Of a stretch of DNA of 64,000 bases, positions 1 through 64,000 are shown piece after piece. Each line of letters opens with the position of its first letter. Position 1 is the first letter of the stretch. The stretch is from Daphnia carinata. Taxonomy: Eukaryota. The translations under genes were made by a program, and so were the position numbers. Location: the NCBI RefSeq assembly GCF_022539665.2, contig NC_081332.1, positions 124,001 through 188,000 of the forward strand. Reading direction: 5' to 3'. The notes under the pieces are model-generated. The model was given only the letters and a program-made list of their open reading frames with translations. It ran no database searches and was not told the origin of the DNA.

Positions 1-298
1 AGACTGCGCTGCCCCAATCTTCAGCGAAGAGGTCGGCGTTAAGTCTTGTGGTGAGTATGTTGGTTTTCTCGTCGAGACGTCGCTCGTAGGTGCGATGGGC
101 CTGATCCCACGAGTCTTGGCTAGTCTGGTCTGGGGATTGAGTTGTTTGGTTGACCCCCTCGGCCGTGTTTTCTGCCATTGGTTCCCAAAACGAGTCAGCA
201 GTGGGCTCCGTTGTTGTCACCACTTCGTTAGCTTGCACCTCGTCACAAATCCCTTCGACGGTGACTTGTTCGTCTTGAACGGTCGTTTGCTTTTCCAT
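1..298 (-). CDS. Extra ORF3 downstream of pol, open past window start
   Basis: ATG at 298 and 99 stop-free codons to the edge (MEKQTTVQDEQVTVEGICDEV...NADLFAEDWGSAV). Not in the ORF track because it has no stop in the window. Confidence 0.6.
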   Translation of the reverse strand, partial: MEKQTTVQDEQVTVEGICDEVQANEVVTTTEPTADSFWEPMAENTAEGVNQTTQSPDQTSQDSWDQAHRTYERRLDEKTNILTTRLNADLFAEDWGSAV

Positions 299-488
299 CT
301 TTCTTTGATGATGCTTTACGATGTGTAAAGAGTCTTGTCAGAGTTGTTACTATAACGAGATGTCGGAAAGATGTGGCGCTCTTCGATCTACTCGCTGTTT
401 TATACTTTCGAGTTTTTTTGTTTTTTTGTTTTTTTGTTTTTTCTCTGAAAAGCGATCAACAGAATTGCATGCGGATGAGTTATCAGAT

Positions 489-1370
489 TTAATCTCTGAA
501 ACGCATTGGCAATTGTCTATTTCTTTGCGGGCGTCCGGTTGCGTTTTGTGGTATCGTTGTTGCTGATGGAACGACATCAGACGCTATCTGCTGCGTTTCA
601 TAATTATCCTTGGAATCATCTTCGGCAATTGGTGTGAGATTGAGGTGATTGCCAAATCCCAGCCTCGTTGTTTCTAACTCCACGGTGTCTGACACCATGT
701 CTTCAGTTTCCACTGTTTCGGATTCCATATTTTCCACATCCACGCTATCTGGATGCTCTTTTTCTGGTTCCACATTTCCTACTTCGCTTGTTTCTTGTTC
801 CAGTTGTTCCTCACTTTCCATTGTTTGGGTCGAGATCGATTTACGGAATCGATTCTCGAATGTTGAAGGCGACTCGATAGGGGGACAATGTTCATCTTTC
901 CATAACATTGTTTCATATAGGGGTTTTAAACGGTTAACGTGCGTACGTGTGCATATATATGAATTGTCGGCTATGTCGACAGTATTATTGGAATATACTT
1001 TTACAATTCTATAAGGGCCTTTATATTTGGAAGTAAATTTCCTACTATCGCCCTCTTTTACAAATCTAATATCTAATAAGACTCTATCTCCTACCAAATA
1101 TTGTTTTACTTTCGCCCTTTTATTATATTGCTCCCTTTGACGTTTTCTGGCTTTTTCGCTCTCCTCACGGACGCGTTGGAAACTATAGCGCAAGCGTTCG
1201 GCTAAGTTACCTACGTAATCCGATGCGGATATAAATGTTTTTGGGGAAGCGTCAAGAAATTCATTGATCGGTAAATTAGGGTCTCTACCGTGTAATAAGT
1301 AATAAGGGGTGTCCAGCGTAGAAGAATGGACAGAACTACGATAAGCAAACAAAACATCATCCATGTTCAC
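489..1370 (-). CDS. pol: Integrase C-terminal part (out of frame with upstream pol)
   Basis: VLFAYRSSVHSS, TPYYLLHGR, and KYKGPYRIV...HVNRLKP (GPY/F motif), separated from the pol ORF by a frameshift near 1357-1370. Confidence 0.9.
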   Translation of the reverse strand: MNMDDVLFAYRSSVHSSTLDTPYYLLHGRDPNLPINEFLDASPKTFISASDYVGNLAERLRYSFQRVREESEKARKRQREQYNKRAKVKQYLVGDRVLLDIRFVKEGDSRKFTSKYKGPYRIVKVYSNNTVDIADNSYICTRTHVNRLKPLYETMLWKDEHCPPIESPSTFENRFRKSISTQTMESEEQLEQETSEVGNVEPEKEHPDSVDVENMESETVETEDMVSDTVELETTRLGFGNHLNLTPIAEDDSKDNYETQQIASDVVPSATTIPQNATGRPQRNRQLPMRFRD

Positions 1371-4300
1371 CGTCTTTTAATTCTTTCCTCAACATTGTTG
1401 TTAATGTTCTATTGAACCTTTCGGTTTCTCCGTTACTAGCTGGATTATAAGAAGTCGTTAGTCGTTGATCAATTTTCAATTTTTTACAAAAGTAACGGAA
1501 TAATTTCGACGTGAAATTAGTTCCGCGGTCTGAAAGAATAGCTTTAGGCATACCGTGTCTAACTATTATTGTTTTGTACACACATTCTGCTGTTGTCTGC
1601 GCAGTCTGATCCTTTAAAGCAACAGCTTCTACCCATCGGCTAAAATAATCTGTGATAACTAAAATGTAACTGTTTCCATTGGGCGAAGCTGGTGTGATAG
1701 GGCCTAGAAAATCCATGCCTATAACTTGAAAAGGGGCCTTTGCAATTTCATGAGGATGCAATAATGCTCTGTAATTTGACGAAGTGTTGGCAATGCATAC
1801 CTCACAAGCTTGACAATATTCTTTTATGTCTTTCCTCATATTTGGCCAATAATAATGATTCTTTACTTTTAAATAGGTTTTATAAAAGGCTAAATGTCCA
1901 CTCATCGGTGCATCATGTAGTTCTTTGAGCACTAGATGACGTAACGATGTAGGTAAGACCAACTGATGGTGAGTTTCGTTTCTTTTGCTATCAGAAGATG
2001 GCAGCACGTGCCGGTAAAGCGTACCGTCAATAACTTCAAAATAATCAATTTCTTTTACCCAATCTGGCTTAGATTGGAGAAAATGTTCTTCAAGTTCACC
2101 GTTATCTAAATAATTTCGAATAGCTATGCAAAGTTCGTCTTCAAATTGTTTTTCACAAATTAATTTAATATTACGTTCGGTTTGGATACTAGCTATTTTT
2201 AAGCGTGACAAGCAATCTGCGTTTTGGTGAATACGTCCCGGTCTGTATTTTAATTCATAATTTGTTGCGGCTAACAGTATAGCCCATCTTCCTAATCTCC
2301 CATTGTTATCTTTCTGATTTTTAAGCCATTGAAGTGGACGATGATCACTAATGATCTCAAAAGGTTGGTCTAAAAGGTAATGTCGAAAATGCTTAATCGC
2401 ATCGATAACCGCAAGTGCCTCTTTTTCGGTCGTACTGTATTTAGCTTCTGCCTTCGTTAGCTGTCTACTGGAATACGCGATTGGGTGCTCGTGACCATTT
2501 TGAATTTGAGACAGTACCGCGCCAATGCCATAATCGCATGCATCGGTAAAAAGGAAAAATTTCTCGTTGAAATTGGGGTAAGCAAGCACTGGTGGAGTCA
2601 CTAAAGATGTACGCAATGTTTCGAAAGCACTATTTTCTTCGTTTCCCCAATTAAAAGGTTTTCTGCTAAGATCTTTATGGGTTAATCTGGTTAACGGTTT
2701 AGCGATTGATCCAAAATTTTTAATAAATCGTCTGTAATACCCAGCTAGACCCAGAAATGATCTGACTTCATCTACCGAAGCTGGCGTTTTATAATTAACT
2801 ATTTTCTCAATTTTATTCGGATCAGGTTTAATACCATCAGTCGAGATGACATGGCCTAAATAATTGACTGAACTTTTAATGAACTGGCATTTTTTAAGTT
2901 TTAATTTTAAATTGGCATTTTTTAATAACTCAAAGATTTCGCGAATATCGTTTAAGTGATCGTCAAAAGTGTCCGAAAAGATGATTACGTCATCCAAGTA
3001 AACTAACGCCTTACTTCCCAAAACGTCTTTCAGTACGTAATTCATTAGTCTTTGAAATGTCGCAGGTGCATTGCACAATCCAAATGCCATACGTTTAAAT
3101 TCATAAAGGTTATTTTCTACTACAAATGCTGTTTTTTCAATAGCCGGCTCATCAACTTGAATTTGCCAGTAACCTGAAGCTAAATCAAGAGTGGTGAAGA
3201 ATTTCTTCCCATACAGTTTGTCCAATGTTTCATCTATCCTCGGCATAGGGAATGAATCTTTTTTAGTAATACTATTCAATTTCCTATAGTCAACGCAAAA
3301 TCTTACTTCCCCACCCTTTTTTTCCACTAAAACCACAGGTGAAGCCCATGGCGAATGTGAATATTGGATCACATTAGCATCCAACATTTCCTGTACTTTA
3401 TCTTCCAATATTTTTCTTTGATTATTTGTAACTCGATAAGGGCGTTGTCGAATAGGGCCTCTTCCTTGTGTATCAATTGTATGTTTAATGAGATTAGTGT
3501 TCCCTAATTCTGAATCTTTTGCTGCGAACAAGTCGTGAAAGTCATTTAATAGTTTTGAGAGCGGAGCTTGAAATTCAGCGTCGACTTCTGAAATTAAAAC
3601 GGGCTCACTTTTAATAGTAGGCTTTTCTTCTAATTTACTTAAAGCAATTTTCCCAATTGCGTTGTGAATAATCTCAATTACGCCTAATGTAGTGTTCCTA
3701 GGAAGTATGACTTGATTTAACGAATGATTCTCGACCATAATTTTATATTTCCCATCTTTAGCTACGTTTCCAATGAATTCCTCAATAAAAATACCGTTCG
3801 GCAAATCCTCTGCTGGGGTAAACATAAATGTGGTATTAGGGGGGACATACGGAAATGAACCTTTCATTTGCGTTGCAATTACTAGCGAAGTCTGACGAAA
3901 TAACGTCGTCTTTTTGACCGTCGTAACTGCCATGTCTGGTACCCTAGAGATGGCTGATCCCTGCTCATCCCTTGCTAAATAAATACTTCTGGCTTCTCCG
4001 TCAAGCCGAAAACCGTGCTTCTGGATTGCATCCCATCCAAGGATACAGTCTTCAGAAACACCATTTGTAACAATAAACTCTTGTCTTAAAACTGACTCTC
4101 CGTATCGTACGGGCAATGTAACTCTTCCCAGCGTATGTAACTTTTTCTCCCCTACATCATACAAATCGAAATCAAGCTGACTGCAGATCGCCTGACCTCT
4201 CGGGGGTAACTTATGAAATATTCTCTCGTGAATAATGCTTTTAGACGCGCCTGTATCAAATAATGCTTGCAACGGTATCTGGAAAATTTTTAATGGAATT

Positions 4301-4410
4301 CTAGGGGTCGATTCATTTGTTATAGTTGTTAATTTTGCGACTTGTCGGGATTTTAACTGAGGCTCCCTATCAACTGACCCGAAGTTACAGTTGATATCTA
4401 TTGGTTTCCC
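1357..4410 (-). CDS. pol: Pol: aspartic protease, reverse transcriptase, RNase H, integrase (N-terminal part and core)
   Basis: LFDTGA; RFCVDYRKLN, LDLASGYWQ and YLDD; LFTDAC and IISDHRPL; H-H-C-C zinc finger; MDF, SDRG and ETERFN DDE motifs. Confidence 0.97.
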   Translation of the reverse strand, partial: GKPIDINCNFGSVDREPQLKSRQVAKLTTITNESTPRIPLKIFQIPLQALFDTGASKSIIHERIFHKLPPRGQAICSQLDFDLYDVGEKKLHTLGRVTLPVRYGESVLRQEFIVTNGVSEDCILGWDAIQKHGFRLDGEARSIYLARDEQGSAISRVPDMAVTTVKKTTLFRQTSLVIATQMKGSFPYVPPNTTFMFTPAEDLPNGIFIEEFIGNVAKDGKYKIMVENHSLNQVILPRNTTLGVIEIIHNAIGKIALSKLEEKPTIKSEPVLISEVDAEFQAPLSKLLNDFHDLFAAKDSELGNTNLIKHTIDTQGRGPIRQRPYRVTNNQRKILEDKVQEMLDANVIQYSHSPWASPVVLVEKKGGEVRFCVDYRKLNSITKKDSFPMPRIDETLDKLYGKKFFTTLDLASGYWQIQVDEPAIEKTAFVVENNLYEFKRMAFGLCNAPATFQRLMNYVLKDVLGSKALVYLDDVIIFSDTFDDHLNDIREIFELLKNANLKLKLKKCQFIKSSVNYLGHVISTDGIKPDPNKIEKIVNYKTPASVDEVRSFLGLAGYYRRFIKNFGSIAKPLTRLTHKDLSRKPFNWGNEENSAFETLRTSLVTPPVLAYPNFNEKFFLFTDACDYGIGAVLSQIQNGHEHPIAYSSRQLTKAEAKYSTTEKEALAVIDAIKHFRHYLLDQPFEIISDHRPLQWLKNQKDNNGRLGRWAILLAATNYELKYRPGRIHQNADCLSRLKIASIQTERNIKLICEKQFEDELCIAIRNYLDNGELEEHFLQSKPDWVKEIDYFEVIDGTLYRHVLPSSDSKRNETHHQLVLPTSLRHLVLKELHDAPMSGHLAFYKTYLKVKNHYYWPNMRKDIKEYCQACEVCIANTSSNYRALLHPHEIAKAPFQVIGMDFLGPITPASPNGNSYILVITDYFSRWVEAVALKDQTAQTTAECVYKTIIVRHGMPKAILSDRGTNFTSKLFRYFCKKLKIDQRLTTSYNPASNGETERFNRTLTTMLRKELKDGEHG
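4368..4410 (-). promoter_or_regulatory. -1 programmed ribosomal frameshift signal (gag to pol)
   Basis: Slippery heptamer G_GGA_AAC just before the gag TAG, 7-nt spacer, then a TATCAACTG/CAGTTGATA stem with C-UUCG-G in the loop. The -1 frame is open from here into the protease (GKPIDINCNFG...LFDTGA). Confidence 0.88.
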
Positions 4411-7193
4411 TGACGCTGAGGAGGACCTGGAATATTCGGTCTATCGGAGCTCCTGAACTTAGGACAGTTATTCGATTTGTGTCCGATTTCACGACAAGAA
4501 TAACAAATTGGAGGCTGTGCTTGTTCTAAATTATGCCGTTGGAATTTACGGCATTCCGATTGTGTATGCCCACGAAAACCGCAGAAATTGCAAGTTATTC
4601 CATTTTGTGGAGGTCTATTTCTCGAATCATTAAAAGGTCTCGAAAACGAAGGCGTGAACTGTGTAGGTCTATTGGAAAATCCCGGATTTTGGTAAGAATT
4701 GGTGTTATTATTGGGTCGATGAGGAGGAGGTCTCCAATTTCTGTCTTGATTGCCGCTATTGGTTTGGAACGAAACTTGTTTCTTATAAGGGTTGCCTGTT
4801 GGAGAAGAAGAATAATCTTTCTTGTCCATTTGTAGCTGTTTTACTGCTTGCGTGAGTTCATGAAGAACATCCCTAATGTCTTCCCTGTTTTCTTTCGGGC
4901 TTTCCACTTTTTTATTCCCCTGATTGATATTAGCAACGACATTATTGACTATTTCCTTCTGGTCGATTAACATTTGCTTGAGTTCCGTCAACTCCGAATG
5001 TTTCGTGTCACACGACCCATCGATTGCCCTAACGAATTCATGTTTTTCCCGATCTGTCTCTAAAGCTTCCAGACGAACGGCATAAATACGTGTTGACGCA
5101 ACAAGCTCGGTAAAGTTGCGAAATTCCTTATAACGAACTTTGGCCTGCAATTTGGAATCCAACCCCTCGATAAATTTTTGCATAAGGATGATTGTGAACG
5201 ATTTCTCAGCATAACCTTCTGGATACGCCTTCTTAAAAATCTCGTGCAAGCGGTGCGCATAGTCGACAATTTTTTCGCCTGGTTTACGTTTAGCCTTATT
5301 GAATTTTTTAATATAGACATCGACGTTTTCATCCCCATGGAAGTGATCAAATAAAGCTTCTTTAATAGCCGCATAATCATACGGATGTTGCCTTATAATG
5401 TTTTGGAGTACTGAAAAAGCCTTATCTGACATTTTAGCTCGCAGCATCTGAATAATCTTTTCTTCTGACCATGATGCCCCATCAACTATGCTTTCAAAAG
5501 ATTCTAGCCAAGAGTCGAAGCGAGAAATTGGACTTCCCGTAAAGGAAGGAAGCAATTGTAGGCGCGAAAAAGTGTGTTGGTTTGTCTGAAAGTCATTTAA
5601 GTCGTTGACTGTGGCTGCGCGTGAAGGGGAACAAGATTTGGCCATTTTGGGATCGAATATGGGAGGATTCAACGTCTTCCGCCTTGGATTCGGAGGGTGT
5701 CCTGAAATGCTGTTCGTAATCGCCTCAGTTGCGCTATCAGATCTTCCTGCTGGCTGGATTGCTGGGCTTGAGGAGGGTGTTGAGTGCGTGACTGGCTGGA
5801 AGGCCGATTTCTTTGGCGTGCTCGCCTTCTCCTCAGAATGCGTTCCGACAGCGGCGATTCCTGCGGACTCGGCGTGGTTTGCTGTTCTTCCTGGGTTCTC
5901 GGAATGTATGATAGCAACTGTCTCAATTCGTAGGTAGCCGGGATGAGTGTTTCCAAGATTTCCTTCGCTTTCCGCTGTCCGTCCGGTTGCACCGACGTCC
6001 GGAAGTTGTTGAATTTGGTCTGAAGCGATGTTAGTTCCGGCAATAATCCCTCCAAACTGCTTATGGACTGAACTTTTCTTAGGTAAGGGACCAGACGGAG
6101 GATGTCCTTGAGGAACTTCAGCTGGTACTCCCGCAGGGTGTCCTTTAGGTAGGTTGAGAACTGCGATATCTCGATTGCTAGACGGGAATATGTCTTGTCC
6201 TCGAGGTTGTTGAGCAAGCTTTCCTTGGGGGCAAAGTTGAAGAGGTACTTGTCCTTCGCCGGCGTGAATGTCAGCAACTCGACGATGTTGTAAGTCTGTC
6301 CTAGTAGGTAAATCGTAAACTCCCTCGCATAGGTTGTGAAGATTGCTGTCAACGTGGCCACTTGGTTCTCCGCAACCTGTGCCGTTGTCCTGGTTTGTCC
6401 AATTGCTATCGTTTCCAGAATTGTTCCCAAATCTTTCAGGAGTGTCTTCGGGTTTTTCAAATCCGTTGTCACGTTGGCTTGGTATTGGTACCGCAGCCGG
6501 ATTGTTTGCATCAACGATCGTAGTTGTTCCCAAATTAACGGATTGGTTGATTTGAAATCCAATTCCCTCTCCTTGAGGTACCTGAGCGTCAGTAGTAGGG
6601 ACGGTAACTGACTCGTTGGTGCCGGGAATATTCTCGATTGGTTGGTCGTGATCTCGTGGTATAGGTGATGGAGACTCACTTTGGGTTGACCGTCCATTCA
6701 CTGGGCTTTTCTTTTGGAAAAAGCTTAAAAGAGTGCTCGAGAGAAAACTGGTCTTTGATGTGTTTCCCACAGGTGATTTTATGGGAGAAAAACGAGACGC
6801 TAACCTTGCATAAACTGACGGTGCGGGCTGAGTAGGTGTAACGGAAGCTTTGCTACGGCCCCAAATTTTCTTAGTGGGAGTTTTAACTAATGGGGCTACG
6901 GCCTCATACGCGGTGTTAGACCTCAATTTCTTCAACTGGGTTTTATCTGTCTGTACTTTAGGAGTTAAAACGGGAGAGGTAGATGGTTTAATGGCTTCTG
7001 TCTCTTTATCTGAAATCTGACTGCCTTGAGATGACTGTGGAACGGTCGCGGTAGAAGCTGACAATTTTTCAAAACTAATCAATTTAGCAATCGTTTCGTC
7101 ATTGATTTGCACTACGGGTGTTACAGGAATAAGCGGAGTGTTCAAAGGTGTACGAGAAAGTTTATGCCCACCTGACATAACATCGTCCATCAT
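4398..7193 (-). CDS. gag: Gag polyprotein (long disordered N-terminus, capsid region, two CCHC zinc knuckles)
   Basis: 931-aa ORF. LPSFTGSPISRFDSWLESFE and KRKPGEKIVDYAHRL capsid-like motifs; CNFCGFRGHTQSEC and CYSCREIGHKSNNC knuckles. Confidence 0.93.
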   Translation of the reverse strand: MMDDVMSGGHKLSRTPLNTPLIPVTPVVQINDETIAKLISFEKLSASTATVPQSSQGSQISDKETEAIKPSTSPVLTPKVQTDKTQLKKLRSNTAYEAVAPLVKTPTKKIWGRSKASVTPTQPAPSVYARLASRFSPIKSPVGNTSKTSFLSSTLLSFFQKKSPVNGRSTQSESPSPIPRDHDQPIENIPGTNESVTVPTTDAQVPQGEGIGFQINQSVNLGTTTIVDANNPAAVPIPSQRDNGFEKPEDTPERFGNNSGNDSNWTNQDNGTGCGEPSGHVDSNLHNLCEGVYDLPTRTDLQHRRVADIHAGEGQVPLQLCPQGKLAQQPRGQDIFPSSNRDIAVLNLPKGHPAGVPAEVPQGHPPSGPLPKKSSVHKQFGGIIAGTNIASDQIQQLPDVGATGRTAESEGNLGNTHPGYLRIETVAIIHSENPGRTANHAESAGIAAVGTHSEEKASTPKKSAFQPVTHSTPSSSPAIQPAGRSDSATEAITNSISGHPPNPRRKTLNPPIFDPKMAKSCSPSRAATVNDLNDFQTNQHTFSRLQLLPSFTGSPISRFDSWLESFESIVDGASWSEEKIIQMLRAKMSDKAFSVLQNIIRQHPYDYAAIKEALFDHFHGDENVDVYIKKFNKAKRKPGEKIVDYAHRLHEIFKKAYPEGYAEKSFTIILMQKFIEGLDSKLQAKVRYKEFRNFTELVASTRIYAVRLEALETDREKHEFVRAIDGSCDTKHSELTELKQMLIDQKEIVNNVVANINQGNKKVESPKENREDIRDVLHELTQAVKQLQMDKKDYSSSPTGNPYKKQVSFQTNSGNQDRNWRPPPHRPNNNTNSYQNPGFSNRPTQFTPSFSRPFNDSRNRPPQNGITCNFCGFRGHTQSECRKFQRHNLEQAQPPICYSCREIGHKSNNCPKFRSSDRPNIPGPPQRQGNQ
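5669..6697 (-). CDS. Hypothetical 342-aa protein overprinted in the +1 frame of gag
   Basis: ATG-initiated, stop-free 1029-nt frame wholly inside gag; Leu/Ile-rich helical-looking body and Arg-rich C-terminus. Confidence 0.6.
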   Translation of the reverse strand: MDGQPKVSLHHLYHEITTNQSRIFPAPTSQLPSLLLTLRYLKERELDFKSTNPLIWEQLRSLMQTIRLRYQYQANVTTDLKNPKTLLKDLGTILETIAIGQTRTTAQVAENQVATLTAIFTTYAREFTIYLLGQTYNIVELLTFTPAKDKYLFNFAPKESLLNNLEDKTYSRLAIEISQFSTYLKDTLREYQLKFLKDILRLVPYLRKVQSISSLEGLLPELTSLQTKFNNFRTSVQPDGQRKAKEILETLIPATYELRQLLSYIPRTQEEQQTTPSPQESPLSERILRRRRARQRNRPSSQSRTQHPPQAQQSSQQEDLIAQLRRLRTAFQDTLRIQGGRR

Positions 7194-7213
7194 TGTGGTA
7201 GAGCTCTGAAAAA

Positions 7214-7224
7214 CGCTGCCACCA
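7214..7224 (-). promoter_or_regulatory. Primer binding site, tRNA-Leu type
   Basis: TGGTGGCAGCG is complementary to the 3' end ...CGCUGCCACCA of eukaryotic tRNA-Leu; lies 3 nt after the LTR CA. Confidence 0.8.
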
Positions 7225-7227
7225 TTA

Positions 7228-7994
7228 TGTAAAGCATCTTCCTCGTGGGAAGACTGACTTTACTGTATTAAGACAAAAGGAAATAATAACGAGCTCGGAG
7301 GCGTATTTCCCACAATGATGGATTTATTATCCCAGATTAAGCATACTACATTAAGCAAGAACATAAAGAGAAATAAAGATACCGTAGGGAAACTAAAGAG
7401 AGAAAGAGAGACAATTATAACCAAGTCTTACCGTGATCACACGAGTGGGTAGCGGAAAGATATCGACACGGAAGCGAACGAGATAACCTCACGCTCACGA
7501 AGTCAATTCACAATCAAATAGATTGAACAAGTGTTTAAGAAAAAGGACAAATGCACTGTCCAAGAATAACTAAGTTCGAACAGATGCAATTTAAAGCAAG
7601 TTAAGCAAATAAAGTTACACGAAAGAGTACAGTTTACTACGCAATACTATTAACCAAAAGATAAGAGCAACAAGAATAAATTCAGGCGACTACCTTACTC
7701 AGCTGCAAGTTCTTGTCTGATCTTTATCATATTTTGGGTTCACGATTACACTTCGCATATTGGCAAATTGGTGAGTTGCTGTGCGAGTATTTGCAACCAA
7801 TCAAAGATGTTTAAAATGGCGTGATAATGGTGCGATGATGGGCGCCAATCAAAGATGTTTTATAAGTGACGTGATGCTGATGACACATGGATGCGTCAGC
7901 TAGCTAGCAGGTGTTCATCTAGGTCACCCGTGTTGCGTATGTATATTGTTGCCATGGACATGTTTTATACTAATTACTTATTAAAGATACTACA
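7228..7994 (-). repeat. 5' LTR of the Gypsy element (~767 bp)
   Basis: Minus strand starts TGTAGTATCTT (7994) and ends AAGATGCTTTACA (7228): TG...CA with imperfect terminal inverted repeats. PBS follows after 3 nt. The partner LTR is outside the window, so the 7994 end is unconfirmed. Confidence 0.8.
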
Positions 7995-8122
7995 GAAAGG
8001 GCATATAAGTTGAAGATGTATATTCAAGTTTATCTTAAAATATATCATTCAGTCAAAAAACAATTTCCATTTTTTATTTCAATTAATCGGAATTTTATTT
8101 CATTTTATAATAGTAAGAAATG

Positions 8123-9540
8123 TTAATTTACGAGCGCTCTCCTGCCAACTCTGATTGTTTTACAGTCGCTATTGGTGCGCGTTAAGAGATTGAAGCCTGA
8201 CCAGTTATCCGGAGTCCAGAACCTGCCCTGAAACCAATTCCGCTCCATATATTCCATTAGTGCTGGAAGTTCGCTAGGTGCAGAGCTCTTAAAGGCGTCG
8301 AACGCTCCAGGAATTTTACCAGATAAACAAAATGAAAGTTCACAAATGTTACATATGACCATTGAATTGAATAATTCTTTGCTATTTACCAAAAAGATAT
8401 GCAAGGCATAGCAGGCAAAACACAGTAGAAGTCTCGAACTGGATTCGGTCCGTTGTTTTTGTAGAGGGTGGCAAGAAGAAGATCCTTGACGTTCTTATCA
8501 AAATGGCAGGGCACCAGTGAAAATTGCAGCCAAAGTGCTTGCCATCCACAAAGTGTTGGGGACAGCAATAAATATATCGCATTTGAAGTCGGTCACGATA
8601 CGCTGAACTAGAAAGCGGGATAATATCCTATACAATTAAAAATTTAGTATTTTTACATAATATATTATTTGAAGATGAGATAGTGGTTATACCTTATTCT
8701 TCTGGAATACAGCAGGCTGCTCTTCTCCGCAAGAATACTTGTTTTATTTCATTCTTATGATTCTTGATTAACCCATTGACTGTGAAGAGCTATGTAGAGA
8801 TCAATAGTTTATAGTTAAGTTTCATTACATTGCCAAAGTAATTAAATGCACCTATCTGATGGGTTGATGCCCAAAATGGAAGGTTGCGTCCATAAACCAT
8901 GTTTTGTAGTCTTCCAGTTGGCGATTTATGGTAGGCGTGAAGAATAAAAGGTGCAGGGCACGGTTTCCGGCCGTTCCAGCGAAAATGGCACCGTGAAACC
9001 AGTCCGTTGGGGAAAAATAAATCTCTACTACAGGAAAGAAAGGGTCATCGTTACTGGGGTTGGCGGGAATAGCCTTCACTCTTTTGAAGCTGGAATATGG
9101 ACTTTAAAAATTAACCCTAATCCTAACATTTTACAAAAATATATTTTACCATAAACGACCTGAGTCCAAATCAGAATCCGGCATGTTTCTTCCTTCTATG
9201 GAATTCCGCTTTTTCAATTCAGCAAATAAAATCTCCCTGGGGTCCAGAAATCTTTGATCGGCATAGGTTTTCTTCGTTTCTCTGAAGATTTCAACCTATA
9301 AAGATGTGCGACACTCTAAGTGCATAGTGTGGCACAGAGAAGGATGATGGAGATGAGGGTGATAGAAATGCAGATGAAACGATGATAGTTTGGGGACGTG
9401 ACTAGGCTTTATTTCTTTGTGAAAATTTGACTGGAAACAAAAAGACTTGGGTGGACTTAGGAGAAAAATAACTAGCTTACCTGGTTTAAGGCTTTCTTTA
9501 GAGGTGAATAGTTCGTACTGCAACGTGCATTCTTCCAAAG
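8123..9540 (-). pseudogene. Degenerate Mutator (MULE) transposase
   Basis: Fragmented frames with WFMDATF, RIVTDF, HFGCNFHWC and LMEYMERNWF...RTNSDC motifs typical of MULE DDE domains. Confidence 0.75.
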
Positions 9541-9729
9541 TTTAAGCCACTAAGTCTCACACCTCACGCCACACATCTCACTGGAAACTAATAGCTAGCA
9601 GGATTGCGTTAGTTAAGGAAAAAGAAACAAAAAATGAGGTATCATCATCATCAGTCCCTTTGCATTTCGTTTAAAAAAATTCTGCCACCCTTAACGAACA
9701 TGAGCTATTTTTTATCGACAAAGAAACAC

Positions 9730-9905
9730 ATTGGCCGTGCGTGACAAATATCCAAGAGTTAAAGATTTGTTCTTGGAATATAGCACAGCCTTACGTCGGT
9801 GCTTCAATCGAGATGCTCTTTAGTGAAGGTGGCATGTTCTGACCGCACATAATCACCTGGCCGAAAACATTTTTGAGACTTTACTATTGCTAAAGATTAA
9901 TGCAA
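9730..9905 (+). pseudogene. hAT transposase C-terminal dimerisation-domain remnant
   Basis: Frameshifted DKYPRVKDLFLEYSTAL, ASIEMLFSEGG and HLAENIFETLLLLKIN. Confidence 0.6.
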
Positions 9906-11035
9906 GTTAAGAAAACTAAGCTTTCGTGTCAACTTCTGTCATGATAACTAGTCTATTGCCAGTATATTAGTTAGTCAAAGTTTAATATTGCTACAGTCTT
10001 ACGCAGATAATACACTTGAACAGTTTATACCTTGGTACCCAAGAGCTCTCGATTCTGATTTTGGATTCTGTTTTTGATATTTGATACTGATTATTTTATC
10101 CTTGTTCTGCTTCATTGGTTTCTGATCAAAAATTTTTAACTGTTCAGATTTTTTATTCTTTGGATAATTGAAAGTAATTAGTCTATTCGGAATTGATTGA
10201 TTTTCAGACCGCAAGAATGGTGGGAATACTCTTTATTTTGTATGATTTTGCAATGTTATGTAGCGTATAGTCCTTAATGCTGCAATTAATTACTGCTATG
10301 ATCTGACGTGCGGGCATATATCGTCGCGTATAGAACGAACGGCACTTGTTTCGACGCAAACTATATGAAAATTAAAGGTGGGGTAGGAAGAAAAACAATG
10401 TCTGTTTGTTGGTGGTTTTCACTGAGTGGTATTGGGGATTTTGTCCGGATTGAAAGAAAGTAGAAAAGCGAAAAATATTTGGAGACTCTTGGGAAAGTTC
10501 TGCTTTCTTCCATTCACGCAAGATTTCTCGGAAGCCGCAAACAAATGTCACGGTAGGATGCCAATTCATCAATTATGAATGATAAAACAGTGGTTTACGA
10601 TCCTGATGCCGAAAATGAGCTACTTCTGTTCCCATCTTAAGGAGTCGACATGAATCCAATTGAAAATGTTTTAAGGTGCGTCTACACTGGTAGTTTTTAC
10701 AGACAAGTTACAGTCATACGGGCATACAGACCCCATACAAACATACGGAAAGCTTATTCTGTCCAATCTACACTAGCAATTTTCCGTAGCCGTATGCCTG
10801 TATGCCTGTAATTCTGTAAGAAAAAATGTTTGAAAAGTTTCAAACTTTTCCCGTAAGCGAGAGCTTCCGTAAGCTAAAAAATAAGGTTCAACCAATCAGA
10901 ATGAAGTATATATTTTTAAATACTTTTTATTAGTACAACAACACATAACTGCAACATTGTTTGTTGATGTTCGTATCCCACAGTTTTCGTGTGTATTTAA
11001 AAATTTAAATTTGAAAAATAAACGATATCAAAAAC

Positions 11036-12452
11036 ATGGGCCTAAACTATCTCCAAACAAGAAGAAATCTCCAAAGAAAATAACAGAAAGGTAAATAATT
11101 GAATTGTATTGGTTGCTTTTGCTCAGTTTTTGTAAAATTTTAATATTTTTTAGACTGAAACTAGAAACACAAGACATTGAGAGGTTCATTTTGTGTATAA
11201 AAAATCATCCTGTATTGTATGACACAGCATTGCATGATTACAAGAACGGACAAGTTCAAGCACAAGCCAGGGCAACAATTGCAGCCCAATTTTATTGCAG
11301 TAAAAGCACCATTACAATAATGCATATCAAACTTTAATCGTGGTCCTTTTTTGTTGCATTTACAGCCCCTGCTGAGGTGAAGGATACATGGCAATCGTTC
11401 AAAGATAGGTACACCAAAGAAAGAAAGATGTTGAACAAACAGCCACCAATCACATGCAACTCCTTCGAGAACTCCTTCTTGGTTCTACAAACAAATGGAC
11501 TTTCTGGACAAGCACATTAAACAGCGACAGTATTCTATGATGCTAAAATTTTGTTTAAAGAATTTGATTATTGACATTAATATTACCATTATATTCATCA
11601 GGCGACAATCAAACTGTGGCGATACCAGTGATGTATCAACAGCTGAATGTGCAAGTGTTGTACGGAAGGAAATGCCACATGAGGTGATTGAAATGAACAT
11701 AGAAGACATTGAAACCGCACCTGAAGGTTTCCAGCCTGACGAAATAGAAACGTTCTGCATTTCTGAAGAGTATGCGCAGAACTCAGCAGCGCCCGATGAT
11801 GAAGGTTAATACAATTTCTCCTGACAACTATTGTGTTCATGCAGAGTGAATGAAAAGCTAATATTTTCATTTGAAACAGATGATAATTGGATGATCTGTT
11901 GTACTATTGATAGTGGACATGTAATGACATGTCCACTATCAATAGTACAACAGGTGATACCAATTCCACGGCGTCCGCTAGCAATGTTGCAGATTTTGAT
12001 CGTGATGTCTTCAAGACGCCATCTCCAGCTTGTAATAAGAATTCGACATCATCAGGAAATGGTAGTTGATGGTTGCAAGTCATACATTTGTCAGTATAAC
12101 TCGATTGCGTCATACGATCATTGTAGGTGTTACACATGGATTTTCCGAAATTGCCAGCCCGTCAGGGGAAAAACCATTTAGAAAAAAACGCAAGCTAGAA
12201 GACGGTGATGCAGCTTTGCAACAGTCAATGGTGAACACTCTTGATGCCTTGTCGAGCAGTTTGAGGAACAAAACCAAAAGCGTACAAGAGGATGAAAGGT
12301 CGAAAACGCGTAATAATGATCCAGTTTACGACGAATTGTTGCAATACTGCAGCAATTTTGCCAGGCGTTTAGCCGATATTCCAAATGAGGAGTCCCGTGA
12401 AAGAATTAGACACGCAATGGAAATGGCCATGTTTGAACATAAATTTAAATGA
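11036..12452 (+). pseudogene. MADF (Myb/SANT-like) plus BESS-like protein of the Harbinger element, spliced and frameshifted
   Basis: FILCIKNHPVLYD...DYKN, VKDTWQSFKDRYTKE, WFYKQMDFL, and C-terminal DELLQYCSNFARRLADIP...IRHAMEMAMFE; apparent frameshifts near 11040 and 11475. Confidence 0.8.
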
Positions 12453-12654
12453 TTCATTTGTTTTCTTAAAGCACCAATGCGCTCCTGCGCGTGTGAACAC
12501 AGATCTCATTCTTGTCAAGAAAGCTTAATTGAATAAACTTTCAGCAACAACATTAAAATATTTTCATAAACAATTCTCCAGGTAATTATACTCATGTGGC
12601 ACACTATACTCATTTTGTATATAAAAATAATACATAACTGGTGGTTTACAAAAA

Positions 12655-12884
12655 AACCTGTAATATTGAAGGGTGTAGACGAGTCCACCTACGACCTTCA
12701 TGAACTTTTTAAAATCAATTATGAAATTTCAAGTTTGAATATTATGAAACGTATATGACAGATTACCAAGAGGATGTTTCCTTCGATGTTGACGTTCCTT
12801 CATAATTTTTCTTATCTTCCACATAAGTGATAACATCAAAACAATTTCTGTGGTTTCAATAAGCTGGTCTAAACTAAGATCCAT
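12655..12884 (-). pseudogene. 5' stub of the probable Harbinger transposase
   Basis: MDLSLDQLIETTEIVLMLSLMWKIRKIMKERQHRRKHPL, intron, then RRWTRLHP. Convergent on the MADF gene; catalytic domain absent. Confidence 0.5.
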
Positions 12885-15020
12885 GGCTTAAAATTTAACA
12901 AAATACACAGTTAAGCGAATACTTCAGGAAGAACGAAACTTCGAGACTTGTTTCATCAACACTTGAAACAGACAGATTTGAGTTGACACTTGTTTGTTTT
13001 GAAAACAAAGTTCGCCTAGCGGGATGTGCAGGAACTACCAAAAGGTTGCTCCGCCTTCTATAACGCCCATTTTCCGTACAATGTCTATAAACCTATGTGC
13101 AGTATAGATTGCGCTACGGAAAAACTGAAATAGCGTGACAGTAAGACTGTATGCCTTTATGCCCGTATGCCTGTAACTTGTCTGTAAAAATTGCCAGTAT
13201 CGACGCACCTTTACGTGATATGGTGAAGGACTCTGAATTTTTCCATCCTCGCTCCTTGGATGAATTTTATAATAAGACTAAATTAGCTAATGGGATTTGC
13301 GAGAGTTATCGGGGTAAGCCTAATTATTGACCAAAACTCTGAAATTCTTTGATTAAAAGATTGCAAATTATAATGGAAAATACTTGTTATTGGACCAAGT
13401 TTTAACAGAATAAGTAAACTAAATTCATGTAAATTCGTTTCTGTTATTTTGTGCTAGTGACAGCAGTGAACTACGTTTAAGTAAAATCCAAAAAAAGAAA
13501 TCGTTAGCTTATGGAAATGGAATCCAAAAGCAGGAAGCGAGTTATAGTGTGGGAGCAAACAGCACCTAAACAGTTTCGAAAAAAACGTTGTGTTTTTTGA
13601 ACGTATGGATTTTTTATTTTCTTTCGTAAAAAATACTAAAATGGATAGCGATAGCTCTTGCCATGGCAGATCCAGAGTATGATATATCGAATTCATCAAG
13701 CTCTGAGTTGGAGATATAATATTAAATCCAATTCAAAAGAAGAAAAGGAAAAAATAAACGAGTTGGAGGAAGTTCCAGCAATGGCTGAGAATTCCTGTGC
13801 AAATTATCAAAAAATGAAAACTGCAAGGCAGTCCACCGCACTGAAAAACCATGAATTTGTCAAAGTAAGTATCCTCAAAGAACACTTTGTATTGCATTGT
13901 TATACATTTTTGGCTTAGGTTCATCACAATGCCACTAAATGTGCACTGCATTACAAGACCATTCAAGGAAGGACACGTACCAAGAAAAACAGATAGAGGA
14001 TGACTGTGCTAAGCTTTGGCCAAAAGCTTAAGCTTAGAAAACTTGTGAAATCGTTGAAGCTACCTCACATTTCTTCTCAGTTTTTAGCTCCTTATTCGCA
14101 GAATCATCCTACGCTGTTGGCTACTACATCTCCATAGTTCACGAATTCACAGTTCGCTAGCACTTCTTTGCAGACAATTATTGAAGATCTTGGGAGATCT
14201 CCATCGTACATTGCACTAGTTACTCCTCCGACGACACCACGAATACCGTTTGAATCATCTCTATCCAGCCTAGCCAACGCCTCTAAACAAGGATCATCAG
14301 TTGCTGCTGCATCGATTTCGTCAGTTAACACTAGTCAGGCAAAATATTGGTGAAAGGCTTTTGGTTTTGGGCTCTCCACCGCAAGATCCCTCCGGGGGGT
14401 TGGGTTTCGTGCTCCGGGAATGTAAGATTGAAATTAAAAAACAAAAGCTTCGATATGGGTTTGGGCCCGAGCCGGCATAAGAATGGCGAAGAAAAAACGG
14501 TGTGTGCTAGTTGTGTGTATGAGTGTGCTGATTTCATTAACACCGAGTGCAAGCTTAACTGTAAACCAGTTTACCTTGATTGTGGTTGAATATGGCCAGT
14601 CGGCCATCAATTATGTGTGTCTATTTCATTTATGGTGGGTGAAAGCGTAACTGTCAAGCAGTTTACCTTATTCCCGGGTGGGTGTGGCTAATTAGCCATT
14701 ATTTAGTGTTGTCCAGACGCTAGGGGAACGCTAGGTTGAAAGAATTTGCGTTGGCGGCTTCTTTTTTGGCGTCATTAACTTAGAATGCGCTTTCCGGCCA
14801 GTAAACGGCGCCGAATGATATTAAATTATATATTTTCAGAATCAGCATAAAAAACTGAACATATTGTGTAATTTTCATGTAGAAGCTCAGTGATTCACAA
14901 CTTAGGTAGTTTGTCAGTCGCTCTCCAACGCTCGTACGGGTAAAACGAACATCTCCGCGCTCTGGCTCTTTTATACAAAACTTCACCAAAATCATCCAAA
15001 TTCATTCTTTTTTTTCAATT

Positions 15021-15708
15021 ATGTCCAGTTCAGAGGAAGAACCCGACAACCGTGAATTCGGGAGTCGGTTTTTTACTAGTACACGGGACCCTTATGGTTC
15101 CCGGCTGTGGGTCAATGTCAACGACCTGCATTGTTACCACGTCGAGGGTCGTGGGAAGTTAAGTTTCCGCGGGTACGCTGCGTGACGTCACCTGTCGCCA
15201 GGAGAAGGTCAAGATTTGTACGGTCGCCCCTGGAGGGGATCATACCCATCGCCCAATCACCAATTTTGAGGTATCTCCGTTTACGTTATTATATTCGAAT
15301 TGATTGTGCCTCATGGCGTTCAACAGCAGGGGTACAAGGCAAAATGAGTCGCTTGGTAACGCGTTATGCTATGCCCTGGGAGGCTAGGGACATATACCGT
15401 AGTCTTAGGGATATGGCCACATATTGCGCCCGTTCGGACAAGCCCTGGCAACGGGCAGACGAGTGGAAGGATCCCGAGTCCAAAGAGCGCTTAGAGCGCG
15501 AGTTCCGCCTAGCCGCTCGCTTACAGCAACGGCAGTTGCGAGGGGGGGGGCAGTAGGGCCCGGGAATATGGAGTTAGCCTCAACATCAGCGGCTTCAGCC
15601 GTGGAGGGGGCAGTAGGGCCCGAGGATACGGAGCTTGCAACAACATCCGCAGCTCCAGCCGTGAAGGTGGCTCCTGAGGTGATGTCGCAGTGTAGGCGGT
15701 TCGGATGA
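15021..15708 (+). pseudogene. Degenerate FLYWCH-like zinc-finger gene with a 2x60-bp coding repeat
   Basis: Frameshifted LHCYHVEGRGKL, VRCVTSP and ICTVAPGGDHTHRP; repeats GAVGPGNMELASTSAASAVE and GAVGPEDTELATTSAAPAVK. Confidence 0.35.
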
Positions 15709-15829
15709 GTATTTTATTTGCATTTTCTCTTCAAAAAACAAAAAAAAATCCCAAAAAAACAAAAAAACAAAAAGATATTTCTATCGTTTTTAGTTCCATA
15801 AAATCTTCCAAGCTCTTCAAATCTTCCAG

Positions 15830-16132
15830 GTAAATTACAATCTTCACGACATTCTAAGTACAAGAGAAGATGGAAGAAGGCGGTTGGTAACGTATTCCAA
15901 AAAAAATAAAGTAGTAGTGTCGATTATAGAAAAGAGCCTTCTGGTCAGAATTTGTACCGACAGACTTTGTAATGACGTTTGGCATTTGAATCCCACGTCT
16001 GAACAAAAACACAAATTGTCGTTAGCAATCGTCCGTCTGTTCCCCAGCCTAAAGAGCAACCAAGAGAATCATCCAGAATGGCTTAATTTACATAACAACT
16101 GGAGTTCGGGCTTCATCGACGTTCGTTTGTAA
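15830..16132 (+). pseudogene. Fragment of a TE-associated SAMD3-like family ORF
   Basis: PTSEQKHKLSLAIVRLFPSLK...SGFIDVRL resembles that family from memory; not verified. Confidence 0.3.
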
Positions 16133-16619
16133 ATGATGCGTTCCAAAAAAATAAGAAGCAAGACCTCAAAGCCTTGAGGCATCCAAGAAATGTAAAATCT
16201 TGACTTACACAAACCACAGGACCACACTGTAAGCCTGTAGTAAGCCGAATAACATAGATATATTCAATAATTTCGTCTGCTGTTGATGAAGGGAGAGAAT
16301 TAGCCGTTAGATGGTGTGCCAAATGTGTCGTGGTGGGTTTCCTTATTCCGTGTTCCATCTCCTTATCTCTGCTGGCACTACGAAATGGGCAAATCCTAAA
16401 TCCGTTAACGTGGTTAACTTGATATTTGATCAACAAAACAATACACCAAGAATGTCAACTACGGAAAAAATTATGACAAAACATATGTAAAATATACTCT
16501 AAAAAGTTAGTTAGCAAATGAATGATAAATAGAACATTTCTTAAAATTTCTTATTTTCGCCCTATTCCTCCCATGTAAAATTTCCTCTGTGTTCTCTCGG
16601 AAAAGATTGAAGACACTTC

Positions 16620-17385
16620 AACTCAGCGTCTTTTAGAACTCTTTCAATTTGATCTCGTTCAGCTGCCTAACACCCCCAAGAAAAGTACGATGGAAAGCCT
16701 TGGTAGAGTTTAGTTCATTTAAAAAAATTTCGAAGTTTTCGTTCTCCGCTTATATATACTCAACCTTTTTGATAAAAAGATGAAAAAATGTTTCTTTTAA
16801 AAATTTTTAAATAACAATTATCCAGCAATTTTTAGAGAAATACATAGCTCTCATAAAGAGCTTTTTATTTCATCTAAGTTCTTGAATTTTCAATGTTTAG
16901 TTCTCCCAATAATAATAATTTTAATTTCATTTAAAATTGGAGATGAGTACCCGCCTCAATCGGGTAGATTTTTGGCCGATCGGCTGGGTTGACTTGGATT
17001 TCGTTAAGGTTCTTTTGCTAAAAACTGGTTCCAAAAACCCGAGTGCATACCCCGATTACACCACTTTCTAACCTGATTACCCAACTTCTAATGATATTTA
17101 AAAAATAAAACAAATTATTAGAACCGGCATTTCATTATTTACATAAATATAAAAAATATATAATAAATATTTATTAAATATTAATGCATTATCAATGAAG
17201 GCCATGCATAGGTTATATTGTAGTATACAGATAGGTGCTATTTCCCCTATGTGCTTCATAGAAAGGGCCTGAACCCTACCAGAACGTTCAGCCGTACTTT
17301 CCTGGTATGGTTCCCGCAGCTGAACGAGATCGAGTTGTGAACATTTTTTCTAAATACACCGTGTTGCCAACGTGCTGAGTTTAAA
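16620..17385. repeat. Diverged inverted repeat pair (old MITE or foldback element)
   Basis: GATCTCGTTCAGCTGC (~16651) versus GCAGCTGAACGAGATC (~17316), with flanking similarity over ~100 bp. Confidence 0.55.
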
Positions 17386-17683
17386 TCCGCTTACTTAGTT
17401 TTTTTTTTTAGATAATCAGGGGATAAATGTCAGGTTCCGTGCTAAGCTGGAGTTATATCCGGCGTTTTCTTAACATCTTAGATTTTTTAAATTAGTTAAA
17501 TAGATGATGAATTTGGTTGCCTTGAAGGGAAAAATTATTAATTCTAAGGTCACGTTTTTCCCTTTTGACGTTCTCGTTTGTCATTAGACGCGAAGCTCTA
17601 CATGGAGTACATGATATTCAGCTTTCGATTCGAAAGCATGTCGTTTTAAAAACTTTGATCGTCCCAGATTAGTTTGATTTCGA

Positions 17684-19025
17684 CAACATGGTCTCACTAC
17701 ATATGTACTAAGTAGTACATAGTTGCAGATGCACTTTTTCTTATGGGGTAAATGATAAACGCGCAGGGCGTTAGTCAATTATTTTTTTTTAAATTTTGTC
17801 TGCTTGGAGCTTTTCCACGCGGAAGTCGCGATAAAACGTGATTTTCCATGCGGAATGTGGAAAAAGACACCTAAAATTGTAAATTAAATGAGAACCCATG
17901 AAATAAACATATTTAAATTATCTTAGTTAATTTTTAATACAAGACGGAATGCTGAAATTTTCTAGACACAAAAAAAATGTAAATATGTACTTATAATTAA
18001 AATTTTTTACACTTATTTACACTTTTTAAAATTTGAACTTGGCGCGGTAAAAAAATGGCCGCCATAATGGTTTATCGAAAACCACTTTTTCAAACGTAAT
18101 TTTTGGGGTTAATATAGCATCTTAAAAGTAAACGTTTAGAATAACTTGTTCCTCGAATCACCAGGAACAAAAATATTATAATGGTTTCCTGTTTTGACGA
18201 AGATTAAGCATCAAACAATCAATGCAAAGTTTCATCTTTTTCACACACCCCCTCCCCTTTCTAAAATCATGAAATCCTTTAACAATTATTTATAAAGAAA
18301 ATAAACAGTTAAAATTGACAAATTTTGCATCAATCGATAGCTCTTATCAAGAGCTATCTAATTCTATAAAACTTATGTTAAATTTTCAGAAAAGGAAAAA
18401 GTTTAAGTGTAACATCAATTTTTTGTTTTTATCGGTTGCGTCCATTAGAACCTTAGATCGAAAAACAACAAAAACGCATTTTGCGTTTAAGATATTTCGA
18501 TTTGAAAATATTGATTACAATTACCTAAAAATGGACAGCCCTTACCAAGGGCTATCGATTTATATTATATTTATATTATTTATATATTAAATCAGCGAAT
18601 ATCATAATTAATTTTGCTGACAAATAATTAAAAAATTGTTCCTCTTATATTCGCTTATTTCAATTACCATAACTATTGTACATATATCTAATAGTAATAT
18701 ATATATTGTAATTGTATGTATGTATAAATATATAAATATAATTGTAATATACTGTATATATGTGTATTTATTATATTGTAGTATTTATGTACATTATCAT
18801 AATATTGTAAATATAAATTTATATAAACCTAATTCATATTATTCACTTTGAAAAAATTAAGACATGCGCTGCACGCATTTTTGTTTAACTGGTTTAACTT
18901 TAACGGTTTAACCATTAAAGCAACCAAATCAAAGCCCTAGGGGTGACAACACACACTTTCCCCATAAAGAAAACTGCAGGCGCGATTATGTACTAAGTAG
19001 TACATATTGCCTCGCGACCAGCCTG
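17684..19025. mobile_element. Non-autonomous DNA transposon, copy A (8-bp TSD; hAT/P-like)
   Basis: Ends CAACATGGTC and GACCAGCCTG; imperfect ~68-bp TIRs containing TATGTACT-N4-AGTACATA; perfect TSD GATTTCGA at 17676-17683 and 19026-19033. Confidence 0.92.
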
Positions 19026-19280
19026 GATTTCGAGGCTGTGGGGCGGGGACCCCGATTGAAGTCCATCGTGGCAATCACACGAAACCGGTTTTATGCTTTT
19101 TCCCGGCGTTTGGGGGAAAAATTTGGCAATCGGATCGTTCCGGTTTTTTTTAAGGAGTTGATTTCGGGATTTCAAACGAAAATGAAGTTGGCAATTATTA
19201 CTATCCCTGTTCCCACACAACTGCCATATGGTTGTTTGCGCGCGGAAGTTCTCGTCAAATTTGACTATTTTCTTACAATA

Positions 19281-20424
19281 GGGGAGGGTGGGCGTGGTTG
19301 GAACACAAAACTTATTTTTGTTCCGTACGATTACAAAAATCGTCCAAGTAAAGTAAAAAAATATATAGATTTGTAGCCAGTTATCTCAGCTACATAACAG
19401 TATTTTTTTTGGGTGGGTTCGGCAAAGTTTAATATGTGCTATGAGTAAAAAACCGGAGGTACCCCAAGTTGTTTCAATTGCCAATTCTACTCGGCAATTG
19501 AAACAGGGCGTCTGGGCAATTGAAACGTGGGTTTTCCCATAAGAGAGCTCCTGGTTTTACGAAAAAACTAAAATGACGATATCTCAGAATCTGGGATACG
19601 TATTTTGATGAATTTTTTACAGTAATATAGAGAATTTTAATCTTTATTTTTAAAGATGTTTTATAAGTTTCTATAGTAACTAAATATTATTTAATGAATT
19701 TTAGTAGTTTTCTGAATTAGGTTCCGAACACCGTTAGTAATCCAAAGAACGGTTAATAGTATGGAGAGCAAATTTTTATAATCGAATATTGCATGTCCAG
19801 CCTTACATCATAATTGTTGTTAATGTCCTTAATTTAATTTTTAAAATTTAATTTCTTTCTTCAACGTTGTAAATAAAAGCGCAAACATTGTGGCAGACGA
19901 TAAATGCCAGCCACCCAGCAGACGAAATAAAACAGAAAATAAACAATAATTGAAAAAAGAGCTCTGCTAATACGCTGCGTAGGGAACACTGTTGCCAGAC
20001 TACAGTAAAGGAGACGCGCATACGGAAGGGTCGCAATTGGAACAAGGTGTTCCAATTGCTCCGACCATGGGTCTTCTCGGAGTTTTAATTTTTATAAGTG
20101 ATAAAGTTAAGCTAGAAAATTAAGGTGATCAACTTATAGCTTAATGAATGACGAATGATTGAAGACCTTTTTTAATGATTTTCTCCATCGTTTTCAGTGT
20201 GAAAACGAAAAAATTTTCTGCAAAAAAACAACAAATGGACAGTCAAAAAACAATTTTCTGGGATAATTCGAAAACTTTTAAATTCTAAAGCCTCCAATTT
20301 TTTCTAAAAATTGAGAACCCTAATTCCCGTTAGTTAAAATTTTTTAAACAAAATCTCTTACATACTTTAAGTGGTAGAATTTTTGTTTCAATTGCCGCGT
20401 GTTCCAATTGCGCCCTCCCTCCTC
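19281..20424. mobile_element. MITE with TA target duplication (Tc1/mariner-pogo-like)
   Basis: TIRs GGGGAGGGTGGGCGTGGTTGGAACAC and (reverse complement) GAGGAGGGAGGGCGCAATTGGAACAC, both flanked by TA; internal CAATTG(G/A)AAC repeats. Confidence 0.75.
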
Positions 20425-21484
20425 TAACTGAACGACTAAATGAAAAAATTTTTTGTACACGTTTCAATAAGTTCTCCATGCTTGTATTTTTAAATTTTTA
20501 AATTAAAAAAAGTGCGTCTTTGCGCTGTTGATGTTTTTGATTGCATTTTAAAATATGATGAAATTCTTATCTCAACGATTTTCACACAGTTATTAACTAA
20601 TGTTTCCTTAAACCCCCCCCCCCCTAACAAAAACATCTATTTATTATTAATTTGGCTTAATACATTGTTATGACTGCTCTATAATATTGAAAGTACGATT
20701 CATCAATGAAAACACTTTTCTGTGACCAATGAGTGATTGCCTTTTTCAATTTTTAAAGAATTCTTTTTCGTTTTTAGCCTCACTCCGTTTGCCTGTCGGT
20801 AGTCGAGAACTGGGGGTGGTATTATGCCAAATAAATTTTGTTGTGTTTCGTTGGTTGCGGCACATTTTTGCAAAAAGGTAGCTATTTTGTTTGAATGTTA
20901 CATTTCATTATTATTATTATTGTTTTCATTGCTAAGAGTAGTCACCTAGGAGAATACATAAGAACTGCTGTTGGCCAGCGGAAAGAACGGCACCTGCGGG
21001 ATTAAAAAAAAAATTTGATGACAGCACCTGCTGATGTGAATTGAGAGGAATCCATTTTCAATTTTTCTAATGGTGGCTCCTATTTTCATCGGAATACCAA
21101 CGCAGATTCAGACAATCCATGAGAGGCAAACCTGGCTGTAGGGCCTACACTGTACAATATACAGTATCCCCCAGAAAAAAGAGGCTCTCTTTGGTCGTAA
21201 AAAAAACTAACAATTGTGAGTATTTAGTGCTACATTGCATTTTTAATTTATGGGATGAAAAAAAAACACGCTGATTGTTTTTTGTGTTTTATTTTGACCA
21301 AATTGAATTTTGCCGTGCTAAGACAATAAAAAAACGTATATCTTAGACAAAGCAAAGCTGTGCCGTTTAGATATGTATTTGTCCAACTAGAAACAGTGTT
21401 CCACTGCCCATTCTCAGATTAAAATTGTTACGCCATAGAACCGGTTTGGCCTTTCACCTCTTCCACTGAGCAAACTAGATTTTT

Positions 21485-23009
21485 CTAAGAACATTTGCAC
21501 AATCGTGAGCATCGCTCGCTAAATGGCGATAGCAAGCAATCATGCTGACAAAAAGATTCCTCTGAGGCTCGTTCGCTTTTTAACAGTTCTTCCTTGGGGG
21601 CACAGCTTACTCTGCAAAATATAATTCAACACGATACTTCGTATTTGGGGGAAAAAAATATCTATTTTTTCTATATAAAGATGATTAAAGGGGACAATCT
21701 TACATGCACTGACAAGCGTGTTCCGGACAAGTGGGCGGGTACTTCATACAGCTAGTCATGCACCAGGAATCGAAGTAACTGATGCCGCGGTATTTTCCAA
21801 CTGCAGTACAGGACTGGGAACTGTGTATTTTTAATGTGCAACCAAATTAATTCTCCTCTTAGTTGAAATTGAAAGGATAAAAAACTTTCGTACCGGACAA
21901 CTAAAGTTTCTTCGGTGAGCGTGCCATGAGGAGGGTTGTTCCATAATCTAATGGCATACGGATTAACGTTTTGGCTGGTTGGAATAGTTGGAATGAGCCC
22001 AAATGGTTCGAAGCCCCCTGTATTGGTGATGATGACTACATCCGCACAGTTCCGATAAACTTCTTGTTTTCCACATCCAGCGTTTACGGTTCCGTCTTCG
22101 CATGTCCCGTTAATATTGCCTATATACGTTAATCAAAAAGCTAAAAGCTAACGGGAAAATCCTTTCAAAAAATGAATACTGGCATAGTGAATCCACTGGA
22201 TTATGCAATGTGTACAAGTGACTTGGTTAGGGAGTTTAACGCGGTACTTGAAAACTGCGTGTCTTTCCGAATCATCCGGAATCTTGAATTGATACGTGGA
22301 TTGGCCTTCTAAATACAGCGGGTACCTGCCATATGGTAAAGATTGTTTAAAATTCACAAAGTAAGTTACGTGCTAATGCGATGATTCGAATACTTTTCGA
22401 AGCACTCGTCTGTTTCATGGTTTGCAGTTAGATGTCCGAGCAATGGACAAAGACGCAACTCGAAGTGTCCTTTGTGATTTGAAGTGAGCTCGATTTCTAT
22501 GTCAATTACTTGTCCCGGAGTGTAGCGTCGTCCTAGCAGGCCGTTTGCAAAGTATCCCCCAATTTCGTGGGGGCGTGGTTGAGGTTCGTTCCATGGATCT
22601 CCGCAAACGCCGCACTTGCCACCATTGATATCCCATAGCACTGTATCATTGAAATACATTTGGTAAATTCATTCCTTGCTAAAGTCAGTAAATATGTGCC
22701 TATTACCCTCGACTCCTCCGCACCAAAGCTCGTTATCTTTTACGTCGACTGGATTGGGGAAACCGAATCTCCACATTGCGTTTCTTGATGGTGGATTCAT
22801 TAAACGTCCATGGCAAATTACTAGTTCAATCTATAATTGGTATTTATGAAAACCAAATAAGAAGTTCAATAATAAGTTTTAAATAAATGAGGCAGCTATT
22901 TGCAATCGCTATTCCTATTGTGGTCAATAATTTTTTGCGACAAATAAATTTTTCTTACCAGAAGCAAAAATGATGCGAGGAGAAGTATCGCAACGGCCAA
23001 GAGCTTCAT
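21485..23009 (-). CDS. AA15 lytic polysaccharide monooxygenase (chitin-binding type-4 domain) with Cys-rich C-terminal modules; spliced
   Basis: Signal peptide MKLLAVAILLLASFLLL-IELVIC, then HGRLMNPPSRNAMWRFGF (His1), GKCGVCGDPW, TSNHKGHFELRLCP, CTHCIIQW, GCGKQEVYRNCADV and WCMTSCMKYPPTCP. Confidence 0.92.
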
Positions 23010-24629
23010 TTTTGAACATGCGCTTTCAGCCGGTAGAACTGGGCGAATACCCACAGAACAGACGAAGAGCCAAGCTTAACTGTTCTTTTTCTTTTTTATG
23101 TTGTTGATCAAATTGAAATGTTCCAGGTTTACACAAAAAAATAAAATAAAAACACGGGTCACGTATATGTATTTTTTCTTACTTGTTGCTCATTTCCTTC
23201 TTTTGCAGGGCCGAGACTTTATGCAAAGTCTCACCTTAGGGGAAGATCAGGAAAAGATTGCATTTTTAACATGTTCCTCACGACGCGACTGTCTTATTTT
23301 GGCGTTGGCAGCTACAAAATATCTGAGTTTGAATCCATCTATGGAAAAATTTTCAAAATTCAAGCAAACTGAAAATATCGCGAAACAAACTGCATTAATG
23401 ACGTGAAGTTCGTACAGTTCAGTAAATTGTTCTTTGCTCCCCTTAAAGTAAATAGCATGTACTTCTTATCATGACTAACTATTTTCAGTTATCCGAACAG
23501 AATGTTAATGAAGATAAATTGAATGGTAATTTAATGTTGGATTTTTTGCTTCTAAGGACCTGCAAAAATTCAACAAATGCAATTAAAAAGAACGAATGGT
23601 AAAGCAAAATATTTGCTAGGGAAATTTAAACAGATTGCATGATTATCCATATTTAAACATTTTAAAAATTTGTCTAGTCTCAAAGGTAATCAGACTAATA
23701 ATTAAATGGCTTTTTCCATTCAACTAACAATATTGATTGTATCCTGAATTTTTTTAATTTTTGCTTGTTCCCATTGCTAAACAACGCCCAGAGATGTCTT
23801 TTTGCCATCGCGCAACTTGCTTGACCTTGAACACTTTATTTAAAAAAAAAAAATCAAGCACCTTGTTAAGAATGATTAAGAGAAACGAGAATTTCCAACA
23901 TCCCAGTATGGTCTTGTTATTGCTGCGCATCGAAACATTTCAGCTCGTTTACATCGTACTGTGAAACGTGAATTTCACTGAAGCGTTAACGCCTGGCTTC
24001 CCCAGATGTCGTGAGTATACAAATAGATGATTCACTCTGGTTAATCGGTTACTTGTTGCGTCATCATTGCCATCTGCATCTACAATGTAATCAGAAATTC
24101 TTGCCGTCAAACTCCAAAGTATGGCGGAATCTTCAACCGAATAATGAGTTGGCATTTCACGGTAGGACTATATTTATATGAATGTTATACCTTGAGATCA
24201 GACAAAGAAAAAAACAAAAATATCTTCTCAATTGATAAATTTTCCATGTTATCGATTTCGAAATGCACATAAATTCAACATAGTAAGTACAATAATTTCC
24301 CCCTTCATAAACAATCTAACCAAATAATATGTTTTAGGATTTTTTTGTGCTATATCATTTGTATACCATGTTTACGAGACTAGCTGATGGAATTCCAAAT
24401 CACAATTATCGATTATAATTTGTAAATGGTTGACCAAATCGAATAAGGGCACTTGTTGTCGATGCTCCGAGTCGTTTTGCTTGTCCTCTCTCAAAAATAA
24501 TAATCAACAAAAATGAATAATGGAAAAGAAAAAAATAAAATAAAATGAAGGAATGTCTTCTTTTTATCTGAACTGTCGCTTGTGAATTGCCCGTCTCACC
24601 GCTAAACGGTTCCGTTTGTGATCCGACTT

Positions 24630-27600
24630 TTACGTAGCAGCCTAAGGCGTGAAATAAAAAATAATCAAATGTTTATTGAGGGAAGATAAACGTTTTAGCG
24701 GTTGTTGGCAACTTACCACCATCAGATGTCCATTTTTACCCTTAGCAATGCCCGTTATTTCTCCACCTCGGGTAATTTCAATAGTACCAGGCTTACCCTT
24801 GGCAATGTGATGTGTCAGCCTTTAGGGAAAAAAACGATAAATAAATTGTAGAAAACGAATAATGCAAATATACGAGTTGATTAATTAGTGAAAGCGGATC
24901 ATTACGAAGTTGCGGATTCAAATCGAATTATGTCGCGCTTTTTGCAGGTTTCGACAATCCAGGTAAGCGTTTCCTATGAAAAAAAAAAACAAAACAAATG
25001 TATATATATATACTGTAGTTTATGCACAGTCACATGGAAGCAAGCATTTACTACACTATTAATAAGAATGGTCGACTTACAATCAGGTAGTTGCATTCGA
25101 GGATCAGGTCACCTTTATCTTTTTTATCGTCTTCGGGGATTCGCACCACGACCAAATTATCCTGACTGTTGGTCACCGTTATGCCAGTAATATCGTTGAA
25201 GGTCAACCTGTGCTTGACTTTGCAATCTTTGGCATCCAGCAAATAGACGGCCGCCTTGGTAAGTACTAGGTAACGTTCGCGAGCCGTGTATCCATGACGG
25301 TCAAATTTCGTTACCGGAGCCGAGTACTACAGAAAAGCCAATTGAAAAAGGAAAAAAAAAAATGACCCATCAAGTGCAACGGACGAGAAAAAAGTCGTCG
25401 AATAAAGAGTAAAAGCATAAAAGCATACCAAAATAGTCTCGCCTTGGGATTTGACATTGGCTTCGAAATTAGAACGGAAAAGTCCTTGTTGTTCGGTGGA
25501 CAATCGGCAATCGACGAACCATTTGGTGACACTGGCACCGTAACTCTTTTTGTTATCTACAGTGCAACAAATGACAATGATGAATCATTTGAATACAATT
25601 GCAAACATTAGGAGGGTAGGATTATGTAATTTACTTTTAAATACCGCTTCAGCCAACACTTTCATTTCAAATTGATGACGACGCGAAGGCGAAAGACCCT
25701 TGCAGTAGCGTCCCACCATCCATTGCATGTACATGGCTCGCAGTATATTATTGGCCTGCATAAAAAAAGAAAATCAAACGTATTTTCGCGGTTTTCCAGC
25801 AAGTGTGACAAATGCCAAAAACCTCTTGACAACTGGCGGGAGCGTCGGGCCAGGACTTGTCCATGACTGATTGAGGAAGCTGCTTAGCCAAACGCAACAG
25901 ATACTGGTAACGGACGAAGCCGAGGAATTTTTCATTGTCGCTTCCCATCGGCTCGTTACGCTTCATGAAGCCAATAATGAATCGACGAATCACGGCTACA
26001 GCCGATCGGCGTTTGGTAGCTTCACGTTTAGCCAAGAAACGGCGAACCAACGCCTTAAGATGTTAAATTTAAATCTTTATGATAAAAAGAAAACAGCTCT
26101 CAATTTCTTTTGCCAATAGGGTTTACTTGCACGTGGATGATGTGAGCGCGAATAACCAGGTACTTGCGTCGTTGCAGTATGCCCTTGTATTTGGCCTGAA
26201 TTTTGCTAGCCAACTCGTTCTTCCGCCTCTGAAACGCGTCTTCAGTTTCAAACAGAGTCTTGGGCAGTCTGATGAATATCTTGGTCAGACCCATGCGATA
26301 ATCATCTTCTCCATACTGCGTTTTCCAAATATTCAATTGTATCAGTACGGACGATGGCTTTTTGCCTACATCTGGAGAAAACTTTGCTTTCACCTTAAGA
26401 TGATTGACGAGTGTCTGAACGGCGCTTTTGGCATCGCCTTTCGGATGCGGCCAAGTTTCTGGACACAGGCTTTTATAGCGACCCAGGAAGCCTTCGTAAG
26501 GCCGACGGTAGGCGAAACCAGCTCGACGGACTCGCAAGTTCTCCATCAAACCCAAATATTTCACCTAACGAAAATGAAAAAAAATTTGAAATGATATTCT
26601 CTTTTGAATTTTCATCAAAGTCATACTTGATGCGTGACGATGGCCGTCTCGAAAAGCCCCGGTTTTTGAACGTCATTGGGTTTGATGCATCGAATATACG
26701 ACGGCTCTTTACTAACCAAAATGTCTACCAGCTGCGCCAAACTGGTCTTGAATTGTGACGCGGCCGTATCTGGACGCTTCTTTCGACTCAAATCGCTCGC
26801 CGTGAACATCTGACGGGAAAGAAAAAAAATTTCAATTCAATCACACGGAAATACGTAGAAAAAAAAATCTCGTGACGCGTACGTCTTTGGTGATTTTGTT
26901 GGAAGACGAAATCATGGCTTCCTTCAAGTCACGGTAGAGAAGATCGTTGTTTTTCTCCAAGAATCCGTTGGCGTTGTACGTGACTTCGCCAGCATAGTGG
27001 ACCAAACGGAATTCTTCGCGCTCAATGGTCTTTTTGGTTTTGTTGTCACCTTTAGCATGGCTCAGATAATGCGGGTGATCGCTCAGAAGTTTGTCCATCT
27101 TGTTCAAGAATGTTTTGTCGTTGGCTTCGCCAGGCACGAGACATTCTTCGTCCATAATGGAAATAATACCTGGACGAACGGAGAGAAACAGGTTTCTAAG
27201 AATGGATTCGGATTGACTGGCAACGATTGTATGTTATACCTTTGTGCTTCTCTTCGATCAGATCGCAAATGATCTTGTTATCGAAGTAAGTGACGGGTTC
27301 CCAAGCGATGCCTTCACGACGATATTCATCTTGTTCGGATTTCATGGTCAGCTCGATAAAGAGCTGTTGAAGTTTCTCGTTACAATAATTAATGCACAGT
27401 TGTTCGAAACTGTTGGACTGGAAAATTTCAAAGCCGTAAATGTCCAAAATGCCGAGTACGACTTTCTTCTTGACCTCGGCGGCAGATTGCAGAGACTGAT
27501 TGAGTCGCTGGACGAGCCAAGTAAACATGCGTTCATACACGGATTTTGATAAGGCGTCTCGGGCTTTGACAGCTTCGTCACGACCCATCGGCGACACCAC

Positions 27601-29112
27601 AACGTCTCCTCGTGCGTCGATTGTCCGATTCAGCAGGGCTTTCACCAGTTTTTCCTCGGGGCATCCAAGGAGCTAATGCATTACAGTGAAAAACATTGTT
27701 ATTTTTTTTTTCAAGACGCCCCAATTCTAGAATACTGGTTGGTTTTTTTTTTTTTTCTTTCCAAAAAAAAAAAACAATAATAAAAAAAAACAACATAAAT
27801 ACACACCTTTGCGATAGTGGAAACCAAAGCAGGATTGCTGATGCTCGCTCGGCCACCCTCTCCGCTGGCAAACTCGAGGTTGCCAAGATGGATGATGACT
27901 GACAAAAGATGGAAAAGTGCTTCTTGCTCTTCGTCTCCAATTTCCATGACGTGCAGAGCCTCCCTAACGATTTTAAAGCTCTGCGCGTCGTTAATTCCGC
28001 TCAGTCGTGAGCTTTCGCCCTACGTTCAATAAGCAGACCAGCCATATCAGAGACAATGATCATTTTGCATCACACGGCGCACACTGTGTACGGCAAACCT
28101 GTTTAAGGTAAACGTAGAGATCAGGGTCCCTCTTGAGGAATAGTCTCTCCAAAAGGTCATCGTCAGCACCCGCGAGCAGCTGGTAAAATATATGGAAGTT
28201 GCGTTCGCCTTTAGCCTGGAATACGACGCGTGACTTTTCCAGTAGATAGTTGATGATATGTCCACCGGTGGGATCGCCCTGCACGAAATAAAACAAACGG
28301 CGCTCTCAGGTACGACTTTCTCCTTCTGAAACTCGTTTTTAAGGAATTTTATTTTACGGTGAAATCGAACTCGACGTCCATGTATTTGCCAAATCGAGAC
28401 GAGTTGTCATTTCGGTTGGTCTTGGCGTTACCAAAGGCCTCTAAGACCGGGTTCGACTGAAGCAATTTGTCTTTAACCGTCTCCAAACTGGCCTTCTTGC
28501 GCGTAGTAGCCGCGATGAACTGCAAAACTTTCTTTGATGCTTCTGTCTTGCCCGCTCCAGATTCACCTGGTGGCCGCCAGGAAGAATCCACAACAACAAA
28601 ATTACTTATAATCCGTACAAAGGGCGAATCAAATTGTTCAACTTGTGGCAATTAACCTGAAATGAGGATGCATTGATTGACGAGCTCTCCGCGCAAAGAT
28701 CGCAGCGCCGTGTCCGTCAGGGCAAATCTAGAGTGCAAATAAAGGGTTTAAGGTGAAAGGCTATTCGCTTGGGGCTGAGATTTCTCTTACACGTGAGGAG
28801 GCAGCTCGTAGAAATTGACATTGCGATACTTTTCAACATAGTCTGATCCGTAGATGGGCAGGTTCTTGTACGGATTAACGGAAACCAACACTGATCCAAT
28901 ATATGTCTGTTGTTTTCGTGAAAAGAATTATTTAGCCTCGATTTGAAATTGCTATTGAAATTGAAAGGGAGAACAAAAGCTCTTACATAAATAAGCTCTT
29001 CTTTGGATCGTTTCTGCAAGTTTTCTATAAAATCCGCCTCAGACGTGTGGTTCTCCAACAGAACAAAATCCTGGACTCCTACCCGGTCCCGCACGTGCAA
29101 ATCTTGCTCCAT
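24630..29112 (-). CDS. Myo61F: Unconventional class I myosin (Myo1c/Myo61F type); multi-exon
   Basis: [21 protein letters not shown] start, P-loop [35 protein letters not shown] motifs, TH1 tail ending [11 protein letters not shown]. An in-frame TGA upstream fixes the ATG at 29112. Confidence 0.95.
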
Positions 29113-32100
29113 GGCACTGTTCACTCACGCTGGAGGAGGGGGGCGACGATGACAACGGTAGATAAGGGCCGTTCTCCTAGCGCATGAAATTAGATAGCAC
29201 TTGTTAATTCTCAAATTTTGTTCATGCATGGTATGAAACGTTGGCGAATGGTAGACCACTCAGCGAAACGTGTTAAAACAATCAGAGCATAAACTTTTTC
29301 ATTGCTAAGCTTTACTTCACAGCGACCGGAACTGACCCGATAGAATCATCAGTCGTAAATGTCGCTCAAGGCAATGGCTCGTAACAACAAAAAAAAATAA
29401 GAAAATAACTAAATAAAATAAAACAAAAAATGTCGGGGTCACGTTGAGAACATGCGTCTAATGATTTATAAACTTCGAGGAAAATGGACTCGCCGTAGTA
29501 GGACCTTGTTTTCCCATCTACGTTGCCTTCCTTATTGTTATTCAAGCTCTGCTGGGAAAGATACTATTTGAAAGGCGGGGCAAATGTTAAAGCAACAACA
29601 ACACCCAGGATGCAAGGGGGGAAGGGATTGGGGTGGGGGGGGAGGAGGGCGTTGTTTCTACGGGTAAACGTACATACGCACGCACGCGCCTACCGAACGA
29701 ATTAAGGCGGAAGCTGGCTGCTGCGCGTACCTTAAAATAGAGGTTAATGAATCACTGCTTCAACACGGATCTGAAGAGTTCCAATAGAGGAACTTTTAAA
29801 GACAAGCCCTTTTATATACATATATATACATTGTATATGTGTATATATATAAATATTTAAAGAATAGCAACGGGGAAGGCATAGCCGGGAATTTCACGTA
29901 TGATAAAATAGGAGGGCGAATGGTCGAATGGCTGATACGCACAGGCAGTAAAAATAACAACCAAAGAAATCGACTTTGCTCCATTGAACCAGTAGAGGTT
30001 TCACGATGCAGGCGCGGCCAGCTTGAAAAATGAATAATCAATCGCAGCCGCCCACCATCGACGTCAATCCTTTCAATGCAAATGAGTTTTTTTTATTCTT
30101 TTTCTTAATTTCTAGTCTGAGATGCGCTTCGCTTCAGAAACGAACCCATGGTCACGGTTATTTTTCAATCTTTTTTGTTCTTTTTAGAAGGTCCTAGTGA
30201 AATAAAAGGAACCTGTTTTTTTTTGTAAATATCAACGTCAAGAATGCCCTTGTTTACCGAAAAGAAACATTCCCCACCCCCCCATTTCTTTGAAAATGGA
30301 AAAAAATATAATAAAAAAAAAGACTCAGTTATGGAGTGATCTATCTTTTTACCGGGTGTCGCAACGCTTGTTGACTGGAGAGATCAAGCTGTGTTAGATA
30401 AGAAAACAGTACCAGACTCATTGTAACTTTGACGTTCTTTGCACGATTCCCTACGCCTCGAGAAAAAAAAAGAAAATGAAAAAGATAATGCACAGTAAAT
30501 AAACGGGAAAGTTGCCTTGGCTGTTTACAGGGCGTGATAGTTAAAAAAAAAAAGCTGGTAGTGACAAAGGCCAACAATTCCAGGTGAAACTTTCCTATAC
30601 GAGATCAAAAGTAAAAAGGTGGAGTTCATCGAGCTCCCGCGTCACGTCAACTATATAATGCAATGCACAAAACACGATCGTTATTACCTAACAGGTTACT
30701 GGTGGAAAGCTGATTGTTTGACGTCACTGTCGATGACAATTTCGATTAAAAACCGTCAAAATCTTAACTTCTATAGACAACTAAAAGCGTCAAGCACTAG
30801 ACGCCGAAATATAGTGAGAGCTTTGTCCTTTTTCTTCGATAACGTGACGAGGTATTTGAATCACGTCAAGATAAACGACATCATTCCCAAGATAAGTAAG
30901 CCGGCCGGTGGCTTATTGGGACACGTCTTATCAAAAGGTTGGTAAAAGATGAGTATCTGAGTCCGGCTTACGAGTGGCAACTTCTTAACTGACACACACT
31001 GACACCAACGAACGAAATATTTAGTTAGGCCACTATACACTTGACGAATTAAGTAGGATGCAGTTGAACAAACGAAGACTGTAATCGAACGTTGGAACGA
31101 AAAAATAAAATAATAAAAACAAACATTAAAAAAAAACTGTGACGAACATCTGCAGCTTTGACAGATGGCGATCACACACAATGCGAGAACGTTTTAACGC
31201 CATTTTTACGTTGAGTCACAAATACCAAAAGCGCGCACTTTTAATACGGAAAAATAAACAATCAAAATAAACACAACCAACTAGACGCAAAACGAACTTA
31301 CTTGGTTTGAAATAAACTGCTTGGTCAAACTCAGGGGAGAGAAGAGACAAGTGGAAATGGTCCAGTGCCACCAAGATAAATGGATAATGGAAGAAAGTGA
31401 GTAGGTAAAACGGAGCACGAAAAGTACTAGACTGCACCGGTCGGGACTTGACAGTAAAATCGCGCTGATGGGGACGAAAAAACCACTTTCAACTATAGCC
31501 ACCTCTCAGTTCCAGATGATAACTGTGCCGCCAGTCCCGCCACAGTTTTTGTGTGCATTTTTTCGAGCACGCGAGAGGCTCCAAAAGGTTAAAATTTCCC
31601 AATTAATTCAGTTCCGAATGCCATCTATTGGACTGTTCTGAAGGCTGTTGGATGTTAAAACTAAAACGAGACAAAAATAATTTTTGGAGTCATCATAGGG
31701 ACAAAAGAAATTAGTCGGGGATAGCAAAACTCAATGTAATGGTCAAATTGGGATTTCAGCTGTAATAGCCTTCCGTCCCCCCCCCCCAGGAGACGGAACT
31801 AGATGATAAGATAAACAGACCGACACGTGCATTTGAAGCAAACTAGACTACTGTGCCAGCTTTTTTTCATTTCTATCCCTGTTTTGCAAGAAGTTTTATT
31901 TCATTCGACTTTTTTCATGTGAAGTCTCACCTCGTACAATCTTTGTAGACATTCCATTTTTCTTTCGCAACAGCCGCATATCATTTGTCGGTAACGGCTA
32001 AAACTGCTCTTCCCTCGCCATGATCACAGGATGTGTGGGCTAGTAAGAACTTGCAGTCAATGCAAAGTAAAGCCATTCAGTCAGACAGAAAAATGAGAAT

Positions 32101-33099
32101 ACAAATTTTTGAAGCGCTAATGCTCTTCGGCTTCTGTCAGTAAGCGGTCAGACATGGAGCAACTTGTGGTTCAGGGATTATTACTAAAGTACTCCATGAA
32201 CTCGAAAAATTTACATTCGTTATCTTTCATCGCAATTTTGTCGTTCATCGCAAATTTTTTGTCATTAATTTTGGTACAATATATAATACAGTATTTCAAT
32301 ACGTGCGAGCCATGATCCATCCCTCCCCCCTTACAGCGGATTGTTAGAATTGTATTCAGTTTTTTTTAGTGGGTAGAAGAACGTTCTGCATCATTCGTGT
32401 AGCAAGGCCTTCAGCAGAAGGAATAGATTTGGAAAAATTCTTGTTTACGCCATGCTTACACTGTTGAATTTTTCGATAGGTTGACGCAATCACGTTATTT
32501 ACAGAACCAAACACGCCTAAAGGCATTACTGTTATCATTCCCCTCCCGTTTCGCTATTATTTTCTATCCAGAAAATACGATAAAGGTTTTAAAGACTTCG
32601 AACAAATAGAAAAATTTAACTAGTTTTTTTTTAACACACAAAGCTATTTTTAACATTAACGTGAGTCGGAAGCGGCAGACACATGTCTCTAATAGATTTG
32701 AATATCAATTCTCAGCTATTGGACTTAAAGGATTTAAAAAAATAACACTGATTTCTTATTTCTCCACTTTTATAGGGAGTCATTAAGATATATTCAGTCC
32801 ATAATTATTAGGTCAAGAGGTTTGCATGATGTTTTTTTCTATTTAGTAAGTACTAATCTATCTTATTGTACTTTAACTTTGGCACACCGAGATGTTATCT
32901 GCTTCCACCACCAGACTATAAGATGAGTTTCTACAAAGATAAAAAAGAAATGTTTGCCTATTTCTACCAAAAGTATAATCAGGGGCTTCATACATCTCAT
33001 TCCCATTTATTACAATAGATGCAGTACAGAATTTAAACAGGACTAAGATCAAATAAGCTTCTTTAGCAATTACTATGTACTAGTGTGAGCTTATTTGAA

Positions 33100-33578
33100 C
33101 TAATTAAACTTAAACATCCTGTCTGCATAGGACACCTGACCTGTTCTTAGCTTGGCTTCTTGTTCATTCTAAAAAAACAAACAATAAATGTTACATAAAC
33201 AGAATTAGACATTTAAATAAAATATATTACTCGTTTGGACTGAAAAATCCAAGCAAATCCAAGGATTAACCCAACCAGCGGGACAAGACCATATTGGGTA
33301 GTTTTTGGTGTAACTCTGAAAAAATCAAAATTTGAAACCTTCATGGACGAGAATCGCTGGACTGCTGGATCGAACTGTAATGATATCGAGATTAGTGTTG
33401 ACCAAGTGCAACAATTGAATTTTCAAAGACTTACGATGACGCCAGGTTCACTGTGGACGTAGGGATGAGTTACTTGCTTGCGAAATTCAGCTTTTAACGC
33501 ATTTCTTAGCTTTGCTCGGGCAGCTGCTGCTTCGGTTTCAGGTAAAACTGGGATGCCTTTACCTGCTTTATCCGCCAT
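33100..33578 (-). CDS. NDUFB4: NADH dehydrogenase (ubiquinone) 1 beta subcomplex subunit 4 (B15); 3 exons
   Basis: Manual translation: MADKAGKG...LKAEFRKQVTHPYVHSEPGVI / FDPAVQRFSSMKVSNFDFFRVTPKT...FAWIFQSKR / NEQEAKLRTGQVSYADRMFKFN*. Confidence 0.88.
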
Positions 33579-34229
33579 TTTCCACTAAATTTGCCAAACA
33601 AATGCGAGTTATTCTGCTTTCAGAGTAAGGTTATGGAATATGGATATACTAATGTTAGCAGACGAAATTATCCTGTGAATTCCCTGTAGCCCTCTAGGCA
33701 TTGAGTTTTGTAACGCTGCTGAAAGCTTCATTATTTATCCGCTAGGGAAGTTAGCCGCATTTTAAAAAAAGTTACGAGTGCCTAAAACGCAATGTGTAAA
33801 AAAATTTTCACAAAAAATGAAGTTAAATGAAGAGAAAAAAAATCTTGTTCGTCGTTTAAACACCTTTGGTACTTTTCTAGGGTCGACTCCAATCAACTTC
33901 AGCCCTGGTGCACCCCAACTTCCGCATGGAAAACGGACCATCGGAATCGATCAATATGATTCATTCTCCAGCAGATGCAGTGTCGGTCGGCGCACCGGTG
34001 CTCAAACGGCTGTCTTCATGTTACGTGGTGTTGGTCAAGGGGCCATTTTCACAAAAGTGAAATTTTTTATTTTGTACTTGAACACTTGCTATACAATAAT
34101 TTTTTTTTCCTGTTAAGGTAACCGCAGAATCGGAAGCAGCACCAAAGAATTTTAAAGGAAGACCAAAGGTAAATTAAATTTTTAATAATTTAAATTTTGT
34201 ATAATTTTTTTTGTGTGTTTTGCAACGAC

Positions 34230-34519
34230 CACGATTATGAGATACGGTAAAAACTTGTTCTCAGTTCCTGCCCCGAGTGTGGCAAGTGAGGGCGTTTTAG
34301 CGCGGAAATAAGATATTTTTGGTGTTACAAGGATGAGTCTGAATCCTGACAAAAATGAAGTCCTTGCCTGTTTGCGTTTTTGGTAAAGGCCAAGATAAGT
34401 GGACGAGTTTGATGTTCACAAACCTATTGAAGGTAAAGACGATAGTGACCTCAATTCAGAACATGTGTAAACAGAAGATCGGGTCAAAATGCGACCCGAT
34501 CAACGCGGACCGGGTCCTA
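34230..34519 (+). pseudogene. hAT transposase dimerisation-domain remnant with probable element end
   Basis: LFSVPAPSVASEGV...DIFGVTRMSLNPD...CLRFW, followed by GC-rich subterminal-like sequence ending GGGTCCTA. Confidence 0.6.
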
Positions 34520-35752
34520 GCCTTTTCGCAAAAAAATGCTATCAGCGAAACATTGGAGGCAGCAACGTATAAAAGTGCTAGCAGGCTAGGGCTGTTACAG
34601 ATGCGCGCATTGGACAAGTGAGGATTCCACAACCGGTTTCTTCACAAATCCGTCGTCTGTTTCCCCATTTGTTTATCCGTTCTTTTAAAATTTTTTTTTG
34701 GCAATCATGTGTTCCGGCGGTAACACATGAATACTAGAATGATAATAACATTTGTGCTTTTGCTCTGTCTTTTCTTTATCTTCTATTTTTTAATTCTGAT
34801 CTTCTGTAAGAAAATGTTACCTACTTGTTTCACCTCAAAACTGTCCAACCGCTTCATCGATACACTCTTTCAACGTTTCGAAAACTAAAAGGTTGCTTGA
34901 TACTATAACAGTCACTATTCACGAGTAGTGACGGAACGAGCAACGCAGGAATTGAACAAAAGAAGTTCGTTTGTTCATTCAGCATTGCAAGAAAAATCTT
35001 TTCCGTCGCTACGCTAACTTTTAAAGTGTATTACCAGTAAAACAGAACTAATGTTGTTTTTTGTTTTGAAAAAGAGAAGATAAACCATTGGCGATACAAG
35101 TATTTCAATGTTTAAACTGGCTAGCAACCCTGCACTTCCTTAGAGACAAGACTGTTTGTGATAAAATAAACACCATCAAATGACATATGATACGGTTTGT
35201 TTCTTCTTTAAAATAATTTTATTTTATAAAACGAGTCATATTCCTGGGCTAGCCATCCTATGCATATATGCATGAATCCGAAGTCACGTCTATAATGTAA
35301 CATGAAACCAGTTGGCTTTTAATATTATCTAGATATATTTTTTTGAGTTGAAAATTCAGCTGGGAATTAGCGTAGGAACAGCAAGAAGGATAACCAATTT
35401 GCTTAAAAAACCAATTGCGAAATTGTTTTAAACTTCTTTATAAGCCTACATTTTTAAAATCTATATGCATATATTGGTTGCAAGAACTGATCGATCCTGA
35501 TCCGGTCCAGGAAAAAAAATTCTGCTTCTGCACCTTGGGGGAAATTTTGTTTTTCAAGAGCCATTCCGTCAATCGTATTATAACATGTAAAAGGCAACGT
35601 TGCGTTTGCTGACGTCGCATGCCTGCCATGGGGAGTGTTTTTCATTTTTGACATTTCAACAATCGACAATTCAACTCAACAAGTAGTCGCTTCCTAGTCA
35701 CACTACAATATATTTCTCCAAAATATTTTCCTGCCCATCATACTTCCAGAGA

Positions 35753-36408
35753 ATGACCAACTTTGAAGGCACTTTTACCAATTTCAAAAATGAAAAACTA
35801 GACGAATTTTATAGTGCTATCGGTATGTTATTTTCTTTCCGAATGTTATTTTCTATCGCAACATTTAAAAAAATTGTTTGCTAAGGAATACCATGGGTGG
35901 CACGAAAAATGATGACGGCTTCGTCACCCACGATTGAAATATCCAAGAACGATGACAAATGGACTGTTAAGACAAGTACATTGATGTCAAGTAGCTCAAA
36001 TACTTTTCAGCTTGGTCAAGAGTATGAAGAGACAATGATGGGAGGCAGATCTATTAAGGTAAAGAAAACTCAGGTTTTTCAGTATCATATAAAATTTATG
36101 ATTGCCAATGTTTAGAACACAACTGTTATTGAAGACAACAAGATGATTACCACCTCCCAGAGTGACCGTGGTAAATCTCAAAGGTATGGTATTTGATTAG
36201 TTGTAGATGTACTTCATCTTTCGTTGATTTGAAAATGATTATTGTTTTGTTTCAACAGGGTTATGGAGTTTGATGATAATGGCTTCATTATGGTATGTAC
36301 TAAACCATTACACCATTTGGTACAATTGGTTAATTTTTATTGCATCGCTAGACAATGACGCACGAGAAAACAGAATTAGTCGCTGTTCGTCACTTCAAAC
36401 GAGTGTAA
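35753..36408 (+). CDS. FABP: Fatty acid-binding protein (intracellular lipid-binding family); 5 exons
   Basis: MTNFEGTFTNFKNEKLDEFYSAIG / IPWVARKM...FQLGQEYEETMMGGRSIK / NTTVIEDNKMITTSQSDRGKSQR / VMEFDDNGFIM / TMTHEKTELVAVRHFKRV*. Confidence 0.9.
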
Positions 36409-37521
36409 ATTTTCCACCATATAACGCTTCGGAAAGATCTGAATAAATTTTATACTAACAATTTCCGTGCATTCTTTTCCCAATATGGGCTTCATGTCTA
36501 TGATAATATACTTTTATGCATGTTTTATTTTTTAAAGTCTACATTTTCCAATCGCTTTTCCTCACTATCATCAGTTGCCTAATAAGTGGGAGAAAACCTT
36601 AAATAAAATAGGAAAAACTAAAAAAAAAACGTCAAATAGGAAATAACAAGAGGTTCGTCAAACACTTAAAAATGCAGGCTCTGTTGAGTTTGGTGAATGG
36701 GAAAAACATACAAAAGGCATTGGGGCCATGCTTTCTTTATTAATTTTTTTTTAATGTTCAACCTGTAGTCGTAACTCTTCTTCAAGAAATATTTCAGTTG
36801 GTCTAGGCCTACATTTTGCTTACCGTAGCGGTCGGTCCCACGTCAATCGCTCTGTTTGCCAATCGGATGGAGTACTATTTTTGTTTTTCATAGCAGTCCG
36901 ATGGTGTGCAGACATTTTTATTTTACTTCATTATTTTTTGTGCCTCACATCATCGTGTTTCCAGCGGAACAGGAAAAGCAAAATCCCGAATTCAGCTAAG
37001 CAAATGTTTCGACAATAAGAAAATAACAAGTCGGAACTCGTAAGCCAATACCAACGGCATGAAGCTCTACCGAAAAGCAATCCAAAAGCAAGACTATGTT
37101 GACTAAAGGTTACAGCTGAGTTTACACCTCGTGAATTGGCTCAATGTTACCTAAAAATCTTTTTTCAGTAGGCCTATAACTCGTACGGGCTACAATCATC
37201 GTTACATTATTGAAGAAGTATTTCTCACATTACCGAATTCCGACAAAGGTTCCAATGGGATACAACGTGCCATTTACAGAAAGCTGTGCATATAAATGAT
37301 CCATTACGGAAAATGTTCAACCTTCCCTGTAGTCAGGCATCGGTGCAAAATGCTATCCTATTGAGCAATTTCGGAGGCATGACTAAGCAGAAACATTTCT
37401 AGTTCTCGATCAAAAAATTTTTTGACAAACGAGTTGTTCCAAGTTTTTAGGGATTATATTTAGCTGTTTTAATGTTCTAATTCCTTGTCATTAACAACGA
37501 TTGCTTAGGTTATAATAAATG

Positions 37522-40500
37522 TTACATGAAATTCATACCAGTCGAAAACAAAACTTTCTGTCTGGTTTTCTTGTTTTTCTTGTTGGACGAAGAATTTTCG
37601 GGTTTCTCATCTGTGTTAACACCTATGGATGAAACGTTTGCGTTAAACAAAGCAGTTAGAATAATTTAAATTTTTTAGTTATCACTTTTCGATTTTGCTG
37701 CTTGGTCGAACGCGGCCGCCAATGCCGAACTGAAAGTTTCTTTATATTCGGGAGCTGGAGCGTAATCGGCAACTTCTGACCCACTTTCACTTGTGTTGCG
37801 ATGTCGGCCGGCTTTATTCAGACCGGTAGCTGTTTGAACAGCTTTATATCCTGATGTCGGAAGCGGAGACCAGACACTAGGGATTTTATTTTTCCCTTCG
37901 CGTAACATCTAATGTAGATGAAGCATAACGAGTCAGTAAAATTTGCACAAGAAGTTAGAGACCAAATTCTTTAAAAGTAACCTGTGCGAACGATGGTCCA
38001 GCTCCAAGTTGAGCCCCACTTTCAATACTAGAAGGTGAAACATCAATGAATGTATCCATTTCCGGTACAACATCTTGTGGGCTGTGACTAAATCCTGGGA
38101 AATGAACTTGTGAGTCAATCCGCACAATAGGTTGATTTTTCGTCCGGCCCCATTTAGCGTCTTCGGCTCGCTGAATTTCTAATTCACGACGACGTTCGTC
38201 GCGATCCTTTCGCCGACGCCTCCGGGCTCGATCTTCGACACGTTCTGCGAATAACATAAAATGACATCGTTATGTTTCTTGGAAATAACCACTAATAGTA
38301 CCGCAGCAACGGCCCCAGTGAAAATAAAATAAAAACAAAAAAAATACCTCTAAATTCTTCGAGTACGGTAGAATCTATTTCGGGTTCCATCAACGCTATC
38401 TCCATAATCTGAAACTGTTTTGATATCGGTATATGTCCCAAGTAGCGAAGCCGATTTCGTAATTCCTCGGTCATTGATAAAGTTTCAACTTCAACTATGC
38501 GTCCTTGTATAGTTTCTGGGCACAGTTCTAAAGACCCAAAACAGCGAACAAGTATTTGTACGTTGATGTGGTGAAGATAAATTGCTTGGCCATCACTGCT
38601 TTGGTAAAAATAAAAGACATTCTTCTGTTGGCTACGGTGAGCGTCTGTCATCTATACGACGAAGAATGATAATTAAACAGAAAAGCAACCAAGAGAATAG
38701 ATACACACCGAACTATTGTCTGGTATAGCGTTTGGGAAACTCGGAGTAGGGGACACGATCCACTCCAACGATGCAACATCTGGGTCTTGCGTCATCATTG
38801 TCGGTTGCATTGCCTTGCTAAAATCTAACTGGAGCTCAATAGGAGATGCACAACCATAATTATCATTGGATGTTGCAAAACGTGATACGTCACTATCATT
38901 CGATTCAACATCTAATTTTGTCGCAGTCAAATCCTAATATTTAGATAATAATTAGTTTCGAAAGGCAAAGAGCAACGTTTATTACAAGAGTCACTTGCCA
39001 AATCCGTCGCGAAAGACGAAAGACATTGAATGGCTGCGTCGTTTTCTCTCACTGCCAGTAGTTCCAAAGCTTGTTGGATGAAACATGATTCGGGACAATC
39101 TTTCTCGGTTTCCAACTGAGCTTGCAACTCAGACTTTTCCCACTGAAGAATGAGATTGACCACCTCGTTGGGCGTGCAGAGTAGTAGTTTACTGAAAACA
39201 TGATCTTCGCCGACTTTCCCCAAATACTTTGGTTTTGGCTGACAATGGGCAGGATCAGATCCTTTAGATCCCGAAACGGGTTGTGGCTGAAGCGAATGAC
39301 GTTCACGTTTCATCAACTTCATCTCCAAGACATCTCCTATTTTTAAATTTCTTTGTTCAAGAGCCACAACACTATCGCAAAAGCAAGATGTTACAGATTA
39401 CGCTGAAGAATAAAAACTGTTGAAATATACCTTTTAGATCCTGGATACGAACAGAGACGTCACAAATAGGGCATGGTCGAGATGGTTTGTCGGATAATGC
39501 AAGAAAATGAAGAATGCAAGGCCAACAATATATATGGCCACAACGTGTCATCTTCGCCGCAATCGGAGTATGTAAACAAATAGGACAAGATCCAACCTCT
39601 GAACCCCAAATTCTCTATTAAAAAACAAAGGATTTTTTTTTAGTTGCTTTACAAATTACCCTACATACAATGTATTGCCAATTGACGAAGTCATGCTACG
39701 AGTCGGAAGGATAATACCTCAAGCCTCCACATTAATTGACAAATTTAATATTCCAAGCAGAAATTAGCGCTGGGACATGAAGAATCCTCAAGCGAACTCA
39801 ACGGCTTGGTTACATCGTACAAGGAATTTTCTAAATGAAGTGTACTTACAATTTGTTCGACCGTCTCCCACGGAACTAACAGATCAGGATCGGCCAAATA
39901 TACCGTATAGTCCCCATCTGCCTTAACAACAAACTGGCAACTGCAGAGACAAAATCAACCATACATCTTCATGCATAAAATTGAGTAAAACAATTTTATT
40001 TCACTTGGCTTGTAGATAGTGATCCTTGTTGAGATAAGACCTAGCAGAATGTTGGTTAAATCTCTTGTTTCTTCCACCCACTTGGCCAGAATGTGTACTT
40101 CTCCAGTAATTTGATACAGAAGTCTCTCTCGGAGCAAATTGAAACTTCATGTTCAGTAGATGAGCCAAATTTTGCTTCTTGCCCGTTTCAGATAATACCA
40201 AATCCAAATCAGGATCATTGGAATCAGTTACCTAAAAGTCAAATATTGGTTTACATTTGGTCAACGTTAAGAGGGGAAAAATGGTTTCCACCTGGTGATA
40301 ACTTTTTCTATCGATTCCTGATCCAGAAAACCCACCATTTCTCTGCTGCCTCTTGTCTGGTCCTTTTTGTTTTGACAGCCAAGGTTTCTGATTTTTAGAA
40401 CCAGTTGATACTGCCAAACTGGGAGTTTTAGGTAAGACATTTTCTCTTTTTTTCACACTCCGATTCTGTAGTTTTGGACCAGTTACAGAGCTCAAATCTT

Positions 40501-40621
40501 CAAGATATACAGACAGTTAAATGGAAGATTAGAGGATTCATATAAATAAAACTTAAGTACCTGATTTGATGGGTTTTAACTCCGACGGCTGTCCATTAGG
40601 ACGCACGTTCTTGTTTTCCAT
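37522..40621 (-). CDS. RNF10: E3 ubiquitin ligase RING finger protein 10; multi-exon
   Basis: LAHLL..FQFAPR, C3HC4 [32 protein letters not shown]...[40 protein letters not shown]-terminal [12 protein letters not shown]. Confidence 0.93.
39668..39811 (-). ncRNA. Intronic box H/ACA snoRNA candidate (snR36/SNORA36-like target)
   Basis: In an enlarged RNF10 intron, sense strand: hairpin CCAAGC...GCTTGG, H box ATATTA, hairpin TTGTCAATT...AATTGGCAA, then ACA. Pocket GTTGAGT/AATT matches 18S AAUU-U-G-ACUCAAC. Confidence 0.8.
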
Positions 40622-41257
40622 TTTCAAAACCAAAAGTTAACAAGCTGGAAAACAAAAAACTACTAACACTACAAAATCTAAAGCCAAAAAACAAACGAGA
40701 CACAGAGCTATCTCCACGAGGGGAGTAGAAAACGCGAGATTCCAGCAATGGATTCATCTTATCAAAAGGCACCTTCCATCTTTTAAGTAATAATAGGAAC
40801 TATTGAGAATAATAGTTCAGCAAAAAGTTGAATATTATCAATAGAAGTTAGCGGCAAAAGTTAAAAACTGCAAAGGAGTAACTTTGAACTCCTTTGCTAA
40901 GCTAAACAACAACAGAGAATAGTTACTTTTACGACAAATTTGCCGGGCAGCACAATGGCTGAAACTCGTTCTCGATAGTCTGTCTCAACTCCCGATTTCT
41001 AATGGCTGAATGTACGACGTAGGACGTTCATGAGGTGGAAGAGACAGTATCATGCATCAGTGGGTAATCGCTAGTGTTCCTGGACGTTGCCAAAATGCGA
41101 TTTTTATGTATTTACACATGTTTCCTGGACGGAAAAAGCAAAAGAAAATTCTTGTACTTTTTAGAAGAAGAAAACAGTAATTTGAAGTAAGATATTTTGC
41201 GATGAAAATTATGGTAATAAATATGGTTAGAGCTTGTTCCCGCTTACTGCAACCCGA

Positions 41258-43664
41258 CAACATGGTCTCAGTACATATGTAAGGCTCAGCCCCGATCGTC
41301 TTTGATCGGGGCAAACCGCGGTTTTTCATTTAAAAATCGTCAAACCGTCGGTTCGGTTTGGTTTTCGGTTTGCAACTGGGCCAAACCGGTTTGAACCGCC
41401 ATTAAATTTTTTTTTTTAATTTTGCTAAAATTCCAAATCAAATAACTATCACTAATTGTTGTGAGCGTAATGGCGGTCAGCAACTTGTTATAAATCAAAT
41501 TTCCGATCAGATTTGTAGGCATCACGATCGAAAATCAGTCGATCTTTCCGCCATCTAGCGACAAAATTTGCTACTGATGATTGTCTGTGCAAACCGCAAA
41601 TCCACGGTGCAAACCGTAAAACCGCGGTGCAAACCGTGCAAAACCGCAGTTTACACCGCGGGTACAAACTGCAGATACAAACCGTCAAACCGCGCACAAG
41701 GCGTTATTCAATTGTTTTTTGGTATGCTGTCTGCTTGTAATTTTTCCGCGCGGAGGGCGCGATAAAATGTAGTTATCCACGCGGAAGGCGCGTGGACTTC
41801 CGTTTAACTTATCTTAGTTAATTACTGCGATTTTCTATCTAAGACGGATATTAAAACTCCCTAGCTGCAAACAAAATTTAAATACCAATAATTAATAAAT
41901 ATTTAATTTTTGGACGGTGTATGGGAGGAGGGGAAACTACGAAAAAATCGACAACTTTGGGCCCTTCGTTTAGGCATTCTTTGGGCTTATGATATGTTAT
42001 TAAGGTATTATCTCGATTCCTTGTTTCACGAGGAATGTTTTCGTGGGTATTAAACAACAAAATTTATCAAATTAGTTAACGAAATACTAAGTTACAAACA
42101 ACCAATCACAATTGAGAAAACGGGTGCCATTATTTTTAGGCGCAATTTTTAAATTTTCTATTATTACCAGCGTAAATAAAATTTCAAAACAGTTTTACGA
42201 TTCTATATTTACCTTATTGTATAGGCTTATTGTTATAATAATACAAAAAAAAGAAAATTTTTCATTCGGTTTATTTTCATATTCAAATATTTACAGTCTT
42301 ACATTATTATTACAACTACTTACATTATCACGGTTCACCGGATACAAAAAAATCGCTTACCGTCGAGTCCAAGGGGTTGTCGTAAAAGATGTCAGTGTTG
42401 ATATCAAGAACGTTTTACGATTTTTGATTAGTAATTTTGTGATTTGAAAATTGAATTATTTTGAAAATTAAAATCGATGCAGACGACACGCAGACGGCAC
42501 AAGCAGACGACACATCAACAGCTTGCTTTCTTTCAGCGGTGGTTGCCACTGGCATCAGAGCTGGAGAGCCAATCAAAACGCAAGAATGGGGGTGCCGCTG
42601 GGAACCCGAACGGTCGAGTCAACTTGCGGAGACCATGTTGAATTTTTTACACCTACTTACAATTTGAACTTGGCGCGGTAAGAAAATGGCCGCCATAATG
42701 GTTTGTCAAAAACCACTTTTTCAAGCGTAATTTTTGGGGTTAAATGTAGCATCTGAAAATCAATCGTTTATAACAACTTGTTCCTGGAATATCCCAGCAA
42801 CAAAAATATTATAATGATTTCATATTTTGACGAAGATTAAGCATCAAACGATCACTGCAAAGTTTCGTCTTTTTCACACACCCCCTACCCTTTCTAAAAT
42901 CATAAAAGCCTTTAATAATTATTTACGAGGAAAATAAACAGTCAAAATTGACAAATTTTGCATCAATCGATAGCTCTTTTCAACAGCTATCTACTTCTAT
43001 AAAATGTATGTTAAATTTTCAGAAAAGGGAAAAGTTTAAGCGTAATATCTATTATTTTTTGTTTTTATCAGTTGCGTCCATTACAACCTTAGATGAAAAA
43101 ACAACAAAAACACATTTTGCCTTTAAGTTTTTTTCTATTTGAAAATGTTGATTATAATTACCTAAAAATGGATAGCTTTTACCAGGGGCTATCGATTTAT
43201 ATTATATTAATATTATTTATATACTTAATCAGCGAATATCGTAATTAATTTTGCTGACAAATAATTAAAAATTTGTTTCTCTAATATTCGTTTATTTCAA
43301 TTACTATAACTATTGTACTTATATATAATAGTAATATATATATTATAATTCTATGTATGTATAAATATATATATATATAATTGTAATATACTGTATATAT
43401 GTGTATTTATTATATTGTAGTATTTATATACATTATCATAGTATTGTAAATATAAATTTATATAAAACGAATTCATATTATTCGCTTCGAAAAAATTAAG
43501 ACATGCGCTACACGCATTTTTGTTTAACTGAATTAACTTTAACGGTTTAACCATTAAAGCAACCAAATCAAAGCCCTAGGGGTGACAACACACACTTTCC
43601 CCATAAAGAAAACTGCAGGCGCGATTATGTACTAAATAGTACATACTGGCTTGCGACCAGCCTG
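41258..43664. mobile_element. Copy B of the 17684-19025 element, with internal insertions
   Basis: Left end CAACATGGTCTC at 41258; homology resumes at ~41695-41880 and ~42641-43664; right end GACCAGCCTG. Confidence 0.85.
41282..41697. repeat. AAACCG-rich MITE-like insertion inside copy B
   Basis: Dense AAACCG/CGGTTT motifs and a perfect GCCCCGATC/GATCGGGGC hairpin; absent from copy A. Confidence 0.6.
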
Positions 43665-45046
43665 GTTGTCGCCACTAGGGCTTTGATTTGGTTGCTTTAG
43701 TGGTTAAACCGCTAAAGTTAAACCAGTTAAACAATAATGCGTGTAGCGCATGTCTTTTAAATTTTTTCGAAGCGAATAATGTGAATCCGGTTGATGTAAA
43801 TTTTTCCAATGAGGTAATATGTATAACAAATACTAATATATATGTTACAATTATATATAGATATTTATATAAATTACTATTATGTATATACGATACTATT
43901 ATATGTATACAATACTGTAATATATATTATAGTACATACACGATATATATATAATATATATATATATTGTACTTACGTACAATTGGTGTGATAATTGAAA
44001 TAAAAGAATATAAGAGAAACCATTTTTTAATTATTTGTCAGCTAAATTAATTACAATAATTAGTTGATTAATTACAGTAAATAGACCTTGGTAAGGGCTA
44101 TCTATTTCTGGGTAATTGTTATCAACATTTTGAAAGGGAAAAAATCTCAAAGGCAAAATGTGTTTTTGTTGTTTTTCGATCTAAGGTTTCTCTGTTTTTA
44201 TCAGTTCGTCCATTAGAACATGGACAAAAAATAGATGTTACGCTTAAACTTTTTCCTTTTCTGAAAATTTAACATAAATTTCATAGAACTAGATAGTTCT
44301 TGATAAGAGCTATCAATTGATGCAAAATTTTTTAATTTTGACTGTTTATTTTCCTCATAAATAATTATTAAAGGATTTCATGATTTTAGAAAGGGGAGGG
44401 GTGTGTGAAAAAGACGAAATTTTGCATTGAACGTTTGATGCTTAATCTTCGTCAAAACAGGAAATCATTATAATATTTTTGTTGCTGGTAATTCCAGAAC
44501 AAGTTGTTATAAACGATTACTTTTAAGTTGCTATATTCAACCCCAAAAATTACGTTTGAAAAAGTGGTTTTTGATAAACCATTATGGCGGGCATTTTCTT
44601 ACCGCGCCAAGTTCAAATTTTAAAAAGTGTAAAAAATTGTAATAATAAGTACATATTTACATTTTGTTTGTGTTTAGAGAATTTCAATATCCGTCTTAGA
44701 TAAGAAATTTTAAAAATTAACTAAGATAAGCTAAACAAATTTATTTCATGGGTTCTCATTTAATTTGCAATTTTAGGGGTCTTTTTCCACATTTCCGCGT
44801 GGAAAACTACGTTTTATCGCGACGTCCACATGGAAAAACTCCAAGCAGACAATATTCCCAAAAAACAATTGACTAACGCCCTGCGCGTTTATCATTTAGC
44901 CCATAAGAAAAAGTGCATCTGCAACTATGTGCTACTTAGTACACATGTAGTGAGACCATGTTGGCGACAACACACACTCTCTCCATATAGAAAACTGTAG
45001 GCGCGATTATGTACTAAGTAGTACATATTGCCTCGCGACCAGCCTG
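43665..45046. mobile_element. Copy C of the same element; body inverted relative to its own right terminus
   Basis: 43665-44963 is the reverse complement of the copy A body, ending CCATGTTG; 44964-45046 is the forward right-terminal segment. Confidence 0.88.
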
Positions 45047-45625
45047 AAAGAACCTCACTGCCGGCGATGAACAGAGACCAATTTTTGACACAAATTACGT
45101 AAACAAGCCGCAATAATGGTGGGAAAACGTAATTGTCACTGACGAAAAATCATTTGGGTATTATTTTTAAACGTTATGTAGCATATAGTCTTCAATGCCT
45201 AAATTAATTATAATTAAAACGAGGTGAATGCGGCCGTATAACGTCACTAGTAGAACGAACACCACTTGTTTCGACGCAAATCATAGGAATATTAAAAATG
45301 AAGGCGGAAGAAGGGCAGCGCCCGTTTGGGCATGGCTTTCATTTAGCGGTGTCGGGGAATTTTCTGAATTAAAGAAAAGTTCAACAACGAAAAATATTTG
45401 TAGATTCCTGGGACGTTCTGCTTCCTTCCATTCATGTAAAATTTCCCGGGAGGCGCAAAAATGTTTTTCACGGTAGGCCGCTAATTTATCGGTCCGAAAT
45501 AAACCAGCTAATTGGATTTGGGAGAGTTATCGCGAGGAACCTATTATTGGCAAAAAGTCACAAATTGTATGATTGAAAGATTGCAAATTGTAATGGAAAA
45601 TAATGGTTATTTAACCAAGCATTGA
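45047..45625 (+). pseudogene. Degenerate Tc1-like transposase (second copy)
   Basis: WWENVIVTDEKSFG, FDANH...PVWAWLSFSGVGE and MIERLQIVMENNGYLTK; similar to 10205-13405. Confidence 0.75.
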
Positions 45626-48163
45626 TAAAATATTAAATTAATTTACTGTAGCGTGTAATTTTCAGTTATTTCGTGCTTTTTACAAATTCAATATTGATGT
45701 TTCATTTTCATTTGCATTTAGAAACGAAACATTTCAAAAAGGAAACTTTTAAAAAGAAAATAAATTATTTTGTAGGGTAAACGAGCGAATTGGGACACAG
45801 GCCCGGTTTCTGCTAATTTGGGACAAAAAACATACATTTCGTCGCTTCACGAATGGTATACTGATAGGGGTTCTATTGGAACATGAATCTTAGCTCAAGA
45901 AGGGTATAGCTAGGCCTCGTCTTGTGATCCCAATGCGGTATGAATATTCAGATCACAGTTGCTCAACAATGGTATATTTGCCACGAAAAGGTGTACCTTT
46001 AATTTACAATAACGTTAGATGAATGACGATAAGGCAATCTCAAGATATTACCTTGGTTGACCAAAGACTATGTTGGCCACCTCGGCTTCGACAACCAAAG
46101 GCAAAATATACGGTGATCTGGGCAACGTGTCTACATTCACCAAGGATAAATTTAAGGATAAACACATAAGCAACAGCAAACATCTCAAAGTGTCTAAGAG
46201 AGCTTAATTACCTGAAGAACAGCTTGATCGTAACAATAGGGAACAATGACTGACAGGACATGTGGTTTAATCAGACGACGAAACTGAACGTTAAAGCGGA
46301 ACATAGACAATAAAGGTCTACCAACTGCTTAGTGAGAAAGAGAAAATGGACAAAGTATACTTGCGCCGCCAAGCGGCAGATTCTTTATGCTATCGCTGAG
46401 TTTCTTCGTCAATCCAGAACATCTTATAGGCGAATTATAAACTAAAAGAGGGGTTACGCAATTTATCAAAAGGACAAAATTTAAAACATAACAATATCCG
46501 AGAAAACGGTAATTGAAATCTATGCGTTTTGCTTGCGGGCGAAAAACCTAAACAGCGTACGATTTGTTAGCTGACACCTGGACGGCACAGAAAATTTCTG
46601 AGGTAAAATTGAAGAAACCCATTAAATAATTATATCAAACAGTAGAGCAAGTTAAGTTCTACAGATTAAGTACAAGTCTGTCCCATTAAATGCTAGTCTT
46701 ATTCCAATATTACAAACCAGAAAAAAACCATTCCTGCTAATTTGGGACAGCCGACGCTAATTTAGGACACAGATATTTTCGAAAAAAACAAAACCATTTT
46801 TTTCCAATATTTTTACATCAATCGACGCAGAATTCAAAAATAAATCGATTGATGTAATATTTATACGTTTTTTGCATCATTTTCATAGAAATAACGCAAA
46901 AATACTTTAGGGACTTTAGGGAATCTAGTCTGGGTTCATCCACGCAGCTTTTAAAAAAAATTAATTTACATCCTTTCACTTTTTTTTTCGTAACTTCAAA
47001 GCCAATAAACTTTTTAGATTTTTAAAGGTAATTTCGTATTTTTTATTTCATTTTACCAGCTACTAAACGAGATATTTTTCGGAATCTGTTGTCCCTTATT
47101 GGGACACAAGTTTATTTGTAGTTTTTTTCAGAAATTTCAGTGGTTTTTCATGCTTTTCATGTTCCTTTTACTTGTCGTAGAAGAAATTTGTTAATAAGTC
47201 ATTGGTTTTAAGTAAAAATAAAAAAAAACTGTTTTGTTGTACTCGTCATAGCCCCATTTGACTGTGCTTTAAGCGAAAGCGCTAATTCTGGACACTGTTT
47301 TCGAAGCGCATGGGGTGGCGGTAATTTTCTTTTATCTTACGAGTTGGCACAGTGGATGAATGCCTGGATGGTAAGAAGGAGGTCTGAGGTTCAGTTCTCA
47401 GTAGCTAAATATAATCTTGTGTTTAGTTAATACATTAGATGTATTTAGGTACGATAGACGATGTCTGCCTATCATGTCTAATAAAATCCCCAAAAAGTAA
47501 TATTTTTGTCTGCATTTTGGGGTAACATTTAAATAGTATTTATAAATAGAATGAAATAAAAACTTTCATTAACAATTTGGTAGCTCAGATGTAAAGCATT
47601 AGCCTCATGATATTATGGACTGCAGTTCAATCCCAGATAGAAGTTAAAACTGAATAATTATTTTGCATAACGCTAGAAAACTACCATACAGCAGTAAACA
47701 AATAATGACGAAGAAAAAAATCCACAATGAGTTTTCTTTTTTCTGCAGTTTTTCTTACAAACCGCGATTCAACAATATCGCACGAAATGTGAAAAAATCA
47801 AGAATGATGTAAAACAACAACGTAAAACAACAACAGCCATGTAGGGAAAATTTATACGAATCTATTAATCGCAATATTTGTTGATATTGCGTTAGTTAAA
47901 GATGTCTTAAGTGATTACAAAATATCTCACAAATAGGGAAAAATTGCAAATCGAGTTAACTGAACTTTACATGTTGTGCACTGTCGGTATAGAACCATAC
48001 AATTTGGTGTTAGTAATCCAACGTTTTATCACTAGGCCATAGTTAATAAGTAATTTTTGAAAAGCATAATATGTCACTTAGTATGTAGTCTGCTGTCCCA
48101 AATTAGCGTCACGGGGGCTTATGTAAAAAACATAAGAATTGCAATGACCTATGAGATTAATAT

Positions 48164-49644
48164 TGTAACGAAATTAAAAGTATTAGTTTGGTTAACTAGG
48201 AAATAAAAAGTAAAACTAGAAATAAAAAGTCATTTGAAGGTTGCCCTAAGCCCTTGGGAGTAGTCGGGTTATAGACGAATATCCGGAAATGGAAATGGAT
48301 CCTGGGAATGATGCAAGATTGTCGTCGATCTTGCATCAGTGAATCGTGGGTTTCGCGTTGATGGAAGAGAGTTTTATAAAATGGTAGGACGAGAAATTAA
48401 AAGGGGGATTCTGGTTTGAGTTGGTCGGTCGGTGCAACGTTAGTTTTGGTGATGGTCGGTGTTTGTGCGGGCGGTGTTGGTTTTAGAGAGAGAAGTTAGA
48501 GAGATACAGAGAGAGTAGGAATCGAGTTTAGTTTTTAGTTTTTTTCGTGGAGTGACAATTTATGCTTGTTTGGACAGTGTTGGTTTTTTGTGAGTTTGAG
48601 TGTTAGTGTGTAGTGATTCTTTTGTTTTCGATAGTCCCACACAGCACACTGCTGTTTCTTAGTTGACCATTTTTGGTCCTCACTGGACCACTAGGACGTC
48701 CATAAGACGCGGTGAAATTCTTAAATGACGTGTTTTGGCTGCCTCCTGCACATCTAGATGTCCGGCAGAACGGAGCCCGAGTGCGTCTTTTACCAGCCGT
48801 CCACAATGAGTTAAGGCGGTGAACTGGACCACTTTTGGACCGATTAATAATATAGTTTTAAAAAATGTGGCTGTGGCTGCTATCGAACACGGGTCTCCCG
48901 CATCATGGTCGGACGCGCTTTCCACTAGACCACTCTATACTTATGAATTTCATTATTTTCAAACAATACAATAGAAACATAGGAAAATACTCAAATTTTT
49001 TTTCGACAACAGGTCACAAAATTTTTTTCTCAAACATAAAGTTAAAGTCGAAATTAAGTTAGACCCTCGATCCTTCAAAAGTAATTAAACAAATTAGGCT
49101 GAATTTTTGTAGATTTTGAAACTTTCTAAATTTTTAAGAAAATGAATTATTTGAGATAATATTTTTATGCTAAATAAAATATATTTTTCTAACTTCCTCA
49201 TTTCAATGAAATTCACAGTATCAATTTACTTACCCGTTTAGTTGTAAAGTATAAAGTTTAAACATTCTACGTTTGAATTACATGTATGTCAAAACTGGCA
49301 ACACAGGATTTGACCAAATGTGGGACTAAAGAAGTCAAGAACAGATATATTGATTTCCTAGGCAACAAACGTGGCTAACGTACATCTATTTTCGCGCCTA
49401 TATCAGGCCCGTCCTGGTTGTCCTAGTGGGACGGATTAAGGATGACTTCTGGCTTTCAATTCTTGTGTGGGGTGGAGACGCCCGGTGGCCTGACGTGTTA
49501 GACTTCGGATCTGTATTAAATTAATTTCAGACCGAAGAATAACCATTGAGTCTATCCGGTGGCCTAAAACACGCTTCAATCCCGTTACAAACAAAGAAAA
49601 AGATCCCCGGCGTATTGTGGGCTTGCGTCCAAGCGCGCGTTACA
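48164..49644. mobile_element. Solo LTR (Gypsy-like, ~643 bp net) inserted in the tandem array
   Basis: TGTAACG...CGTTACA termini; 4-bp TSD ATAT (48160-48163 and 49645-49648); the array unit rejoins when it is removed. Confidence 0.85.
48636..49471. mobile_element. CCC-terminal non-autonomous DNA transposon inside the solo LTR
   Basis: CCCACACA...TGTGTGGG ends with 2-bp TSD GT; interior homologous (inverted) to ~59400-59760. Confidence 0.65.
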
Positions 49645-52600
49645 ATATTATCACAAGATTTTCATGACAAATTCAACAGCCATGTAGAGGAAAGTTTTTC
49701 GATTCTATTGATACCAGTATTTGTTGATACTGCGTTAGCTCAAGTGCCATTAAAGATTTAAAAGAATCTCACAAAATGTGATAAAAAGTGAAAAAGTTTG
49801 GCAAAAAATATTTTCTACAACTAGAATTGAACCATGATTCTTCAGGTTGGCAATCCAACGTCTTACGACTATGCCACCCTTGACATATTGCAGCAGAAAA
49901 CTATAATAGGTCATTCAGTATGTAGTGTGCTGTCCCAAATTAGCGTCATGGGAGCTTATGCAAAAAATACAAGACTTGCAATCACCGATTAGATGAATAT
50001 TATAACATGATTTTCACAAAAAAAATTCGACAACCATGTAGAGAAAACTTCAACGAATCCATTGATCCTAACATTTTTGATATTGGGTTAGTGTAAGGAT
50101 TTAAAAATATCTCACAAAAAAAGGGAAAATTCAAAAATTTGAAAAATGAAATTATAGGGCCTGGACAGTATAGAACCACCGTCCTGTACGTTGGGAATCC
50201 AACGTCTTACGTCTATGCCATCTAGAACAAAAAGTTATTCAAAAGCATAATATGTCATCTAGTATGTAGTCTGCTGTCCCAAATTAGCGTCACGGGAGTT
50301 TTGTAAAATACATAAGAATTGCAATCATCGATTAGATGCATATTTTCACATGATTTTCATATAATATTCAATAGCCATGTAGAGAAAACTTAAACGAATC
50401 TATCGATCCTAATATTGTTGATATTGTAGTGGTGTAAAGTACCTTAAGTGATTTTAAAATATCTCACAAAAAAAGGGGAAACGAGAATAGGAGGATCCAA
50501 AAAATTAAAAATAGTGACTTGACAGTATGGAACCATTAACCTTTTGGTTTGGCAATCGAACGTCTTACGACTATGCCATGGTTCATACAAAGAAGTTCAA
50601 AAGCATAACATGTCTTTCTGTATGTAGTCTGCTGTCCCAAATTAGCGTCACGGGAGCTTATGGAAAATACATAAGAATTACAAGCAGCCATTAGATAAAT
50701 ATTCTCACATGATTTTCATAAAATATTTAACAGCCATCTAAAGGAAAATTAAACGAATCTATTGATACCAATATTGATGATATTGCTTTAGTATAAGGTG
50801 TTCTTAGTGATTTCAAAATATCTGACCAAGTGGCGAAAAATTCAAAAATAAGGAAAAATGAAATTTTTATGTAGTTTCCATAGAGTATAGATCCGTCAGC
50901 CTTTAAGTTGGCATTCCAACATCGTACGATTATGCCATGCTGAATAAAAAGATTTTGAAAAGTATAACATGTGTCTTAGTACGTAGTCTGCTGTCCCAAA
51001 TTAGTGTCATGGTAGCTTATGGAAAAAACATAAGAATTGCGATCACTGATTAGATAAATATTGTGATATGATTTTTACAAAATATTCATCAGCCATGTAG
51101 AGAAAACTTAAACAAATCTATTGTTACCAATATTGTTGATATTGCTTTTTCTTAGTGATTTCAAAAATATTCACCAAATAGGAAAGTTTCAAAAATTAGG
51201 ATAAGTAAAATTGAATGTTGTGTCAATGCGGTATAGATCCATAACCCTTCGTGTCATCAACCCATCGTCTTACAGCTAGGCCATGATTAATATAAGTTGC
51301 CAGAAAAGCAAAGCACGTCATTTAGTCTGCTGTCCCAAATTAGCGTCATGGGGGAAAAACATAAAAAACATAAAAATTGCAATTACAGATTAGATGCATA
51401 TTTTCACATGATTTTCATAAAATATTCAACAGCCATGTAGAGAAAACTTAAACGAATCTATTGATCCTAATATTATTGATATTGTAGTAGTGTGAGGTAT
51501 CTTTGGTGATGTCAAAATATCTCACAAAAAAGGGAAAAATGAGGAAATGAGGAAAACGAAACTTAAAAATAGTGCATTGGTAGTATAGAATGAGTGTCCG
51601 TCAGAGTAGCAGTAGAACGTCCTACGACTATGCCATGGTTATCGAAATATTGTTAAAAAGCATAACATGTCTTTTTGTATGTAGTCTGCTGTCCCAAATT
51701 AGCGTCATGGGGGCTTATGTGAAACACATAAAAATTGCAATTACCGATTAGATGCATATTTTCACATGATTTTCATAAAATATTCAACAGCCCTGAAGAG
51801 AAAACTTAAACGTATCTATTGATCCTAATATTATTGATATTGTAGTAGTGTGAAATATCTTTAGTAATTTTTAAAATATCTCATAAGAAAGGGAAAAATG
51901 AGGAAATGAGGAAAACGAAACTTAAAAATAGTGCCTTGACAGTATAGAACCACTAACCTTTAGAATGGCTATCGAACGTCTTACGACTATGCCATGGTAC
52001 ACAGAAAATTATTAAAAAGCATAACATGTCTTTTTTTTATGTAGTCTGCTGTCCCAAATTAGCGTCACGGGAGCTTATGAAAAAAATATAAGAATGACGA
52101 TCACCCATTAGATAAATATTTTCATATGATTTTCCTAAAATATTTAACAGTCATGTAGAGAAAACTTAAACGAATCTATTTATACCAGTATTGATGATAT
52201 TGCTTTAGTTTAAGATGTTCTTAGTGATTTTAAAATATTTCATCAAATACGAAAAAATTCAAAAAAAAAAAGGATTTACAAGTATTTAGTATCCATACGG
52301 TATAGAACCATTAGACTTTTGGATTGCTATTCAACATCCTACGATTATGCCATGGTGAGTGTAAAATTATTGAAAAGCATAACATGTCTTCTGGTATGAA
52401 GTCTGCTGTCCCAAATTAGCGTCACAGGGGCTTATGTTAAAAACATGAGAATTTAAATCATTGGTTAGATGAATATTGCCATATGATTTTCATAAAATAT
52501 TTAACAGCCCTGTGGATAACATTTAAACGAATCTATTAATACGAAGATTTTTTGATATTGTGTTTGTTAAAAGTGTCTTTGGCGATTGTATAAAATCTCA

Positions 52601-53766
52601 CAAAATAAGATAAAAAATTACAAATAATAAATAAATATTTGCACATGAGCCCCAATTGGTATTAAACCACCAACCTTTGAGTTGGTACTCTGACACCTTA
52701 CGACTATGCCACTGTTGATTGATAATGGAAACACAACCTACCTACGTTATTTAGTTTATCGTTAAAAGTCTGATGTCCCAAATTAGTGCCATGGGAGCTT
52801 ATGTATAAAATATGAAAATTGGCATCACAGGTTAGATGAATATTGAAAGCTGGCTAAGGTTTAAAAATTGATGGGCACAACTACGAAATCGCCTAATGAT
52901 AAACGGTTGCATTGGTGAGCGAAATTCATTTTGCGATTTTAAGTATTGTAGTATTGTAGTTCATTTTACAAGTAAAAAATTTTTGCGTTTTAGTTTATTC
53001 ATCCGTGTGCTGATAAGATATCAGAAAACAGCAGACAGCGAGGCAATTAATTTTATGGTTGGCCACGTAGCATTGTCGCTTTTTAAAAATGATTTTGCAC
53101 TTGCTATCAGACAGAAATTTCCTTGTCTACTTTCCTAGTCTCCATAAGGGCTTGGTTCCGCGTGATTGGGACGTTTTTTTTTATCTCTTGGATCATTTCG
53201 GGTTTTGGGTTGCTGCGAGCTGTTACGGACAGCAATTTTTTTTTTGCCTCCGTGCCTCATTGGATTTCAATCTGGCTGATAGGGGAGTCAACCCGAAAGC
53301 AAGCAATCAATTAGTTTAACGAAAAAAATTTCTATTGTCGTTTTTTTCTAAAACAATCCATTGTCGATAAACCAAGCAGACATTTCTTTTTAATGTGACG
53401 TCGCTTAAACTGTAGTTTAAGAAACAAACCCAATACCGTATCCATCGCATCCCGTGGCAAAACTTATACATCCATCAGTCCCGGTATTAGTATAGATTAC
53501 TACGTCATTTTTCAGTGAGTGGTCGAAACACAGCTAATCGGAGTCGAACCCCAGTGTCAAGTATAATGAGAAGAAAAGAAAGAAGAAAAACAAAATAATT
53601 GGCTCTAAGCGAATGTCAATTATCAGTGGCAGCTGGAAAAAAACTAGTCCATCGAAACATTTGATTTTACTGTGATTCAAACACATATGATTATGATGTA
53701 TAACTACATGATTCAAAACTGTTATTTTTGTTGTTTATTGCTGTTTAGGTTTGATTGCCGAAAAAA

Positions 53767-55355
53767 ATGACATGTGACTGGCGAATATATTATAGCGTGG
53801 CAAGAAAGATGCCTGAAATTTCAGCTATAGATGAGGATGAGGTTAGGAAAGAATTAGAACGTTGGCTTCATCCGGATAATAAAGGAACCAATCTGAAGCT
53901 TTTCCGGAATGCTAGAGAACATATTAAACAGAAATTTAAGCTCCAACTTTCTTTTCTCAAACTATCGTGGCTCGAGAGGCAGTACGTCAAATTTGTCTTG
54001 GAAATTTGGCAGAAAGAGGCTTTCGAAAAAGTCTCAGTATCCGGAAATGACTGCCAACTCCTCGGAAATATTTATTCTACTACAAGATTTTAATTCTATC
54101 AGTTCGTTCCATGATGTTGGAAGAGACCTATAAAAAAATTCACAACTTCTATCTTTGCGAGATGGAGGATATTTTCAGTTGATTGTCAAAGCGGAAGAGC
54201 TGTTCAAACAAGTGCCTCGTTTCGTCATTCTTGTTTCCAACTGTTTTAATAACTTCAAGATTCGCTGCATAAAAACGATTTTCTCCTGGTGTTGGCAGGT
54301 CATCGCGAAAGACGAAACTAATGGTGAGAAATACAAAAAATGCATTTTCGCCCTAAAATACTTCCTGGACAAAACTCTTGAAAGCAAAAAATTTGAAGAC
54401 ATTATTCCTCAATATATGGATCACATATGGTATATATATAAGGTAAGGGGGCAACTTGATCCCAAATCAGCTGATTTCTGCCTATTTTACGAAAAAAAAC
54501 TTTAAAAAAACCCGACTGGCAGCAGCGACCAGAGTTCAATCCCTGATTGGTTCAAACAATTTAAAGCGGCAGCTGAGGAAATAAAAGAAGCGAAGATCAT
54601 GAACATCAGCGAGATCACCAAAAAAATTATTTGTTCAGAGGGAATATAAATGTTTGTAGAATCTTCTTCCCAAAGGCATCGTGAAATAATAACGAGGATT
54701 AGTAAAGCACTCGGAGGACTTCAAGCGCAAAATGGGTTAGTGCAGTGGATGTTAAAAAAAATGGATGAGTCCTTCACAACCGAGGAAATAGGTAAAGAAG
54801 TGGGCATCTTCAGAGTGATGATGAATGAAGTTTTCAAGGTATACCTGCTGCCTCTAACAAAGGTCGATATCATACACGATGATGGGCGCAGTATTATTTT
54901 TGTCAAAGGAAATGTTGTATTTCTTAGCAAAGTTATGGATAAAATGGAAAGAAGAAAAAAAAAGAGAAAGACGTACAGGAAATCAGAATTGTTGGCCTAA
55001 CATCCGTTCATATAGATTGGGATTTGGCCAATGACACCTGGCATGGAATCAATGTAGGTCTCGTTACTGACAAACTTATCGTTTGTGCCAATGAAAACAA
55101 GAAAATAGTATGGGATGTATCCGGCAAACATGCTATCGCCAAATCAAGACGTATGCTATCATAACATTTATATATTATTGCAATCATATTGTGTTACACA
55201 ATTTTTATGTTCTTCAACTTAGAAGATAAATTAAGCGCAGGCGAAAGCGGAGGTAATGTTCATATTATGTTATCGGAGCTGATCAATGGACGATCGTATC
55301 CCATGGAGAGAACGGATGTTCTGGTCTCAAGTGGACGGCGGAAGAACTTGAAAAC
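53767..55355 (+). pseudogene. Frameshifted, truncated gene fragment of an unidentified family; possibly the N-terminal region of arthropod SecA-like proteins
   Basis: Consecutive broken ORFs, then EIRIVGLTSVHIDWDLANDTWHGINVGLVTDKL...WDVSG and AGESGGNV. Family assignment is from memory; no SecA domain in the window. Confidence 0.45.
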
Positions 55356-58195
55356 AATAATTATATAATAATATAATATTATTGAATATTACTGAATAAC
55401 AATTATTATATTGTGAAATATGATAATGCATTTTCATTTAAACAGTTATTTAAGGCATTTAATCAAAGGAACTGGCTGGGGTTAGGCGGTCTAACAAAAC
55501 CATTCTGTACACAATTTTATCCAAATATTTTTATACCACCTGAGGCATGAGAAAATTAGACCTAACTACCCAACCCCATTTATGGTAGTTTAGCTCCAAA
55601 CCTGCCCCATCTCTATTTTAAAAAAGTTAACAATTAAAATGTTTTGCCTGCAAATCGCTTTTTAAAAACATGAAGGTGGTTTGCTTTTATTTGCAGAATA
55701 CCATGAGGATACTGTAGATTGTACCGTAGTAGGTAGTACTAAGACGTAGGGATCTGCCTAATTTGCTGTAATCTTGGACTCTGCTCTCCTTCTAGAAGAA
55801 TGGGCGATTTGGATAGCTACTTCTACGGGAATAGCGCGTCGCCCATTTTCGGGCTTATTCGGGAAGCTCTGATGTTGCTAAATGGAACCACGTTTTAAAA
55901 AGGAGATTAGCGATGACACGACTCTTAAAAAGTAAATCAGAAAATATAAATCATTGTCATAATTAATCAATTGCTTATAACCAAAGTGTGCACCCAGATT
56001 GAAACCCAACTGACGCTGAAGGGGAAAACCAACACCCTGTATCTCTGAACAGCTCCGTACTGAAAACCAAAATGTCTTCCTCTATCAGCAAAAAAGCTAC
56101 CAGACGTTCGTTTTTAGTTTTTAGGCAAATAGATGAGAAAATAAATAAATTTTATTGTGTGTTTGTTTATTGACAATAAAATATATCTTACGCTTTATTA
56201 TTCTGTGTTTTTTTTAGACGAAAGTCTCCTTGGTTTATCAATGAAACATAATTATTTTTAAGAAACTGAGAATTCAATAATTGGATTCGAATTCGTCTGC
56301 CACAATTCGTTTAGCAAAGGTAGAACAGCCGTAAGTCAGGGGGCCAGAAGGCGTTCAGTAAGTAAATAAAAGTCACATATAGTCAAATGCAAGCAATTCT
56401 TAATACAATTACCTTTTTCCATTTTTCCACCTTATATTTTTTTCATTGTAGTGCTATCGATATACTTTGTTATTTTGAATGCTAGATGTCGTTTTCGGTG
56501 TCCATACGAAAATTATCGCAGAATGATTGCAAGCTGATCGGGATAAAAAAATTGGTCGGAACGGCAAGTCTGAACTCAACATTTCCGGTACTACTTTAGT
56601 TGATCGATTTAACATAATAGCGATCACTATTGCAATTTGTTTGAAACTATAATATTCAGCGTCATTCTAGTGGAAAAAAAGCTAAATGCAGAGAAAGGGA
56701 ATATGGACAACTCAGTGCTATAAGACAGACTTGGCAGGGTTTCCAAGCAAATTTCACTAACATTTTCGCCATAATATGGCAACGATGCTGTTTGTGAAGT
56801 ATTTTATCATACCGGTTTCCCCTTTTCGAGATTGGTTGGGGGTACAACTCTGCGTAACTCGAAAAATGGATAATTGTGTTATTCATTGTCTATGATTTAA
56901 TGACCCTGAAATGAAATGGGCGGGTATGGTTCGATAACGATAGTTGCGTGTAATAGCTAAATAAAACTAATCAGGATACTGTTTCCGAGGGTACCGCGGC
57001 TTGGGGATTCTCCTATCAAGTCCCACATAGCACCGGGTTGCCTGTAAGATATGCCAAGGATGTCCCATAGTCCGAAAGACATCCCTGACTAAAACAGGCC
57101 GTCTCAAAGATATCCGGTCAGGCCTACTTTGGTACAAAGACAGCTCTGTCCAAAAAAGGACGTCTCAAAGATATCTGGTCAGGACTTCCTTAGGTCAACG
57201 GAATAGGAAGACTAAAAAGTGACGTCTTAAAGACGTCAAGGCAGGCTTAATTAAGGACAAGACGATTCGAAAGCTAAAAAAAAAATGTCTTAAGGATGTC
57301 CCCGGAAAGACTAACTCGGGACCTAGGACTAAGATTAAAATAAGATATTCTTAAGACGTCCAAGATCAGACTATCTCAGGACAATTGCTGAAGAAAAAAA
57401 CGGGATCAGAAGAAGGTGTCGTTAAGACGTCTAGATAGGGCGAATTTCCTACAGCTTTATCAGTGAAGTTAAAGGCAAAATGCAGGTGTTTTCTAGACGT
57501 CTTAAAATATCTTAAAGAAGTCTTTTAAATGTGCTCTACACGCCTGTTGGGTGTTTTTGAGATGCCTTGTAGACGCCTATACCCGAAAATTTAAGTCGCC
57601 TCTATCAGTCTATTTTTAAGGGGTATAAACAGCGTAAAAAACATATCATCAGTTATTGCGTGAAAATGAACATAAAACAATCAAAATTCATTGTTTCTTT
57701 ATTGTCGGACTTCTTTGAAAACGAAAGAAGACTTCCAACATTTCGAGAAGAATTGTTGAAACCTGCTGACGTCCGAAACGTGCAAAGTACAGCAAACAAA
57801 TCGTGATGCTTTTTTACATGTCCCTATTTATTTACTTGATCCTGTATTGGCCGTATGGCCCCGCAATGTGTTGATGTACACTGCTAATTCAAGAATATAT
57901 TACTTGTCATGTAATGATGTGGACTCTTGTTACCATTTTAGGCCTCATATCTTCGTAAAGTTTTTGACGTCATATTCCATTTTTTATGACGTCTGTCAGA
58001 TGTCTTTAACCATATTTTAGACGTCATTTTCTATGCATTTGGGCGTCATTTTCCATTCTCTGGGACGTCGTGATCCATACCCTAGTAGCACGCGGTGCCG
58101 TTTTGGTACCCGAAAGGTGCCGTACATACCGGAAATGCATCCGCACCGATTTCAGGCACCAAAACGGCACCAAAATGGTACCCGTTTGCAGGATA

Positions 58196-59146
58196 GGGGA
58201 GACCGGATCCATGTTGGACACCGTTCCAAGTTGGACAGTGCCGCAAAAAATATAAGTTGTAATAACAAAAATATAATATTTATAATTTTTGTTTGAAACA
58301 GGTTTTTTTAAATAGTGTAAAAGTTTGAGTTTCGTGTCTTAATTATTTACTGAGTTATTTAATAAACAAAAAAATGAGAAAAAGTTTGTATTTTTTTTGG
58401 TTCCTTATTGGTGATTTTTTCCTAAGTTATCTTACAATTATTTGTTTATAAATAATGGCAATAAGTAGAGCAGAGATTAATTAATAATATTTGAAAGTAA
58501 AAATAATTTTAGTGATACAACTTTAAACATATCAGTTTTCCTGCGAAAGCTATTTTTTGGGGCCAAGTTGTACAGACGGCATGGGTGATATTGGACACGA
58601 AATAGGCGTGCAATGGAGGAGTTAAGTCAAAGCGTGAAAGTTTGAAATGTTTCAATTTAACGGAACATGTAGAATATAGCTAAAGTTTATTCATATTTTT
58701 TATCTAAATTTTAAAAAAATTATCGAAATGTGTTGGTTCCGCCTCCTCCTATGTCTTCCCTATCAGTAAAATAAAAATATTTCAGGTATAACAAAAGTCT
58801 TTTATTTCATGTAAGATCTTATTAAGACTGCATTTAAATTGTTCCCTAATTTAATACCAATAAGCTACAATAAAAGTAAAATTTTAAAACAACTCATTCT
58901 ACCTATTTTGACCCCGTCCAAAGTGGTACAGGTGTCAGTCCAAAGTCACCCCGGTTCGGTCTAAACTCACCGCAAAATATAAATCGTAATAAATACTAAA
59001 AAAAATACATTACATTCCTGAAAAAATTTGAGGGGGTGGAGGAAAAGTAGTAAATTCATTTTTAACAAATTTTGCGAATTTTGCATAAGTGGGATAGTAA
59101 ATATTGGGGTAAAACCGAAACTGTCCAAGATGGGTCCGGTCTCCCT
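58196..59146. mobile_element. MITE with TA TSD (inner element, pogo/Tc1-like)
   Basis: TIRs GGGGAGACCGGATCCATGTTGGACA and (reverse complement) AGGGAGACCGGACCCATCTTGGACA, flanked by TA. Confidence 0.85.
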
Positions 59147-59687
59147 TACTAAGGCATCCTCAAAGCGGGTATGAAAAGGGTACCATTTCGGCACCCGAAA
59201 CCTTCCGCAGATGACGGAGAGAGCCGACACACGTTTAAGGCACGAAATCGGCATCAAAGCGGCATCATTTAAATGTTGTGCTCATTAAAAATGGGATACG
59301 TTTATTAGGTTAGCTTGAGTTTTGGGGGGTGGTTTCAGCGCCTTAAAATTAAACTTGCGCTTAAAAAAAAATAAAGAGCTAGAAAAGTGGGAGTTAGGAA
59401 AATATATATTATTTAGCATAAGAAATGCTTAAAACAAGCATTAGTTATGATAGGACTTTAATCTTAAATAATTCATTTCCTTAAAAAATTAACAAATCAT
59501 ACTTAAGTTTGAAAATAAAAAACATTTAGCATAATTGGTTTAATTGCTTTTGAGGAAACGAAAGTTTAACTTAATTTTGACTTCATCTTTAGGTTTTTTA
59601 AATTCTGTTTCTGACCTGTTGTCGAAAAAAACTTAAGTATTTTTCTAGATTTCTATTTATATTGTTCGGAAATATTAGTTACAATAT

Positions 59688-59760
59688 AAATAGAATCGTC
59701 CAGTGGAAAGAACATCCGACTGTGGTGCGGGAGACCTGAATTCGATCCCAGCCACAGCCG
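59688..59760 (+). other. tRNA-derived degenerate sequence (His-like, CTGTGGT loop) inside a DNA transposon
   Basis: A-box-like TCGTCCAGTGG and B-box-like AATTCGATCC; homologous copy on the minus strand at ~48866-48938; acceptor stem does not pair. Confidence 0.55.
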
Positions 59761-60835
59761 TTTTAGCAACGGGGCCAAAACGGTGCCGATGTGCTACTAG
59801 GGTAACTACGGAAGTCTTAAAGGCAACTATAAAATATTTTTGGGAATTCGCCTATGTAAAACAACATCGTCATGAACGTCTTTCATGCATCAAAATGAAA
59901 ACTTAAATTTGTCCGCAGATTGTCTTGAAAGTTATCTTAAAGATACTACTAGTCCCGGACATTTGGACGAAAGGAAGGGGTCTTAAATATTACCTAAAGA
60001 GCTCCTCGGGATCTCCTTACTCGGGACGATCGGACATCCTCGGAATGTTTTAACGACAGCCCAGTGCTATGTGGGGTTGTGTTACATTCACTTTATAAGA
60101 ACTATAATGTTGCCTATACTTTCTTAAATATAAAAAAACTATTTATGAAGAGCTTAATGATTAGTGAAAAAATACCGAAGCTGAAATTCTAGGAAAACAA
60201 TGTGGTTATAATGGGGAAATTACTAACCTATAGATATATAGATCTACTTTTGCTGTCAGCCGGAGACTTTTGCCCGTCCTAATGACTAAAAAGAAAAAGC
60301 CAGAGACTGAATTAGTTTTTAAGTAGCACATGTAGGCTTAATCTGTAAAGTAATCTATTGTTTTATATGTTAAAGGCGTCTGACTTTACTGCTTTAATTT
60401 GTCTTTCGATATTTCACTAACAGAGTCTGTGAAAAACGAATGGCTCTCGTATCCCATATCCCCATAAGGCCACAACCACCCGCCACAACGAGTTGGCACG
60501 AAGTTTCTAGAAACGAAAGGGGATTTATTTAACAGTGTCCTGTCTGAATTTTTCGGTTAAGCGAATTTGGCTAGTGCAAAAGGCGTTGAGCAGTTCGGAC
60601 GAAATCTTTATATGTACACTGACTGAAAATAATTGAAAAATCTGTCTCCCTTGTATACAGATATTTGGGCATAAAAAAATGTAATGCGCTATTTGCTTAA
60701 GGACACTTTATCGTATGAGGAAAAAACAGGCTTTAACAACAGCGTAGTTATTTCCTGTAAGCAAGGCTGATTTCAAAGAACAATGCGAGGACGTATGCAA
60801 CTTTACATGGGCAACAGACACTACAACGTAACAAG

Positions 60836-61012
60836 GATTGCCGGAGAAATAGGACCTGGAGAAATAGGACCCGGAGATTTAGGACCCCAAAATAGGACCT
60901 GGAGAATTAGGATCCGGAGAAATAGGACCCAATTTTCAAACATTTTTTGGAGGGTCCTATTTCTCCATCATAAGGGTCCTATTTTTCCTTGCTCTTGGTC
61001 CTATTACTCCTA
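60836..61012. repeat. 15-bp GGAGAAATAGGACC(C/T) tandem repeats with inverted copies (transposon terminal-type)
   Basis: About six forward units at 60843-60930 and three inverted GGTCCTATT units at 60953-61012. Confidence 0.75.
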
Positions 61013-61499
61013 TTTAAATATCTATATGTTCCATGGTGGAAAGGGAGAACCGGACGGATTATGTAGTTTTCCGCACTCTAAACAGCGTTATCAATTGCTC
61101 GGGTAATCATTCCATCATAACTTTTTTGTTTGAATTGATATTTGTAATATTTTCAACTTTTATTTAAAAGTTATACTTTTTTATACACAGTGTTTGGTTT
61201 TTAGCCCTTGACATTTTGTTACTGGCGTTTCCAGTCCTAGTATCGCCCTCCCCCCCCCACGACTAATGTCCTTATTCCATGGGTCCATGGGTACTTTGCT
61301 ACATTAGCAGGCAAATTATTTTTTTTTTGTATTGTGATTTGTATGGTGCATACCTTGTGAATTGTGTCTTTATTTACGTTATTTTATTTTAATGGGAAGA
61401 AAGAAACTATTAAGTGTGGAAGAAAAAGCTAATAAGAAAAAAATGTACAATGAAAATACATGAAAAGGTAATTTGCTGTAACGGTGTAATTATACTGTA

Positions 61500-63070
61500 G
61501 ACCTTAAGTGTTGATTGTTCATCCACTAGTATGAAATCATTGGCTGCTTTTCTACATCTTTACGCAAAGCGGTTAAATGGGCTTCACGGAAAACGGAAGT
61601 AAACAAAATTAGTGGTAATTTTTAATTCTTACATATTACTTACTTATTATATCACAATGCCTGCTTTCTTATCTTTTGAATCATGAAGACATTCCAGTAG
61701 TGGTAAGTGTTGAAAATTCAATTATTGCAGCCATCGATGTCCAACAACATTTAAAACATACTTTACCACGTAATCAATTTGTTTAATTTTGATGTAATAT
61801 CATACAATTTGATCCTTTCCTTTCAATCTCATTACAGATCATCTGGAAAGTGCTTAGATAGCTTTGTGGTTTAAGAAGAAGAATCAGGCATCTCAAACAA
61901 GGAAGTTAAAGCTGCACAAAAAATGTTGGACAACCGGGAAAAAGAGAGAAACATGCAGAAGAAACTCAAGGAGGGTTTGAAAAGAATAGTTTTTATGAGT
62001 CTGTGATTAATTAATACACTAAACCTTTTAAAATGAATCTCAATATTTTTTTTCTTCAAATTTTCCACAATCATGGAAGGCATGCCAGTGTACTTTTATA
62101 AAAAACTATCTCGACATGGCTTAAACATGAAAGAACACGAAGTTAGCTCATCCATGAGACAGTATCGGTCTTTCATACGATAAATCTGCCTTTTTCCTTT
62201 AGTTTATTCAGTTTATGTTCTTTCTTTTCAGTTTTCTTTTTCTTAATGTTGGCTTTTCTCGTTTTCTGTTGTTATTCTTTTCTCTTTTCCTGTTCTTCGA
62301 TGCGTTCAGCCCACTTCTTTTTACTTTCTGATTTGATTTTATCTTGTTTCTTAATTGATTTAGCAAGCAATTCCACATTGTTTTTTACCTATTGCAATAC
62401 AGAAAGGTTAAAATTTTTGAAGATCATACAAATATGTTTGTCAAATTGAAAGTTTACCTGAAAATCTTCAGCTCTTTGCAGAGCACCTTTTCATGCCTGT
62501 TTGTCTTCAATGCTTCTTGCATTCTCAACTTCAGCTTGGCCTTCCAAGATTTTCACTTTTGCTTTGCGTTTTTTTTATATTTTAATTGTTACCACTTTTG
62601 TATCTAAAGTGGTGTTGTTCAGAATGGGTGAGGGATTAGATAGTTCTCCTAAATCAAATTTGCTGAAACCCAGGCAGCCTTCACTGCTGAAAATTGGTGT
62701 TGGCAGTGTACTCGTTACTCTTGGTTCAGGAATATCTGTTTTGACAACCTCTGTGAGATCAGAGGTTGATGACACAGATGCTGCTTCAGTGGCTTGTGCA
62801 AATTTTGCAATTCAGGACAACTTCTTGTTATTTTTCTTTTTTAATTTCTTCTTCTTCAATTTATCTAACTCCGTTTAACTTTGGTTTTCATTGTCCTATC
62901 AGACAAATCCAGCTTTTCCCCTGAAAATAGATGGAATAAGCTGGCCAGTCTTCCTTTAATGTAAAGATTAACACATACCTGTTGAGTGTGAGGTCTTAGC
63001 TGCTAGACATTCTTCCAGTTCAACACCAACCTTATTGCTATTGAGATCTTCAACTGTAGAAACACTTTGA
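61500..63070 (-). pseudogene. Degenerate spliced gene of unknown function (Lys/Glu-rich coiled-coil segments)
   Basis: Interrupted coding-like frames with GT-AG-like boundaries and in-frame stops; no recognisable family. Confidence 0.3.
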
Positions 63071-63078
63071 GTTGGAAT

Positions 63079-63580
63079 CAGACTTGCCGCGCCGATCAAT
63101 TTTCCGATCTTGATCTCCGATCCGATCTTTTGAGTTTGATCGGATCGGGCGATCCGATCAAACTGCAAAAGATCGGATCGGCAAAAATCAATTTTTGCCG
63201 ATCATTTTTACCGATCATTTTTGTGCGACAACTAACGCTTAAAATTCACACCGTCTAACGAATGTTGCATTGGCTGTCACAGCGGCAGTCACTGACGGCC
63301 ATTGAGGGTGAACCCTAAACAGTTTCCTTCAATTGGCATTCGCAAAAACAGTAGTGAAAAGAGCCATGCGACTGCAAAATTTACAGCTAGATGGCGAAAA
63401 GTTTGATCGCTAAAAATGATCGGATCACGATCAATTTTTTGGGATCGCCGATCCGATCTCCGATCTTTCTCAAAAGATCGGATGGGCGATCATTTTTTGA
63501 TCGAAGATCGGATCGGCGATCATTTTTTGATCGAAGATCGGATCGGCGATCAATTTTTGATCGCGATCGCGGCAAGTCTG
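63079..63580. mobile_element. hAT-type MITE (502 bp), GATC-rich
   Basis: Perfect 13-bp TIR CAGACTTGCCGCG; perfect 8-bp TSD GTTGGAAT; internal 30-bp tandem repeats. Confidence 0.93.
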
Positions 63581-64000
63581 GTTGGAATATTGTTTTTTTT
63601 TTGGTCTTTTTTTATTGTTCATGGTTTCCATCTATCGGTGGAACACGCGAATCCCAATAATAGCTTTGCTGTGCTGCTATTGTCTGCTAGCATCACTAAA
63701 AATGGCGTTCAAGTTTCGCTTCATTAATCCCTATAATGGTTTCCGCTTTTGGTATGTCCACATTGCTGTTTTCACTTGTCCAGTTGCTGTGATCCTATTA
63801 CAGTTAATCTTGCATAGGCTTTTTACTTCTGTTTTTGGTATTGAAATAATGGCTGAGTCTGTGGCACTAGTAAACAACTCCTACGATAAACGAAGGCTGG
63901 CTGCTTTAAAGAGGTAAGTTGAGAAAACTCTGCTACAGAAACTTACGCACAGCATTCACTCAAATTGTTGATGTGGAATATATCATGCAGGCTTATTCAC

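What the first reader, a model, noticed from the sequence alone, without database searches (positions are those of the whole stretch)
5669..6697. 342-aa protein overprinted inside Gypsy gag
Seen: two reading frames stay open on the same strand for 1029 nt. The gag frame here is P/S/T/Q/G-rich and looks like a disordered spacer. The +1 frame starts with ATG (G at -3 and +4) and reads like a folded amphipathic helical protein. It ends in a basic tail with SP motifs (TPSPQESPLSERILRRRRARQRNRPSSQSR) and stops shortly before the capsid region. Established: canonical Ty3/Gypsy elements encode gag, pol and sometimes env, not a fully nested gene. Inference: this is an accessory protein, possibly nucleic-acid binding or nuclear. 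The helical body plus Arg/SP tail loosely recalls hepadnaviral core architecture, which is an analogy only. Several upstream ATGs make leaky scanning unlikely. A splice from an LTR donor (CG|GTAAGA, ~7431) to pyrimidine-rich AG sites at ~6700-6725 is a possible route.
Basis: partly seen in the sequence, partly recalled or inferred. Interest (0 to 1): 0.85.

Follow-up and report, generated by a model that had tools for sequence, protein, structure and literature searches.

The report
Hidden second gene inside retrotransposon gag
A lineage of water-flea (Daphnia-type) Gypsy retrotransposons keeps a second, roughly 340-codon reading frame entirely inside its gag gene and conserves that frame's protein more than Gag itself there, so it likely encodes an overlooked accessory protein, predicted to fold into a helical bundle and possibly used to handle the element's own RNA as Rev does for HIV.

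Summary
Window 5669-6697 (minus strand) is a 342-codon +1 frame nested in the 931-codon gag of a Ty3/Gypsy element. Neither frame's openness is chance (0-1 of 20,000 simulations).

The protein has 19 relatives at 28-50% identity, all Daphnia where named. In 3 of 3 related loci with DNA, both frames are open across the overlap. Between distant elements the nested frame is conserved (24-33% identity) and the gag frame barely (13-18%). In one close pair dN/dS is 0.35 nested versus 0.96 gag. Gag keeps conserved motifs upstream, so it likely reads through as a spacer, and one sister subfamily has lost the module in frame. The alignment-based model is a confident helical bundle (pLDDT 80) with an Arg-rich tail in most but not all families. 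It has no Pfam family and no clear fold match.

No RNA or peptide evidence was obtainable, so translation, the splice route and function are inferred. The best functional reading is a Rev/CERV-like factor made from a subgenomic RNA (about 0.4). Errors in the first read: position -3 is T, not G, and the donor aligned across relatives is 7382, not 7431. No support was found for the hepadnaviral-core analogy.

The parts
5669..6697 (-). Nested +1-frame gene, 342 aa (P0001)
   Evidence: 19 relatives at 28-50% identity; dN/dS 0.35 in the L001/L002 pair
5903..6697 (-). Predicted helical-bundle core, residues 1-265, the conserved part of the family
   Evidence: AF2 with an 18-sequence alignment: pLDDT mostly 85-96 over residues 1-270, pTM 0.71; conserved columns
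5798..5842 (-). Arg-rich segment (residues 286-300) in a disordered tail, with three SP motifs just upstream
   Evidence: 8 Arg in 15 residues, P=0.003 given the gag protein and pol codon usage, 0.035 with uniform codons; similar segments in P0004, P0006, P0011, P0012, P0018, L001, L003 but not P0045/P0047
5690..5761 (-). C-terminal amphipathic helix, residues 313-336
   Evidence: similar ends in P0006, P0011, P0012
4398..7193 (-). gag, 931 aa: 165-aa N-terminal segment, about 345-aa spacer that carries the nested gene, capsid-like region, CCHC knuckle
   Evidence: PNMA E 1e-5, zf-CCHC E 4e-5, Retrotrans_gag E 0.003
6698..7193 (-). Gag N-terminal segment with conserved motifs (RTP, LRSNxxY, ARxxSRxSP); 163-176 aa in 6 of 7 gags compared (99 aa in P0050)
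   Evidence: N-terminal segment z 10-18 against distant families where the overlap segment gives z 1.5-2
5004..5621 (-). Gag capsid-like region (residues 525-730), beginning about 17 codons after the nested stop
4404..4410 (-). G_GGA_AAC heptamer at the gag/pol overlap, likely -1 frameshift site
   Evidence: Sequence shown; function inferred from the known X_XXY_YYZ pattern
1357..4440 (-). pol: protease, RT, RNase H, integrase in Ty3/Gypsy order; the frame ends inside integrase in this copy
   Evidence: best PDB sequence hit is Ty3-G Gag-Pol, E 1e-112
489..1376 (-). C-terminal part of integrase in another frame; this copy is broken here
   Evidence: Integrase_p58_C and SH3_Tf2-1, weak
7214..7224 (-). 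Primer-binding-site-like TGGTGGCAGCG after the likely LTR end (TTACA); gag ATG 30-31 nt later
   Evidence: Identical in 4 of 4 elements; the match to a tRNA-Leu 3' end is recalled, not tested
7426..7434 (-).
   Evidence: Present; not aligned to a donor in L001/L002
7377..7385 (-). Donor-like ACG|GTATCT, 158 nt before the PBS, aligned to ACG|GTATGT 154 nt before the PBS in L001 and L002
   Evidence: L003 does not reach this region; a weak donor in the window copy
6700..6750 (-). Candidate acceptors (pyrimidine runs ending in AG) before the nested ATG
   Evidence: candidates exist in all 4 elements but at different offsets

Best explanation
This Gypsy lineage holds two open frames over about 1 kb of gag, and the +1 frame likely encodes a folded accessory protein that would be made from a separate subgenomic RNA and would most likely act like Rev or CERV, binding the element's unspliced genomic RNA through its Arg-rich tail and helping it leave the nucleus. 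Shown by calls: both frames are open in 4 of 4 elements with DNA; amino-acid constraint falls on the +1 frame while the gag frame only avoids stops; Gag has conserved motifs on both sides of the overlap; a sister subfamily lacks the module in frame. Inferred: full-length RNA makes the long Gag (and Gag-Pol by a -1 shift), with the overlap as a disposable disordered spacer; the nested protein starts at its own conserved ATG on an RNA lacking the gag start, made by splicing from an LTR donor (which would also drop the primer-binding site) or by an internal promoter. Odds by step: real selected protein-coding gene about 0.93; subgenomic RNA rather than leaky scanning or frameshift about 0.7; Rev/CERV-like RNA handling about 0.4.
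For: Openness beyond chance in each element: probability of no stop 1e-5 to 1e-9 for +1 and 1e-9 to 1e-18 for the gag frame. On the same codons, 5 distant pairs give nested identity 24-33% against gag 13-18%, and nucleotide identity follows the nested codon positions 2>1>3. Each frame aligned on its own gives z 21-51 nested against 0-6.5 gag. L001/L002 over 227 codons: dN/dS 0.35 (bootstrap 0.22-0.55) nested and 0.96 (0.57-1.66) gag; changes silent in the nested frame but replacing in gag number 44 against 23-29 expected. From the gag side, 21 of 30 gag hits carry a stretch whose +1 frame fits a known nested protein (scores 31-141, reversed controls 12 or less). Met at the equivalent start in 11 of 15 rows; gag reads [ND]G there in all 7 gags compared. 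Model pLDDT 80. The gag ATG has A at -3 in 4 of 4, with 2-8 further ATGs before the nested one. Arg clusters exceed what gag forces in W and L001. Precedent: CERV, from a spliced RNA with an alternative-frame exon over gag, is needed for Cer1 genomic RNA export (PMC10309623, sections 9 and 15).
Against: No RNA, ribosome or peptide data. No single donor/acceptor pair is conserved: the window's aligned donor is weak (GTATCT), acceptor offsets differ, and Ser/Pro codons give pyrimidine runs anyway. The Arg tail is not significant in L003 (P=0.21) and is missing from the P0045/P0047 family, which keeps the core. The conserved part is the 265-aa core, much larger than Rev and unlike CERV's described domains (no Cys loop; P0001 has no Cys). 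P0069/P0070 gags lack the module, so it is dispensable in cis. dN/dS rests on one mosaic pair (97% identity in the LTR, 77-90% in the overlap). The three loci were fetched by a nested-frame motif, so nested conservation in them is partly ascertainment; L001 and L002 are cut by contig ends and each has a frameshift upstream in gag.
Confidence: 0.4

Rival explanations
1. The nested protein is a host-defence antagonist: its helical bundle binds a host protein (silencing, piRNA or JAK/STAT component) and the basic tail is only a nuclear-localisation signal.
For: The core, not the tail, is what all families keep. Residues 108-269 match STAT1/3/5 coiled-coil domains best among natural proteins (Z 10.0-10.9, rmsd 2.5-3.2 for most rows, 134-156 aligned). 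A trans-acting factor fits the survival of a subfamily without it.
Against: Designed helical repeats score as high (Z 11.3), and the tool warns that Z under about 13 for helical bundles can be a common arrangement; identity 6-13%; no Foldseek hit at E<=0.001 and no STAT Pfam match in 18 members.
Confidence: 0.22
2. The nested protein is a particle component or Gag-binding regulator (packaging aid or copy-number control), the reading closest to the first reader's core-like analogy and to Ty1 p22.
For: A helical body plus Arg/SP tail suits RNA packaging. The subfamily without the module also lacks the Gag LRSNxxY motif, a single coincidence. Ty1 makes p22 from a subgenomic RNA starting within gag (PMC4599808 and PMC8458377, listing abstracts only).
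Against: Gag has its own capsid region and CCHC knuckle. No capsid or hepadnaviral core appears among fold or Pfam rows. p22 is in frame with Gag, unlike this protein.
Confidence: 0.2
3. The nested domain works fused to the capsid region: a frameshift near its end gives an alternative Gag with a folded N-terminal domain.
For: P0034 (850 aa) joins the nested frame to Gag capsid at a Lys-Lys position.
Against: It is 1 of the 15 listed members of a 25-member cluster; four 424-aa members (P0012, P0026, P0028, P0037) end at their own stop. The nested frame has a conserved C-terminal helix and stop in W, P0006, P0011 and P0012. A single-base indel explains P0034.
Confidence: 0.07
4. The +1 frame is a by-product of gag codon choice and is not translated.
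For: No expression data; gene callers and annotators mostly report only gag.
Against: Constraint sits on the +1 frame, not gag; the frame stays open across elements 40-49% identical in the Gag C-terminal half; the alignment yields a confident fold.
Confidence: 0.03

Closest known systems
CERV of C. elegans Cer1 (Ty3/Gypsy); PMC10309623, PMC3315495
   Same: Accessory protein of a Gypsy element, partly encoded over gag with one exon in another frame, from a subgenomic spliced RNA, lineage-restricted; a Ser-Pro phosphosite regulates it.
   Different: CERV is a five-exon product sharing peptides with Gag and ending in a post-pol ORF, with a Cys-loop and a G-protein-like domain. Here one uninterrupted 342-codon frame with its own start and stop sits wholly in gag and is all-helical. 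Homology was not tested (no CERV sequence fetched).
HIV-1 Rev and other complex-retrovirus export factors (as described in PMC10309623; Arg-motif detail recalled)
   Same: Arg-rich segment, Leu-rich helices, overlap with a structural gene, likely subgenomic RNA.
   Different: Rev is about a third of the size and overlaps env, not gag (recalled); no response element or export signal was shown here.
sORF1/sORF2 of Drosophila MDG1-group elements (bioRxiv 10.1101/2025.03.14.642691)
   Same: Conserved accessory ORFs near the 5' end of Gypsy-type elements, shown to be translated; sORF1 is nuclear and has its own short transcript.
   Different: They are 60-130 aa, lie upstream of gag without overlap, and sORF2 is a transmembrane fusogen. 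P0001 has no membrane-length hydrophobic stretch (maximum 19-residue hydropathy 0.93).
Ty1 p22/p18 (PMC4599808, PMC8458377; listing abstracts only)
   Same: Second product from a subgenomic RNA that begins inside gag.
   Different: In frame with Gag, identical to its C-terminal half; Ty1/copia group.
Plant LTR-retrotransposon additional ORFs (PMC7264820)
   Same: Conserved extra ORFs of unknown function, proposed to act like retroviral accessory proteins.
   Different: [quoted passage not shown]
STAT coiled-coil domain (1yvl, 6njs, 7uc7)
   Same: Best natural structural match for residues 108-269 (Z 10-10.9, rmsd 2.5-3.1, 141-151 aligned for these three).
   Different: 6-12% identity, inside the range the tool flags as generic for helical bundles; no sequence support.

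Membership tests
Ty3/Gypsy LTR retrotransposon (host element) | pol order PR-RT-RH-INT with Ty3-like RT | tested here: met
   domain order; best PDB hit Ty3-G Gag-Pol E 1e-112
Ty3/Gypsy LTR retrotransposon (host element) | gag with capsid-like region and CCHC knuckle | tested here: met
   PNMA and zf-CCHC at or above cut-off, Retrotrans_gag below
Ty3/Gypsy LTR retrotransposon (host element) | Paired LTRs and a primer-binding site | tested here: inconclusive
   PBS-like motif conserved in 4 of 4; the 3' end runs off the window and no LTR pair was found
Overlapping (dual-coding) gene | Both frames open in diverged relatives beyond chance | tested here: met
   4 of 4 elements with DNA
Overlapping (dual-coding) gene | Purifying selection in the second frame | tested here: met
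   dN/dS 0.35 against 0.96 in one pair; frame-specific conservation in 5 distant pairs
Overlapping (dual-coding) gene | Translation of the second frame | not testable with these tools
   No sequencing run was listed; no proteomics tool
Rev/CERV-like export factor | Made from a spliced or other subgenomic RNA | tested here: inconclusive
   Donor- and acceptor-like sites exist but no conserved pair
Rev/CERV-like export factor | Arg-rich RNA-binding/nuclear-import motif | tested here: inconclusive
   Enriched in W and L001, not in L003; absent in P0045/P0047
Rev/CERV-like export factor | Oligomerises on genomic RNA and is needed for its export | not testable with these tools
CERV family proper | Sequence or domain homology (H, M Cys-loop, G domains) | tested here: not met
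   P0001 has no Cys and the model has no beta-strands, so it lacks the Cys-loop and G-protein-like domains described in PMC10309623; no direct sequence comparison was run
Hepadnaviral core protein | Core fold or sequence family | tested here: inconclusive
   Not among Pfam matches of 18 members or listed fold rows; absence from a list does not exclude it
sORF2/FAST or Env-like fusogen | Transmembrane helix | tested here: not met
   Maximum 19-residue hydropathy 0.93 in P0001; above 1.6 in only 3 of 21 aligned members, with no shared position
STAT coiled-coil domain | Structural plus sequence homology | tested here: inconclusive
   Z 10-10.9 at 6-13% identity; no Pfam or PDB profile hit

The most novel reading that the evidence does not exclude
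A Gypsy lineage became 'complex' by overprinting: a new 265-residue helical fold arose in the +1 frame of a Gag linker, took over the sequence constraint, and left Gag carrying a 350-residue neutral spacer only to house it; the protein acts in trans, so subfamilies that delete it ride on their relatives. The gag frame's codon usage is closer to pol than the nested frame's in 3 of 3 elements, which weakly favours gag as the older frame.
Probability: 0.3. Interest if true: 0.85.

Novelty: new variant of a known kind. Interest (0 to 1): 0.72.

Why it matters
Accessory genes in LTR retrotransposons are few, and recently characterised ones (CERV, sORF2) changed views of how these elements export RNA and move between cells. 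This is an unnamed protein family with a confident predicted fold, hidden from annotation because it lies wholly inside gag, and present across several Daphnia element families. Daphnia has genomes, RNA-seq and genetics, so translation, route and function can be tested directly. It also gives a clean case in which the nested frame has taken over constraint from the host gene, and suggests that other long disordered Gag N-termini should be screened in the +1 frame.

Tried and rejected
No whole genome is held for the window. Sequencing runs: none was listed, so no RNA holder could be examined. The single-sequence fold was poor (pLDDT 41) and was replaced by the alignment-based model. ESM Atlas gave no usable hit for P0001, with a recognition score of 1639, below the level of most known families; a second query with a relative did not complete. 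The nested-motif pattern found nothing in viral or prokaryotic collections. Pfam on 18 members gave only scattered sub-threshold rows; the PDB profile search gave nothing below E 0.6; Foldseek gave no match at E<=0.001 in PDB or BFVD. Hepadnaviral core and retroviral capsids were not among listed fold rows, which does not exclude them. Complex prediction (homodimer) was not available, so self-association is untested. Leaky scanning was rejected as the main route (strong gag start, 2-8 intervening ATGs). A +1 ribosomal frameshift from Gag is not needed: a stop precedes a conserved ATG in the window. The upstream 'segment A' and 'A+B' dN/dS values used a wrong frame and are not used; the corrected counts are too few (4 differences in 67 codons) to judge suppression of synonymous change against flanks, and the pair is mosaic. 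In the tree 11 of 34 gags with under 150 aligned capsid residues were left out, and labels were my own.
Full report
**The element.** The finding lies in a minus-strand Ty3/Gypsy element: gag 7193-4398 (931 aa), pol 4440-1357 with protease, RT, RNase H and integrase, and an integrase tail in another frame at 1376-489, so this copy is broken in integrase. The best solved relative of pol is Ty3-G Gag-Pol. A PBS-like TGGTGGCAGCG at 7224-7214 and the gag start context are shared by 4 of 4 elements examined. The 3' LTR is outside the window. The named hits among 30 gag hits are all Daphnia (25 named, magna or sinensis; the others ENA, Logan or otherwise unnamed in the listing), with about 73% identity over the capsid half, so the host is likely a Daphnia-type cladoceran (inference).

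**The observation.** A 342-codon frame at 6697-5669 sits in +1 inside gag. Holding the gag protein fixed, 8.7 stops are expected in +1 and none of 20,000 trials was open. Holding the nested protein fixed, 21 stops are expected in gag and none of 20,000 was open. Stricter permutations of the region's own codons gave 0 and 1 of 20,000.

**Relatives.** A full phmmer search gave 19 proteins at E<=0.001, 28-50% identical; a profile search added 4. Named ones are uncharacterised D. magna proteins, some of them chimeras of the two frames. Met stands at the equivalent start in 11 of 15 rows that cover it. A degenerate motif scan of metagenome contigs returned 3 loci. In 3 of 3 the gag frame has no stop across the nested gene, while the third frame has 20-40. 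L003 holds a complete 1,019-aa gag, a 352-aa nested gene and pol. L001 and L002 are cut by contig ends and each has a frameshift upstream in gag. These loci were found through the nested frame, so gag openness is their unbiased result. The reverse test came from the gag side: of 30 gag hits, 21 contain a stretch whose +1 frame fits a known nested protein (scores 31-141; reversed-query controls 12 or less). Of the other 9, five start at or inside the capsid region, one has an unrelated N-terminus, one (P0058) shows only a weak profile signal (35 against controls up to 22), and two lack the module. This test shows that the same DNA holds both proteins; it cannot count stops.

**Which frame is selected.** On the same codons, the 5 distant pairs share 24-33% of residues in the nested frame and 13-18% in gag, and nucleotide identity ranks nested positions 2>1>3. 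That alignment was guided by the nested protein, so each frame was also aligned alone: z 21-51 nested against 0-6.5 gag. In the one close pair (227 codons), dN/dS is 0.35 (0.22-0.55) nested and 0.96 (0.57-1.66) gag. Gag first positions differ more than third positions (48 against 28, P=0.03), the reverse of the gag-only stretch just upstream (4, 5, 9), and changes silent in the nested frame number 44 against 23-29 expected. The pair is mosaic, so suppression relative to flanks could not be judged.

**Gag still reads through.** The segment before the nested ATG is 163-176 aa in 6 of 7 gags and keeps shared motifs; it is more conserved between distant families than the overlap. Two gag clusters (P0069, 31 members; P0070, 8 members) join this segment to the capsid region with about 370 fewer residues and show no nested signal. 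They branch beside module-bearing P0066 (support 80/90, not starred), which suggests a derived in-frame loss. So the overlap is a disposable spacer for Gag and the nested gene is not required in cis.

**The protein.** With an 18-sequence alignment AlphaFold2 gives pLDDT 80 and pTM 0.71: helices over residues 4-264, a disordered tail, and a last helix at 313-336. There is no Pfam family, PDB sequence relative or Foldseek match. The wide structural search ranks designed helical repeats first (Z 11.3) and STAT coiled-coil domains as the best natural match for residues 108-269 (Z 10-10.9), within the range flagged as generic. The Arg cluster is beyond what gag forces in the window (P=0.003; 0.035 with uniform codons) and L001 (0.0007; 0.008), not in L003 (0.21; 0.45), and the P0045/P0047 family lacks it. 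No transmembrane stretch is shared.

**Expression route (inferred).** The gag ATG has A at -3 in 4 of 4, and 2-8 ATGs intervene, so leaky scanning is unlikely. Donor-like sites lie upstream of the PBS in the 3 elements that reach that region. Acceptor-like AGs lie within 100 nt of the nested ATG in all 4, at different offsets. Splicing or an internal promoter would each give a subgenomic RNA; the data do not choose between them. No run was listed to test this.

**Function (inferred).** The closest precedent is CERV of Cer1: a spliced product with one exon in another frame over gag, nuclear, and required for genomic RNA export (PMC10309623: abstract, sections 9 and 15 in full, passages; PMC3315495: passages). 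An element that uses an LTR donor must export RNA with an intron, and an Arg-rich, Leu-rich protein fits that need. I put this at about 0.4, against a host-defence antagonist (0.22), a particle or Gag-binding factor (0.2), a frameshift fusion (0.07) and a by-product (0.03). It is not a CERV family member on the features tested.

**Novelty.** Nine full-text searches listed no description of a gene nested in Daphnia Gypsy gag; I saw only listings for most papers. In the D. pulex LTR survey (PMC2996953) I read 12 of 24 matched passages and saw no mention. I read passages of the MDG1 sORF preprint (10.1101/2025.03.14.642691) and the plant additional-ORF review (PMC7264820). No supplements were opened, and Repbase and Dfam could not be searched; either may already note the ORF. 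An earlier scan note (e1-7571867) reports a similar arrangement in a fungal Gypsy element; it is unchecked and is a lead only. Verdict: a real and well-supported nested gene, a new protein family, a new variant of a known kind (accessory gene of an LTR retrotransposon), with route and function still inferred. Interest 0.72.

Noticed in passing
window 2-337 (minus strand): A further open frame starts after the integrase tail and runs off the window edge (acidic, 99 aa from its ATG). It sits where a third ORF or env would; no Pfam match.
   Followed up: partly
window about 1357-1376: pol changes frame inside integrase, so this copy is defective while gag and the nested gene are intact.
   Followed up: partly
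proteins P0069, P0070: Gag clusters lacking the whole overlap module in frame and also lacking the LRSNxxY motif; candidates for non-autonomous derivatives.
   Followed up: partly
protein P0034: Nested frame fused to Gag capsid in one cluster member; probably a single-base indel.
   Followed up: partly
L001 versus L002: Identity drops from 94-99% in the LTR and gag start to 77-90% from about L002 position 630, suggesting recombination between subfamilies.
   Followed up: no
L003 1700-1900: A run of 11-residue repeats (LKPTIP-type) in Gag between the nested stop and the capsid region.
   Followed up: no
window 47830-52850: Diverged tandem array of about 359-nt units with a conserved 79-nt core.
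   Followed up: no
window 17670-19025 and 42640-45050: AT-rich repeat present as direct and inverted copies about 90% alike, MITE-like.
   Followed up: no
D. magna records P0005, P0014, P0019, P0023, P0053: Public annotations join stretches of both frames into single predicted proteins, which hides the nested gene.
   Followed up: partly
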